A stretch of 64,000 bases of DNA. Origin: Lophium mytilinum (lineage: Eukaryota). Made by a program: the position numbers and the translations under genes. The notes beneath the pieces are model-generated. The model was not told the origin of the DNA, did no database searches, and saw only the letters and a list, made by a program, of their open reading frames with translations. The number at the start of each line of letters is the position of its first letter. Position 1 is the stretch's first letter. Shown piece after piece: positions 1-64,000 of this stretch. The stretch is from assembly GCA_010093605.1 (NCBI GenBank), contig MU004186.1, positions 141,765-205,764 on the forward strand, in the 5' to 3' direction.

Positions 1-1579
1 AGTTTATAATACTATATAAAAGACTAAAAGAGTTATAAAGAATTATAGTAAGACTATATAATTAATAGAAAGACTAATTAAGGAAGAACTAATTAAGAAA
101 AGACTAATTAGAAAGAAGTACTTGCGCATAGTAAGTATAAAATAGAAAGGCTAAAGTATAATACTAGAAGAAGCTCTATATATAGTTTCTTTTAGAGGAG
201 GGTAGTATTATAGCTATAATATAACCTTTATTATAATATATTTCTAATATATATAATAGCGTTATATACCCTCTAGTATATAATTACTATTATATAACTA
301 GGCTTAGTGCTAGCCTTATCTACCTTTTAGCCGGCGCTCCGCGCCCTTCTTTCTTTCTTATAGCTACTTTATCTATATATACTAATATTAAGTCTTCTCT
401 TATAATCCGCTATTACACTATAATACTATATACTACGCCGCTATTATCTTAAACTCTTTAATTAAGATAAAATAGTTTAAGGGATAGTAGAATAGGCACT
501 CTATTAAGAAGAAATATATTAAGATTATAAAGAAGTTTATTAAGAAGTACTAGTAGAGTAGCTACTATAGTAATATATCTTATCTAGAACTAGAATCTAT
601 ACCTAAGTCTACTCTAACGCCTACGCCTATATCTACGCCTACGCCTATATCTATACTAGCACCTTATATTTAATAGCCTTAAATATATATATCTATATAA
701 AATTATAAGTATATTAAAACTATATATAGTAATAATAATAGTAATAAGCTAGTCTCTAATTTCTATAAAGAATACCTTAATACCTCTACTATACTAATTA
801 TATAGGTATATAGCTAGAAGTTACTTAGTAAGAATAGTATATTAGAGCCTCTTTTTATAGTAGATAAGATAATTCTATAGTAGAATAGTAGATACTATTC
901 TATACTAGACCTAGCCTAGTTTATACTTAATATTTTTATAGTGCCGCCGATATCTAATAACTATAAAAGGTTATTTAGTAGAGTATCTATTATACTAGAG
1001 AGATAATATTAATAGCTTAGAATAGATATACTTAAGGTAAATAAGTACCTAAGGTTAGCCTATAGGCCGGTACTAAAAAATATATTTAATAATAATATAG
1101 GCTATATATAGTTAGGTAGTATATTATATATATTACTAGCTATACTTAAAGTAATAGTAGTAGAATAACTATAGATATTAAAACGCGTAGAGGTATAGTA
1201 TAAGATAGAGAGTAATATTAATAAAAAAGAAGTAGAGAAAAAAGAGGCTATATTAAAAGCTATATTAAAAGAGGTAGTATATAGAGTAGCTAAGAATACT
1301 AAGTTTAATAATAATAACTTATTTATAATAGCTAATAATAACTAGAGAGAGCTATATAAAATAGAAAGGCTAATTAATAGCTATATAAATTAGAGAGTTA
1401 TTAAACCTTAAACTCTAGAATATCTTAGCGCTAAACTATTTTAGAAGGCTACTAACTATTTTAGGTAACCCTTAGCCCTATTATAGAGCTTCTAGAGCTC
1501 CTAGAGCTCTATAGAAATTGCTATAGATGGAGTGGATTTAAGGCAAAATCCACTCTAGTCCAGTCCAGTTCCTTTACTG
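1..1579 (+). mobile_element. RIP-degraded hAT-superfamily DNA transposon, right-hand part (left end outside window)
   Basis: Very AT-rich and TpA-rich, with CpA/TpG depleted (RIP). Reverting RIP changes at ~872-1065 gives WW-x7-PDLAQFALDVFAVPPMSDDCERLFS...LEANECLRS, the hAT C-terminal dimerisation motif. The putative end ...CCTTTACTG at 1579 reads CAGTAAAGG on the other strand, a hAT-like CAG terminus. Confidence 0.75.
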
Positions 1580-1886
1580 CTTCTTAATTCTCTGCCTGCA
1601 GCGCGTACCGATAACGTACTCGCGACCGTCCTTTCCCGAGGGAAGGGAAGCATCTCGGATGTATGTACATGCAACGCGATGCGGCCAGGCGTTGCTAAAA
1701 TGTAGGTGCGCACGAATGCGAAGATGCGCTCATGTATGGAAAGTCATCGGATGATATAAATATGGAGTTTTGAATGGGGCAATTGGCGAACTAGGGCCGG
1801 CGGGGGGGGGCTGGCTGGAAGGGGTTTCCCTGCGTTAGCCTACCTAGACGTGGATCAATCACCTCAACAGAGGCGCGAGGATGATA

Positions 1887-2224
1887 CAGTAAACCCCCGT
1901 TATAGTGATACGGGTTTTTTCAAGGGGGTGTATCACTGTATAGAGAGTATCACTGTATCTAATGTCACGTGCTGGAGATTTGTAAGCCAGACGCCTCCTA
2001 AAACACCAAAATTAGGGGGTTCTAGGGAGGGTTAGAGGTACCACGGACCACCCGCCTATACAAAAATCACCCCGGGTTAGTGTGATCTTGGTGAGCCGGG
2101 GCTTATGATACTACAGTAACCAGCTTATTACTATACCCCATACAAAAACGTACGGTCAGCCGAAATATATCACTCTATAGAAAATATCACTGTATCGCGA
2201 AAACACTATAAGGGGGGTTTACTG
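1887..2224. mobile_element. MITE of Tc1/mariner-pogo type, 338 bp, TA target duplication
   Basis: TA|CAGTAAACCCCCGTTATAGTG ... CACTATAAGGGGGGTTTACTG|TA: 21-bp TIR with 1 mismatch, TA on both sides (1885-86, 2225-26). Subterminal ATCACT(G/C)TAT repeats at both ends; no transposase ORF. Confidence 0.85.
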
Positions 2225-5200
2225 TAATTGATGATTGACACCGATAACGACATCTTGCAGTTTGATTATGTGGTGGACTGACCGTTTAAATTCAAACGAG
2301 CACATCATTCCTCGTATTCCGCGTGCCCCCGAAGGAGGCGAGCTACTTACCATACCATACCATACCCACCTGTGAGGTTCTGATCCACGATCCGAGTATA
2401 ATCGGAGTGTTTTTTGTTAGACGTTCCGGCGCGCTGGGCGGCCGCGAGGGTTTGCTGGATGCAGGTTGATTCGGTATGGCAACGTGCAGTCGTCTACTTC
2501 CTTGTTGCCCTACTGGGGCATCCGCGAGAACGGCAGGTTCCGTCACTGTGGAAGCATCTACGACATGCGTGCGAGTACGCGCCAGGTGGTCGAAAGCCGC
2601 GGTGTTCCGTGCTCAGCCCACGAGATTGTGGATCTACCTGTGAGTCTGTTTTTTAGTGGCGCGACAAAAGGTTTCCATGGTGGTTGTGCTGCGCAATCTG
2701 GAGTCATAAGACTGCTGCGTAGGGCCACAGGGCTATGCAGGGCCCGCTGTGCGTAAGCCGCCTCGCCACACCCACAACACTTGCTCTTCTAGATTGCGTA
2801 TAGTAATTGGAACGCTCGCCGCCCCCGTGTCCCAGAAGATTTGCTCCAATCGACCAGTTCCCGCCAGTGAGCGGAGTTTTGGGCCCGTGGTTCGAGGCTG
2901 GCGATGTGCGACGTTGCAACTGCACGTCATGCCCGCGGTGCGTCGCACTGCTGCGTTGGCAGAAAACGTTCATAAGGGAACCGTGGCGGCAACTGGCTGG
3001 AGCTGTGGACGTACGGCATCGTAGGGCTGGTTCGGGTGGGGTCATCTGGAACGCGGCTAGCCAGGCCAGCAGCGCGGGGTTGATTCGACGTGAGCCCAAT
3101 GCTGGCCCGGCCTACGACGACTTCAAAAGATTACTTTAGTGGAGGGGGATGGTGCAGTGGTGGTTTCGGATACCTCCGCGTCGGATCTGGCGGAGCTTGA
3201 ATGGCGACGGGGTGATTTCTTTCTGGTTGCTGAATTACTGCTTAGATTTTGAAAGATTAGAGTACCCTCGAGTCTCTGATTAGGCGCCAAGTTGCAAGTC
3301 ACTCTGAGTGGCACGTTGCAAAATACTAAAAGGAATTAAATTAGTGTATTGGTTAGTCGTCTAAGTAGACACAAGGAAGATGTCGCGTGCTTGAGCAGCC
3401 TCTAGTAAGGACATTTGAGGTAGCGTATAATGAAGATATGGCGATTCCTAGCTGAGGTGTATGATTCGTCGAGTGAAAAGTGGGCGGAGGAAGCAGCGGA
3501 AGCTAAACCCCACGCTGTGGAGGGCGCGTGAAGCGGAAAATCAAAGGTGGCATAGCTGAGCAATCGTGATGAGCCAGAGTGGAGTTAGTGCTGCGAGTTA
3601 GGCGATCAAGGATCAAGCCGTTAACCTGGGCATCCTGCCATGATGATTAGCCGTACGTTATCTATGTACAATGATGAGGGAGATGGGCGTTGGGAGCGGT
3701 GTGAAAGCGAGTGCAGCGCGGGGTGGCGAGAAAACGTCGTGATGGTGGGCTGCCCCTCCGATATCGCATGGCCAAAGCAATTCTATCGAGTCCTGCGCCA
3801 CAGGCAAAACTTGTGGTCGCGCAGTACTTTTGCTCGTCGTGAACATGAACTGGGTACCAATCGCCATGTCACCGGTGGTCTATTCGGTGGCGGGGTGTAC
3901 TCCGTGGAATGTACTCCGTGCTCCGTGGAGGCAGCCCGCAGCCCTCAACCCGTGGAGTAGTTCGACGAGCGGGGTCGACAGTTGACATTGACGTGGCTCA
4001 GAATGCGATGGGTGTGGAGACGCCAAAGCTAATAATCATGAATTCTCAAGATCCTAGATGCCCGGCCTATTTTTTCGCTTGGAAACAGTCTTCTAAGCTC
4101 GGAGGGTCGGGTTGGGATTCGCACTTTGGATGGAGAGTCGGAATAGCATCCTCTACACTAGGAGTATAACCGAATCTAAAGTCAGTGGCATCAGCTGACA
4201 ATCCCTTGCTTCCTGCATAATGTCTTTTACAGAGAAGGTTCGCTCTTCGGCGCGGAGGATCCGGAATTCTAATCCCGTCGCAAGGTCTCGTTCGGGGTTT
4301 GGACGAGCCGTGGGGTTCGTACGAAAGCAGGTTTCTTGCGCATATTTAACGCATTTCGGCGTCCAAGATCGTATCCGCGTCGAAACTGACAAGGCTGTGT
4401 ATCCGGCTTACGGGCTCTCCTCCTGAGCGCACCTACAGATGCGCTGACACGAATCAGTAGCGAGGTTCTAATGCCTTTTTGAAAAAGATATGCTGTGATA
4501 GAAAATGAAAGCGGTGACTTTGGCCGTCAGCTAGTGCACGGCCCGCCATTGAGTTTTCGGTGGCTTTTCCCCGCAAAATTGGGGCGCGAACCATGGCCTT
4601 TGCGGTGGCAGAATAAGGTGTTTTGTGCGGGGGGGTCATTCGTCGACGTAACGAGTTGCCAGCAGCCAGCATCCAATGGCAGAAATGAGCCGCGCACGGT
4701 CTGGATAGTGGCGCATCGGATGGCGAAAGCCGTTGACGCCGAACGTCTCTGGGCAGATGGTTTCATATCCAGAGAGAAGCCGTGAACGAGGACGCTCGCT
4801 GATGTTGGGTGCAGGAGGGCATTTTAGTTAGTCAAGAGTTCCACTCAAGATCGGATCGGTCGTTAAAATTGATCCGAAATTTGTAAAGTGATTCGTGAGT
4901 CGCGCTACCGAGGCTAGTGTGCTTTTCCAGGCTTGGTGTTGAAACTTGCCATGACATGGACATGGGAAAGTGTGTTTCCGTAGAGGACTCGGTTGGAGGC
5001 TATGTGGGGGGCCCGTTCAATGCGCAGTCAATTGTCCTGCTCGACCTCACAAAAATAGGCGTTTGACGAGTATGCAGCTTGGTCCTGATCATTGGAGGCT
5101 GTGAGAGACAGGCTGTACGGGAGCAAAGTTGGCAGGAGGATCAGATCAAGATGGCCAGCGGCTCTGATAGACGGTTTATACTCCGTACCTGGACGGCAGC

Positions 5201-6145
5201 GCTCAGGGGGCCGCTTCTCGACGTGATATCTTTGCGAGCACGGATTTCGGGTGGGACGTAATCGTGGCTGAGGCGGAAATTCTTGGCCAAAGCCGTTTTT
5301 TAGCGGGCTCCTTGGGATCAGCCCTCGAGAAGGCGATCGATGTGGTGGAACGCGCACCGCATGCCTAGCGCCAGGCGGTCAACAAGTCTCATCTCCGCTG
5401 ACGGCGAGTGGCTGCTTTCTGCCGGATGAAAATTTTACGGGCCTCAGCGGCTCGCAGTGGAGATAGCAGCTCCACCACCCTCTGCCATGCCGGCCGCCCC
5501 CCCGGCCTGAAATCGAAGACTAGACCCCACCTGCTCCATCTGTTTAGAGCGCGCGCAGTATACGAGCTCAGGATGCGTTTCAGGCAGCCGTTGCAGCCGT
5601 GAGAGTTGAAGTGGGCTCCGAATTCGCCAGACGAGGCCCATGTTTGCGATAAGGGTCCAGCTTTTGAAGTCCGTTTTAGGTATTTCGGGAGCATCGACCG
5701 ATCCCTCGGATGGGTGAGCCGTGGTTCATTGTTGTGGTCGAGGTGCTTACAACGACAACAGCCCAGTATGGCGTCGTCGAGGGAGCGGATCGCGATAAGC
5801 TCCGGCTCAGCTCACGCCCTCCGCGAAAATATAATTAGGTTCAGCCACCAACCCGATGCGGGCCTGAATCGCATTCAATACCTCACCTCAGCCCTTCTCG
5901 GAGAGTGGGACAAGATATGTGTCCGTTGGGGTAGCCGCGCGCAACCTACGGCGCGGTCAACAACACCAAAGCCTCGCCGCCGGGTCTCGCCATGTCCTGC
6001 CACGACTGTGGATAAGCTGCGCCGGGTCCGTCTCAGGCGCTGAGCATGCTGCGACCAGCAGGTGTCTCAAACGCAGCCTGGCCGGTGTCTTCTGCATGCA
6101 GCAGAGGCAGGGAGAATGCGGGGAAGAGGAGGCCTCGTCTGAGGA

Positions 6146-9100
6146 GGGCAACAGAATAGAATGCCAGTAGCTTGGCGCATTTTGTATTACAATGCCAGAA
6201 AACGCCACGTAGATAATAAAGGACCGAGGCCATGCTAATACAGGCCTAGAAGCTAGCTTCTAAGCTTAATTAAGTACACCCCCCATTCTCTACTATCTAT
6301 AAGGCGTTTTCTAGCATTATACAACTATATATAGGCCTTAGCGTAGTATTAAACCTTAATTTTATAATATATATAATTGGCCGCTACTAGCGCACCTCTA
6401 TAGAATATAAGGAAATTAATAAAATTAGCCTAGTATACTTTAACTAAGGGAAAATAGCCTATAGGACTATAAAAATAGCCTATATTCTCTAGTATTAGCA
6501 TCTAAATATATAGAAATAGATAAAAACTCTATTTCTCTATTAAAAATTATCTAATTTTAATTAAAATTAAATAGTTAGAAAGCCTCTATACTTACGCCTA
6601 CTACGCGTATTATACTCTATTTCTCTATAGATTCTATACTTATTTCTAATAGTTACTCTTCTATCTAAATAGCGGTTACTAAATTACTTTCTTTTACGCT
6701 GCGTAGGGCCTAATTACTTCTTTTTTAGAGGCGGAAAAGAGGTAGAACTTAGTAGAAGGTTATTAACTCTTATAGGCTATATTATATAATATTCTAGTAA
6801 GCCCTCTATAAGTATAGAGGCGTAGCTATTTCTCTATATATAGGTTTTATATATATAGCCGTAGTAGCTACCTATATACCTGCCTATAATATAGATAATA
6901 GCTATTATATAGTAGTAAGAAAACTAGTAATTTTAAAACTCTCTATAGATGTATTTCTTTCTATTAAGCCTTATAATATACACTATAGCGTTAAAGTAAT
7001 ACTATACTATAGCCATATAGTTATAGTAATTAAATACTATATATATATTTATCTAGTAGTAATAGCCTAAGGCCTTATAGAGGTTACGCTTTAAAAGCTT
7101 CTACCTAAATAGTATAAAGAATAGAATATTACTCTATACTTTACCCGGCGGCAGCCTTATAAGCTTAATAGAATAAGCTATAGCTATAGCGTATCTCTTA
7201 GCGCGTATCTCTATTACGCGGCCCTATAGTAATACTAAAAGGTATAAAGTTAATAGCTCTTAGTTATTTCTAATTATTAAATTAAAGGACTTATTTACGC
7301 CGCTTATAATATAGCTAAAGCGTATAGTAATAATATTCTTTATTACCTATTAGCATAAGTCTATAGCCTTAATATAGGCTGCGGCGGTAGGCCTAAGAAA
7401 TATAATCTTAGCTATTAAGGCGTTAAATTTAACCTAGTTAGCGGTAAGGGTAAGCTTAAAGAAGAGCTTTAAGTAGGCAGTTCTATAGTGCTTCCTAATA
7501 TTCTCTAATAGGTGCTAGACGCAGTAGATACTATAGTAGTAAGAAAGAAGGCTATTAATAGTGTTCTAGAGGCCTTTATTATAATTGCTATAAAAAAAAT
7601 AGTATAAGTAGATAGATTTTTAATAGATCTATTAATAAGAATAGTATAGTTATAGAGACTATAAAATTTAGTATAGAAATTAACTGCGGCATTAAGAAGT
7701 ATATAGAAGGAAATTAAGAGGTATAGATACTATTATAAACGGGTATATAGAAATTAAAAGAAGGCTATTATAATTTTTATTTATATCTATATATTATTTA
7801 TTATAATAGGACCTTATATATAAACTATGCAATTTCTTACTAAAATTAACGCGTTTTAACTTAATGTCCCTGCTATAAATAAATATATAGATATCTACTT
7901 AAAAATTATTAATAAATAATAAAAATTAAACTTATAAGTAGATAGTCTATACTCCGGCTATATTAAGCTATAGTAGAGCTTTCTTTAGCTTCCTTATAAA
8001 CTACACCTATATCTTATTATTTTTACTCTCTATAATAGCCTAGGTAAGTAGATAGACCTTATTATTCTAGTCTCTTTCTATTATAATTAGTACTATATTC
8101 TTATACCTATTTCTTAGATATATTCTATTAAGGCTAAGCTAGTTAAGGCTAAAGATAAGAAAGGTTCTACTCTTCTTAGGGTATATAAAGACGCGCTAGA
8201 AGGCACCGCAGTAGAGAACTAGATTAGTAGTAATACTAGAATTCTTAACCTCTAGGCGCTCTAAGTACTTTAGAATCTTTATATAGTTATTCTCTATAGA
8301 CCTCTTATTATTACCGCATATTATTAGGCGCGCCCAGCGCGCCTAGAAGTTATTAATTAGGCCTTCTAGGTATATAGAGGCTAGCGCCTAAATATTACCT
8401 ATTAGTATTTTATAGGTAATAGAGCTAAGAAGAGGGAGATTCTCTACTAAGTATATTAATTATAACTACTCTATGCACTTTAAAGAGGGCGCGCTAATAT
8501 AGTAATACTTATTAGTAAGCTTTTAAACCTCTATAGTATTATTAACTTACTAAGTTATATAGAGATGCTATAGGTATAGTATAGTAGTACTATATTATAG
8601 GTTAATTTAAGTTCTATTACTTATAAGAATCTTAATTCTCTATTCTTTCTCTATAGTAACCTTATAGTAGATCTTCTTAATCTTCTAGAAGGTACTATAG
8701 GCCTTACTAACTTAAGAAATACTAGAGGACTCTATAGCAATAATAATAGAGAGAATAGAAAGTATAAAGCTTAATAGTAAGACTATAGAATAATAGTAAG
8801 GCTATAGAATAATAGTAAGGCTATATAAGAGGCTATATAAGCTAGAAAGAATAAATTAAGGCCTTTAAAAAGGTATAAGAAGGGCCTTTATATAGTAAGT
8901 TCTTACGGCTTTATAGTATTAAAATCTATTAATTTTTTATTACTTTTTTATTACTAATACAGCGTAGAAAGATAGATAGATAATTTCTTAGTATAGCTAC
9001 TATAAAATATAGTCTAGAGCTCTTCTAACTAGATAAGGCCTATAAAGCTATTAAATCTACTTCTCTATAGCTTTCTATAGCGTAGTAGCTTATCTATATT

Positions 9101-9534
9101 CTTAATAACTTAACCTATATATCTATTACCTATTTAGGTAGTTTAGGTACTTATTAAGCGCCTCTAGAAGGGCCTTAGAGGCGCCTATCTATTAGAAATA
9201 TATAGCTAGAAGCCTGCTATATTTAAGGCTATATTAATAGGCTAGTAGCTTATAAGAATACTAGTAATATAACTAGTAGTATAATAAGCCGCATATTATA
9301 TATAGGCCTGCATATAAGGGTAAGGTTTTAATACTATACTAAGGCCTATATATAGTTGTATAATGCTAGAAAACACCTTATAGATAGTAGAGGACGGGGG
9401 GTGTACTTAATTAAGCTTAGAAGCTAGCTTCTAGGCCTGTATTGGCATGGCCTCGGTCCTTTATTATCTACGTGGCGTTTTCTGGCATTGTAATACAAAA
9501 TGCGCCAAGCTACTGGCATTCTATTCTGTTGCCC
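6146..9534 (-). mobile_element. Complete RIP-inactivated Mutator-like element (MULE, Hop-like), 3389 bp
   Basis: ~210-bp TIRs starting GGGCAACAGAATAGAATGCC and ending ...CTATTCTGTTGCCC. Perfect 9-bp TSD GTCTGAGGA at 6137-6145 and 9535-9543. The de-RIPed minus strand near 7490-7595 gives SDRDKGL..A...LP......YCVWHLxENIRKH (MULE transposase motif). The interior is saturated with RIP stops. Confidence 0.93.
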
Positions 9535-11593
9535 GTCTGAGGACATGGATGAGGTCGTGAGACGGCGTGAAGGCGTACGCAGCCAATTGCAAGCCCTGCC
9601 GTGCAAGAAGGCCACGGGAGAGCTCTGCAGACGGAGGGGTCTGAAGGCTTGCTCTCAGCGTCGGGAGGCTCTTTGTCGGAGGAGCTGAAATTAAGGCACT
9701 CCCGTTGCCGCAAGCGTGTGCGGAATCCTGAAAAAGTTCGCGATGGCTGCTCGCGGGCAAGCGTGTCAAATGCCATGGTTAGACGGGCGCTTGAGACGCG
9801 GCCTCAACACCACGACGGCTCGCTTGCACAGGCCAAGCAGCATCTCCGACGCTGATGTGCATCCCTGGTCCCAGCACGCCGGCTGCACGTCGTGCAGGGA
9901 GAGGGTGGCTCACGCATGGCTCGAGGGGCTGATTGGCGGAGCGCCTTGACCGCCTTTTCGCGAGGCCCGGGGTCGCGAGCAGATCTTCGCCGTTCTTTGC
10001 CACAGCCTGGAGGGGTGTTTTTAGAGCGGAGGATCGCGATGGCGGGTGGTGTTGAGGCGTGGTGCTTCAGGTACAGTGCCGCCACGCCAGGCACTTCCGC
10101 CAGGACGCTGCTCCAGAGGACGAACAGCCTTGCGGGCGGCCAGGGCTCAATTGAAACGGCAGGAGGCGGCACAATATTCGTGATTGCGGTGGTGGCATGA
10201 CATCATGCCAGAGAAATGCGCACCCGTTCGCGAGCAGGTCATTTCGCTGCCAAGTTGTGGCGATGACTAAGGGGAGCGGCTCTCCCTCGCGACGGGCCCA
10301 ATGCGACACCGGCAGCCTCAGCGTGCGGAGGCTGTCAACGTGGGTGGGTGGAGAGTGGAGGTGCGCTGACGCCCCGTAAACGGCGGAGCGTGAAGGCGAA
10401 AAAGCAGGTCTCATAAGGTCACTCCACGTCGCTGTCGAACCTTGGAATGAGCGTTCCGCGCGGCGCCGTCGAGGCCGGCGTCATCATGCGATAGAGGCAG
10501 GCCTGGCAGGGCTTCGTCGCACCGTTTTGGCGGCATCGTGCTGTGCCGGGCGATTGAACGAGGTGGCCTTTCGGTGCGGCTTCATAAGGCGCTGTACAAA
10601 CCCGCGAGCATTGTATTCGCGTGTAGCTGCATCTCCAGCCCCGTCGCCTACATTCACCTTCCGGCTTCCCCCCTCCAGCAGCCTTCAAAGGCCGATGCCG
10701 CTCGCCGCCGACTGCAACCCGCGTCGATAGCACACTCGGCCGGTGTTGCACGCCTGCTCTCACTGCAGATAGCTCCCCCGTCGCGCTAAGGTGCCCTGGT
10801 CGTGCCCCCGGTCTGTTGGGGTGCTTGGTGGATCAAGCCATCTTGCTTTGCGCCCGCGCCAGCCTTGATTCGCCTGGGTACGAGCGAGTCTCGACAGAGG
10901 CAAGCCGGGGCCATATCGACCTCGCAGGCCTGGCTGCCCCAATAATCCCAAGCCTGCCTTCCAACCACCATAACCCTCAACCCTCCTCTCTCCCCGACCA
11001 TCCTCCTCACCCATTCTCTAGGCCTCTGCCAGCCTGTCCCGCTACATACAAAGGCCCTCGCGTTCGCGGATCCACACTCCCTAACGACCACGCCGGCCTC
11101 GGTGGCGCCTTATCAAACAAAGCAGCTTTGTTGCTGATTTATCAGTCCACCCCCAGCAGAGGCAGCAGAGAACCACCGGATCCCCCGGCCTCGCTTTCCT
11201 CGACGACAATTCACCTCATTGTCGCTTGGGCTTTTCAACCCCGCCTCTACCAGCCGTACACGCAGCGTCCTCGCCGACACAGCTTTCACTAGCTGTGCCT
11301 CCGCCTGTGTATTCACCTCAGCGGCTTATCACGAGCGTCTCCGCCCTCCAGACGCCGGCACCCCATATCATGTTGGTCTCCTTCTCTTTTGCTCTGCTTT
11401 CAGCACCAAACACCGCCTCACCACCACCTGCACTCCTTCCTCGCATCACTGACTTCCCAAACCACCACCTCGCTAACCGCTTCGGCCTGTCTGCAGTCAG
11501 TATCTGTTTTAATACTCTCTTTAATGCCCTGGAAATCCTAAACGTCTCCCACCTCATTCGATCAACTTCTTCGACTCCCTAGAAGTCGACCGG

Positions 11594-13876
11594 ATGCCTT
11601 ACACGCCGCCCTCCCAGCGGTCACCTGCGTCCACACACCCACACAGTCCTACTCTGAGCCGGAACCATTCCTACGCCGAACAGGCGAACCCCTCGCCCGT
11701 TGTTGTGACCCGGCCATCCCTACCGCGTTCTATCTCCTCGACCTCCTACCTGAACAAGCACCGCCGGACTCCGTCCATCTCCACGAACAATGGCCAGACC
11801 TCGAATGGCGAGCTGACAAGCTCGCCCATGGATACTCGGGAGCATCATAGTTTGAGATCTGCAAATGGTAGCCTCCGCCAGTCTCCTCCTCCTGTGAACA
11901 ATCTTCTGATTCCGTCAGGTGCGATCACGACGCCTCCTGATTCCTCCGATGACGAAGAGCGCGGTCGAGAGCTCGGGAACCTCGAGGACCTCCACGTCGC
12001 CCTCCAGGGTATCGACGTGAAGAGAGCCGGTTCGCCTGTCCGCGACGAGCCCATCCCGGTGCCACCGACGAGTGTTCCCATGTTTGATCCTCCGCCCCGT
12101 GCTCTTACTCCAGAGGCTCGAAAAATCTCCCACTCTCGGTCGTCCAGCGAGATCACACTTTCCCAACATGTTCCTCACCTCGACACTGAGGCCACACTCA
12201 TCAGCTCATCCGATGACAGCGATGACGATGAGCTGCGGATAAAACCGCCGCTCCTCCGAAAGAAGTCTGGCGAGCTGGTGAAGCCGGCCCTCCGACCTAC
12301 GTCTCGTCGACGCCCTTCGAGCATGCCTGGCACTCCGACATTCTCCAAGGCCGTCCACTTCAACGAAGACATGGAGCAGGTCCGACATTTCCTCCAGGTC
12401 GACCGCCCTATAGCAGTCAGTGCAAACTCCTCTCCGGTGGAGACTTACGACAGCGAGTCCGAGTACCCATTCGGGTACGAAGATAGCCCTAAGTCTCGCC
12501 CCGTCGAGTGGGAAATCCGCCTGGCAAACTTTCCAGAGGAGACGTACGAGCGAAAGACGATGCCTGTTCGAGTGGAGCGGATATTCTTGTCGTCCGACAA
12601 CAAGACGCTGGTCGGTAGTGCTGCGGTGGCCAATATCTCATTCCAGAAGTGGGTCGTGGCTAGGTTCACCCTGGATTACTGGAAGACCACATCAGAGGTG
12701 GTGGCAGAGTACAACAACGATGTCCGGAAGAAGCAGATCAACGATGGGTACGATCGGTTCAACTTCAACATCAAGTTGGCCGACCAAGCCAACCTAGAGA
12801 CGAAGACCTTGCTGCTATGTGTCCGATACAACGTCAACGGACAAGAGTTCTGGGACAGCAACAACTCGATGAACTTCCAAGTCGACTTCACCAAGAAGAG
12901 TGTTCCACGAGGAAAGGGTGCAAAGAAAGGACCAAGTGCTGGTACCTTGGGCGCCATTCCTCGCAGCAGACATTCTCCGCCGGCAACTCGTCCTCGATCA
13001 ATGCCCGCTGCATTCGACGACGATTTCGGCAACGGCTTCGACACCAAGTACGAGTTTGGCTCAACAAGGTCCATCATCGGCGACTCGCCCAACTCTACGA
13101 TTCGACTCAAGCCAAAGAGCAAGAACCGAGCCAACTTCTTCCCGGACCCGGTAGCACGCAATGCCACCGGAGCGAGCCATGCGTTCTCCACTCGCTATGA
13201 CTTCGGCGCTTCCCTCACTGCTGCTTTGTCAAACGCCCAAACGGCTCTCGGTGAAAAGAGTGGACTGAAGGGCACAGCGCCAAGCAAGCCCACCGGGTTC
13301 TTTGACAATGCTGTTACCGGCGGCACACGGCCGACCAGTGTCCCGCGTGCTCCTGTTCCTGGTACTCGTCCCGATGCACTTCAATCTGAGAAGCCCGACT
13401 TGCAATCCGCCGAGTACAATGAATTGATTCAGAAATTTTGCTTCGTACGTGCTCCACGCCCTGGGATGGCCTGACCCCTCCGTAGCTAACTGTCGTATCA
13501 GTTCGGCACTCCCTCTGGAAAAGGCTCGCCGCAAGTTGCTTCTCCTGCTACTAAGAATACTCATACCGACGGTGCTAGTGATTACATCCTGGAGTACAGT
13601 TCTGGAAGCAACCAAAACTCTGGATCAAGCAGTCCGGGAAGTCCGGAGGCTGGCAAGGACATGCATTCCCTTGTCGATGGTGCAAATGATAGCAAATATT
13701 CCTCGAAAAGTCCTACACATTTTCTGTCCCGTTCGTCATCCCCGGGACCCATGACTGGATCTGACCCTGGCGACCGTACGACGTCGCCACTGTACTACGG
13801 AGGGTCTCCATACAACCATAACGCACTTGGCGGCATTTTCGCGGAGCCGTCGCATACGCCGCAAGCATGTGTTTAG
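11594..13876 (+). CDS. Protein phosphatase 1 glycogen-targeting regulatory subunit with CBM21 domain (Gac1-like); join(11594..13444,13502..13876)
   Basis: RVxF-type motif KAVHF; CBM21 motifs VANISFQKWVVARFTLDYW, YDRFNFNIKL and EFWDSNNSMNF. A GTACGT...GCTAAC...CAG intron joins in frame to the ORF ending QACV*. Confidence 0.9.
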
Positions 13877-15131
13877 CAGACAGCGCAAGAGTGTGACGGA
13901 TTCGGTTGTTCCCCATGGACGTGGAACGATATCACGAATTTTCTTAGTCAGGATGACGCTGTAAACGGCCTGCTATTGATTAGGACGAAGTTGAGCGGAG
14001 GGGTACGATGCACAGCCTGCAGGATGCCTCAAGAGTTCGCGAGTCATTTTCAACGCGGTCTTTGTTTTCAAGTCTCGGTGCGACAATTGGCGAGCGTACG
14101 TCGGTTCTTGCGCTGCCTGGCTGCATTTTTCCCGGGACGGCTTTGCTCGTGCTGCATTTTCGTCGGCGATTCTTGCATGTTATTTTCAAACATGGCGTTT
14201 TGGGCGGGCAGGTGCTCTGGGTTCTCGGGTCATCTCTTTCCTACTTATCTGGCTCCGTCCAATAGACTGGTTGTAATTGTGCGTTTCTGCTGTCCGGTCT
14301 TCTCCTCTCCAGATGTGTCTTTGCGCCTTCTGCCGAAGCCCTTTTCTTCGCCTTCATCTACGGTCTAGGGAAGGAAAAAGTTGGTCCGGGGCGCGTGTGT
14401 GTCTTTCTTGAGCTCTTTCCTAGGGGCTAGTCTTGTGCTCACCCGCAGGTCCTAGTCGATTTCCGTACATATGTGGTGGCCCGGTGCGGCGACCAGCGAA
14501 TTCAGAGTATCTCGACATCTTTATCATTTGCGCTAGAGCTCCTTGCTTGTGTTTCTTTCCTTGCTCTTTCTTCTGCCGTCGGTCTGGGCTCAGGGTACAT
14601 GGGACCTCTAGGCCGAGGTTTCCGGGTCGGTTTCGAACGCGTGCGTGGTCGATTTGTTTCTCTGGGAGGAATAGACGTCGTGCGGGTGGTCCTCGGGCTG
14701 ACCTAAGAACAATGCAAAAACATTCGAATAAACAACACTGCCTGATGATGCCCACCGTGAAATATATAAACAACCTGAACACGCGAGTCAAAGCAGCTGA
14801 AAGCACGCGCATGATGTGGCCTCGTGGCATCCCAAGCGTGGAAGAGTCGGTGACCCCAAACATGCCATGGCTGTCCTCGGCCCGCACCGCGTTACCGAAT
14901 CGGCAGCATCTTTAGCTTCCAACCCTCACAATTGGACTCGACAGCCTGCAGCCGACTCCACCACGGCCAGCGCGACACCGCTTCCATCCCAACGCGCCTC
15001 CATCCAGGAACCAACCCGCGAACTCCACGCGCCGCCTGCATATACTCCCCCCCATCCACGCAACCACTCACCCTCTCCAGCACCAGCACGATCACCAGCT
15101 AGCAGCCAGCCAGCCAGCACCGCAAACGCAA

Positions 15132-16108
<977 letters not shown>

Positions 16109-16855
16109 GCCCGGGACATCCAGGACACTTCACACCCTCCCACTACACACCTTTCACTTCGATCTCTGCTCTTGTCCATTAGGAGGACTTCTATACTTGG
16201 TGCACGCTCTTCTTTATTTGAGAGTCTGTTTGGGTGATTTACAGGCAAACGCGTTTTTGGAGGCTTGCGTAGATGATGTTCTGCTTCATATACCCCCGAG
16301 TTCATTCTACATCCTTCATCCACAAGTCATTGTATGCTAGAAAAGTGAGTCTACGTTGGTGACTGAATCTCTGACAACTCATCCTTATAATCTGATGTCA
16401 CGCTATGTATCATGCTTCATAAAGTGGTGACACATAAATGCAGATTCTGCCTCCTACAAGACGTGAGATGCAGTCTATTATGTATGCCTGGGGAGGACTA
16501 CTATTAGCGATGATAGGAAGGTGTGGATTGGCTGGACTTGTGACTTGGAGTACTGTATATGTTGTTTCACAGTTCGAGTGCCACTCTTGCATGCTCGATA
16601 ACACTACTAGGAGGACCATAGCTTGCAGTTATGTACCTAGTCAGTTAAGAGGCATTCTGGTCTCTACCGCTTCTAAACTTGACGTCGTGTCTAAATGTTA
16701 TAGAAGTAACTGCATGTACAGACCACTATTGGAGCTCTAATCTTCAACACTTACTACCACTGTCCCAAGTGTCTCAGCGTACAGGTAGCTAGCCAATTAA
16801 ATGACGTCTGATTCAAAGCTTCATAAACTCATAGCTACACCCACTACCTCCCCTC

Positions 16856-19800
16856 TCACACCGGCTTCGTCCAATTCCCTGGAAACAGCCCCTTCGCACC
16901 CGCATAACACCCCCAGAACCAATCCCCATTAATATCCTCCGCCTCCCTCACCTCCGCAAACTTCGGAAACATCAACTCATCCACCACCCCCTCGCGCGGG
17001 AACCTCGCCCACAGCGCCACTACCCGCATCCCGACGCCCCCATCCGGCGGAAACCTCCCCGGCGTCCCCAGCCCCAGCTTCGACCCCCCTCCTCCTCCAC
17101 CACCCCCTCCACCCCTACTCTTCCGCACCGTCCCATCCACATCCTTCCAGCTCCAATTCGGCGTCTCCCCGACATCCGCATTCGCCCCCCGCGTCCGCAC
17201 CGCCTGGCTATCCAGCCCGTCCTCGTCCCGCAGCGCCAGCCCGCCCACCAGATCCCGCGACACGACGCGCCGCTGCCCGCCATCCCGGTCCTCGAAGCCC
17301 ACGACCACCATGCGGTGCCCGCGCAGGCAGCGCCGCCAGCCCTGGTGGCCGTTCTCAGCGGATATGCGGCCGGCGGACACGAGGCCGTGGTAGCAGGGCG
17401 TGCAGATGTCGTAGTCGCCGCCCGTGCAGCGCGGGCAGTGGAAGCGGGTGTGCGAGGGCGGGATCGGGTAGGTGCAGATGTCGCAGCAGGTGCTGAAGGT
17501 GAGCGGGCGGTAGAGTTGGTTGGCGAGCGGGGTGGTGCCGGGGCCGCGGATGAGGGAGGCGGATTTCGGGGTTAGAGGGGGTGTGGAGGGGGTTGGGGGC
17601 GGTTGGAGGCTGGGTGTGGACGGGGCGGAGGTTGTGATGGAGGCCGGTTTGGGGGTGGGGTTGTGGGAGAGGGGGAGGAGGGGGTGCGTGCAGTGCCGGC
17701 CTTGGTTGACGCAGTCGTTGCAGAAGCCCCAGCCGCCTTCGTTGCAGATGTCGCATTTCCAGTAGCAGGATGAGGCGAAGGCGGAGCACATGTCGCAGAA
17801 GACGCCGGATTCGAGGCGGCGTGCTGGGTCTTGGTCCGTTGTAGTGGGTCGAGGTTCCGCGGGGAGGTTGGAAGGTCTTTTATATCTATGGCCTACGAGG
17901 ACGTGAGGTTGTTCGTTGTTGGCAGGGTGGCCTCCGGGAGGAGCTTTTTGTTCGTAATTCCTCCAGGCCGCGTACCCAAAGCCGAACCAGTGCTTGCAGC
18001 CTTTGCTCAATCTATAGCAGTCCAGACAGATGTTGTAATTACCATTGTCGCATAGTGCGCAGTTGTAGTGGAGGTCATACTCAATGTGTGTTTTGCCACA
18101 TCGATTGCAAATTATGTTTGGCTCTGAGAATAGGGTGGGAGGTGCAGCTGGAGCTGTGGTGGCCCCAGTGGACGTTGCCGGTCTTGAGTCGGCGGCAGAA
18201 GGCTCGGTAGTCGCCCGCGGTACCCCAAAAGCAGGGGAGCTGTTGATTGTAGGCTGAGATGGTCTTGCATGCGTTGGGTCCGTGGTTCGACGAGATGAGG
18301 AGTTGGGCGATGGGTTCATGAGGGCTGAGGGAGGAAGACTCGACAATGGACTTTCTGTGTTTACGTTGAAGGCCGACCGCCTTGGAGAATTGGGATTAGA
18401 TGACGAAGTATGAGTGTTGAGACTACTGCGGAATTGCCTTGCCTCTGGGTCGGTAGTGCTCCGGTCATTCTGGGACAAACGTCGTCTCCGAATAGAGCTG
18501 GCCACAGATGGAGGAGGGGGAGCATTTAGTTCACCAGCAGAGCGGGCAGCTTGACTCGAAGATGTCACAGATAGGGAGTTGAGCGCATCTACCCGAGGAG
18601 CTGAACGAGTGCTGCCTTGACTGGAAGATCTGCGATGATGTGCCCGACCATTGTTGTTCGCGGCATCAATTAGACCAGGACGGGATACTGGAGGGCGTGA
18701 CGAGTTCGGGGATGGCAAGGCGAGCACGGCGCTCTCCGACCGGCCATGAGGCCTCCTGCGTGCTTGGTCTCCATCAACTCGTATTGGCTGAGGGGCAGAG
18801 GCTCTCGAGGAGCTTCGGCTGTCGCGACTTGCGGGTGATGGGAGAGTCGCTGGTGGGGATGGGAGGGCCGTTTCGACTCGACCCTCTCCTGTCTGGCGGT
18901 CTTCCCGCTCTGTTCTCTGCTGCTGTCTTTCTCTCTGCCGTCTCCGGTATGCCTGAGCTATTCTCTCGCTGATCTCATCTTCTTGAGCCACGTCGATATT
19001 GGCGAGATCGATGCCGTCCAGGAGCCCCTCCTCCATAATCTGCCTCATAATCTCCTCTTCCATCTCTTGCGAGTCTAGATCTGAGGCGCTGAGAAGGGAT
19101 CTGAGGCTTGACTGGTGTTCAACGTGCCGCGCGGGTACATGAGAGGACCTCGGAGGCTCAGGCGGATTCCTGCTCGAGTCTCTCGTTCTTGGCCTCCGCC
19201 CATCCGGATCCCTGGAATCGCGACTTCTTTCCCTGCTACGCTCCCTTCTCCTACGCTCCCTGGGAGCTTCTAGCCCACCGCTTGAGAACCCTGCCTCCCT
19301 CAAACTAAGCTGCTGGGCCTCCGCTATCAATCTACGCTCTTCGTCCGCACCAGGGTCTTCTCGCTTTCTGAGTTTTGGTAACACATTCTCCCCAGGTTTG
19401 TACTTCTTATCCTGATCATCCTTATCCTGCTGCGACTTTCCACGGTCTGGATGCGCTTGCAGATACATGTCTAGGAGTGTTGTAACGGAGGCATTGTGGC
19501 GCGTGTCCCGCACCGAGGCCCGACATGACGGGCAGGTATACGGATGAATCGAAGTCGCAGATGAAGCCTGGAAATGGAACCATTCTTTCAAACACGCGCC
19601 GCAGAAGGTATGGAGGCAGTCGAGGAGGGTGAGGGGTTGGTAGAGGACGTCTGTACATATCTGTAAATCGCATTAGTAGGACCCTGGGAACGACAGCGGA
19701 GCACCGAACACCACCAAAAGAGGGCCCAGCACAACAGAGAAGCTTTCGCGTGATGATTATCGTGTCTCGCCCTCCGCTAAGACACGATCTCCTGCTTCTG

Positions 19801-19924
19801 TATTGAACCAGGCTGTTGCTCCACTCCCTCATGACGTTGATGTGCCCCTCTACACAGACCAACTTACCGAACAGCTCAGTTCCTTCTCCAGATCCATCAT
19901 CCCGGACTTTTCTTCCTCGGCCAT
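16856..19924 (-). CDS. RING-finger E3-ligase-like protein with ZZ-type zinc fingers and a C-terminal SH3-like domain; complement(join(16856..19660,19868..19924))
   Basis: Spliced N-terminus MAEEEKSGMMDLEKELSCS|ICTDVLYQPLTLLDCLHTFCGACLKEWF...CPSCR (C3HC4 RING). Three Cys-rich ZZ-like repeats; C-terminal ELMFPKFAEV...GDWFWGCYAGAKGLFPGN (SH3 signature). Confidence 0.88.
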
Positions 19925-20162
19925 GGTGCCTCTCGCTCGCCCGTTGTCAGCAGTCCCGTCGATCTGTGGACTTGTGGTAGGGGAGGGAAATCGGGGATGT
20001 TCCCAGCGCCGTCAGTCAGCCATCTCAGAACAGGACGCCATCAGCTTGGCGATTGGGTGGACGTCGTTGCGGTGAGCGGAAGCCTTCCATCGCCACGTAT
20101 ACGCCATCAACCTGACGACAACATTATTTGGGGTACCTTTATGGACATTTAAAACTAATAGT

Positions 20163-23100
20163 ACGATGTAAAGGTGAATACTGCCCATGTTAGACTGCCC
20201 TCTGGCTGAAAGACTTCCTGCTAGCTGGGCTTCTCCGGACGGTAGCATCAAGCGAGCAAGAGCGTAGCTTGGGCAGTAGTGTATCAGTGTGCCCTGAGGT
20301 ATTACTTATTCTACATCATAACATGGAGAAGAAAAAATAGACGCTCAATTCACAGTCCCGAGTCCTTTACATCATCATGCGAGATTTATATAATCCCAGG
20401 AGACCCTTCACAGTACCACTAGACTAGCAGTTGACTAGACACATCTACTCATCTCGAAATGTTCTATAATCATGATGCTGGAGGGTATGTAAGGGTTGAT
20501 GCGGCTCGAATGAGGTATCCTTCTGACTCATCGAGTAGCTGATACCTAGGCTATTCCTTACAGTATCGCAAAGCCAGCAAACGGAGGAGCTACGCTGTAG
20601 TTTATCTACGCGCATAAACCCATAACATAGTTTGTACTACGAGTCGGAAGCAGAATCCAAGATGTTTCATTTGCAGTATCAAGCTTTTCACATCGCTATG
20701 CAGGATTTCAGATATACTCAGGAGACCCTTTCAAGGTCCACCTTATTGTCAAGCAACTATCCAAAGCTACTCGATTCTTACTACTCCACGTCCTCGAGCA
20801 CAGGCTCAGAACTAAGAGATAATAGCTGAGGAGGTGCGGCACTGCAATTATTCTTGACCGTCTCCGATACCAGTTGACCTGCTGAAGAAAAATATGTAAA
20901 GAACTATACCGCGAAAATGGGATGATCTTTTGACCTAATGGCTACCGCCTAGCTAGCCTTAGGTTACCTGCTTCTGCAGCGACGAGTTCTTCGATCTGAA
21001 GCTCAATATTCTCTCCGTCGTCTTCAGAATCGACGTCCCCCTCGAAGTCAGTTTCAGAATCAGAGTTGTCATCCTCAGAACCATCTCCGGAATCAGGGTC
21101 GTCATCGTTGTAATGCCGAGAACTGATTGAGTCGAGCCTCAAGTACCATTATCAGATCCCTCGTCTCTTTCTCATCAGCAAACGCTTAAAATAGGCTAAT
21201 GTTTCCGAGTTCCCACAGGTCTGAGCGGAGCAGAGCCACCGGGGATCCAATCAATGCCTAAAGATTGGCGCGACGTATATCAGACTGCCTCTTGACGGAA
21301 ATGTCACTTACCAATCAGGCGTCTCCTTACAGTCGTGTTGAGCAAGCAAAGGAAACACCTATGGGCTGTGTATTGGAGCCACGACCTTCGACGCATGCTT
21401 GACATCAACTCGTGGGGATAAGTAGGCTGTGGCACCGCAAAGAGTCCTAACGCTCTCCTGGACTATCTACGAGCTGAAGAGCGAGATGTAAAGGTTCGCG
21501 CGATGGATGTTAGGCTGCCTTTTGACGAGACGGTCACTTGCTAATTAAGCTACTCCTTACAGTGGGATTGAGCGTGCAAAGAAAACACCTAGGGCTACCT
21601 ATTGGAGTCGTGGGTCGAACGCGCACTTAGCATTAGGTCGTAAAGACATGTGAGCTGCGGCACCGCAAAATGTCTTCAAGGTCTCCTGCACTATCTGGCG
21701 TGCTAAAGATTAGGATGCAAAGATGCGTGCGTCGTAGTTCTGGCTGCATTTTGGCCCGAGGGCTACCGTACAGCTAGGAGACTCCTTACATTGGTGTTGA
21801 GTTCGCAATTGTAACGCCCCAGAAGCCGTTTCTTGGACTCAGCTGCCACCGTAAGGCAAGCTTGATATCAAACCGTACAGAAGAATGTTTTGCAGCATGG
21901 CGAACAGTAATAAGGGTCTTTTGCGCTTCCTAATTTGCCGAAAAGCAGAACGTAAAGATTTATACAGTCCATATCAGACTACATTTTGGCGGGCCGGCAA
22001 CTTGCTGACTGAGCTGTTCCTTACGGTGGTATAAAGCATGCAAAACCAACGCCTAGGAGTTATATATTGGAATTGTGCTGCGATATTTCATGCCTGATTG
22101 AATTTGAACTAGAAGGATGAATGGACGGCGGCACCACGAACCGTCTCGAGAGTCTCCTGGACTGATTGATACAGCGACGAGCAGGATGTAAAGGTTCCCG
22201 TTGTGCATACCACACTTCTTTTTGACTAAACATCTGCCTACTTCTTAGGCGACCCCTCACAGCGGCGTTTAGCATGCAAAGTCAAGACCTGATAGTGACT
22301 GATTCGGCTGCACAGACGTGCTATCACTCAAACCCGATTTAAGAGTATACACAGTAAGAATTTGACTCCCTCTATACCAAGCAACTAGGTGCTAGCTGGG
22401 GTGCTCCTCACGGTGGCATCAAGCGTATAAAAGTAACGCTCAGCAGCGATACATCCGAGCGCTTGGTCGTGAGCTTACTTGGAGACAAGTCGAAGGTTCG
22501 CAGACTGCATATCATAGTTCATTTTGGCAACCTATTCACCTGCTGACTGGAGTACTCCTTACGGTGGTGTTGAGCTTGCAAAGGTATAAGACAGCGGCGG
22601 TACATTCGTGTGCTTGGATGAAGAGCTTCTTAGATACGATGTAAAGGTTGGTAGACTTCATATTACACCTCCTTTTGGCAAACCGGCTACCAACTATCTA
22701 AGCTACTCCTTACGGTAGTATCGACCCCTCAAAGGCAACGCCAAACAAGACAGCTTTGTGGTCGTTGCTATACGAATGCTAGGGCACGATGTAGAGGCCG
22801 GAAGACTTTATATCATATTTCCCTTTGGCAACCCAGCTACATACTAGCTAAGCCACTCCCTACAGTGGTATCAACCTTGCAATTCTAACGCCGAGGAACG
22901 ACGCATTTTTGACCTCTGCCCTAGGAATGCTGGAAAACGATGTTGAGATTGGTAGAATGCATATCATACATCCTTTTGGCAAACCAGCTACCCACGTGCT
23001 AAGCCACTCCTTACGGTGGTAGCAAACGTGCAAATATAGCACCGAGCAACGACATATTCGTGGCGCTTGCCTTAACACTACTCAAATGCAATGTAAGAGT

Positions 23101-26100
23101 CGACAAAGTGTATATCGTACTCCCTTTAAGCAACATAGCTACCTCCTAGCCAAGGCTATCCTCACGGTGGTTTTCAACGTGCAAAGGACACACGCGTCAG
23201 TAATACATCGGCATCTCCAAGTCTACATCTGCTTCAAGAGGATGTAGCAAAGAATGCGGTGGGAATTAGAGTACTCTTTGCTTAATCGGGAGCTATCTAG
23301 TTCGGCCGCTTCTTACGGCGGCGGAAAGCTAGCAAGAGAGCAGCGAGGCCTGTCCTTTTCGTAGGTCTATACCTAAGACTTTTCCCGCCACCATTGAATG
23401 ACCGGGGCTGCGGAAATAGACATCCTCTTGCACGAGCAACCACATGCCAGCCGAGCCACTCCCTACGGTGGGGTCTAACGTGCAAAGGTAGCGCCCAACG
23501 CCGCAAATTCGCATGCCCAGCTTTTCAATCGCAAGGACACGACGTAGTAGCTGATGCACTGGATATGAAATATCCATTTTACCGAAAGATTGCCGGCCAG
23601 CTAAGCAACTCCGTACAGTAGTATAAAGCGTACAGGATTTAGAGCTAGCAGGGAGATATTGGAATGCTCTAGAAAATTTGAACCGAATCTAATATGAAGA
23701 TTGAGGTAGTTGACATCAGGCACCCTTTTGACCAAGCGATTACCGGTTAGCTGAGCCGCTCGTCACAGTGGTGTTGGCCGTGCAGGAATACAGCATAACC
23801 AGAGAGATATAGGAGACCGTTAGAAAGTCCAAAGCAAATACACCGTGAAGGTTCGGGTAGTAGATATCAGACACCCTTTTAACCAAACGACGACCTACCA
23901 GCTGGGCCACTCCTTACAGTGGTGTTAAGCATACAAGATTGTAGCATAAGCAGATGAATATGGGGGGCTTTTCGAAATCATGAACTGACGGGAAGTAAAG
24001 GTTGGCGCAGTGGACATCAGGCTTCCTCTTGACCGAACAATTACCTGTTAGCTGAGCTGCTCCTTACAGCGGTAATGAGCCGTCAAGAACATAGCCTAAG
24101 CGGAGGGATATCGTGAGTCTTTAGAAAAGATAAACCGACGTGATGTAAAGGTTCGGGGAATCGACATCAGGCTTGCTTTTGACTGAAAACCTACTTGCTA
24201 GCGGATTCGCTCTTTACAGCGGCATTGAGCATGCAAGAATGTAGTCTAAGCAGAGTGATACCAGGGATCTCTGAAAAATTGAAGACGATATGATGTCAAA
24301 GGTCGAGGCCTTGGAATCCAGCATAGCGTTTGACCAGCTAGCTCTGTGCCTACCAAGCTACTCCAAACGGAGCTATCAAACGATCAAGAACCTCCCCAGA
24401 TGCGACGAATATCGGAGCCCTTCGAATAGAAGGTCGCGATGTGATGCAAGAGATGAGACCGCGGAAGTCAGCTTACCTTCGGAACAGCCAGCTACGTGCT
24501 CGGCGGGCTAAGCCAGACAGTGCTATTGAACTAGCAAGAGACTCCCTCGAGGTGACGGATAACGGGGGTCATTGAAAAAGAGACTCAAAACATGATGTAA
24601 GAGTGGAGGCCGTGGAACTCAGCTTACCATTCGAACAGCCAGCTACGTGCTTACTGGGCTCCTCCACACGATACCATCAAACGAGAAAACCCCTCCCCCG
24701 ATGCGACAAACATCAGAGGTTATTGAAGAGAAGATTAGTAGGTGATGTAAATTGGCGAGGCAGCGGAAATTTGACTGCGTTCTGACTACCCAGTCATATA
24801 CCCGCCAGGCTAATCCTGACAGTGCTCTGAAAAGAGCAAAAAGGTTTCCTAATACGACTGATATTAGGACACATCAACAAAATCATGAGAGGTACGATGT
24901 CACGGTCAGAGCTGTGCACATTGAACTTCCTCTTGGCCCACTGGCTAGCCGCTTGCTTGGCCACTTCACACAGTGCTATCAAACGAGCAAGAACAAACTC
25001 CAGCACGAGTTATCTCTGACTATATCAGAAAATCGAGACTTTCACGATGTCACGGTTGGAGCCATCGAGATCGGACTTCCTTTCGGCTGGCTAGCTCATC
25101 GATAGCTGAGCTACTTCTTACGGTGCTATTAAACGAGCAAGCTTGTTCCCCAATACTACGGATATCTAGGTACCTAGGAAAACCTCACAATAGTAGAATG
25201 CTAAAGTCAAAGCAGTCGATATTGAACATCGTTTTGGCTAGCAAGGTCATCGTTGGCTAGGTTACTTCTTACAGTGCCATCATACGAGCAAGAGAATTCG
25301 ACGATGCTACGGATATCGAGATACCTGGGAATGCCTGTACTGATGGCATCCTATAGTTGAAGCAGTCGAGATGTGGCTACCTTTAGCCGGCTAGCTACTT
25401 GCTGGCTGAGCCACCCCTTACAGTGGCAACGGGCGTGGAGAAGTATGGCACGCGATGTAAAGGTTGATACAGTGGGAATCGGTCCAACTTTTGGCCAGCC
25501 AGCTACCTATCATCTAGACCACCCCTTACAGCGGTGACAAGCGTACAAAAGTATAATACTCGATGTAAAGGCAACTACACTAGAAATTAGACTATGTTTT
25601 GGCCGCCCAGCTAAGACCTAGCTAGGCTACCCCTTACAGCGGTGACGAGTGTATAGAAGTATAGCAAACGATGTAAATATAACAGTGTGAGAATCGCACT
25701 ACCTTTTGGCCAGCCGCTTACCAACTATCTGAGATACTCCTTACGTTGGCGACGAACGTCTAAAGCCACAGCACAGAATACAAAGGGCAACACGGTGGAT
25801 AACAGACTATCTTTGAGCTAGCGAGCTACCTACCACCGGGGATACTCCTCACGGCGGTAACAAGCGGATAAAAGTACACTGCACGATGTAAAAGCTAACA
25901 CCGTGGGAACTGAATCACCCTTTAGACGGCTATTCACTTAAAAGCTGGGCCACTCTGTACAGTGCTTTTCAGGGTGCAAAGGACAGATCACGATGTTGAA
26001 TTCGACGCGGCGGCAATTGAACTTCCTTTTGGCAGGTCTCCCACCTGATACTGAGGCTGCTCCTTACGTTGCTTTCAGGAGTGCAAAGTGCAGATCACGA

Positions 26101-28445
26101 TGTTGAGTTCAATGCCGCAGAAATTGAACATGCTTTTGACAGATCTTCCCCCTAATACTGGGCCGCTCCTTACAGTGCTTTTCGGAGCGCAAAGGGCAGA
26201 TTACGATGTTAACTTCAATGCGGCGGAAATCGAACTTCCTTTTGGCAGGTCTCTCATCAAATACTAAGGCCGCTCCGTACAGTGCTTTCAAAGGTGCAAG
26301 AGGATGAATTACGATGTCAAGGTCAACACGTGGATATCAGACTTCCTTCTGGCAGGCCCTTCACTCAATAGCCAGGCCCCTCCGTACGGTGCTTTCAAAG
26401 GTGCAAAAGGATAGATTACGATGTCAGGGTCAACACGTGGATATCAGACTTCCTTTTGGCAGGCCCTTCACTCAATAGTTAGGCCGATCCGTACGATGCT
26501 TTTAAGGGCGCAAAAGGGTAGCTCACGGTGTCAACGTCTATACCGTAGAGGTTAACCTTGCGTTTGACCAGACCTCCACCTAATAGCTAGGCTACTCCGG
26601 ACGTTGCTCCTAATAGTGCAAAAGGGTAGAATAGTATATAAGGGGCAACAAAGAAGGAATCGGAGTACATTCTGGTCGACAAGCTACCTAATAGCTGGGC
26701 TACTCCTGGCAGTGCTTTCAAGTGTGCAAAGGCGGATGTTACGATGTCAAGGTCGACACAATAGAGATTACACTCCCTCTTACCCGTCCAAATAAATACT
26801 GGCTGGGCTACTCCAAACGGTACTATCACACGTATAAAAGCGGGAATTACGATGTTAAGGTCAACACAGTAGAGATGAGACTACCCTTTACTCGTCCGAA
26901 ATTACACTAGCTAGGCTACTCCTGGCAGTGCTATTAAATATGCAAAAGCGGACATTACGATGTCAAGATCGATAGAATAGAGATTAAACTCCCTTTTGCC
27001 CGTCTAAATTCATACTAGCTAGGCTCCTCCAAACGGTGCTATCACACGTGCAAAGCGGGAATCACGATGTCAAGGTCAACACCATGAATATTGAACTCCC
27101 TTTTGCCCGTCTGAACACATACTAGCTGGACTCGTCCAAACGGTGCTATCATACGTGCAAAAGCGGAATCGCGATGTCAAAGTCAACACCATAAAGATTG
27201 AACTACGCATTACGCCGCCGAATACATAGTAGGCAGGGTCCTCCTCACACCGCTATTAAGCATTCAAGAGAAAGAAAACAACGTGAAAGCCGATGCAGGA
27301 CATATTAGATATCGTCTTGACTGAAACACTTCCGGCTGATGGAGCTCCTCCCTACGGTGTGATTCTGCGTGCAAAATGAAGGAAACTATGTAGTAGGCAC
27401 CGCCATGGGAAGCAGGAATACTTTTAACTAGCCAGCTATGTGCTAGCTGCACTACCCCTAACGGCGCTTTCACTCCTCCAAAAGATTGAAAAGAATAAAA
27501 AGCTTAACGCACTACATATTAGACATCCTCTTAACCGACCAGCGACGTGCTAACTAGGGCTCTCCGTACAGCGCTATTTAGCATACAAAAGGAAGAAAAC
27601 GATGTAAAACTAAACATAATAGATATTAGACATCTTTTTAACTGGCTAGCTACGTGCTAGCTAGGCCTCTTCCAACAGCGCCCTTAAGCATGCAAAAGGA
27701 ATAGAATGATGTAAAGCTCAAAGCACCAAGTATCGGGAATATCTTTGACTGACTAGCTACGTGCTGGCTGGGCCCCTCCTAACAGCACTATCAAGCATGC
27801 AAAGGATAGAAGTCAATGTATAGTTCTATGCAATAGGACTTAGACATCCTTTTGAACCGCCAGCTACGTGTTAATTGGAGTACTCCTAACAGTGCTTTTA
27901 AGCGTGCAAAAGGAAAGAAATCATGTTAAACTCAACGCAATAGCTATCAGACTTCTTTTTGACTGATCAGCTACGCACTGACCAGGCCCCTCCCAGCAGC
28001 GGTATCAAGCAAGCAGAATGATGAAAACGATGTAAGATTCCTTGGAATAGGATTCCAACATCCTTTTGACCGACTAGCTGGGCGCTACTTAGACTACTCC
28101 TGACAGTGCTCTCCAGTAAGCAAAGGGAAAGAAATGATGTCGATCTCGACAAGACAGAGATCAGACAGCGTTTTGACCGATCATTCACCTACGGACGAGG
28201 CCACTCCCTACGGTGGTAACAAGCAAGCAGAATGATGAAAACGATGTAAGAATCCTTGGAACAGGATTCCAACATGCTTTTGAACGACCAGCTGGGCGGT
28301 ACTTGGACTACTCCTGACAGTGCTCTCAAGCATGCAAAAGGAAAGAAATGATGTAAATCTCGACATGATAGAGATCAGACAGCGTTTTGACCGATCATTC
28401 ACCTACCGACGAGGCCACTCCCTATGGTGGCAACGCGCATGCAAT
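20163..28445. repeat. Diverged tandem array of ~57 copies of a ~97-bp core; periods ~321, ~230, ~150 and ~107 bp
   Basis: Approximate core consensus CGATGTAAAGGTnnnnnnnTnnATATCAGACTnCCTTTTGACnnnCnAGCTACnTGCTAGCTGGGCTACTCCTTACAGTGGTATCAAGCGTGCAAA. The CTCC-nnAC anchor is seen at 20237 and 20558, at 21327-22257 (5 copies), 22408-25418 (21) and 25526-28422 (28). A truncated unit lies at ~20893-20960. Confidence 0.95.
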
Positions 28446-28517
28446 AGTGCAACTTGAGGAGTGGTATATCGGTGTTCCCAAGATTCGGCCCACAGCATTC
28501 GGAGCATTGGCTCTTAC

Positions 28518-28840
28518 GTTGAAGCTGTGTACACTACTCTGCAACCGTCTGGGGTGATTCGAACAGGTTTCAAGCATGTCAAAGGCATGTGTTTCTTCGT
28601 GTTTTCGATTGCTGAAAAGGCTTGGAGGGACTTCAGACGGTGGCGAAATAGGGTAACATCACTACTGATACAAGCGAAATTCTAAGAACTTCGAACAGCG
28701 GATATACGTTAGGCTCTGTGTACAGCATTCTGCAGCCGTCTGAAGTGGCTTGAGCAGGTTTCACAGATGTCAGAGGGATGGACTTGCACGGGATTTGGAT
28801 GACTGAAAGGACTTCAGGCGGTGGTAGAACGGTGTATCGC
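28518..28840. repeat. Diverged two-copy direct repeat, period ~190 bp
   Basis: CTGTGTACA...TCTGCA.CCGTCTG...CAGGTTTCA...ATGTCA...GGACTTCAG.CGGTGG occurs at ~28525-28645 and ~28716-28825. Confidence 0.7.
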
Positions 28841-29047
28841 CCTGAGTCACTCACGCAAAGTCTAGTAGATTTCAGGAACTTTTTTCTCATTCAGGATGAC
28901 TATCAACGAACCAAGGAAATTTTAGGCCTTCTCGTCCCCATAATAAGCTCACAAAGAGCAGCCAATCTGGATAATAATGGCAACTAATAGGCCGAAAGAC
29001 AAGAACTGGGGACAGAGAGGAGAGATATATACCGCCCAAAACCACGC

Positions 29048-32000
29048 CTAGCAGTTCCTTGGTCCTACTACTTCACGTTTCTGGACCCAGACCTTTACCT
29101 GGTGACGCTCCGTCACCTGGTACGTGTCGTTGAGCAGCTCGCCTACCAAATTCAGACTATCAACCTTCTCTTTCAACTGCTCCTTGAACGCCACGTAGGC
29201 TTCGACGGCGTCAATCCTCGCACCCTTTGGCTTCTTGTACTCAATGATGGCGCTCATGGCGGAATTGTTCGCAGATTGGACGGTTGTGTGCAGCTTTCCC
29301 TGCATGTACTCCGTTAATCCTTCCTTATCAACTCCTTCGAGGTCGTCTACGTCCATCCACAGCTCCTCATCGCCTTCAAGTACTCGCTTTTGTACGTCGT
29401 GGCGGCAGATGACGTCGTACAAGAACTTCGGCATCCAGCCGATCTTGGAGGCAGGGCGACGGCCCTCTGCGCGAGTGCGCAGACGGCGGCTTACGACGAC
29501 TCGGAATCTGCCGGCCTCACAGGCGCAGAAGTTCTGCGCCATGCCCTTGGCGTCTTTGGCGAAGCGGGACTCCGTGCAGTGTTGTCCGAAGTTTAGGCCA
29601 TCGCGCTCCACGAAACACTCCTCAAACGCCGCCTTGTTCGCGTCTTCGAGGTTGTAGTACTTCTTTCCGACGGTGACCCACTCTAGGTCCTGCTCGACGT
29701 CGCTATGTGCCATAGTCTTACGCTTCAGCTCATACTCGAAGTGTTCTTTGTCTGAGTCTCGGAGCGGGGACGGGTCGCGGTGGTTCCAGACATCCTGCGA
29801 TTTCTTCACAACTACTGGCTCTTCTTCGACATCCGACTCCTCGTCCTGCGAGTCGTCTTCGGAACTGTCTTCAGAATCGTCTTCGGTCTCTGAGTTGTGA
29901 AGGATCGCGTTCTGCGGGTCGGAATCGACTGTCTTGTTGCCTTGGAGGACTACAAGTTTGGCAGGGCCATTGGAATTCGGGGCGTTTGGCGAAGAGGACG
30001 GCGGAGTGATGGGCGGAGCGGACTGATCATCGCTTGGCTTGGTTGCGAGCTTTTGCGCTGTTGAATTGGTCAGTCCGCGTTTCTCTTAGATAGCATCAAG
30101 AACGATGGGACGACTGTACCTTTCTTCTTCTCGTTGTACCTCTTGGCGGATTCCTGCTTTCTTCTCTTCGCCAAAGCATCCCTCTCGAGTCTCTCTGCTT
30201 CTGTCTCGGGCGAAGCTTTACGCTTTCTTCCCTGCTTCTGTAAGATAAGTGTTAGCTTGCGTCTATCATTGGCAAGACGGATGATGCTTACCTTGGGCGG
30301 GGATGCCTGAGTGTCCTGAGGCTGCGTCGCACTCTTTGGAACGGACGCAGACGTCTCAGCCTTCGAGGCAGATTCAACTGGAGCAGCGGCAGCAGAAGCT
30401 TGGGAAGTGGACGTAGTGATAACCACCGGGGCCTGAGTAACATCCTTTGCCATTGGCTCTTTCGAGGCAGATGCAACTACAGTAGCGGCAGCGGAGCCTT
30501 GGGAGGTGGACGTGGTGATAGTCATCGGGACCGGCGTAACATCCTTCGCCATTGGCTCTTTCGAGGCAGATGCGATTGGAGTAGCGGCAGCAGGAGCTCG
30601 GGCAGTGGACGTAGTGATAGCAATGGGGATTGGAGTGGCCTTCTTTGCCACTAGTGTACTCTTCTGCTCTCTGGAAGCAGATGCAATTGGAGTAGCGGCA
30701 GCAGGAGCTCGGGCAGTGGATGTAGTGATAGCCATCGGGGCTGGAGTAGTCTTCTTTCCCACTAGCGCATCTTTTTCATCTTTCGAAACAGATGCAACTC
30801 GAGTAGCGGAAGCAGGACCTCGTGCAGTGGACATAGTGGTAGCCAACGAGACCGGAGTAGCCTTCTTTCCTACTAATGCACCTTTCTGCTCTTTCGAAAC
30901 GGATGCAGTTGGACCAGCGGAAGCAGAACCTCGGGCAGTGGACGTAGTGGTAGCCATCGAGACTGGAGTAGTCTTCTTTTCCACTAGTGCACCATTTTGC
31001 TCTTTCGAAACAGACGCAATTGGGGTAGCGGAAGCCGAACCTCGGGCAACGGAAGTAGGGATAGCCATCGGAGCCGGAGTCGTCGTCGTGAAAGCATTCG
31101 CTTTGGCTGGTCGGGGAGAGGGGCGGAGTGGATTGGTGTGCCAGCCTTTCTTTGAGTTACGCTGGGAAGCCGGCTTCGGAATCCTGTTGAGCAGGGGATC
31201 AGGCCTATCAGGACCACGGTCTTGTCCAAATGGCCGAATACCGATAGCAGATTCGCTCTCCGTTGGCACTGATGGGCCGAGTTCACTCGAAGCCGTGGCT
31301 TCCTTGCGTTGCGCTTCGACTTCTTCAGTCGCTTGATGGTGCTCCGCAGGGCGTTTCTCATTATCAGCTTTCAAGCCACCGGCAGGCGCCGAGGCAAGAT
31401 AGCCCCATGCGGGCTTCCCAGTGTTCCTCGGTCCAGTTGCGTGAGGCTGCTCCGTATGGCGCTTCTCATCATCAGCTTTCAAGTCACCGGCAGGCGCCGA
31501 GGCAAGATAACCCCATGCGGGCTTCCCAGTGTTCCTCGGTCCAGTTGGCGGATTCCACGGAGGCGCGTTGCGCAACTGAGCAGGAGATACAGAGGAGCGT
31601 TGAGACGGCGGTCGGTACTCATTCTGATACTTGGACGAGCTATCGGTGCTGGCGTTCGGTTCTGGTTCGCGAAATCCTTTCAATCCGCTTCCACCGGCGT
31701 CTTTGCGGACAGAAATGTCTGGGACCTTGAAACCTTGACTAGTAGACACCTGCACAGGTGGCACTGGAATGCGGGAGGGAGCTTGTTTGGTCGGGGCTTC
31801 ATCTTCGCCGCCGATCATCGCCATGATGTCGCTAAGGACTGAGGTCACCGGGGCTGTGGGCTGCGGGGACTTCTTCTGGACCTGAGCCTCGGAAGTCTCT
31901 ACGTGTGTCTTGGGTGGCTGAACTGTCTTAGGCTTGCTCGTAACCTTGGGCTTTCCTGCTTGGGCTTCTCCAACCTTCGCACCTGGTGGCGGAAGGGTCT

Positions 32001-34312
32001 CGCGGGCGTCTCGCTTGACTTTCAAAAGCTTGACATTCAGTCCAGCACCTTTCGGTGTGCTCGAGCTGCCAGGCGGTCGTGAAGGCTTCAAGGGTGCAGC
32101 AACCTGTCGCTGCGACTCGTTGTTAGATCCAGACTCTTTCAAGGCGCGGGCTTTCTCTCGGAGCGCCTTGCTAGTAGCAGAACCACCTGAGTTGACGAGA
32201 GGGGAAGCATGTACCTTGTTCTTTGCAGAACCGTTTTCGCTATCAACGTCCATGTGTTCTGGGTCGTGGTGCGGTGGAGAAGGGCCATCGGTACGAACCC
32301 GCTTGGTCTCAGGACCGGTGTTCGCAGGGCGAGGGCGGATGTCTGAACTTCCTTGGGAGCTGGATGGGCTGTCGGGACGAGCGCGCTTTGCTGGAACTTT
32401 GCCACGGCTATCCATAGCGAAACGAGTTGTTGGTGGATCGAGAGAGAGAGGATGGTTGAATTGGGACGGGAAAGGATGTCGATACGCTGTCGAGTTTTGG
32501 TCTAACGCGCGCGACGATGGATGAAGAGATTGCTGTCGAAAAGCAGAGGATTGTGAAGATGGAGAGAGGAGTGTATGACGAGAGTCTCGAGGTGAGAACT
32601 GGAGTTCTTCTTCTCGTTCTTCGCTTCCCGTTCGCCTGTTCCCATTCAAATTGGTCCGTGCGCCGACCATCCTATTGTTCCCATTGTTCTGAATAAGAAC
32701 TTCACCGGAGCGCACACGCCCAGGCGCGTCCGGATTTTGACGAATCATTTCGTAGCTGTCGTCATCAGAGATGCCGGCCTCGTTCTCAGAGATGCCGGCC
32801 TCGCTATCAGAGATGTCGATAATCTCGTTGGGACTGACATTCACATTCTCTAGGCGACGAGACTCTTCCTCCCCACGAGCATATTTAAGATCCCGGGTTT
32901 GGTGGGAAGAGTCCATATAATAGACAGGACGATTTATGCTGCCTTGGCTCATATTTCGTGTTGAGGTACGCAGAGCAGTGCCAAGCGTGGAACTGCGTCG
33001 CGACTCAGATGGGGGATATCGGTTCGCTATGAAGGGTACTTGGTAACCGACGTTGACGTTGTGACGAGATGAAGAATGACTATTAGGTCGGCCTTGTATT
33101 ACGAGAGACACATTCGGGTCATCCGCAAATAGTGGCCCCCGACGATCTTTCTGAGATTCTCGAGGTGCTCTAAGACGGCTGGCGGGCTGGTCTTGTTGTG
33201 CGTAAGGTATACCCGGGTCTTCCCCGTAAAGAGATCCCCGACTCCCACCATGTAGTTCCCGAGGTACTCTAGCACGGATGGCAGGCACGTCTTGTTGTAC
33301 GTCAGACATACCAGGGATTTCGGCATAGAGCAATCCTTGATCATAGGCTCGAGATTCTCGAGTTGCTCTAAGACGGCTGGCAGATGTGTCTTGTCGCACG
33401 TGAGGTATACCAGGACGCTCCCCACGAATAGATCCTCGGCGATCATTCTGAGGTTCCGTGGGTACTCCAGCACGGATGATAGGTGGGGCTTGTTGTACGT
33501 GAGACATATCGATGCCCTCCAGATAGAAAGATTCCCTGCGAGACTGCCGACGTGTTCCAGAACGGCTAGGATCAAGGTGAGATCTGGGCTGAGTTGGTGA
33601 GAAGGATTGAGGACCACGCGTCTGGGAAGTTTGAAGCTGAGAGTTGCCCTCTTCGTAAGCCTCTTCGCTTGCATATCGGTCGTCCATCTCGTCTTCGTCG
33701 AAACCACGAGCCCGGGGTTGCTCTTCGATCATATTTGGACCTTGCCGCCGAGCTTGACGGTCAGTCTGAGCCCCACGAGGATGTGTGTCGTTGTAATAGC
33801 GGCTTGTGGAACGAGGTTCCTCATTATAGTCGCGAACTTGGTAGTTGCTGTATTGCTCATGACGCTGGCGGCCACCACCCTGCTTGTAGTGCAGATCGGT
33901 GCTGTCCTCGGTGTATTGATCACCGCCAGGGAAGTCATCGTCTTCGAAGTCATCGCCCTGGTAGCCATCGCCGTAGTAGCCGTCGCCGTAGTAGCCATCG
34001 CCTTGGGCAGCATTTTCTTGTGGCTCGTTGTACTGAGCATCTCCATAGTCGCTGTATTGACTATCCTCTTGGGGATTATCGCCTGGGTCCTCATCATCCT
34101 GGCCGTTCGGGCCGTAACCATCATCGTACGTATAAGTTGGGCCGCGATTCTAATTGTATCAGTATATTCCATTAGATAAAGCGCATTTGACTTACAGCGT
34201 GCTGACTGCTACGATGAGCCATCCCTAGACGAGGCGCTTGCTGGTCGTCACGATGATTCCGACGGGGACGGGGCATCGCATTCTGCGACCTCGCTTTGGA
34301 TGGTCCCGGCAT
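29048..34312 (-). CDS. Hypothetical ~1700-aa low-complexity, repeat-rich protein with a globular C-terminal region; complement(join(29048..30057,30120..30237,30292..34149,34196..34312))
   Basis: Three short GT-AG introns with branch sites join the ORFs in frame (5103 nt). Internal repeats of 66, 40 and 37/33 aa; NLS-like GRKRK and KRRK. Confidence 0.8.
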
Positions 34313-35776
34313 CGATGGACAATTGCCAGCCGGTACCCGCAAGCCGAGCTACAAGGAGCTCGCGCCCAGTGAGATGATCTAAGGGTAATGCCAGATACAA
34401 TTGAGACTTCAAGATGAGGGTGCTTGCTGTTGTCGACAGTTTGAGCGTGTTGTTGGAGGGAAGGATGGTTGGAGGAGGAACAAACACAGCGCAGAATGAG
34501 CTGGCTGAGTGTTTCGGTGATTCCTAGCTTCCGGCGTCCGGCATTCCTTTGACGGAATCAGTCTGCCACCTGAGGTAGGGTGGGATAGGATCACGCGCTA
34601 GATAGCGGTGTACGATTGTGTAATGCGGCCGGCAGTAGCCATGTCCAAATGCGGTGACTGCAACGCTGAGGAATTTCAGAGGTTTCTTCATAATGATGAG
34701 AATCGTAGTGAGTGATGATGAGGAAGATCTGAGAGCGCTCGATGTTACGAAGTTTGGAAATAGCTGAGCAAATAAGATTGAAACGAAAGGAAAATAAATA
34801 GTATATGTATATCTTGTGAACCTATCTATATACTTTAGATACTACCTTGAAGTATTGCACGTGCCCGGTCATGTGTCAAACTTTTAGACGGTGCATAGGC
34901 ATGAAATTGGAACACTTGAAGCCTATGGCCTAGGATTACCTACATAGATAACTACACGATGCCACCGCCATGATGTTGGTAGCGTTTCAACAAGGCCCGC
35001 ATGCCTATTTCCACAGAGTACAAATTCTAGTATGTGTATTAATGCATCCCATCTTGCAGATGACCAATTCTGTACATCCGATAAGTATAGCATCAACAGA
35101 CGCCAATACGTCCTCGGAGGCAACACGAAGCGCTACGCGGTGATTAGCATTATCAGCGGACCTTAAAGACCAGCAAGAGGTAGAAACTGTATCAGTCAAT
35201 AAGCTTTGCGATGATTGATGATGTAGAGTGGTGATGACGATGATGAGTTGTCGTTGATGTAGTTCGCTTAGCTAATCGGAAGCCAGAGGCGCTATACCTC
35301 TTTCAAAACCCGGTCTCATCTTTCCAGGGGCTCCTTCCCAAAATACCATCTATTTCTCACAGTTTTTGATCATATTGAAGCTTGGTTCTCACTGTGGGCG
35401 AGGTTTTGGGTCGTCGTCTATCACGAGAGACGTTTGACTGAGAGAGCTTACGACGTAATCTAATGCAGAGATAGTGATCGGTATTCTAAGTAGGTCCGCA
35501 TGCTAGCGTGTTTGATTCGCGTTCAGGGATGCGCGAACCACAGCTGAACCTGGTTCGCCTTGCCTGCATGAGCTCAGGAGGTCTTCCCATCCTCCGATTG
35601 CATTTCTACTTATGTCCCGTCAATGCGGTTCTTGTCCTTTGTTCTACCTTGAAAGTAATCGAATGAACTTTGATAGTCTATTTCAGACGCGCTCGCAAAG
35701 ATACTTTACGTCATCCACCAGGAAGAGCTGAGGATAGCTCGGGCTGCGAACGGCCGAAAAGTGCCCGGCCAATATC

Positions 35777-38700
35777 ATGACAGCTTCACCAGAGGTGGCT
35801 TCTGCCTCCTTAGAGCATGAACATACCCATTTGGAGGATGAAGAGATCTTGACCGATCAGGAAACCAGCTCGGAGGATGAGTCGGATGACGAAAGTCTCC
35901 TTGAGCTCTTTGATTACGGCGAGAACCTGCGAGGTGACCTGTGCGAAGCACTTGATGCTATCAATCATGCTGGAGAGTTCGCTGCCTTCGGCACGGCATT
36001 CAATCCTGTCAATCCTGGCTTGCACGTGCCAGGTATCGGGAAGATTCGATTGCCCCTCGACGATGAAGACTTCCGAAACCAAGGGGTGTCTGAGTCTGTC
36101 ACTGGACCGAAAACGCTTTTTAAGAACTGCGAGAATGCTTGGAATACGTTCAGCTTTCAGAACCCATCCTGGGAAGCTTTCAGGTTGGAAATATGCACAA
36201 AGATTTTCAAGGCCATGGAGCTCCAGTCGGGCGACTGCAGAGCCACATTGCTTTCGTGTAGCACTGAGACTTCGACAGAGCAGTACGTATACAATTAGTA
36301 AAGGCTCGCTAACATTCTGCTGATGGACAACAGCCCTTCCCAGTCGGACGACTCGATTGCGACCGTCGTGTTTTGTTTGCCATCGGAACATGTAGGAGGT
36401 GAAATCACGCTTACCCATGATGGCCACACAAAACAATTCGCCACTGATCAAACCTCGTCTTTTGATCTGTCATATTTTGCATGGTGAGTAATGAAAGACT
36501 ATCTCTCCAAGTAATTTCGTCTGACGTCTTCCAGGTATTCCGACGTTGATGTTCAGGTAATATCATGCAACACTGCTGAGAGGTACGTATCGCTGACGTT
36601 TCCAACTCAGATTGAGCCTGTAACATCTGGTCGTCGTGTATTTTTGGTATACTCCCTCTACCAAAATGTACACCCGATTCAGACTGCGTTTAGCCTTGGC
36701 GCGGAAAAACGAGCACTTCTCACGGTCATGGATCATTGGCGAAAATACCTTGAGGCTGGAGCTGACGCCGACGAAGCATATCTAAGTTATGTTCTAGACT
36801 CCGGCCAAGCTGTCGATGCCGATAAGCTCAGACTAGACAGTTTGGCTGGACTCGACGCCGCTCGCGTGCGATGTCTCGAACCAATTTGCGAAGAAACGGG
36901 CTACCGTCTCCTCCTTGCGCACCTGGAAAGGGAGGTCACTGGTTCCTGTGAACCGCGGGAGAGCTACGAATACGGCTATGGGCGATATGGGCGCCACCGA
37001 TACTGGGAGCCAGATAGCGAAGACGACGATGAGGTTCACGAAATGATTGAGGAGATTGACGAGACTATGAAGCTGACTCGCGTTGTTGAGCTCGATGGCA
37101 CCGAAGTTGCGCATGGGGTTCATGTCTTTGGCGAAGAGCTGGCACAGGATTTCCCTTTCGAATATAAAGACGTCGATGAGGAGATTAACTACGACGAGGA
37201 TAGATGTACGCACGTATGGCGCACGCAGGTAAAAACCTTCTAATTCACAGCTGTTCGATGCGACCATGTTAATTGTAATTAGGTGGCTCTGCTGATCGAA
37301 GAGAGTGCATATGTTCCGTTCATTTTGAAACGGGGAAATCTTAGCTTCGATCAGAAACGAGACTGGCTGAGTCGCACAATTGTTGCCGAGCACTCAGATG
37401 CATTCCAATTATGCAAAGTTGTGTTGGAACCGGCTTTCAACGCCATAACCAAGTGTCGCGCCAACATCGCCACCGTCACTGGATTGCGACATAGCGATCT
37501 CGAGAGCATCATTTCCTTCGCTTTGAAAGAGGATGAATATGACATTTTTGCGAGAGCTTCGGCATGCCTTTGGCAACCTGTTTCCGAACAATGCGTAATG
37601 AACATCAAATCGAGCATACTCCGAAGTGGTTTCGAGCCACACCTCAAGGCGTGAGTAGTTCTGTTGTTTCAGTGTTGTAGCGTGTCAGCCCGAAGATACG
37701 GGTACATACTCATTGGCACGAAGCTTACCTTCAAACTAGGCTTAAGGAGACTATACAGAGTGTGCGGCATGCTAGAACGACGATCCAGGCATCAGTGACC
37801 ATATATGAGAACTGTCTTCGACTTCTCAGTGGCCCGACTCTACCCGATAAAACCAAATGGCAAAGGGATAACCTTCAGACATTGTTTTTTAGGGGAGGTA
37901 ATTTGGAAGCTAGTGATGCTGAGCATATACTTAGCACCACTGTAGAGCAAGGACCGAACTTCCTGATCGAAAGGTAAAACACCGAATTATTCACATACCT
38001 GAGCCCGCTGACCAGCCTCACGCAGCATCATTGGCATCTTGCGCGACCCACAGGTTAAACAAGAGTTTGTGGAGTCCTATCTGAGTGCCATGGCCAAGTC
38101 TGTTGAGAAAAACGTGATCCAACCTCCTATTGCGGCCAACCTACTTCAGCAAATATTCCCTGTAGCAAAGACGCGTGCTCAAACGTCCATCGCGGCTATC
38201 CGTTTGATACAACTGTGTATTTCAGCAGGAAAAGGGCAGGCCATACCTTCTGACCAACTAGCGGACTTCATCACGGCCTTACTGCCGGAAGCAACGAGGC
38301 CGCCCTGGACCCAGGCTAATCTAAGTGATCTATTCCAGTCTTTGCGCAGGTCAGAAAAGCACGGCGACCTGCCTAGCCAATTCTTTGTGGATTTTGTGCG
38401 TGGGTTTGCCGAGCTACCACAAATCGGATATATTCTCTCGCATGGTCCCGTGCTATTAGAGTTCTTGGTTCAGCTCCGCAACTCGGCCTCTGAGAATTTA
38501 GTGAGCAACGGCTTATTCGACGATCTATGCCAGCAAGTAGTCGAGCGTTTTGTACCTCAGATGGAGCAGTACACGCTTGTAATGCCGATTCTTCAGAGAC
38601 TATTTGAAGCAAAGGTCACGGAACAACTAGAATCGGATCTAGTAACGCATTTTGTTGAGAGAACACTCCCCGAACTACCGAATTCGAACGACCCATCACT

Positions 38701-39874
38701 TCTCCTCGCATTCGGTCACCTCGTGTACCATGCGGCGACTCAGATGCAATGCACACAAGCCGCTTCCACGCAAACGTTTCGGGTCATATTTCCCAATATC
38801 ATTGGTTCTGTCACTTTGCGCCATCCGAATAGCCAGGAAACACAACATAAGCGACAAAAGACACACGAATCCTCGTCTGATAGGCCAAATCTACCGCTCG
38901 ATCGAGAGGGAGAGGAACTCGCGAAGGATGTGGAGTGTTATGCTGCCTCCGGGCTCAATGAGGAAACCGTCCACATGCTTGACAAGATTCGCAATGAAGC
39001 GTCTTTGGTCGCGATCTCCGCATTTGAATCTCGTGGCATTCCCTTTCTCAAGCTGCTAGCTCGAAGTCAATATTTCCGAGAAGGAGACATAGCGCCAGCC
39101 TTTAACGATATGACTCGAAACTTGCTCACATTCTACATACGTCAAAAGACTACCTCGGAGCCTCTGCGCACGCCTGACCTAGACATGAGACTTGCTCACA
39201 GCTGCGGATGCCAAGACTGTCGCGATCTAGATATCTTCGTCGCGAACGCTCAAAAGACCGTAGAGGAGTTCTCTCGAATAACTGCAGTCCGGAATCATCT
39301 CGAAAAGCGCATTCTTGCCGGGTTTGAGGTAAGCCTCAGGAAAGGAAGAGCTCCTTTTACTTTGATAATACAGAAGAAAGAGGCGCGTTGGAAAGCAGCC
39401 CATGATAAGTGGAGCAAAGATCGCGAGTCTACTCGGAGAGTTATCTCGCAACTACCGAGAACCGAAATGCAAGGAGTGCTTGGTGAGCGGTTCAACGAGC
39501 TTTACGACCTCGAAGCACCTGTCAGGCCGGCGTTCTCATCCACACCCACGGGAGTCACACCAAAGTCCGGTGTAGCCTACGAAACGGCGGCCAGGAATCC
39601 AATGGACTCTACCTCATCCTCTGCGAGTTACCTAGCTGGGAGTGCTCGACCTGCGACAACTTTCTCTGCGACGAATCCCCACTTGGCTGGTCGCATACTT
39701 CCTCCCCCGGTAACTTCGCGATTGGCTCCATCTTGGGCACCAGCTCAGCCTCATCCTACAGTCCCTTTGTCTAGTCGACCGAATCCACTTGGCGCTTATC
39801 CAGATCACGGAAATGTAAGAGCCGGGCAGAAAAGATCGGCAGAGGTTATGATCGTTGATTTGACTGGAGATTAG
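35777..39874 (+). CDS. 2OG-Fe(II) oxygenase-like family protein, paralog 1 (degenerate active site); join(35777..36282,36334..36483,36535..36556,36611..37228,37283..37650,37740..37973,38026..39874)
   Basis: Family motifs FAAFG...NPGLHVPGIGKIRLPL, ATVVFCLPSEHVGG, SYFAWYSDV, PVTSGRRVFLVYSL and C-terminal CGCQDC...RNHLE...PFTLII. Six canonical introns preserve frame. Confidence 0.82.
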
Positions 39875-40638
39875 TCAGTGCTAGAACGGAATCATGTCCG
39901 GAACTTTCGTGCTTTTCAGGAACACTATTGGTGTCTAGTACATTTTTGTAATAACCATTTGGAACGAAAAGTGCGCTGTAATAGATCTGATATAGATAGA
40001 GTTCAAAGATGGAGTCAACATTGGCACGCTAGACCTTTTTCGGATATGCTCCCATATTGTACCATGAACAACAAAACTAGATTTGCTTGAAACAGTCCAT
40101 TCTAAGCCTTCTTAAATTATAAATTATTCTTCGGTGGTTCATATCCGCTTAGCACCGTTTGAGGCCCTTAGGTACGTACAGTATGACAAAAATGATGACT
40201 CCTCCAGCGGCGTTACAATGCCACTATACTTTCAACGGGGCCGAGCCTGGCAATAGCATGTAATGCAGATTTATAGCTCGATACATTCTTTGCTGTGAAA
40301 ATTTGAGATACTTATAGCTGCAAAATCAAAATTGTCGGGTGTTGCTATGTAGATCTTGGCGCATGATAGCGCGTCATGGTCGCGTTCAAGTGCGATGCGA
40401 GGAAAAGCAAATCATCCTAATCTTGAGTCGGCTTTTCCTTCAACAGCCCTCCTTTAGGGGAGGCCTGGACTCTATACGAATCTACAAACCCTGACGGGAA
40501 GCTAGAAACCACATTCTATTCTTCTCAAAAATTGCTTTTACGCGCGCCAATCGCGGCTAGCAATCCGGCCCTCCTAGCATCCAGTCAAACAGACTCCTCC
40601 AGACAACACGCATACGACCGGACAATCTGGTGATAAAC

Positions 40639-43600
40639 ATGGCACATATTTCAGAAGAGGAATCGGATGATGACAGCCATATTGGCTACGAGGATTGGGT
40701 CAAGCCGGAGCTCTGTGCTGCTATCGAGGGCATCACGCGAGATGAGGACTTCGCCGTCTTTGGGACGCGCATGAATCCTGTAAATCCCGGACTACGAGTT
40801 TCCGGTTATGGAGACATAAGAATCCCACTTGCCGACGAACACTTCGGACCGAGACCTTCCTTTGTGGTTGGACCAGCACAACTACTCGCACATTGCGAGA
40901 ATGCGTGGACATGTTTCGGTTTCCAAAATCCCTCTGGGTTAGCCTACATCAACGAGCTGCAGAGCCAAGTGGCGCGTGAGCTGGGAATACGGAGCGGACA
41001 CTGCTCCAAGCCGACCCTGCTTCTCTGCAGCCAAGTTTCCTCAACGACATTGTAGGCCTGTGACTGGAGTTTGAGTAATAACCTTACAAATGACTGACGC
41101 GGTACAGGCCTTCCCAATCTGACGATTCCATTGCAACGATGGTGTTCTGCTTGCCATCCAGGCATCTAGGAGGGGAGATTACATTCAACTCGAATGGGGA
41201 GACAAAGGCTTTCAATACCGACCAGACTTCCCCATTTGACCTTTCATATTTCGCGTGGTACTCGGATGTCAATGTCAAGCTTGCCCCTGTGACGTCCGGT
41301 CGCCGCCTTCTCTTGGTGTGTTCCGTCTACAAGGGCCATGAAGTGGTCGGATTTCAAAACGCCTCTACCATTGGGGCCAGTAAGAAGGAGCTTCAACGCG
41401 TCGTGACCACATGGCAAAGATCACTCCGATCCGATCAACCATGTTCAACTCACTTCGCTTATATCCTAGACTCTGTAAAAGGACTTGAATTGCAGGTCAG
41501 CGGGCTCGACGCGATTCGAGTCCGGAATCTCCATGAGATATGCCAAAAGACTGGGTTCCGACTCCTACTCGCCAGTATGGAACGCCAAGTCTCCGGCATA
41601 TGTGAGTATGATGACGATTTGTGCAAGTATCACACCATGGAGGATGAGTTGGAATGGAAGGTGACATTGAAGTGCATCGTAGAGCTTGATGGCACTGAAG
41701 TGGCTCGTGACGTGGTAATAGACGATGTGGTCATCCTCCAAAGCGAGCCTTACGAAGACAGGGAACCAGACGAAGAGACGTCCTATGAAAGCCGTCACGG
41801 CCGTGGAACACACATCTGGCGAGACAAGGTAGTCATTGTCTTGAGCGTCATTGAAGATGCAGAACTAATGCAGCACAGGTAGCATTTGTAATCCAGGAAA
41901 CGGACTCCATTCTATTTTTCCTAGACGCACTCAGTGCAGATCAAGTCAAGCTTTGGCTGGACCGTTCCCTAACGAGTCAGCACCAGGATCGATTCCAATT
42001 GTGTTCGGCTATTCTAGAACGAGCATCTAATACGACGATGGGAAACAAAACTACGCACAAAGGAGTCCTACAAAACGACTTGGAAAGGATCATGATGTTC
42101 TCCTTGGGTCACCGAAGGATGGATCTCTTCGGTAAAGCAGCAAGCTACATGCGCCAGGATTTATCAGAACAATCTCGTGCGACACTTCATGATAACATCC
42201 TTGAGCACGGTGGTGAAATCCATCTCCAGGCGTAAGTCGATCGCCCCTACCCTTTCCTGCACTCAAACTTCGTGATTCCTACTCTGGCCTCTCCTGGAGT
42301 ACATCTTAGCTCTCCGAGACAGAACCACCCATCATGCCAGCTTGATAAGTGAATGGCATACGCGAACTTCTTACGATATTCATTTCTAGCTATGTCTGTA
42401 GCACATGCTGACCCCACTTCTGGGCTCACGAAGGCAGTGAACGCTTGTTGGACTCCCGTAGACTCGATGGACACGGCCAAACACATTTTCAACCACATTC
42501 TTCGCTTGCTCGATAGTAGTCTCCAAGCTGGCGTTGCAGCACAGTGGTATTCTGCTCGTTTCAAGCAAGCATTATGCAATCGGGACAGATTGAGCAAGAA
42601 ACATCTTACAAACATCTTCGCATGGGCTATGTTTAGGGATGGCGAAGAAAATGTTATGGAAACGTGAGTCTAGTCCTAGATCCATGTCGTTTGTTTTGCT
42701 AAGAAACGCAGGCTTCAAACCATCATCACAGACCAGCGGGTCGGGTTCGATTTCGTGCAAGCCTGTCTTAAGCGCGTATTATCCGACTCGGGACGTGGTT
42801 TTGCCAACGAAGGCAATGGCGATGCCCAGCTCGACTTCACGCGAAGGCTTCTTCGTGCACTATTCCCGGCCTTCAAGGCCCGCTTTACGAATGAGCAGCG
42901 TGTGATCACTTTCCTGAAGCAACTTCTCTCCGACCCATACAGCGTTATACTCAATGACGAGCGCCCTGGCTACGTCAATGCTCTACTAACCCACGTACTC
43001 AGACCTCCGTGGACAGTGGCAACTATGCAGGATTTGTTCGGGTCTTTGATGGACGCAGAATGCTGCAGCCGTCTTCCAGATCAATACTTCGCGAAATTCA
43101 TCGGCAGTTTCAGCTCTGAATCTCAGCGAGAGCTAATCTCTTGCGACGGCTACCTTCTCAGTGAATTCATAACCTTACTACTGCGAGCCAAAGCCGACGG
43201 CCTTATTAATGCCGAGTCGACTGGACAATTGTGTCAAGAGATGATATCACACATGAATGAGGAGATTACAGGTCTGGAGCCCATGCTAAAAGTGCCTGGG
43301 AAACTGCTGGCTCGAACTTGGATCGACAATTCAGTGGCCCTCGACCTAATACACTTCTTAATTCCTGAGATGGAGAAGCGATCTCTAGACTTAAGACTTC
43401 TCCTGGAGTTTAATGACAGCATCATATCAGCGTTTAGTAAAAACGAAGAAATATTTCACATTGGGAAGTGTGTAGTCGAGGGCCTTTTTCCACTCTTCCA
43501 GGACTCGATAACATTCTTAGACGCTCAAGATCAACACAAAAGACAAAGGACTGGGATCGATACTGCCATGATTCGTTCTCTCCCGTCGAGATACATGAAT

Positions 43601-44581
43601 TCCGAGGACATCGCATTAACACTAGCCCGCAACATGTTCTTTGGCCTCAGACAAGAAGTACTCTGGGCGATGGAGGCCCTCCGGAACGAAGCACACCTGA
43701 TCAGTCCCGAAAACTTTGAGACTCGTGCCTTGCCTCTTCTCCAAAATCTCGTTAGACTTCAGCAGACATACAGACCCGAAGCAATGCTGCGCGATATCTA
43801 CGACGACTTGTTCAAGAGCCTTCTCGCATCTTACATACGACAAAGGAAAACACCAGAGCCCATCCGCCCTCCTGGATTGGATATCAACATTCGCCCCGGA
43901 TGTGGATGTAGACGTTGCGGCTTGCTTGATCGATTGGTGTCCACTGCAAGCATAGGTACCCATCGCTTTTGTTGTATAGAAGCGGACCGGAGACACATAA
44001 GCAGTCGGCTCGTTTCCGGGTTCGACGTTCAAACTGAATATTATGGCCGTCCATACACCCTCGTGGTGACCAAACTGGAACACGGATGGAGAGTGCGTCA
44101 TGAGGCGTGGAAGAAGAACAAAGAATCGATCCTGGAAACCATATCAAAGCTTCCAGAGCCAAACATGCGAATAGTTCTAGGCGAGCGGTTCGAGGAGCTT
44201 TACAGACTAAACCCACCGCCGAGAACTGCTCCCGCGGCAGCTTCTTCCTCTACTATTTCAAATGCGCCTCAGCCGTCCACGGCTAGGGTTTCAGGAGCCT
44301 CGTCCACGACAGAGCTAGCTACTCGCAACCCAACGACCTTCACGGCAGCCGCATTTATACAGTTACACGCGCCACGCCCAGCAGCCCCCACGCCAACTAA
44401 CCCTCAACAACTGTCATCCTCGTCAACATCAGCGTTACCTCAGCCTACAGCCTCCGTGGGGCCGCTATCTTCTAGGCCCAATCCCCCGGCTACGTTAATA
44501 GACGGCGACATCGCGCAAACGGGAGAGAAAAGACGGAGGGATTCCGATTGTAGCGTTGTTGATCTAACGAATTCTCAGTAG
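40639..44581 (+). CDS. 2OG-Fe(II) oxygenase-like family protein, paralog 2 (possibly pseudogenised at the intron-3 acceptor); join(40639..41051,41108..41828,41879..42231,42424..42663,42712..44581)
   Basis: Colinear with paralog 1 (NPVNPGL, PSQSDDSIAT.VFCLPS.H.GG, FDLSYFAWYSDV, PVTSGRR, VELDGTEVA, CGCxxC, GERFxELY). The expected acceptor at 42422-23 reads GG, not AG. Confidence 0.72.
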
Positions 44582-44932
44582 GCCCTTCAATCGCCTTGAT
44601 GAATGTATGATAGAATACATTCTTTCTGCTAGGAGGCCTCGGGCGACGTTAAGTTCAAACGCTTGGAAGGGAGCGTATCGCATCCTTCGGGTTTCCAATG
44701 GATTTTTGAGACTTCCCTACGCAGCAGCCGCACATTATACGCGACTTTTGTAACATCACTGTACGATTATATTTCATACTAGTTAGCTTTGATATGCATG
44801 CAGCGCGTCTCATATACGAGCTCAAAGCCCTCATCGATAAATCATCAGTCCATTTCATAACAATCCCTACGCGCAGCTACTTAACCCCACCCACTCACTT
44901 CCTAAACCCACCCGCGGCATACTCAGCCCCAA

Positions 44933-45712
44933 TCAAACAAACACGTACCCCCTCGCCCCCCAATTCCAATGCCTCATGCCCACAGGCCTCCTCACCCGCC
45001 CTTCCATCCCCTCATACGCGAAATCCCGCTCCGTCCCTCCCCTCCGCCGCGTGAATACTCCCGCCATGATCCCAACCCTCTTTGACGGGCTCAGATTCAG
45101 TGATCGCGGGAGCATGGACGGTGCCTCAAGGCTACCGGGGGACAAGTCGCCGGAGGTGTCACGAAACGCCTTAGGTGCGGATGGGTAGAAGCGAGCCAAG
45201 CTGAACGGCGGGCTGAAGAATGATTGGAGGCGGGTTGGTGGAAGTTCGAAGTCGCCGTTGGAGTCATCATCGAGAACGCTAGGGTCTGGAGAGGGAGCAG
45301 AGCTGGAGAGGCGGCTAGCAATGTCGCGCTGGAGGGCGTTAGTGAGAGCGATGGCTTGGGCTTGTATGGGCGAGTGTTGAGGGTGCACGTGCTTGGAGGG
45401 GTGTGAGATGTGTCTCAGCGTTTGGAAGCATTAGGGATGGCTTGAAGCAGTCTGAATGATGGGAGGGTGACTGAGACTGAACGAGCACGGAAGTTACACG
45501 AGCTGCAGATGGCGCAGATGGAATAGGAAAGAGGTCGAGGCCAGACACGACGATAGTAAAGTGGAGTTTACCTCGGACACCCCTTCAGCTCTCATGCGCT
45601 CTGCAAGACGCTCGACATCCGCGGCGGAGGGCGTGATGGGTACGGCGGCAACGTTGACCAGGAACGCGAAGAGGTAGATGAGAAAGACGGATATGGCGGT
45701 ATAGCGAGTCAT
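44933..45712 (-). CDS. Hypothetical protein with N-terminal signal peptide; complement(join(44933..45391,45572..45712)), 3' end uncertain
   Basis: Hydrophobic N-terminus MTRYTAISVFLIYLFAFLVNVAAVP; a GTAAAC...AAG intron joins in frame to ORF 44933..45388. A possible extra terminal intron lies near 44900-44950. Confidence 0.5.
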
Positions 45713-46865
45713 GCTTGTGATACTGCAACTTTTAACCGTCAAAAAAGAGATGGAGCGGTATCAAAGTGGCGATTGCTCTACTTGAGAGGACCTGGAATCG
45801 CGACCGCGTTTCAGACTCTCTACGAAATGCGTGGTGGAATGAAGGATCTTTTTGAGAGAAGTAAAGATCATAAGGATAGACTGGGGTTGCAAATATAAAC
45901 GAAAGTAAAGTCGAGTCCCAGCATTGGGCCGACTGTCAAAGGGCAGAGATCCAGCTACCTTGGTTGCCATATAAGAGCGCGTTCACGCCCTTTTATCTCT
46001 TACCCAGCGGAGAGTCCTTGGGTCCGGAAAGGGAAACTGGGGATGTACGGGAGTAAGGAAAGACATGTTCCACTATCACGAGGCGGCGCGTTTTTCATGC
46101 ATTCAAGGGCTCTAGATGCCATGGAGAACCCATTGGGCGCGATAGGAAGGGACAGGAATCCAAATAACCCAACAGCCACTTCAGTTTCCAAATTCTTGGG
46201 GCTCGAGATAAGCCCGCTGGCGTGTTCAAGCGTGTCGCGGGAGCGTTCTGCAAGGGATAGGACTCAAGTCCGCCGCCCCTGACGGCTACCATCATTTTTG
46301 GGAATACAGATACGGCGGCGAGTGCATGGTCTGAGGTGGAGTCGTGGGATTGCAGACGAGACGAAAGTATGCAAGCAAAGGAGGCGTCGCACTCATGCTC
46401 ACGGGTCGTTCTTTAGCGTAACCGTTGCTTCTTAGATAGTATATTGCTCGTCAACGTGGCTGTCTAACGGAGTTGCTCCGAAGGGGTCTGAAACTACGCA
46501 ATTGTTATGCGGCGGAGAGGTTGGAGGATGTGTTGAGTAGAGAATGCGTCGGGGGTGAGGTGAATATGCACAACAATGCACAAATAATGCACGCCAAGCT
46601 TGGAGCTATGACGACTCGAACATCCATGTGACCACATCCCCCTCCCCTTCCTCACTTTCCATCCACGTCTTCCATCATCATATCCTCCGACTTGGTTTGA
46701 ATTATCGCAAATCGACAAAACCATACGATGAATTGTCATCATACTATCCACAGGTTGAAGCTGCCCAATTGGAAATTGAAACGCCATTTTTTGGATATCA
46801 GCTAAAGCTTTCCCTTGCATCCCCTTAGCTAGCCTTCACTTTCTTGTGGAACCTCCGCACCTGTC

Positions 46866-49112
46866 ATGGAGGATATCACGTCCTCTCAAACCCTTGCGGG
46901 CGACGGCCCGGAAAGGGAACGGGCCGCCCTTGATCTGAGCGCCTTTCCTCCGTTCTTCATTCTAACGTCCCATTTCCAAGAAGAAGATATACATGCCCTC
47001 GAGGGACAGCTAACACAGTGTGGTGCACAATTGACTTATGGTCCTGCAGAAGCCAAACTTTTCATTGGCAAAGTCGGAACTAAACGGAGAGCCGAGTTCG
47101 AGTTGCGAAGTCTGCACGTCTTCACCCAAGACATCACACCTCTATTGCCGCATGATACGACCCCAGTTGCTTTAGAACCTGCCAGCAAAAAGAGGCGTTT
47201 CGGATCCGACTCTAAACAGGAAACTAAAGTCGCCGAAAGCCACGATGATTCCACAATAGAGGGAGAAACGACCGAAGACGAATCATCAGATGTTCCTATG
47301 CCAAGAGGAGCAATTGTCCATTCTGACCAGACCGAGCCTGGATCGCTCAGCAATCCGATTGGTATACTGGATGATGAGTCTACTACGGAGGAAGAGGCTT
47401 CATTCCCCGAGGATCGAGGTCACCGTGACAAAAGCAAAAGAAAACGCGACTCGTCGAATCCTCTAAGGGAAGTCACGAGCCGATCCGTCGTCGAGTCCAT
47501 CTCTAATGGTGGCAAAGACGCTGTAACCGTTTTGAAAGTAGAATGGCTTGAAGAAGCGATAGCTGCTGGAATTCCTCTACCATTGGATAGCTACCAAGTA
47601 TATCAAGGCAGGCGTATCGACCCGGAGATTGCGAGTCCTGCTGTTCAACATCAAGCATTGCCTCCGCTGCGTAAGGCGATCCCAAAATCCCAACATACCC
47701 TCGCACAACGGCCTCATACTGCCCAGAGTATCATAGAAAGAGCAAAAGCTGATGCAGCTGTCACACCTGCGCGCAAACCGAAGAAAGACCCTTTCAAGTA
47801 TCGACGAGAAGGAGCACGCCAGTTTGAAAACGCGACTTTCGCATCCCACAGCCAAAAGCATGGTCTGTCAGCCTCTCACGCAGCCCACTTGCTCCAACAA
47901 ACAACGAGCGAGTACGAAGGCGAAACCAGTGAAATCCCCGAGCCTCCAGCCTGGGTAAAAGCGAAGCTCAAATACGCCTGCCAGCGCCAAACGCCCGCCA
48001 ACCCCCCAAACGACCCCTTCATCGACGAGCTCAAAAAGATCCGCCAAGCACGCCTCCTCACCGGCGACGAAATCGGCGTCCGAGCCTACTCCACCAGCAT
48101 CGCCGCGCTCGCAGCCTACCCCTACCACCTCACTCACCCCAAAGAAATCCTCTCCCTCCCCGGCTGCGACATCAAAATCGCCAACCTATGGGTCGAGTAC
48201 AAAAACACGGGCCACATCACCGCCGCCGACGACGCCCAAAGCGACGAAACTATGCAAGTCCTCCGCCTCTTCTACGACATCTGGGGCGTCGGCGCTCCCA
48301 CCGCCCGCACCTTCTACTTCTCCAACCACTGGCGCGACCTCGACGACGTCATCGAGCACGGCTGGAGCTCGCTCACGCGCGTCCAGCAGATCGGCGTGAA
48401 ATACTACGACGAGTTCAAGGACGCGATCCCCCGCCCCGAAGTCGAGGCCATCGCCGCAACGATCCACGCCCATGCCATCCGTATCCGCGACGCCAGAGTC
48501 ACCTGCACGATCGTGGGCGGCTACCGTCGCGGCAAAGCGTCCTCTGGCGACGTCGACGTGATCCTCTCCCACCCGGATCTTGTTTCCACAGCGAACCTCG
48601 TCGCGGACGTAGCCGCTTCGCTCGAGGAGGAGGGCTGGATCACCCACACGCTCACGCTGAGCCTTCACGGCACGCACCGCGGGCAGGCGACGCTTCCGTT
48701 TCGCGCGAGCGGGCCCGCGGGCCATGGCTTCGATACGCTGGATAAAGCGCTTGTCGTCTGGCAGGACGTTGCGTGGGCGAGTCGGGATGCGGATCTGGCG
48801 GCGAATCCGAAGGCGAAGAACCCGAATGTGCATCGGAGGGTCGATATCATTGTCTCGCCGTGGCGGACGGTGGGATGTGCGGTTATGGGATGGAGTGGCG
48901 GGACGACGTTCCAGCGGGATCTGAGACGCTACGCGAAGGCGGTTAAGGGGTGGAAGTTTGATAGTAGTGGGGTCCGGGATCGGCGGACGGGAATGGTGGT
49001 TGAGCTTGAGGGGGAGGAGGGAGTGGACGGGACGCCGGTGGAGGCGGAGAGGAGGGTGTTTGAAGGGATGGGGTTGGAGTTTGTGGAGCCGGAGCTGAGG
49101 TGTACGGGGTAG
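46866..49112 (+). CDS. pol4: Family X DNA polymerase, Pol mu/Pol4-like, with N-terminal BRCT-like region
   Basis: YACQRQTP, 8-kDa domain (EILSLPGC), IWGVGAPTA, catalytic GGYRRGKASSGDVDVIL, RRVDII, and GWSG (Pol mu/TdT-type rather than the lambda-type YFTG). Confidence 0.92.
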   Translation: MEDITSSQTLAGDGPERERAALDLSAFPPFFILTSHFQEEDIHALEGQLTQCGAQLTYGPAEAKLFIGKVGTKRRAEFELRSLHVFTQDITPLLPHDTTPVALEPASKKRRFGSDSKQETKVAESHDDSTIEGETTEDESSDVPMPRGAIVHSDQTEPGSLSNPIGILDDESTTEEEASFPEDRGHRDKSKRKRDSSNPLREVTSRSVVESISNGGKDAVTVLKVEWLEEAIAAGIPLPLDSYQVYQGRRIDPEIASPAVQHQALPPLRKAIPKSQHTLAQRPHTAQSIIERAKADAAVTPARKPKKDPFKYRREGARQFENATFASHSQKHGLSASHAAHLLQQTTSEYEGETSEIPEPPAWVKAKLKYACQRQTPANPPNDPFIDELKKIRQARLLTGDEIGVRAYSTSIAALAAYPYHLTHPKEILSLPGCDIKIANLWVEYKNTGHITAADDAQSDETMQVLRLFYDIWGVGAPTARTFYFSNHWRDLDDVIEHGWSSLTRVQQIGVKYYDEFKDAIPRPEVEAIAATIHAHAIRIRDARVTCTIVGGYRRGKASSGDVDVILSHPDLVSTANLVADVAASLEEEGWITHTLTLSLHGTHRGQATLPFRASGPAGHGFDTLDKALVVWQDVAWASRDADLAANPKAKNPNVHRRVDIIVSPWRTVGCAVMGWSGGTTFQRDLRRYAKAVKGWKFDSSGVRDRRTGMVVELEGEEGVDGTPVEAERRVFEGMGLEFVEPELRCTG

Positions 49113-49723
49113 AGTTGCTTTTGAGGATGCCTCGTTCGTAGATTGCGAAATGTTGGGTAGTGCGGAGTGGCTTGGCTTGGATATCAAAGTCTTCGAAGAT
49201 GCTTTGAATATGATTTCTTGCACCCCTATCGATGTGTATGTTTCCACGCTTCTACCGTCTATCGATCCAAATTAGCTTTGTGTACGGTATAGCTTATGCG
49301 AGTCTTTGGACTAAATTCGACTTTGGAAGTGCGCGTAAAACATCTCTTGAATCTGGACTTCAACACATTTTTGGTTGAGAGCTGCCTACTGCCTGCCCCT
49401 TCATGACGAATATCAACCCAGCCTTCTCGAAGCTAATAGTACAATAATAGAGAAGACGACAGACCTCCCGCCGAATAATGCCGTACCGAAGTCTCGTAGA
49501 CCCAAAAGAAAATCAGAACCCAAAAAGCACCTATACCCAAATGCACCCAGAGACTCGACGTCCCTGATCGAAAACCGTGACTCCGGGTTGATGCTCAGAC
49601 CGCAATAGCAAAACTCCACCTAGCACCCCTCATCTCGACATGCAAACATAGAAACACCGCCTCGCCCCCACATACCGCCGCTCAAGTTCCGTTGTTGAGC
49701 GGACCCCCCGTCCCAGAATCTGC

Positions 49724-51800
49724 TCAAATCGTAAACCGCCCCTTCCTCCCCCTCTTCTTCGGCGTCTCCACCTCAACGCTCTCACTCGCCGTCCTCTCCC
49801 TCTCCTCCGTCTCACGCCTACTCAGCAACACCTGTCTCAAGCCCCTCTTCCCACCCTTCTTGATACTCCGCTCTTCTTCAGGCTCCACGAACCGGTGAAT
49901 AGTCCTATGATCCAAAACCCGCTCCTCCTTATCCCACTTCCCCTCCCGATCCGTCTTCGGCCACGCGTACCCATACAGCTTAGAGTGCCGCTCGCAGCGC
50001 GGGCACTCGATGCGCGTGTTGTACGCGTCCGCCTGCACGAAGTCGGCGTCGCACGTGCGGCAGCTGACCCAGCGGCTGTACTTGGCGGCGAGGAGGGCCT
50101 TGGTGAGGGTGTAGTCGCCGGGGCGGCGCTGGGAGCTCGAGGCAAGAAAGTCGTCAACGGACTCGAGGTCGAAGGGGAGAGGGGTGGCGGTGCGGAGGCT
50201 GTCGGTGCGGCGGGAGGCGGAGCGGGTGGTGCGGGGGATCAGGGGCGCTTTTAGGGAGACGGAGCGCTTGCGGGCTGTTACCGTCTGAAGGGCGTCGTCT
50301 AGTTCGTAGCTTTCGGAGAGTTCGGAGAGCTCGGATTCCGCGTCGGCGTTTAGCAGGGAGGAGATGGGGATGGCGGTGGGGGAGGCGAGGGGTTGGAGGA
50401 TGGTGGGGATGGCGCCTTTGATGGTGTCGGGGATGGGCTCTTGGGTTCCTGTCATGACAGCGTCGTCTTCGACGGATGTAGCATCGGTCGATTGTGTTGA
50501 TTTTGGGGATTCCGCGGCAGATGGGGTCCGTGGAGTCGTTTGTCGCGAGCTGTCTGCTTCATCTAGGGTCATCGTGAGTAGGCCATCGCGTTGCTGAGTA
50601 CGGATCGCTCTCGAGGCGTTCGTGGTGGGATCCTCGATGCTCGATATTGGTACTTCCTGTCGAAGTGAGGACATGCTGCGCTCTTTCTTTAGTGCTAGGA
50701 ATTTCGAAGGCCGCTTTAATTTTCGTGCGCTGTTTGCGTTCACTGCCAGCGCGGGTGATGCTGGTGTTGAGGTCTGCGGACTCTCGACTCGACGCCGCTT
50801 CCGCCCATCCATGGCAGCTGGGGTCGAGTCCTTGGATGAGCTCTCATTCTCCGTGCCGTATTTCCTCTTCCGCCTCAACATGTAAGCTCCTTCTTCTAAC
50901 ACCTCTTCCAGCACAGCAGTAGCCTCGTCACTGTCATCTTCGTTCTTTACAGGTGCCCATCCATTAGCCAGCTGCCTCTCACACGAAGCGCAAAGACACT
51001 CCTGGTTGTCTTCCCCGAAATAGTTATCACCATACGAAACTGTGATCTCGTCTCCAATCTCAATGTTCTTGACCGAAACAATCTGCATGCCATGCGGCCC
51101 CTTCGTAGAGAGCTTTGCGTTTGCGTCGCAATCATGATTGGCAAACCGCGCCGGGCCCAGAAACAGCGATCGCGTCTTCTTGCGGCTGGACACAACAATG
51201 CTGAAATCCAATCGCGAATCGTCCAGGTCGTCCTCCTCCTTCTCCGTGAGCGCAACCTGAATGCCCGTCAGGTACTTGATCTCCTCGCCCTTCTTAATCT
51301 CCCTCCGGGCCGTGACAGAAGCCTCTTGTGTATCGATTGTGTAACGGTTCGTAGTGGTGACCTCGAATGGGCAATCCGGCATGTATATGTTGACGTACTT
51401 GCGCAAGTGGCGCTGGAAGTGCTCCTTTTCGTCTTTGGTCGACAGGCGCTGGCTGAAGCTGCGGATGCCGGACACCAGTAGCAGTTGCGAGACGGCTTTC
51501 GCGGGATCCTTCTCTAGAATGACAGATTTGCGCAAAATGTCTGCGGGTTCCTCCTCGCGAATGCCGCGCGACGCGGAGTATCGGCTACGGTTCTTACGAA
51601 TGGTGGTCCAGAAATACACCTATGAGAAGCGGCTAGAATCAGTATCGTTGTTCGCGCAAGACGTGGCAGACTTGACAAAACACCAGCGCTTGAGATTGGC
51701 TTACCCGGTCGACCAGCGCATCGGTTATGAGGTCGTCGTAGGAGGCCAGCTGGCTGAGGGTAAGTCCCCCCTTCTTCGCGAGCGCTTCCTTCAGGGCCAT
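49724..51800 (-). CDS. set9: Histone H4K20 methyltransferase Set9; complement(join(49724..51619,51705..51800))
   Basis: LTLSQLASYDDLITDALVDR|VYFWTTIRKN; SET motifs LFLGPARFANHDCDANA and GDEITVSYGDNYFGEDNQECLCASCE; C-terminal CPRCERHSKLYGYAWPKT. Confidence 0.95.
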
Positions 51801-52283
51801 GGTCGCGTCGCGTTCGGAACGTCTACAACGAGAGAGTGCGCAGAGCAAATGTAGAGGGCTGAGTCTGCAGACTAGTAGTGTAGGCGCGAAAGGGGTCGGT
51901 TGGGGTGACGTAGGAGAGGAAACGAGACACAGGGAACCAGGGAAGGGACACGACACGCATGGAGGTCCGGTGAAAGGAAATAAGGACAACACGACGCGCG
52001 AGACAATGAAATAGAGGGACACAAGGAGTGACGGGCACAAGTGGGAACCTGGGGCTCTAGTAGAGGCTCACGGAAGACGCGGTGAAGGTGAGAAGGCTGA
52101 GCGGCTGCTAGATGCCACCCTTGCTCGAGTAAGAGGCCGAGCCCTGTCGAGTTGCCCTGCCGCGCGACGGCGGAGCTTTGCATGCAGAGCCGCGAACCCT
52201 TCGCCCGTCAGTACCACCACCGACCATCCCATCCCATCTCCAGGCCACCCGGCCAGAGACCATCAGCGAGGACGCCGGACAGC

Positions 52284-52893
52284 ATGATCCAGCTCAAGGT
52301 ACGCAGCCAGCGCATCATGGCATAGGAGACGCAATGCCCCACCACCCATATCCATATCACATCAGCCACTGACCGCTCTATCTTTATCCAGACCCTCGTC
52401 AACTGCATCGACAACTCGGGCGCCGCCATTGTCGAGTGCGTCAACGTCCTGCGATCCAAGAGACCCGCCAAAGTTGGTGCGTGAGCTGCTTTGCCTCTTG
52501 TCGACGCCGAATTCCGCCCACCACACTACCCGCACCACCGTAAATGTCGATTCGAACCAGAACTTTGCTGACTTAGCATATTCAGGAGATCGCATAGTAG
52601 TCGTCGTACAGAAGCAGCGGAATTTCGGCCCTGAGTCCGGCCCCGGTGGCGCTGTCTCCATCAGCGCAGCGAACAAAGTACGGCGTGGTGACATACGGCA
52701 TGCCGTCGTGGTTCGGACAGCGAAGAAGTACCAGCGGCCGGACGGGAGTGTTGTCAAGTTCGACGACAATGCGTGTGTGTTAATCAACAAGGCCGGGGAG
52801 CCCATCGGGACGAGGTTGAACGGCATCGTGGCTGCCGAGCTGCGGGAGAAGAAGTGGTCGAAGATTCTATCACTGGCACCGATGCATCTATAG
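52284..52893 (+). CDS. MRPL38: Mitochondrial ribosomal protein uL14m; join(52284..52298,52392..52476,52586..52893)
   Basis: [24 protein letters not shown]...[10 protein letters not shown]...[22 protein letters not shown], the uL14 signature. Confidence 0.93.
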
Positions 52894-53207
52894 GCGGAAG
52901 AGGGGTTGCAGGGGAGGACGATCAATTGTATATCAACTGTACTACGAGGATATGAGAGCCGTTCCCACAAATCCTGGTTTAATTGAGGGTTCTACGTGAC
53001 AGCTAGGGCGAAGGCACCCAGAGCTCAATATCGTAAAACTCCCACCGGACCACATCATCGCAGACCTTGTGCTACAATTGCTGCTGATCTAGGGGTATCC
53101 CAGCCGAGAACTCCAGCTCCAAGAAAATTTGTCATGGAACAGTATCAAACGCCATCCCAATGCCCATTTTTGTGCGCCAGCCATGCACATCCGCTGGATC
53201 CATGAAA

Positions 53208-54012
53208 TCACTGCCACACGTTGCCGCATCCGCAACATACATAGTATAATTTCTAAAGGTGAAAGTTGTGAGCAAAATGGTGAGGAATAGGGTAGACCAG
53301 ATCCGTACCATTCCGGTTTCGGCAGTCCGCTGCTGAGACTGGAAGAAGACGGCCTCCGGCTCGCCGCAAGAAGGACAAGGCTTCTGAATCCGAGGCAGCT
53401 ATAGTCGCAAGAAAGAATAAAGTTAGCCAAGCAAGCCCAAAGTGAGCAAAACAAGCAACGAACGAACGAACGTGCAAGCCTGCTCAAGACTTTGAGGAGT
53501 GCTTGTCATCCTGCTGCTTGGAGGTGGACGCAGATTGTGGGTTGTTCTCCGTCATGGACATGTCATCGTAGTCATCAGCTTCCATGTAGAAGCCTCCGTC
53601 CGACTCTTGGCCACAGATCTCGCAGAAGATCTCCTGTCCACACATTGTGCAAAACCCAGGGATGGTTTCGGAAAGAGAGGCGTCGGAAAGAGATTCGGAG
53701 AGACCAACCGTTGGGTCCTGGCCGACGTCCTGGGTGATGCCGGCAGTGTCGCCAACCGTGGAGGCGATCTCGTGGCGCATAACGCAGGCGGAGGGGGCTG
53801 GTTCGGTGAAAGAACAGGTGCGGCAGGCGAAGAGCAGGCGGTTGTTCTCCTTGTCCTCCTTGGGGAAGAGGAGGTTCGAGCTGCAGGCGGTTAGCGACGT
53901 GCTTGGGCAAGTGAGGCGCAAGGAAGACAGACCATTCGGAGCAGAAGCGGAAGAGGATCTTCTTGGACGCTTCTCCGCCCATGTTAGAGTCAGCTGGGGA
54001 CGCGGCGGCCAT
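53208..54012 (-). CDS. RPB9: RNA polymerase II subunit Rpb9; complement(join(53208..53252,53309..53398,53709..53880,53933..54012))
   Basis: [29 protein letters not shown]...DVGQDPT|LPRIQKPCPSCGEPEAVFFQSQQRTAETGM|KLYYVCCGCGNVWQ: both zinc ribbons are present. Confidence 0.95.
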
Positions 54013-54534
54013 GGTTCCGTGATGGTGGGGTGGTAAGTTGTGTACTTGGGCGATGGGTTCGGGGTTTGTCTTGGTGGTGAGGGCTTGCAGGACGAGATCA
54101 GCGTATGGGTCTGTCTAGGCTGCGGGTGCTGGAGAGTGGAGTGGGGAAAGCTACAAGAGTGTTGAGGACGAGGTAGGCTTTTTGAAGAAGGCGAACCGAT
54201 TCCCAGGTGACTTCCAGCAGAGCAACCGCTAGTTCCGCAAGCGGTTAACAGCTGCGTTTTGTTTAGTTCCGTACGCTGAGTCATCGCTCATCACCGCAGC
54301 GATGCTGCGCGTGACTTGCCTCGTCGTGAAAACCCCGCCAAATCGCGACTGCCCCAGTAACGGCCCCGGATTTCGCAGCCGGCTTGTGAGCCCTCCTCTG
54401 TCAACAACGACTACAACCCACCACGCACGACGCTCCATCACCTGCAATTCGACACCTCTCTACCCCTCAACGCTCGGCCTTGCTCACTGACCTTGAGCCA
54501 TATTCGCACGTATCACCGTTGACTCACCGCAATA

Positions 54535-55282
54535 ATGGTCAGTGGCTGTGCACGTTCTCTGCCGTGCCAACTTGTGGCCGCAGCCGTTGATTGAAGACTC
54601 ACACTGCCTCTACAGGAAGAATCGGGGCTTCCACCCTCATGGGAGGTCCGCCGGTCCAATACCAAGAACCTGCCCTACTACTTCTGCCCCGATACCAAGG
54701 AGTCGCGATGGGAGCCGCCGGCCGACACAGACCCCGAGAAGCTGAAGCTGTTCATGGCCAAGTTCCATAGCTCCAAAAACCTCAATGCAGAGCGCCCTGG
54801 AGGTCAGGAGGGCAAGATTCGAGCCGCACATCTGCTAGTGAAACACTACGGCAGCCGACGCCCCGCCAGCTGGCGCGAAGCCAAAATTACCCGCACCAAG
54901 GAGGAGGCCATGAGTATCATCCTGGGCCACGAGGCACGCATTCGCGCCGGGTCTGTATCGCTGGGAGACCTGGCCACGACCGAGTCCGATTGCAGCAGTG
55001 CGCGCAAGCGGGGTGACTTGTATGTTGGATCTGCCATATCGACTCGTTGGGCATCGATATGCTAACAGACGTGTAGGGGCTTCTTCGGCCGGGGCGATAT
55101 GCAAAAGGAGTTTGAGGATGCCTCGTTCGCGCTCAAACCTGGCGAGGTCAGCCAGGTGGTCGAAACAGCGTCAGGGCTGCACCTGATAGAGAGGTAAGAC
55201 TCCGCATGTTTGGGACTCAATAGACTTGGCCCACGTGGCCGAGCCCGTGCTGACGTCCTCCTCTTCAAATAGGCTCGAGTAG
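54535..55282 (+). CDS. ESS1: Parvulin peptidyl-prolyl isomerase Ess1/Pin1 (WW + PPIase); join(54535..54537,54616..55019,55077..55193,55273..55282)
   Basis: WW domain [20 protein letters not shown]...SRWEPP; PPIase [57 protein letters not shown]. The first coding exon is the ATG alone. Confidence 0.95.
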
Positions 55283-56468
55283 GTCTTCGGGAGGGGTTTA
55301 TTTTTGGCGTCTGGTTCTTTATGCGAGGCAGTCCAAACCGGTCTGGGGCCGTGTCTAGGCTCAGATAAAAGGCATGTCCCTCGAGTGCACGAGGGGATGA
55401 GGTTGGTCGACGTTGGTCAACGTGGCTCGACAAGATAAGCCTGCAAATCGAAGAAGTGTTTCGACATGGGTCTCGGAAAATGAAATGGCTCATCATCTGC
55501 ATATGCAGTTACGGAAGCTGCGGCCTCATTGTGACGTTTGTCAAACGATGCTGCTTAACTGGCCCATCATTATGCTGTCATCTGACTGATAGGTCCAGGA
55601 CCAAATGTTCCATAGTTTTCTATGCTTGTGCTACGGAAGCGCGAGCCTTCAATTTCTACTGATGGTCATAGATATATCTCTAGGCCGTGAGCCTCGAGGC
55701 TTCATAGTCCTCCCAGCAACAGGACAAATCACCACGAAAGGTAGTCGCGCTTTCCACTTCATCCGTTCGTTCATTCTCTCTCCAACTCTTGTCTACGTCG
55801 CCCATCTCGAAAGATTCTCGAATCCCTGCGCGGGCTTGCCTGCCATCTTGCAGGTATTCGCGTCCACCTACCTCAGTCAGGCATCCCGGCGAACCTCCGC
55901 CGGAACGCAGTCGAATGAGGGGACTAAACTAAGACCTGGGCCTATTCTCGTCACGACCATAGGTCGCACGTTTCAAGTTGGTCTAGACACTCAACGGTCC
56001 CACTCCTCGACCAAACCCCGCCCGTTGCCTTCTGCCAAGCCTGCGCAGAACGTCAAATACGGTCAGGTCATATCGGATTCAAGAAACGCGTCAGGTCATC
56101 ATCCTAGTCTTTGCAGTTACTGGACGGTGTCGGCAACATTTGAATACACTTAACCGCGATCCAATCCGCTGCCTGCGCTTCGATCCTTGTCTCCGAGGGA
56201 AGCTAAGCCTTGACATTCTTAAGCTGCAGCTCTGATCCCCAGATTTCCAGACTCCAGTATTGACTGTCCAGGGAGCTACTATCTAGCAACAACTTTACTT
56301 ACACCTCTTTCTGCATACTCGAGTGTGCTTCTGACTCCGCTTCTCCCACTCCTCAACTCGCTACCTGATTGTCATCAGGCCGACTATTTACGTCTTAGAT
56401 TGCTCTATCTTTGTTCAAGTATATTCTCCGACCTCGAGCCATTGCCAAACGCAGCCACCAGAGACGCC

Positions 56469-57365
56469 ATGCCCGCCGTGCCCCTTCTCCAAGGCAAAGG
56501 CCTTCTCAAGGGCAAAGACTTGGTATACGCCTCCCCGGAAGGATTCAGGGCTCCAGAAAAGCGTGGACGAAAGCCCATTCGCTGCCTGTCATTCAACTCT
56601 ACTATCCCACAAGTCCCTATGGTCGAGGCCCTAAGGACAGCTTGCCCCCGAAACGGCGATGCCTTCAGTTATAATCCAGTCCATCTATCAGTCTGGTACA
56701 TGCCTGAAAGCCTCTGGGCTCGCTTGCCCACTCGACTTACCGCCAGCATCGCGGCAGTACAACACGCTGGTGCAGCCGTCTTCACCGGCTTTGAAAGGCT
56801 CGAAGGTCTTGGAGAGGCCCTCTCTCCTAGCGAGAACGCTGAAGACGACTTCGTCCCCGTTCCCGGCACCATTAAGCCCCGCGGTCTCAGCACCATCACC
56901 ATCTCCTCCAACGACTCCGAGGCCTCAGCAACGAGCTCTCTCGCATCCTCAATAGTTTCTACCCCCCTGTCCACGCCTTGCCTTTTCTCAATGCCAGTCT
57001 CACCTTTTTCTCTGTCATCACCCTTCACCTTCGAGAAGTCTATTTCAAAGCATCACGGCCAGCATCACGGCCGCCATCACGAACGCTCCTACACCACCCC
57101 AATGGAGCCGGACATGGCGTACTACACGCTCGAGCTCTCCCACCTGCGCACCGAGTCGCTGCCGCACCTGCGCCATGCGATCCGCGTGGTCGACAGGGAG
57201 CTGAACGAGAGCAAGCGGCTGGTCGAGCTTGACGAGGATACCCTGGAGCAGTTCGAGGGCTGGTGGGCCAAGAAGAAGGCGACGGCCATCGGGCTCGACC
57301 AGAAGGGCCTGGCGCTCAGCATCCAGCGCGGCATACCGACCAATGGCCTCGGCTGGTCGGCGTGA
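56469..57365 (+). CDS. Hypothetical fungal protein (likely start MPAVPLLQ)
   Basis: Long ORF with coding-like codon use; ordered-looking blocks (YNPVHLSVWYMPESLWARLP; YYTLELSHLRTESLPHLRH) flank a Ser-rich linker. Confidence 0.7.
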   Translation: MPAVPLLQGKGLLKGKDLVYASPEGFRAPEKRGRKPIRCLSFNSTIPQVPMVEALRTACPRNGDAFSYNPVHLSVWYMPESLWARLPTRLTASIAAVQHAGAAVFTGFERLEGLGEALSPSENAEDDFVPVPGTIKPRGLSTITISSNDSEASATSSLASSIVSTPLSTPCLFSMPVSPFSLSSPFTFEKSISKHHGQHHGRHHERSYTTPMEPDMAYYTLELSHLRTESLPHLRHAIRVVDRELNESKRLVELDEDTLEQFEGWWAKKKATAIGLDQKGLALSIQRGIPTNGLGWSA

Positions 57366-58716
57366 GGGCTAGTGAGGAGCTGTGGACAGGTCGAGGAGCC
57401 GTACGACGCGTTGTTTACGACTGTAGAAAAACTGGGGAGGTTAGATTGGGCGGAGATCGTGGTCAAGAGGCGCGATGATCTGGATTCAACATCTGGGTGT
57501 CTAGCAGGGTTATGTTTGTAGGATGTGTGTTTTTGTTTTCTTGGAAACTTCAGTCATTTATTTCTGTCTGGAGCGTTGCACGCCGATCGGTTCGATGGAC
57601 CGAGAGATTGTTGACGCGTTGAAAAGCGGTTGTTTTTTGGTTAGTAGCAGTGTATGGTTTACTTATGTAACATTTATTGTGTGCGAGCGGGTGTTTTGGG
57701 GGGAAAGGGTACTTCTCTTTGGTCTGATATCAACACAGCCTAAGACACGTACCTCTGAGCTCGCGCTTTATCATATCAGTAGTTTGGTTTAGTCAATTTA
57801 CCATACTTCACTCACTACATATTTAATGCTTCCTCTCTCCTAACGTATGAACGTGCTCTCATCGCGTTATTCAACCCAGTTTCCCTTCTCCTCACGCTTC
57901 CATCGCCCATCTCACACCCCCCCTCCACACCCGTGTCGTCCCCGCCAAGGCTCCCCAATCCAGCCACAAGAACCAAAAAACAAAAGTCATCCACGCCACC
58001 GCGCATTATGCCGCGATCTTCACGGCCCGCCTCATACGGTAGCTCGACGCGCGACGGACTTTTCCACGCCCGCGACGGACTTCCAAGCTTCTGGAAGGGG
58101 TGGACTCTAATCATCAGTTCATGCCCTCAGATCTCCGAACCCTATCTTCGCCCCATCTCGGCCGGTTGTACGGGACCTCAGTCCGGGATTCCCGAATCCG
58201 GGGTCTAGCGAGCGGGAGCAGCGGGTACCTTCGGGCGTGGGAAGCGAGTATCGCGAGACATTGGAGGGGGGGCGGGGGGGTGGAGGCTAGTGCGGGATGG
58301 GTGGGGCGGGATAGGGGAGATCACGGAAGAGGTGGACTAGGGGGTAGAGTTGGAAGGTGGAGGCCAGGGTGGGTAAAAATGGGGGGAGGGTTCGCGGAGG
58401 AGATGTTTGGTGGGTTGGAGGTTGGAGTGGAAGCGAGTTCCGAGCCGGAGACTTGGTGTTGTGTGTACTCTTCACGGGAGGGGAGATGGGGAGGATTCAC
58501 GCGTATGGATGGGGCCTATAACGACAGTGAGAACTGCGGCATACGATGATGTGCCAGAAATCTTGATGTACCGGGGATAAGGAGACACTGAAGTGAGGCG
58601 AGAAGGAAAACATCTAACAGAGGTCGGTACCAGGCTTGGATGCTAGTTGCGTTGCTTAGCGCTTGTAGCTGCAGTGGACGGTGCCGACGGCATATCCTAT
58701 ATGGGAGTGTGCTTCC

Positions 58717-58957
58717 GGGAACCATGATATGATGATATCGATAGAAGGATCAAGGAATATGAAGATAAACTAGTATGCATACCAACAGCAACAAGAAAGC
58801 ATGCATATTAATAAAAATAAGGAAGTACGCTATTAGTCACGGTACAGAAGTGTGTTTGAGAGGTACTTGCGGGAAACATGATATGATACTATCGACAGAA
58901 GGATCAAGGATTATGAGGATAGATTAGTATGTGTATCAAGGGCAACAAGGAAATACG
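58717..58957. repeat. Diverged two-copy direct repeat, period ~154 bp
   Basis: GGGAA.CATGATATGAT...ATCGA.AGAAGGATCAAGGA.TATGA.GATA...TAGTAT...GCAACAAG at ~58717 and ~58871. Confidence 0.75.
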
Positions 58958-59492
58958 TTGTTGGTCACCTTGCAGAAGTGCCAGGCTGTAGTTTAGGATA
59001 CTTGAGACGATGCTGAGCGGACAACTTCGCAGAACCGGAATAACGGAATACCTTTTTGGCTTCTTTGAATATACTGGTACTAAGCGATAGCAATGCTAGG
59101 CCGTTAAGCCTTCAACCTGCATGCATAGGTTTCATGTTCAATGCTCAAGCCTTACCACTCCCATGCCAAATGCAATTCTTGCACCCGTTGCGAGATGAAA
59201 TCCATCCGCACGAGTAGAATGCAAATATAGCAGCCTCTTCTCCTTCCATGCAAAAAGAACTTATAACTCCCAAACGCCAGTCCTTCCGTTTTCGACCCGT
59301 GGGTTCCAAACTCCTATATGCAGCACCAAAAGACCCTCCAATTCTCGTGTAGGGGTAACAACACCGTCCTACTCAAAGCGGACCATCGCGGTCGGTAAAA
59401 GCCGTTTTCGAGAAATCGCATCAAGGCACAACCAGCAGCATAACCACTAATCCTCCTCTTGAAAGTATTTCAACACCCTTCTTCGCACCACA

Positions 59493-60012
59493 CTATTGCA
59501 ACTCATACACCTCCAGCGCCTTCTCCAAGTCAGCCAGACTCATGCGATCCCCATACGAGTCCATGAGGTGCTGGTTCCGTTCCTGCTGCTTGTCCCGCCG
59601 CGCGGCCGGCGGCAGGTGTCCGTGGTTGTGCTCCTCGAGTGCGTTCGCAACGGCGAAGCCTGCTCCTGCGTCAGATGTTGAGGGAGACCCTCGGAGGGGT
59701 GAAATGGGGCTGGAGAGCCAACCGGCGGCAACTAGGGCACAGGCCGGCAGATACCTGTATGGAGGTTTAGTAAATAGAGCTTGGATAGTGACTAAAAGGA
59801 GAAAAGAAAGAAGGGAATCGAATCAATGGAATGTCAAGTACTTACCATCGGCCTATCTTCCCAACTTTGGGCACTTTAGGTGCGGATGTAGGGGTGTGGG
59901 TGGGGATATGCGAGGCGGGATTATAGGAGGTATGGAACTGCGGCGGCGCAGGATAAACGCGGGCGGCAGTGGAAATGGGTCGGCGGAATTGGGGAGGAGG
60001 TGTAAGTGGCAT
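59493..60012 (-). CDS. Small hypothetical protein; complement(join(59493..59754,59846..60012)), with a possible extra intron near 59663-59723
   Basis: MPLTPPPQF...KIGRW|YLPACALVAAG...RNQHLMDSYGDRMSLADLEKALEVYELQ*; canonical GTAAGT...CTAAAC...CAG intron in phase. Confidence 0.7.
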
Positions 60013-61211
60013 GACTACTGATTGAAATGGGTGATTCAAAAAAGGGAGTCTCGTTGCGATGGAAAACGTGTTGTTCAGATCTTTCGATATCCGAGGCCTC
60101 GGTGCAGGGGATGAGAAAGGTTGTGAAGCACTTGAAAGTGATGGCAAGAACTTCAAAAGTGAGTTTTTCAAGCGGAAGATGTGAGAGGGTCAACTATAAA
60201 GCTTGATGTATGAGTGGTAAAGCGGGACGTATACACGACTGCTTGGTGCGCTGTCTACTATATGAAATACCGCGAGACAGCAGGCTGGTAGGTGGTATGC
60301 TCGTGCTAGCCGATGCAGATCCGCGGCCGAGCAGGTGATGGACCATCTGCACACCATGGCACCACCCGTTGCCCAGCGCCCCGCAAGGAGTGGCGTACAT
60401 ACCCGCTCCCGAGAGCCTCGCAGGCTATTGGACAGGACAGGGCTGTATCCGTAACGTTTTCGTGTTTTGTCCTATGTTCTTAGCCTATGAGCTGGCGCCG
60501 AAGTCGTGCACGTTGATCTGTGTATCCTTTCACGATATTGAAGGTGTTCTATTGGACTTCAATCAGCTTCCGCGTAAGAGAGTTGATATTGCCGGGGATG
60601 TGATCGAGTGATCTGTCATCATAATGCGGGGTGGAGATTCGACGGTTGGGTGACGGTGGGGTGAGAAAGGGGCTGTCACCTGGTTGGGCAGGGCTGAGCT
60701 GTCCGGGTCCTACCGACACCATTGCCGACTGCGACCCGAGAGCTCTTCTGACCACTGGTGATCCTAGTGTTCGGTCACGATGTTTGTTGTATGTGCTGCT
60801 CGATAGAATAGAATATAGTAGAGGCTTGACTATGCAGTCCTCTAGAGGCTCCGTGTCACTGCAAGGTTGAAAGTCCGTCGGTCTTCTAGAGGCCTCCCAA
60901 CAGCAGCAAAGAAATGCAACTCATGCTATCATGACATGCCGTCGCTTTCAAGAAGATATTCACGTTTCCCGGACCTAATTTTTGCATGGGCCTGCATCTC
61001 GAAACTAGGTCCTCCGTTACAGTTCACTTCAATTTTGCAGGAGGTTGTAAAAGGCATTCAGCCTTGATACATACAGCAAAAATAGATCCACTATCGACCT
61101 ATCTAGCCATATAGTTTGCACGTATAGAGGTGATACACTAGCCATATTATGATGAAGTAACTCAAGAAGCGCAAAAAGTTCGCAGCGTCTCTACGTGACG
61201 CAGCAAAATTG

Positions 61212-61310
61212 TAGTCCCACTGGGGATCGAACCCAGGACCTTTCGCGGACCTTCGCACTTGTAGCACGTCGGAATGTGAGGCGAACGTCATACCACTAGA
61301 CCATAGGACT
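61212..61310 (-). tRNA. tRNA-Val(CAC) with a 27-nt intron (61248-61274)
   Basis: Cloverleaf AGTCCTA TG GTCTAGTGGTATGAC G TTCGC CT-CAC-A [intron] C GCGAA AGGTC CTGGG TTCGATC CCCAG TGGGACT A; A and B boxes intact. Confidence 0.95.
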
Positions 61311-62544
61311 TTGATTGGTGTGAAAATTAGAGCGTATATAGACCAGTATGTTGAAAAAGCGGAGAAAGTTTTGAGATTTCAACCAATAAGATTTCCTGTG
61401 CCCATTCCGTTTCTGAAATGGTGAACAGACTACCTTTTGTAACGTCAACAGGCCGTAGAAAGGTACTACTGCGTGAGCAAGTAAATCAGTTCAAGGCCGT
61501 GCACTGCCAGGAATAAGACTATTTCCTTATCCGCGCTCGATTCCCACAGACATTCGCAGAATGCTCGAACTCTCGAACGGAAGAGAACGTGTGTTAGTGT
61601 GGATATGCGCCGAGACGAAGCTTCAGACAAAAATGCTCTATCGTTCGAATATTTCAGCTTTAGCTGGTTGGTGTTCCCCACTCCCGAGCATCCTTGAAAA
61701 TCAAAACTCCTGGTTGCTACCAGCATCCCATCATCCGTTCATATGCACACATCCATTAAGCCGGTTTGCATCGCTTCCAGAGTAGCAGCAGTCTGACACC
61801 GTTTGAGGTGGCCCGCAAGGCCCTCAGCCTTGTCGACGTTGTCCTTTTCCGAACCTTCACAACGTACTAGGGGACCTCAAGCGGTACTAGACAAGTGTAA
61901 AGAAAGCGTAAAGGTATCGTGTTGCTTAAGTATGTCACTGCAACTCTTATTGTTCGAAGTATCAATTGGTTGGACGTTTAGAGTATCAACGACGTAGAGC
62001 CAACTAAACTCGTTTTGAGAATATCATGCTAAGAAAAGGTTTTTGTGAATGGATGATAGTAGCTTTGGTTACCTCATTTTTTCACTCTCTGTTTTATTTT
62101 AATCCATTCATGAAGCGCTTAATGGCCATCATGTTTGGGCCCATGGCTCAAAATTGGATACAACTCCATTCAAGCCTCTTACTCGCCTCTGTCGATGACG
62201 GAATGCCGCCGTCTGAGGCGCTCCAGCTCATTGAAAATATCACAACGTGATGTGAAACTCCACACGTCATGAATAGGCTTCCCTGCGAGCTAATATCATT
62301 CACGCTGTCCGTACCACTCCGCTCGTTTTGAGACTTCAGCACAATTCCCGCGTCAGACAACTTGAAAAACTATTGCCATCAACACCTGATTTCAGTGGCA
62401 CGTAACTTGAGATTATGATACATAGAATGGACCGAATTAGATCTCGGATACGCCATAGACTCCGCTGGAAAGATACAATAGTGAGAGTTTGGGCACTCCC
62501 TGCAACTGCTTGGAGCATCCCGACAGACTCTAGAAACTCCGGAT

Positions 62545-62643
62545 ACGATGTAAAGATCGACCCGATGAATATTATACTACCCTTTGACTAATCAGAGACA
62601 TGCTGCCTAGGGCACTCCCTACAGTAGTGTCGATAGAGCAAGA
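62545..62643 (+). repeat. Solo copy of the 20-28 kb array core
   Basis: ACGATGTAAAGATCGACCCGATGAATATTATACTACCCTTTGAC...CTAGGGCACTCCCTACAGTAGTGTCGATAGAGCAAG, with the same 72-nt GATGT-to-anchor offset as the array units. Confidence 0.8.
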
Positions 62644-62848
62644 GTGCACTCTCGCACGACGAGGTCTGGTAAGCCACATTCCAACTAACGCCGTTAGGTC
62701 GAGTATTTCGAATCGTGGCTATTGTTCTCGATATCGTTCGTCTTGCCATCTATCTTGGCCATGACACTTCTGGCCGTCTTCGAGAACGGGACGTGCAGGC
62801 TTTCTGACGGACGCCTGTTTATAAGTTTGGGGACACTTGTAAACTTAA

Positions 62849-62891
62849 ACCAATCAAAGTCCTATGGTCTAGTGGTATGACGTTCGCCTCA
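62849..62891 (+). pseudogene. Inverted 43-bp copy of the tRNA-Val 5' half plus 9 nt of upstream flank
   Basis: ACCAATCAAAGTCCTATGGTCTAGTGGTATGACGTTCGCCTCA is the exact reverse complement of 61277-61319 and stops inside the anticodon. Confidence 0.9.
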
Positions 62892-64000
62892 GCCTTTGCG
62901 CCTACTACCTGCCGCGTTGAGGGGAGTACGTCTAGCAATATCTTCTCGAGAGCCGTGCAGCAGGATTTTTGATGTGATAAAACCAAGAGATGCAATAACG
63001 AAGCAGCATTTTAAAGCGCCCAATATTTGCAAGGAACTCAAATTGAAAATTACTGTATCTAGATGAAACATACACTATTAATCGTCTCTTCTTAGCGCTG
63101 CTGAGAAAGCTGTGTGATGGCGTGTATCATGAATTGATTAGCTACCCCGTTGATTCGAAGGTATTCTATGTAGAATACTTGGGTTGGGTACCGGGCGCAG
63201 AAGGTTTTGAGATCCCCACTGAACCATTCCCCGTCAACACCAAGAACCCATAACCATCTCACGACCCGGGCGCGCAACTCCCAGACCAGCAGAGAGGCTG
63301 AGACTCTCGCCAAAGCTCTGGAGTCAAGTTGGCAAAGAGAGAAAAGGGCACTTTGATTGAAATAGAATTTAGTTCTGTGAAGTTGTTCAAGGTAACTCCT
63401 CTTAGTTCTAGGCGGTCCTCCTCTTCCAGCTTAGCGTGTGATTGGGGCGGGGTCATTACAAAGTAGCGTCCCAAATGTCGTTACCAACAACACAACATCC
63501 CTTCTTCGGACCTCCACAAACTTGCCACTACTCTATCACAACGCCAACCAAAACGGATTACTACGTTGCGATACATCAGCTTTTATTTCCGGTGACTCCG
63601 ACAACACTCCGACGACGTGCAGGGATTTCGACGAGCTCGTGCACGCTGTCGTAGACGTTACCGAGCGCCACCACCCACCATCTTCAAAAATGTATAGCTT
63701 CCTCTACATCACTACATCTCGACCTAGGTGCAAATTGCTGGAAGAAGTAAAACTTGTCGAACTGCGGGGCTGGCCATTAGGCCGAGCCTTGGTGGTAGAA
63801 GCCCACCCTGTCACCCAATGCATATTATCAAGTCTGGCCAGGAGTCGATCGGTGACGCGGCTCAATGAAGCATCTGCCCCTGGCTTCGAGCCCAGAACGG
63901 TAATCTGGCCTGCAAGCCCCTCCTGATGCAGCTCGCAGTTGTCTCCAGGAGGAGCTACGGGACGGGCCTTGCGGCTGTGATTGGCGGGAGTGTTTGTCGT

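Follow-up and report, generated by a model that had tools for sequence, protein, structure and literature searches.

The locus analyzed here raises the question of what is represented by an 8.3-kb block of short, strongly diverged tandem units beside a RING-finger gene. The block lies in a 64,000-nucleotide stretch of DNA from Lophium mytilinum, which we refer to as the window, and an earlier note had read its heavy substitution without indels as a sign of selection on each unit rather than of neutral satellite decay. The reading to which we give about an even chance of being correct is that the array belongs to an old, lineage-restricted satellite family with tandem as well as dispersed copies, and that its units carry a mildly constrained, putative DNA-level module.

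Using an nhmmer profile seeded from clean distal units and iterated once, we found 57 contiguous head-to-tail units over 8.3 kb on the + strand (20165-28447), each with a core of ~98 nt and a linker; TRF on its own detects just the distal stretch with periods of 107, 108, and 214 bp. The distance from the ATG of the RING-finger gene (16859-19924, − strand; Pfam zf-C3HC4; A of the ATG at 19924) to the first unit is 240 bp, in agreement with the earlier estimate. The periods fall into three classes of 229-407, 149-152, and 106-108 bp. The proximal, presumably oldest part (20165-22184) holds seven units with periods of 321, 407, 362, 230, 229, 235, and 236 bp, and this end is visibly decaying, with foreign sequence inserted between units and the unit at 20893 truncated past core position 66. 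It is followed on the same strand by 21 units of 149-152 bp (22185-25346; 98-nt core and ~52-nt linker), a transitional unit (25347-25453), and 28 units of 106-108 bp (25454-28447; 98-nt core and ~9-nt linker). At the far end, in what is probably the youngest part (27744-28434, + strand), TRF detects a 214-bp higher-order repeat of two 107-bp units in ~3 copies with 80-89% identity, in which the nearest neighbors stand at lag 2 with identities of 0.86-0.89. The fixed geometry of the core, as well as the count of ~57 units, was confirmed: exact GATGT occurs 38 times in 20101-28500 and is accompanied by exact CTCCnnAC within 115 nt in 21 cases, with an offset to the C of CTCC of 68 in 15 of the 21 pairs, 67 in three, and 69 in one (two outliers), while 200 shuffles gave at most one match at this spacing. 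This offset of 68 equals the 72 given earlier, which was counted to the "nn". That large length changes fall in the linker is true between classes, which differ by linker length; within a class, however, the linker is as constant in length as the core.

The units have diverged further than the third of positions previously estimated by eye. In an alignment of 58 sequences (56 of the 57 array units and two solo copies), pairwise identity averages 0.537 (range, 0.364-0.897; 1,653 pairs), i.e., units differ at ~46% of positions. Most units are closest to the neighbor at lag 1-2, with 57-90% identity, and this similarity of neighbors together with the 214-bp higher-order repeat conforms to growth by local duplication as expected of satellite DNA. 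The long head-to-tail arrangement and the non-coding character also conform: as noted earlier, there is no long ORF in the array, the longest stop-to-stop frame being 119 aa, and no frame is free of stops in more than 10 of the 58 units. Homogenization of the monomers by concerted evolution, on the other hand, is not seen, given the mean identity of 0.537 and a best pair at 0.90. The statement that the array matches no known family holds for Rfam, whereas as a kind of thing the array behaves like satellite DNA.

The family is not confined to the array. On the − strand, a full-length core copy (16583-16686; nhmmer E = 5.9e-13) lies ~170 bp past the stop codon of the RING gene, whose orientation it shares, and a partial second copy (16746-16813; E = 2.4e-05) lies 163 bp from it, so that the two form a mini-array with array-like spacing. 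A solo core copy on the + strand (62547-62645; E = 2.5e-19) is flanked by a tRNA gene on one side and a tRNA-like fragment on the other. All three copies are intergenic and none lies in a recognizable intron in the 64-kb window. The solo copies are on average 53-57% identical to the array units; the 62.5-kb copy retains the conserved blocks of the array, while two are lost at 16.6 kb, with GACGT for GATGT and CTCCTAGT for CTCCnnAC. Unit-like pieces from other places are also carried by DNA contigs of the source sequencing run and by RNA contigs. Among 47 related metagenome loci, which come from distant relatives with at most 67% amino acid identity, no comparable array was found upstream of RING orthologues, and these loci thus lend no support to deep conservation of the array.

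Fungi with repeat-induced point mutation (RIP) seldom retain long repeats. RIP is indicated by a (CpA+TpG)/(ApC+GpT) ratio below ~1.03 and a TpA/ApT ratio above ~0.89. The first ratio is 1.07-1.17 in the array versus 0.33-0.38 in the AT-rich blocks at 1-2000 and 6000-9000; the second is 0.95-1.16 in the array, 0.72-0.78 in the flanks, and 1.58-1.67 in the AT-rich blocks, and its raised value in the array may simply reflect the motifs of the unit itself. The array has a GC content of 46-49%, and the transition/transversion ratio between units is 1.1-1.75 overall and 1.3-1.75 in close pairs. Copies altered by RIP would differ almost exclusively by C-to-T and G-to-A changes; in the closest pairs, the ratio is only 1.47 and 1.75. 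We therefore reject a RIP-mutated repeat and concur with the earlier note that the array has not been converted. Here, 8.3 kb of repeats have persisted through deep divergence beside active genes with an ordinary mutation spectrum, which suggests that arrays of 107- to 150-bp units grow below the detection threshold of RIP.

The argument from indels to selection on the core does not hold in the form given. In the 150-bp class, the gap fraction is 0.000 in the core and 0.001 in the 52-nt linker, while the information per column is 0.91 bits in the core versus 0.48 bits in the linker; because the poorly conserved linker is equally indel-poor, indel scarcity is not evidence of selection on the core. 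Moreover, fungal mutation accumulation spectra contain ~30 substitutions per indel, so the ratios observed here are only modestly unusual. Substitution rates, by contrast, do support some constraint on the core. Conservation is not uniform, as the earlier note had expected it to be under neutral divergence: by parsimony, core columns changed less than linker columns (4.80 versus 7.12 changes; p = 4e-7), and the numbers of changes per column show overdispersion (mean, 12.8; variance, 24.8); on a tree of 16.8 substitutions per site, one column never changed. The slowest columns (A6, G74, CTCC78-81, AC84-85, and A103) have 0-5 changes, leaving ~10 near-frozen core positions in ATG, CTCCnnAC, and CAA. 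A gamma rate model is favored (lnL, −5091.5 versus −5139.9), and its alpha of 4.17 indicates that constraint is modest overall. Per-column change counts in the 28 proximal and 28 distal units are correlated (Spearman, 0.43; p = 1e-5), and the correlation remains after correction for base and CpG (0.37; p = 2e-4). Altogether, these data show a weak to moderate site-specific constraint on ~10-12 core positions, comprising ATG near the start, a TTT run, G...CTCCnnAC.G.G, and CAA.

Based on these observations, we propose that the family is restricted to a Dothideomycete lineage near Mytilinidion and Lepidopterella, in which a ~98-bp core with its linker would have been amplified stepwise by local tandem duplication or unequal exchange. 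During amplification, the linker would have shrunk from ~130 to ~52 to ~9 bp, with the newest copies arising at the array end away from the RING gene. Homogenization would then have ceased, the units drifting to ~54% identity, and short pieces of the array would have been dispersed elsewhere. The constrained positions may form a DNA-level recognition module; such a module might be bound by a sequence-specific protein or, alternatively, favor duplication or recombination, so that units keeping the motif would leave more descendants. The core may accordingly have a protein-binding or recombination role, as suggested earlier; the constrained motif matches no verifiable factor. Besides the modest overall constraint and the lack of comparable arrays at the 47 related loci, further observations run against this proposal: changes per column increase with CpG fraction (rho, 0.44), and this part of the rate variation is also predicted by a neutral mutational model; a binding site in each unit leaves the near-absence of small indels in the linker unexplained; and the transcription of the proximal units, in which unit motifs serve as splice sites, makes a role at the RNA level possible.

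The alternative that survives best, doubtful in our view but to be taken seriously, is a purely neutral decaying satellite, i.e., a functionless fossil in which slow columns reflect uneven mutability, such as CpG decay elsewhere in the unit. Such a fossil fits the lack of homogenization at a mean identity of 54%, the modest rate heterogeneity, the CpG dependence of the rates, the truncated unit and insertions at the decaying proximal end, the equal scarcity of indels in core and linker, and the failure to find relatives among the 47 related loci. However, it does not readily account for a correlation between the rates of the two halves of the array that outlasts removal of base and CpG effects, or for the presence, among the slowest columns, of cytosines that precede A or G (C85), where mutation is not expected to be slow. 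Neither does it explain that the core is slower than the linker within the same units, that the blocks are retained in the 62.5-kb solo copy (albeit not all in the 16.6-kb copy), and that 8.3 kb were kept through ~0.4 substitutions per site between nearest neighbors in an assembly of 44-46 million letters.

A stronger functional version of the satellite reading, which we consider rather unlikely, is that the core would be a protein-recognition module (ATG...TTT...G...CTCCnnAC.G.G...CAA) and the array a phased platform of ~57 sites with selection on both period and motif. Such a platform might form a chromatin boundary, act in a centromere-like or pairing role with sister arrays at other sites in the genome, or be the source from which a genome-wide repeat family was amplified.

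Function could also reside in RNA, and RNA is in fact made from the array. The RING gene itself has an intron (19661-19867) in a spliced RNA contig. A contig joint at 20070->20173 marks a GT..AG intron (20072-20173, + strand), whose acceptor AG belongs to the GATGTAAAG block in the first unit, and a second joint (21491->21561; depth, 8) marks a 69-nt GT..AG intron in the unit at 21485 (21494-21562, + strand), which extends from the GT after GATGTAAAG (donor, AAAG/GT) to the end of CTCCTTACAG. Because both introns read GT..AG on the + strand, the array RNA is most likely of this strand. Own-locus RNA contigs (20173-20484 and 20538-21491) cover the array between 20173 and 21491, and the spliced contig runs on for at least 140 nt past 21561. 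Transcription is found over the proximal ~1.5 kb at low depth, and unspliced units are present among the RNA contigs. Most simply, this low-level transcription and splicing on the + strand at the RING-proximal end would be a by-product of a divergent RING promoter region; either way, repeat motifs of the array have been recruited as splice sites.

A + strand precursor giving rise to unit-length or spliced non-coding RNAs, e.g., as a protein sponge or in a guide-like role without conserved structure, is consistent with these contigs and introns, with the unit-like sequence in RNA contigs from other places, and with a strand asymmetry in which A/G interchanges exceed C/T interchanges on the + strand (3,615 versus 2,461 in the largest bin). 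Nevertheless, we consider it quite improbable. The array contig that clearly stems from this locus has a depth of 8 versus 191 for the RING contig, and the sites at which splicing occurs are weak and lack conservation among the units. At gathering thresholds, Rfam identified only the tRNA at 61212-61310 and no match in the array, and at E ≤ 10 over 20000-28600 only two sub-threshold, chance-level matches; ARAGORN found no tRNA in the array, and the units have no similarity to tRNA, 5S, or 7SL RNA. The RNAalifold consensus fold of the units has 0 pairs, and 11 candidate pairs are paired in 62.8% of cases versus a mean of 62.8% after shuffling. A 7-bp long-range pairing of CCTTTTG with CAAAAGG shows neither covariation nor compensatory changes, and the folding energies of the 58 units are close to those of shuffles (mean z, −0.20 on the + strand and +0.05 on the − strand). 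Box C (RUGAUGA) followed by box D (CUGA) 40-120 nt downstream occurs in only two of 57 units on the + strand and one of 57 on the − strand. These results do not support the proposed processed, structured small RNA, lead us to reject an array of structured non-coding RNA genes, and argue for a DNA-level rather than an RNA-structure reading of the core.

Alternatively, a transposon-derived family, either related to Dothideomycete introners or similar to SINEs or MITEs, might have formed a tandem cluster by chance; to this origin we accord little probability. The family is both dispersed and tandem, splicing removes one unit almost precisely from an RNA (21494-21562), and one solo copy lies between tRNA-type sequences. 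Moreover, ascomycete introners are reported to have neither terminal inverted repeats nor target-site duplications (PMC9860276); the units likewise have no terminal inverted repeats and, as far as two loci allow a judgment, no target-site duplications. However, ascomycete introners are reported to show a strong gene bias and near-identical copies (PMC4457414; PMC9860276), unlike the units. Only six of the 58 units combine a GT donor with a CTRAY branch motif and an AG acceptor, the G at +5 that fungal donors typically have is found at only six of 43 GT sites, no copy outside the array is in a recognizable intron in the window, and unspliced units occur in RNA; we therefore reject intron-like elements. 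A MITE or SINE is not supported either: the consensus ends, matching at only 9 of 18 positions, do not make up a terminal inverted repeat, the columns of the A-box-like AGTGG evolve fast, and tRNA or 5S similarity is lacking. Finally, a silent cassette library donating sequence to an expressed locus by gene conversion, which the array resembles only in its general look of many diverged units of fixed length, is close to refuted and has next to no probability left, because the units are non-coding, nhmmer finds only the array and the three copies in the window and hence no expressed homologue, and variation is spread across the unit rather than confined to a variable segment.

The array provides a clean natural test bed for constraint on non-coding sites, with 57 gapless paralogues and a nearly neutral internal reference in the linker. 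Should a binding site underlie the frozen positions, the array would be a rare case of an ascomycete satellite with a function. It also calls for caution in annotation: fixed geometry and indel-free divergence resemble a "system," yet old satellites show both.

Compared with known systems, the array shares with RIP-degraded repeats of filamentous ascomycetes a substitution-rich, indel-poor divergence, with RIP evident nearby, and differs in that its spectrum is ordinary rather than made up almost wholly of C-to-T changes, CpA and TpG are undepleted, and GC holds at 46-49%. Tandem arrays of small non-coding RNAs (5S RNA, spliced-leader RNA, and snoRNA clusters such as SNORD115/116) also comprise many tandem units, constant in length and sharing short conserved boxes, and may be embedded in a transcribed, spliced host RNA, as here at one end; however, they have the family matches, conserved folds, covariation, and C/D or H/ACA boxes that are lacking here. 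Introner-like elements of Dothideomycetes, the fungal class of the host, have a size of the order of 100 nt, are reported to lack terminal inverted repeats and target-site duplications, and are spliced from RNA, as is one unit here; in contrast, they are near-identical, working introns in genes with full splice signals, whereas the units are ~54% identical, intergenic, and tandem. Another likeness is to satellites such as the Drosophila 1.688 family, which forms both long arrays and short dispersed euchromatic arrays. Shared are head-to-tail monomers of 100-400 bp in several length variants, a higher-order repeat, neighbors that are most alike, short dispersed copies near genes, and low-level transcription. 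Here, however, there is no sign of ongoing homogenization, nearest neighbors being only 57-90% identical, and the array stands as one 8.3-kb block among genes, not as heterochromatin, in a RIP-competent fungal host, where long repeats are normally destroyed.

The array comprises 57 units on the + strand at 20165-28447, as identified with a profile that was built from 13 clean distal units and used, with one nhmmer iteration, to scan the whole window. The same scan returned only two - strand copies, one + strand copy and one chance-level match outside the array, while TRF alone saw only the distal part of the array, with periods of 107, 108 and 214 bp. Each unit has a core of ~98 nt, which runs from GATGT to GCAAAAG and is followed by a linker. 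From the proximal to the distal end, there are seven proximal units with periods of 321, 407, 362, 230, 229, 235, and 236 bp; a 150-bp class of 21 units (22185-25346; 149-152 bp); one transitional unit; and a 107-bp class of 28 units (106-108 bp). The fixed offset between GATGT and CTCCnnAC noticed previously was confirmed: among the 21 units in which both motifs are exact, it is 68 in 15, 67 in three, and 69 in one, with two outliers, and shuffled sequence gives at most one match at this spacing. The unit alignment (A1), which includes 56 of the 57 array units and two solo copies and leaves out two incomplete ones, namely truncated unit 20893 and partial copy 16746, is nearly free of gaps. 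The proximal end, which adjoins the RING-finger gene (- strand; ATG at 19924), has one truncated unit and foreign sequence separating units. Directly after the truncated third unit, and inside the RNA-covered stretch, lies an acidic (D/E/S-rich) open frame of 68 aa (20942-21148, - strand), which lacks a Pfam match and resembles a captured piece of a gene. Neither terminal inverted repeats nor a foldback were found around the array; the only repeat in the flanks is a 66-bp direct pair (28525-28589 and 28716-28780; 79% identity) just beyond the distal end, which is unrelated to the unit.

The units are more diverged than the third of positions estimated in the earlier note, with a mean pairwise identity of 0.537 (range 0.364-0.897; 1653 pairs). 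The nearest relative of most units is the neighbor at a lag of one or two (57-90% identity), and the distal end holds the most similar units, which make up a 214-bp higher-order repeat. Most-alike neighbors, a distal 214-bp repeat and a decayed proximal end are together the hallmark of an array that grew stepwise by local duplication; its youngest copies lie far from the RING gene, and no homogenization followed. Repeat-induced point mutation (RIP) as the origin of unit divergence is ruled out by dinucleotide ratios and transition/transversion ratios. As claimed from the first reading, the array is not RIP-converted, with a (CpA+TpG)/(ApC+GpT) ratio of 1.07-1.17 compared with 0.33-0.38 in the AT-rich blocks at 1-2000 and 6000-9000; moreover, the transition/transversion ratio is 1.47 and 1.75 in the closest unit pairs and drops towards 1 with saturation. 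The TpA/ApT ratio is slightly elevated, at 0.95-1.16 in the array and 0.72-0.78 in its flanks, which could be a trace of RIP or merely reflect the motif content of the units. The AT-rich blocks themselves (GC 0.26-0.37; TpA/ApT 1.58-1.67) carry a strong RIP signature and are presumably degraded transposons.

The earlier note argued that heavy substitution without indels suggests selection on each unit. The indel part of this argument fails: the 52-nt linker of the 150-bp class is essentially gap-free despite poor conservation (0.48 bits per column versus 0.91 in the core; unit length 149-152 bp), and indel scarcity is therefore a property of the whole period and not of the core. Yeast mutation-accumulation spectra have ~30 substitutions per small indel; against this figure, the ratios of about 40-130 to 1 in close unit pairs are only moderately unusual. 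The linker of the 150-bp class is near substitution saturation, and its length is constant to 1-2 nt over 21 units; this constraint on the period is accounted for by none of the explanations offered. What stands from column-rate tests is a real but limited constraint on the core, involving about 10-12 positions. On class-specific maximum likelihood trees, parsimony changes per column are fewer in the core than in the linker, both in the 150-bp class (4.80 versus 7.12; p = 4e-7) and in the 107-bp class (5.32 versus 7.50; p = 0.008, with only 10 linker columns). On the 58-sequence tree, which has a total length of 16.8 substitutions per site, columns change 12.8 times on average (variance 24.8); a single column, the middle A of GCAA, is unchanged, and A6, G74, CTCC78-81, and AC84-85 change two to five times each. 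Per-column changes in the proximal 28 and distal 28 units, counted on separate trees, are correlated (Spearman 0.43; p = 1e-5), and the correlation is 0.37 (p = 2e-4) once consensus base and CpG fraction are regressed out. Two points temper this conclusion: columns as a whole vary only modestly in rate (alpha 4.17), and part of this variation is explained by CpG content (rho 0.44).

The mechanism that we consider most likely, at about an even chance, is that the units propagate at the DNA level through local duplication and that a small putative recognition module is kept by host selection or biased amplification. The main rival, according to which the array is decaying neutrally, is possible at a clearly lower probability, and it has to accommodate the slow core columns and their agreement between the two halves of the array. 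The reading of an HMG-type CAAAG site present thrice per unit was rejected as too weak to claim, with exact CAAARG/CYTTTG matches at 0.77 per unit and two or more in 10 of 57 units.

Contigs of X3, a sequencing run that matches the window, are RNA-like, as they skip canonical introns of the flanking genes (15751/15838, 15909/15964, 19660/19868, 30057/30120, and 30237/30292). In a 3054-nt X3 contig, the RING mRNA is joined to 19868-20070 and, after a 102-nt skip, to 20173-20484. The skipped piece (20072-20173) is bounded by GT..AG on the + strand, opposite to RING; therefore, this contig merges the RING mRNA with an overlapping + strand transcript. The acceptor AG of this intron belongs to GATGTAAAG of the first unit. 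Another X3 contig (depth 8) spans 20538-21491 with a 69-nt skip inside the unit at 21485, from the GT directly after GATGTAAAG to the end of CTCCTTACAG. Based on these two + strand GT..AG introns, the proximal ~1.5 kb of the array is transcribed on the + strand and, because unit motifs bound the introns, these motifs are capable of splice-site use. The + strand transcript (19868-20484) runs across the RING gene's first coding exon and 5' region; sense and antisense RNAs overlap there, because one RNA contig has both a CT..AC intron (19661-19867) and the GT..AG intron at 20072-20173. No own-locus contigs were found in X3 past about 21700, and no RNA runs matching 25450-28450 are listed, neither of which is evidence of silence. 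Patches of depth further into the array derive from contigs with unlike flanks, i.e., from other loci, and unspliced unit-like sequence from other loci is present in RNA contigs. Beyond the array, the - strand ORF at 30073-34149 (1359 aa) has introns at 30058-30119 and 30238-30291 in RNA contigs, contains 99- and 111-bp tandem repeats (33 and 37 codons) at 30362-31000, and has no Pfam domain.

Alongside this transcription, a function of the array at the RNA level appears improbable. The suggestion of a processed, structured small RNA found no backing in family, fold, covariation, or stability. At gathering thresholds, Rfam identified only the tRNA at 61212-61310; at E<=10, it gave just two sub-threshold chance matches in the array, and ARAGORN returned nothing relevant to the array, arguing against a known RNA family. 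RNAalifold predicted 0 pairs for the units, and scans for mutual information and pair excess gave no paired columns. The unit consensus has a pair of short palindromes, and its CCTTTTG and CAAAAGG are complementary at long range; in the units, however, these are paired in 62.8% of cases versus 62.8% when shuffled, with a covariation of 0.218 versus 0.214. The long-range helix has no compensatory pattern (columns 42/105: TA 33, TG 12, CA 6, CG 3), and folding energy equals that of dinucleotide shuffles on both strands (z about 0). We therefore reject a conserved RNA structure, as regards both the two hand-picked hairpins and the long-range helix. Similarly, a C/D snoRNA array is rejected, as just two of 57 units have a box C with a box D after it and only four of 57 a perfect box-C-like heptamer. 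Within the 214-bp repeat, two unit linkers (about 28015-28030 and 28229-28244) read AATGATGAAAAC, with such a heptamer. Finally, stop content and short frames rule out a coding or spliced coding array: consistent with the absence of a long ORF noted before, the longest stop-to-stop frame is 119 aa, and no frame is free of stops in more than 10 of 58 units.

Because unit motifs act as splice sites in RNA, an intron-like reading was also tested. The full set of splice signals (donor GT, CTRAY branch motif, and acceptor AG) occurs in only six of 58 units, a G stands at +5, as in fungal donors, in six of 43 GT sites, and unspliced unit-like RNA exists, leading us to reject intron-like elements. 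In published accounts, ascomycete introners are gene-biased, near-identical, and without terminal repeats (PMC4457414; PMC9860276), and the units fit them solely in this last respect. A transposon origin of the units is unlikely, about as improbable as an RNA-level function.

Copies outside the array were detected by nhmmer at 16583-16686 (-, full), 16746-16813 (-, partial), and 62547-62645 (+, solo). The 16.6-kb copies are 163 bp apart just 3' of the RING stop codon and are oriented away from the RING gene, like the main array on its other side. The solo copies have a mean identity of 0.53-0.57 to array units, i.e., the same divergence as among units; the 62.5-kb copy retains the unit blocks, and in the 16.6-kb copy the GATGT and AC positions are gone. 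The 62.5-kb copy is flanked by a tRNA gene on one side and a tRNA-like fragment on the other. The former (61212-61310, -) contains an intron, scores 54.6 bits in Rfam, and was missed by ARAGORN; the latter (about 62858-62890, +) is a copy of its 5' half ~1.5 kb off on the opposite strand, followed by unrelated sequence. DNA contigs of the source run contain pieces that are 90-95% like short unit parts with unit-like but different flanks, and therefore the genome contains additional copies elsewhere.

The flanking DNA polymerase lambda has 91% identity to its Mytilinidion resinicola counterpart and 80% to the Lepidopterella palustris protein, which places the host among the Dothideomycetes in the vicinity of these species. 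Scanning metagenome contigs with the RING protein gave 47 loci with a RING orthologue (<=67% identity), in which neither the unit (none at E<=0.01; best E = 0.049) nor a comparable tandem repeat was found. The two closest loci keep the CBM21-ORF-RING order; their similarity to the window stops at ~20076, with a flippase and MRP-L46 upstream instead, and the array therefore lies where synteny with these distant relatives breaks off. Searches at the protein level with the array ORFs gave no relatives, and a full-text literature search gave no description of the array.

The array falls outside RNA families, introner-like elements, and RIP-degraded repeats, since features that define each of these were looked for without success. 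In kind, it is satellite DNA. It shares with satellite DNA the tandem arrangement of monomers, variation in monomer length, a higher-order repeat, short dispersed arrays, and a low level of transcription; unlike typical satellites, it is unhomogenized, euchromatic, and mildly constrained, in a genome with active RIP.
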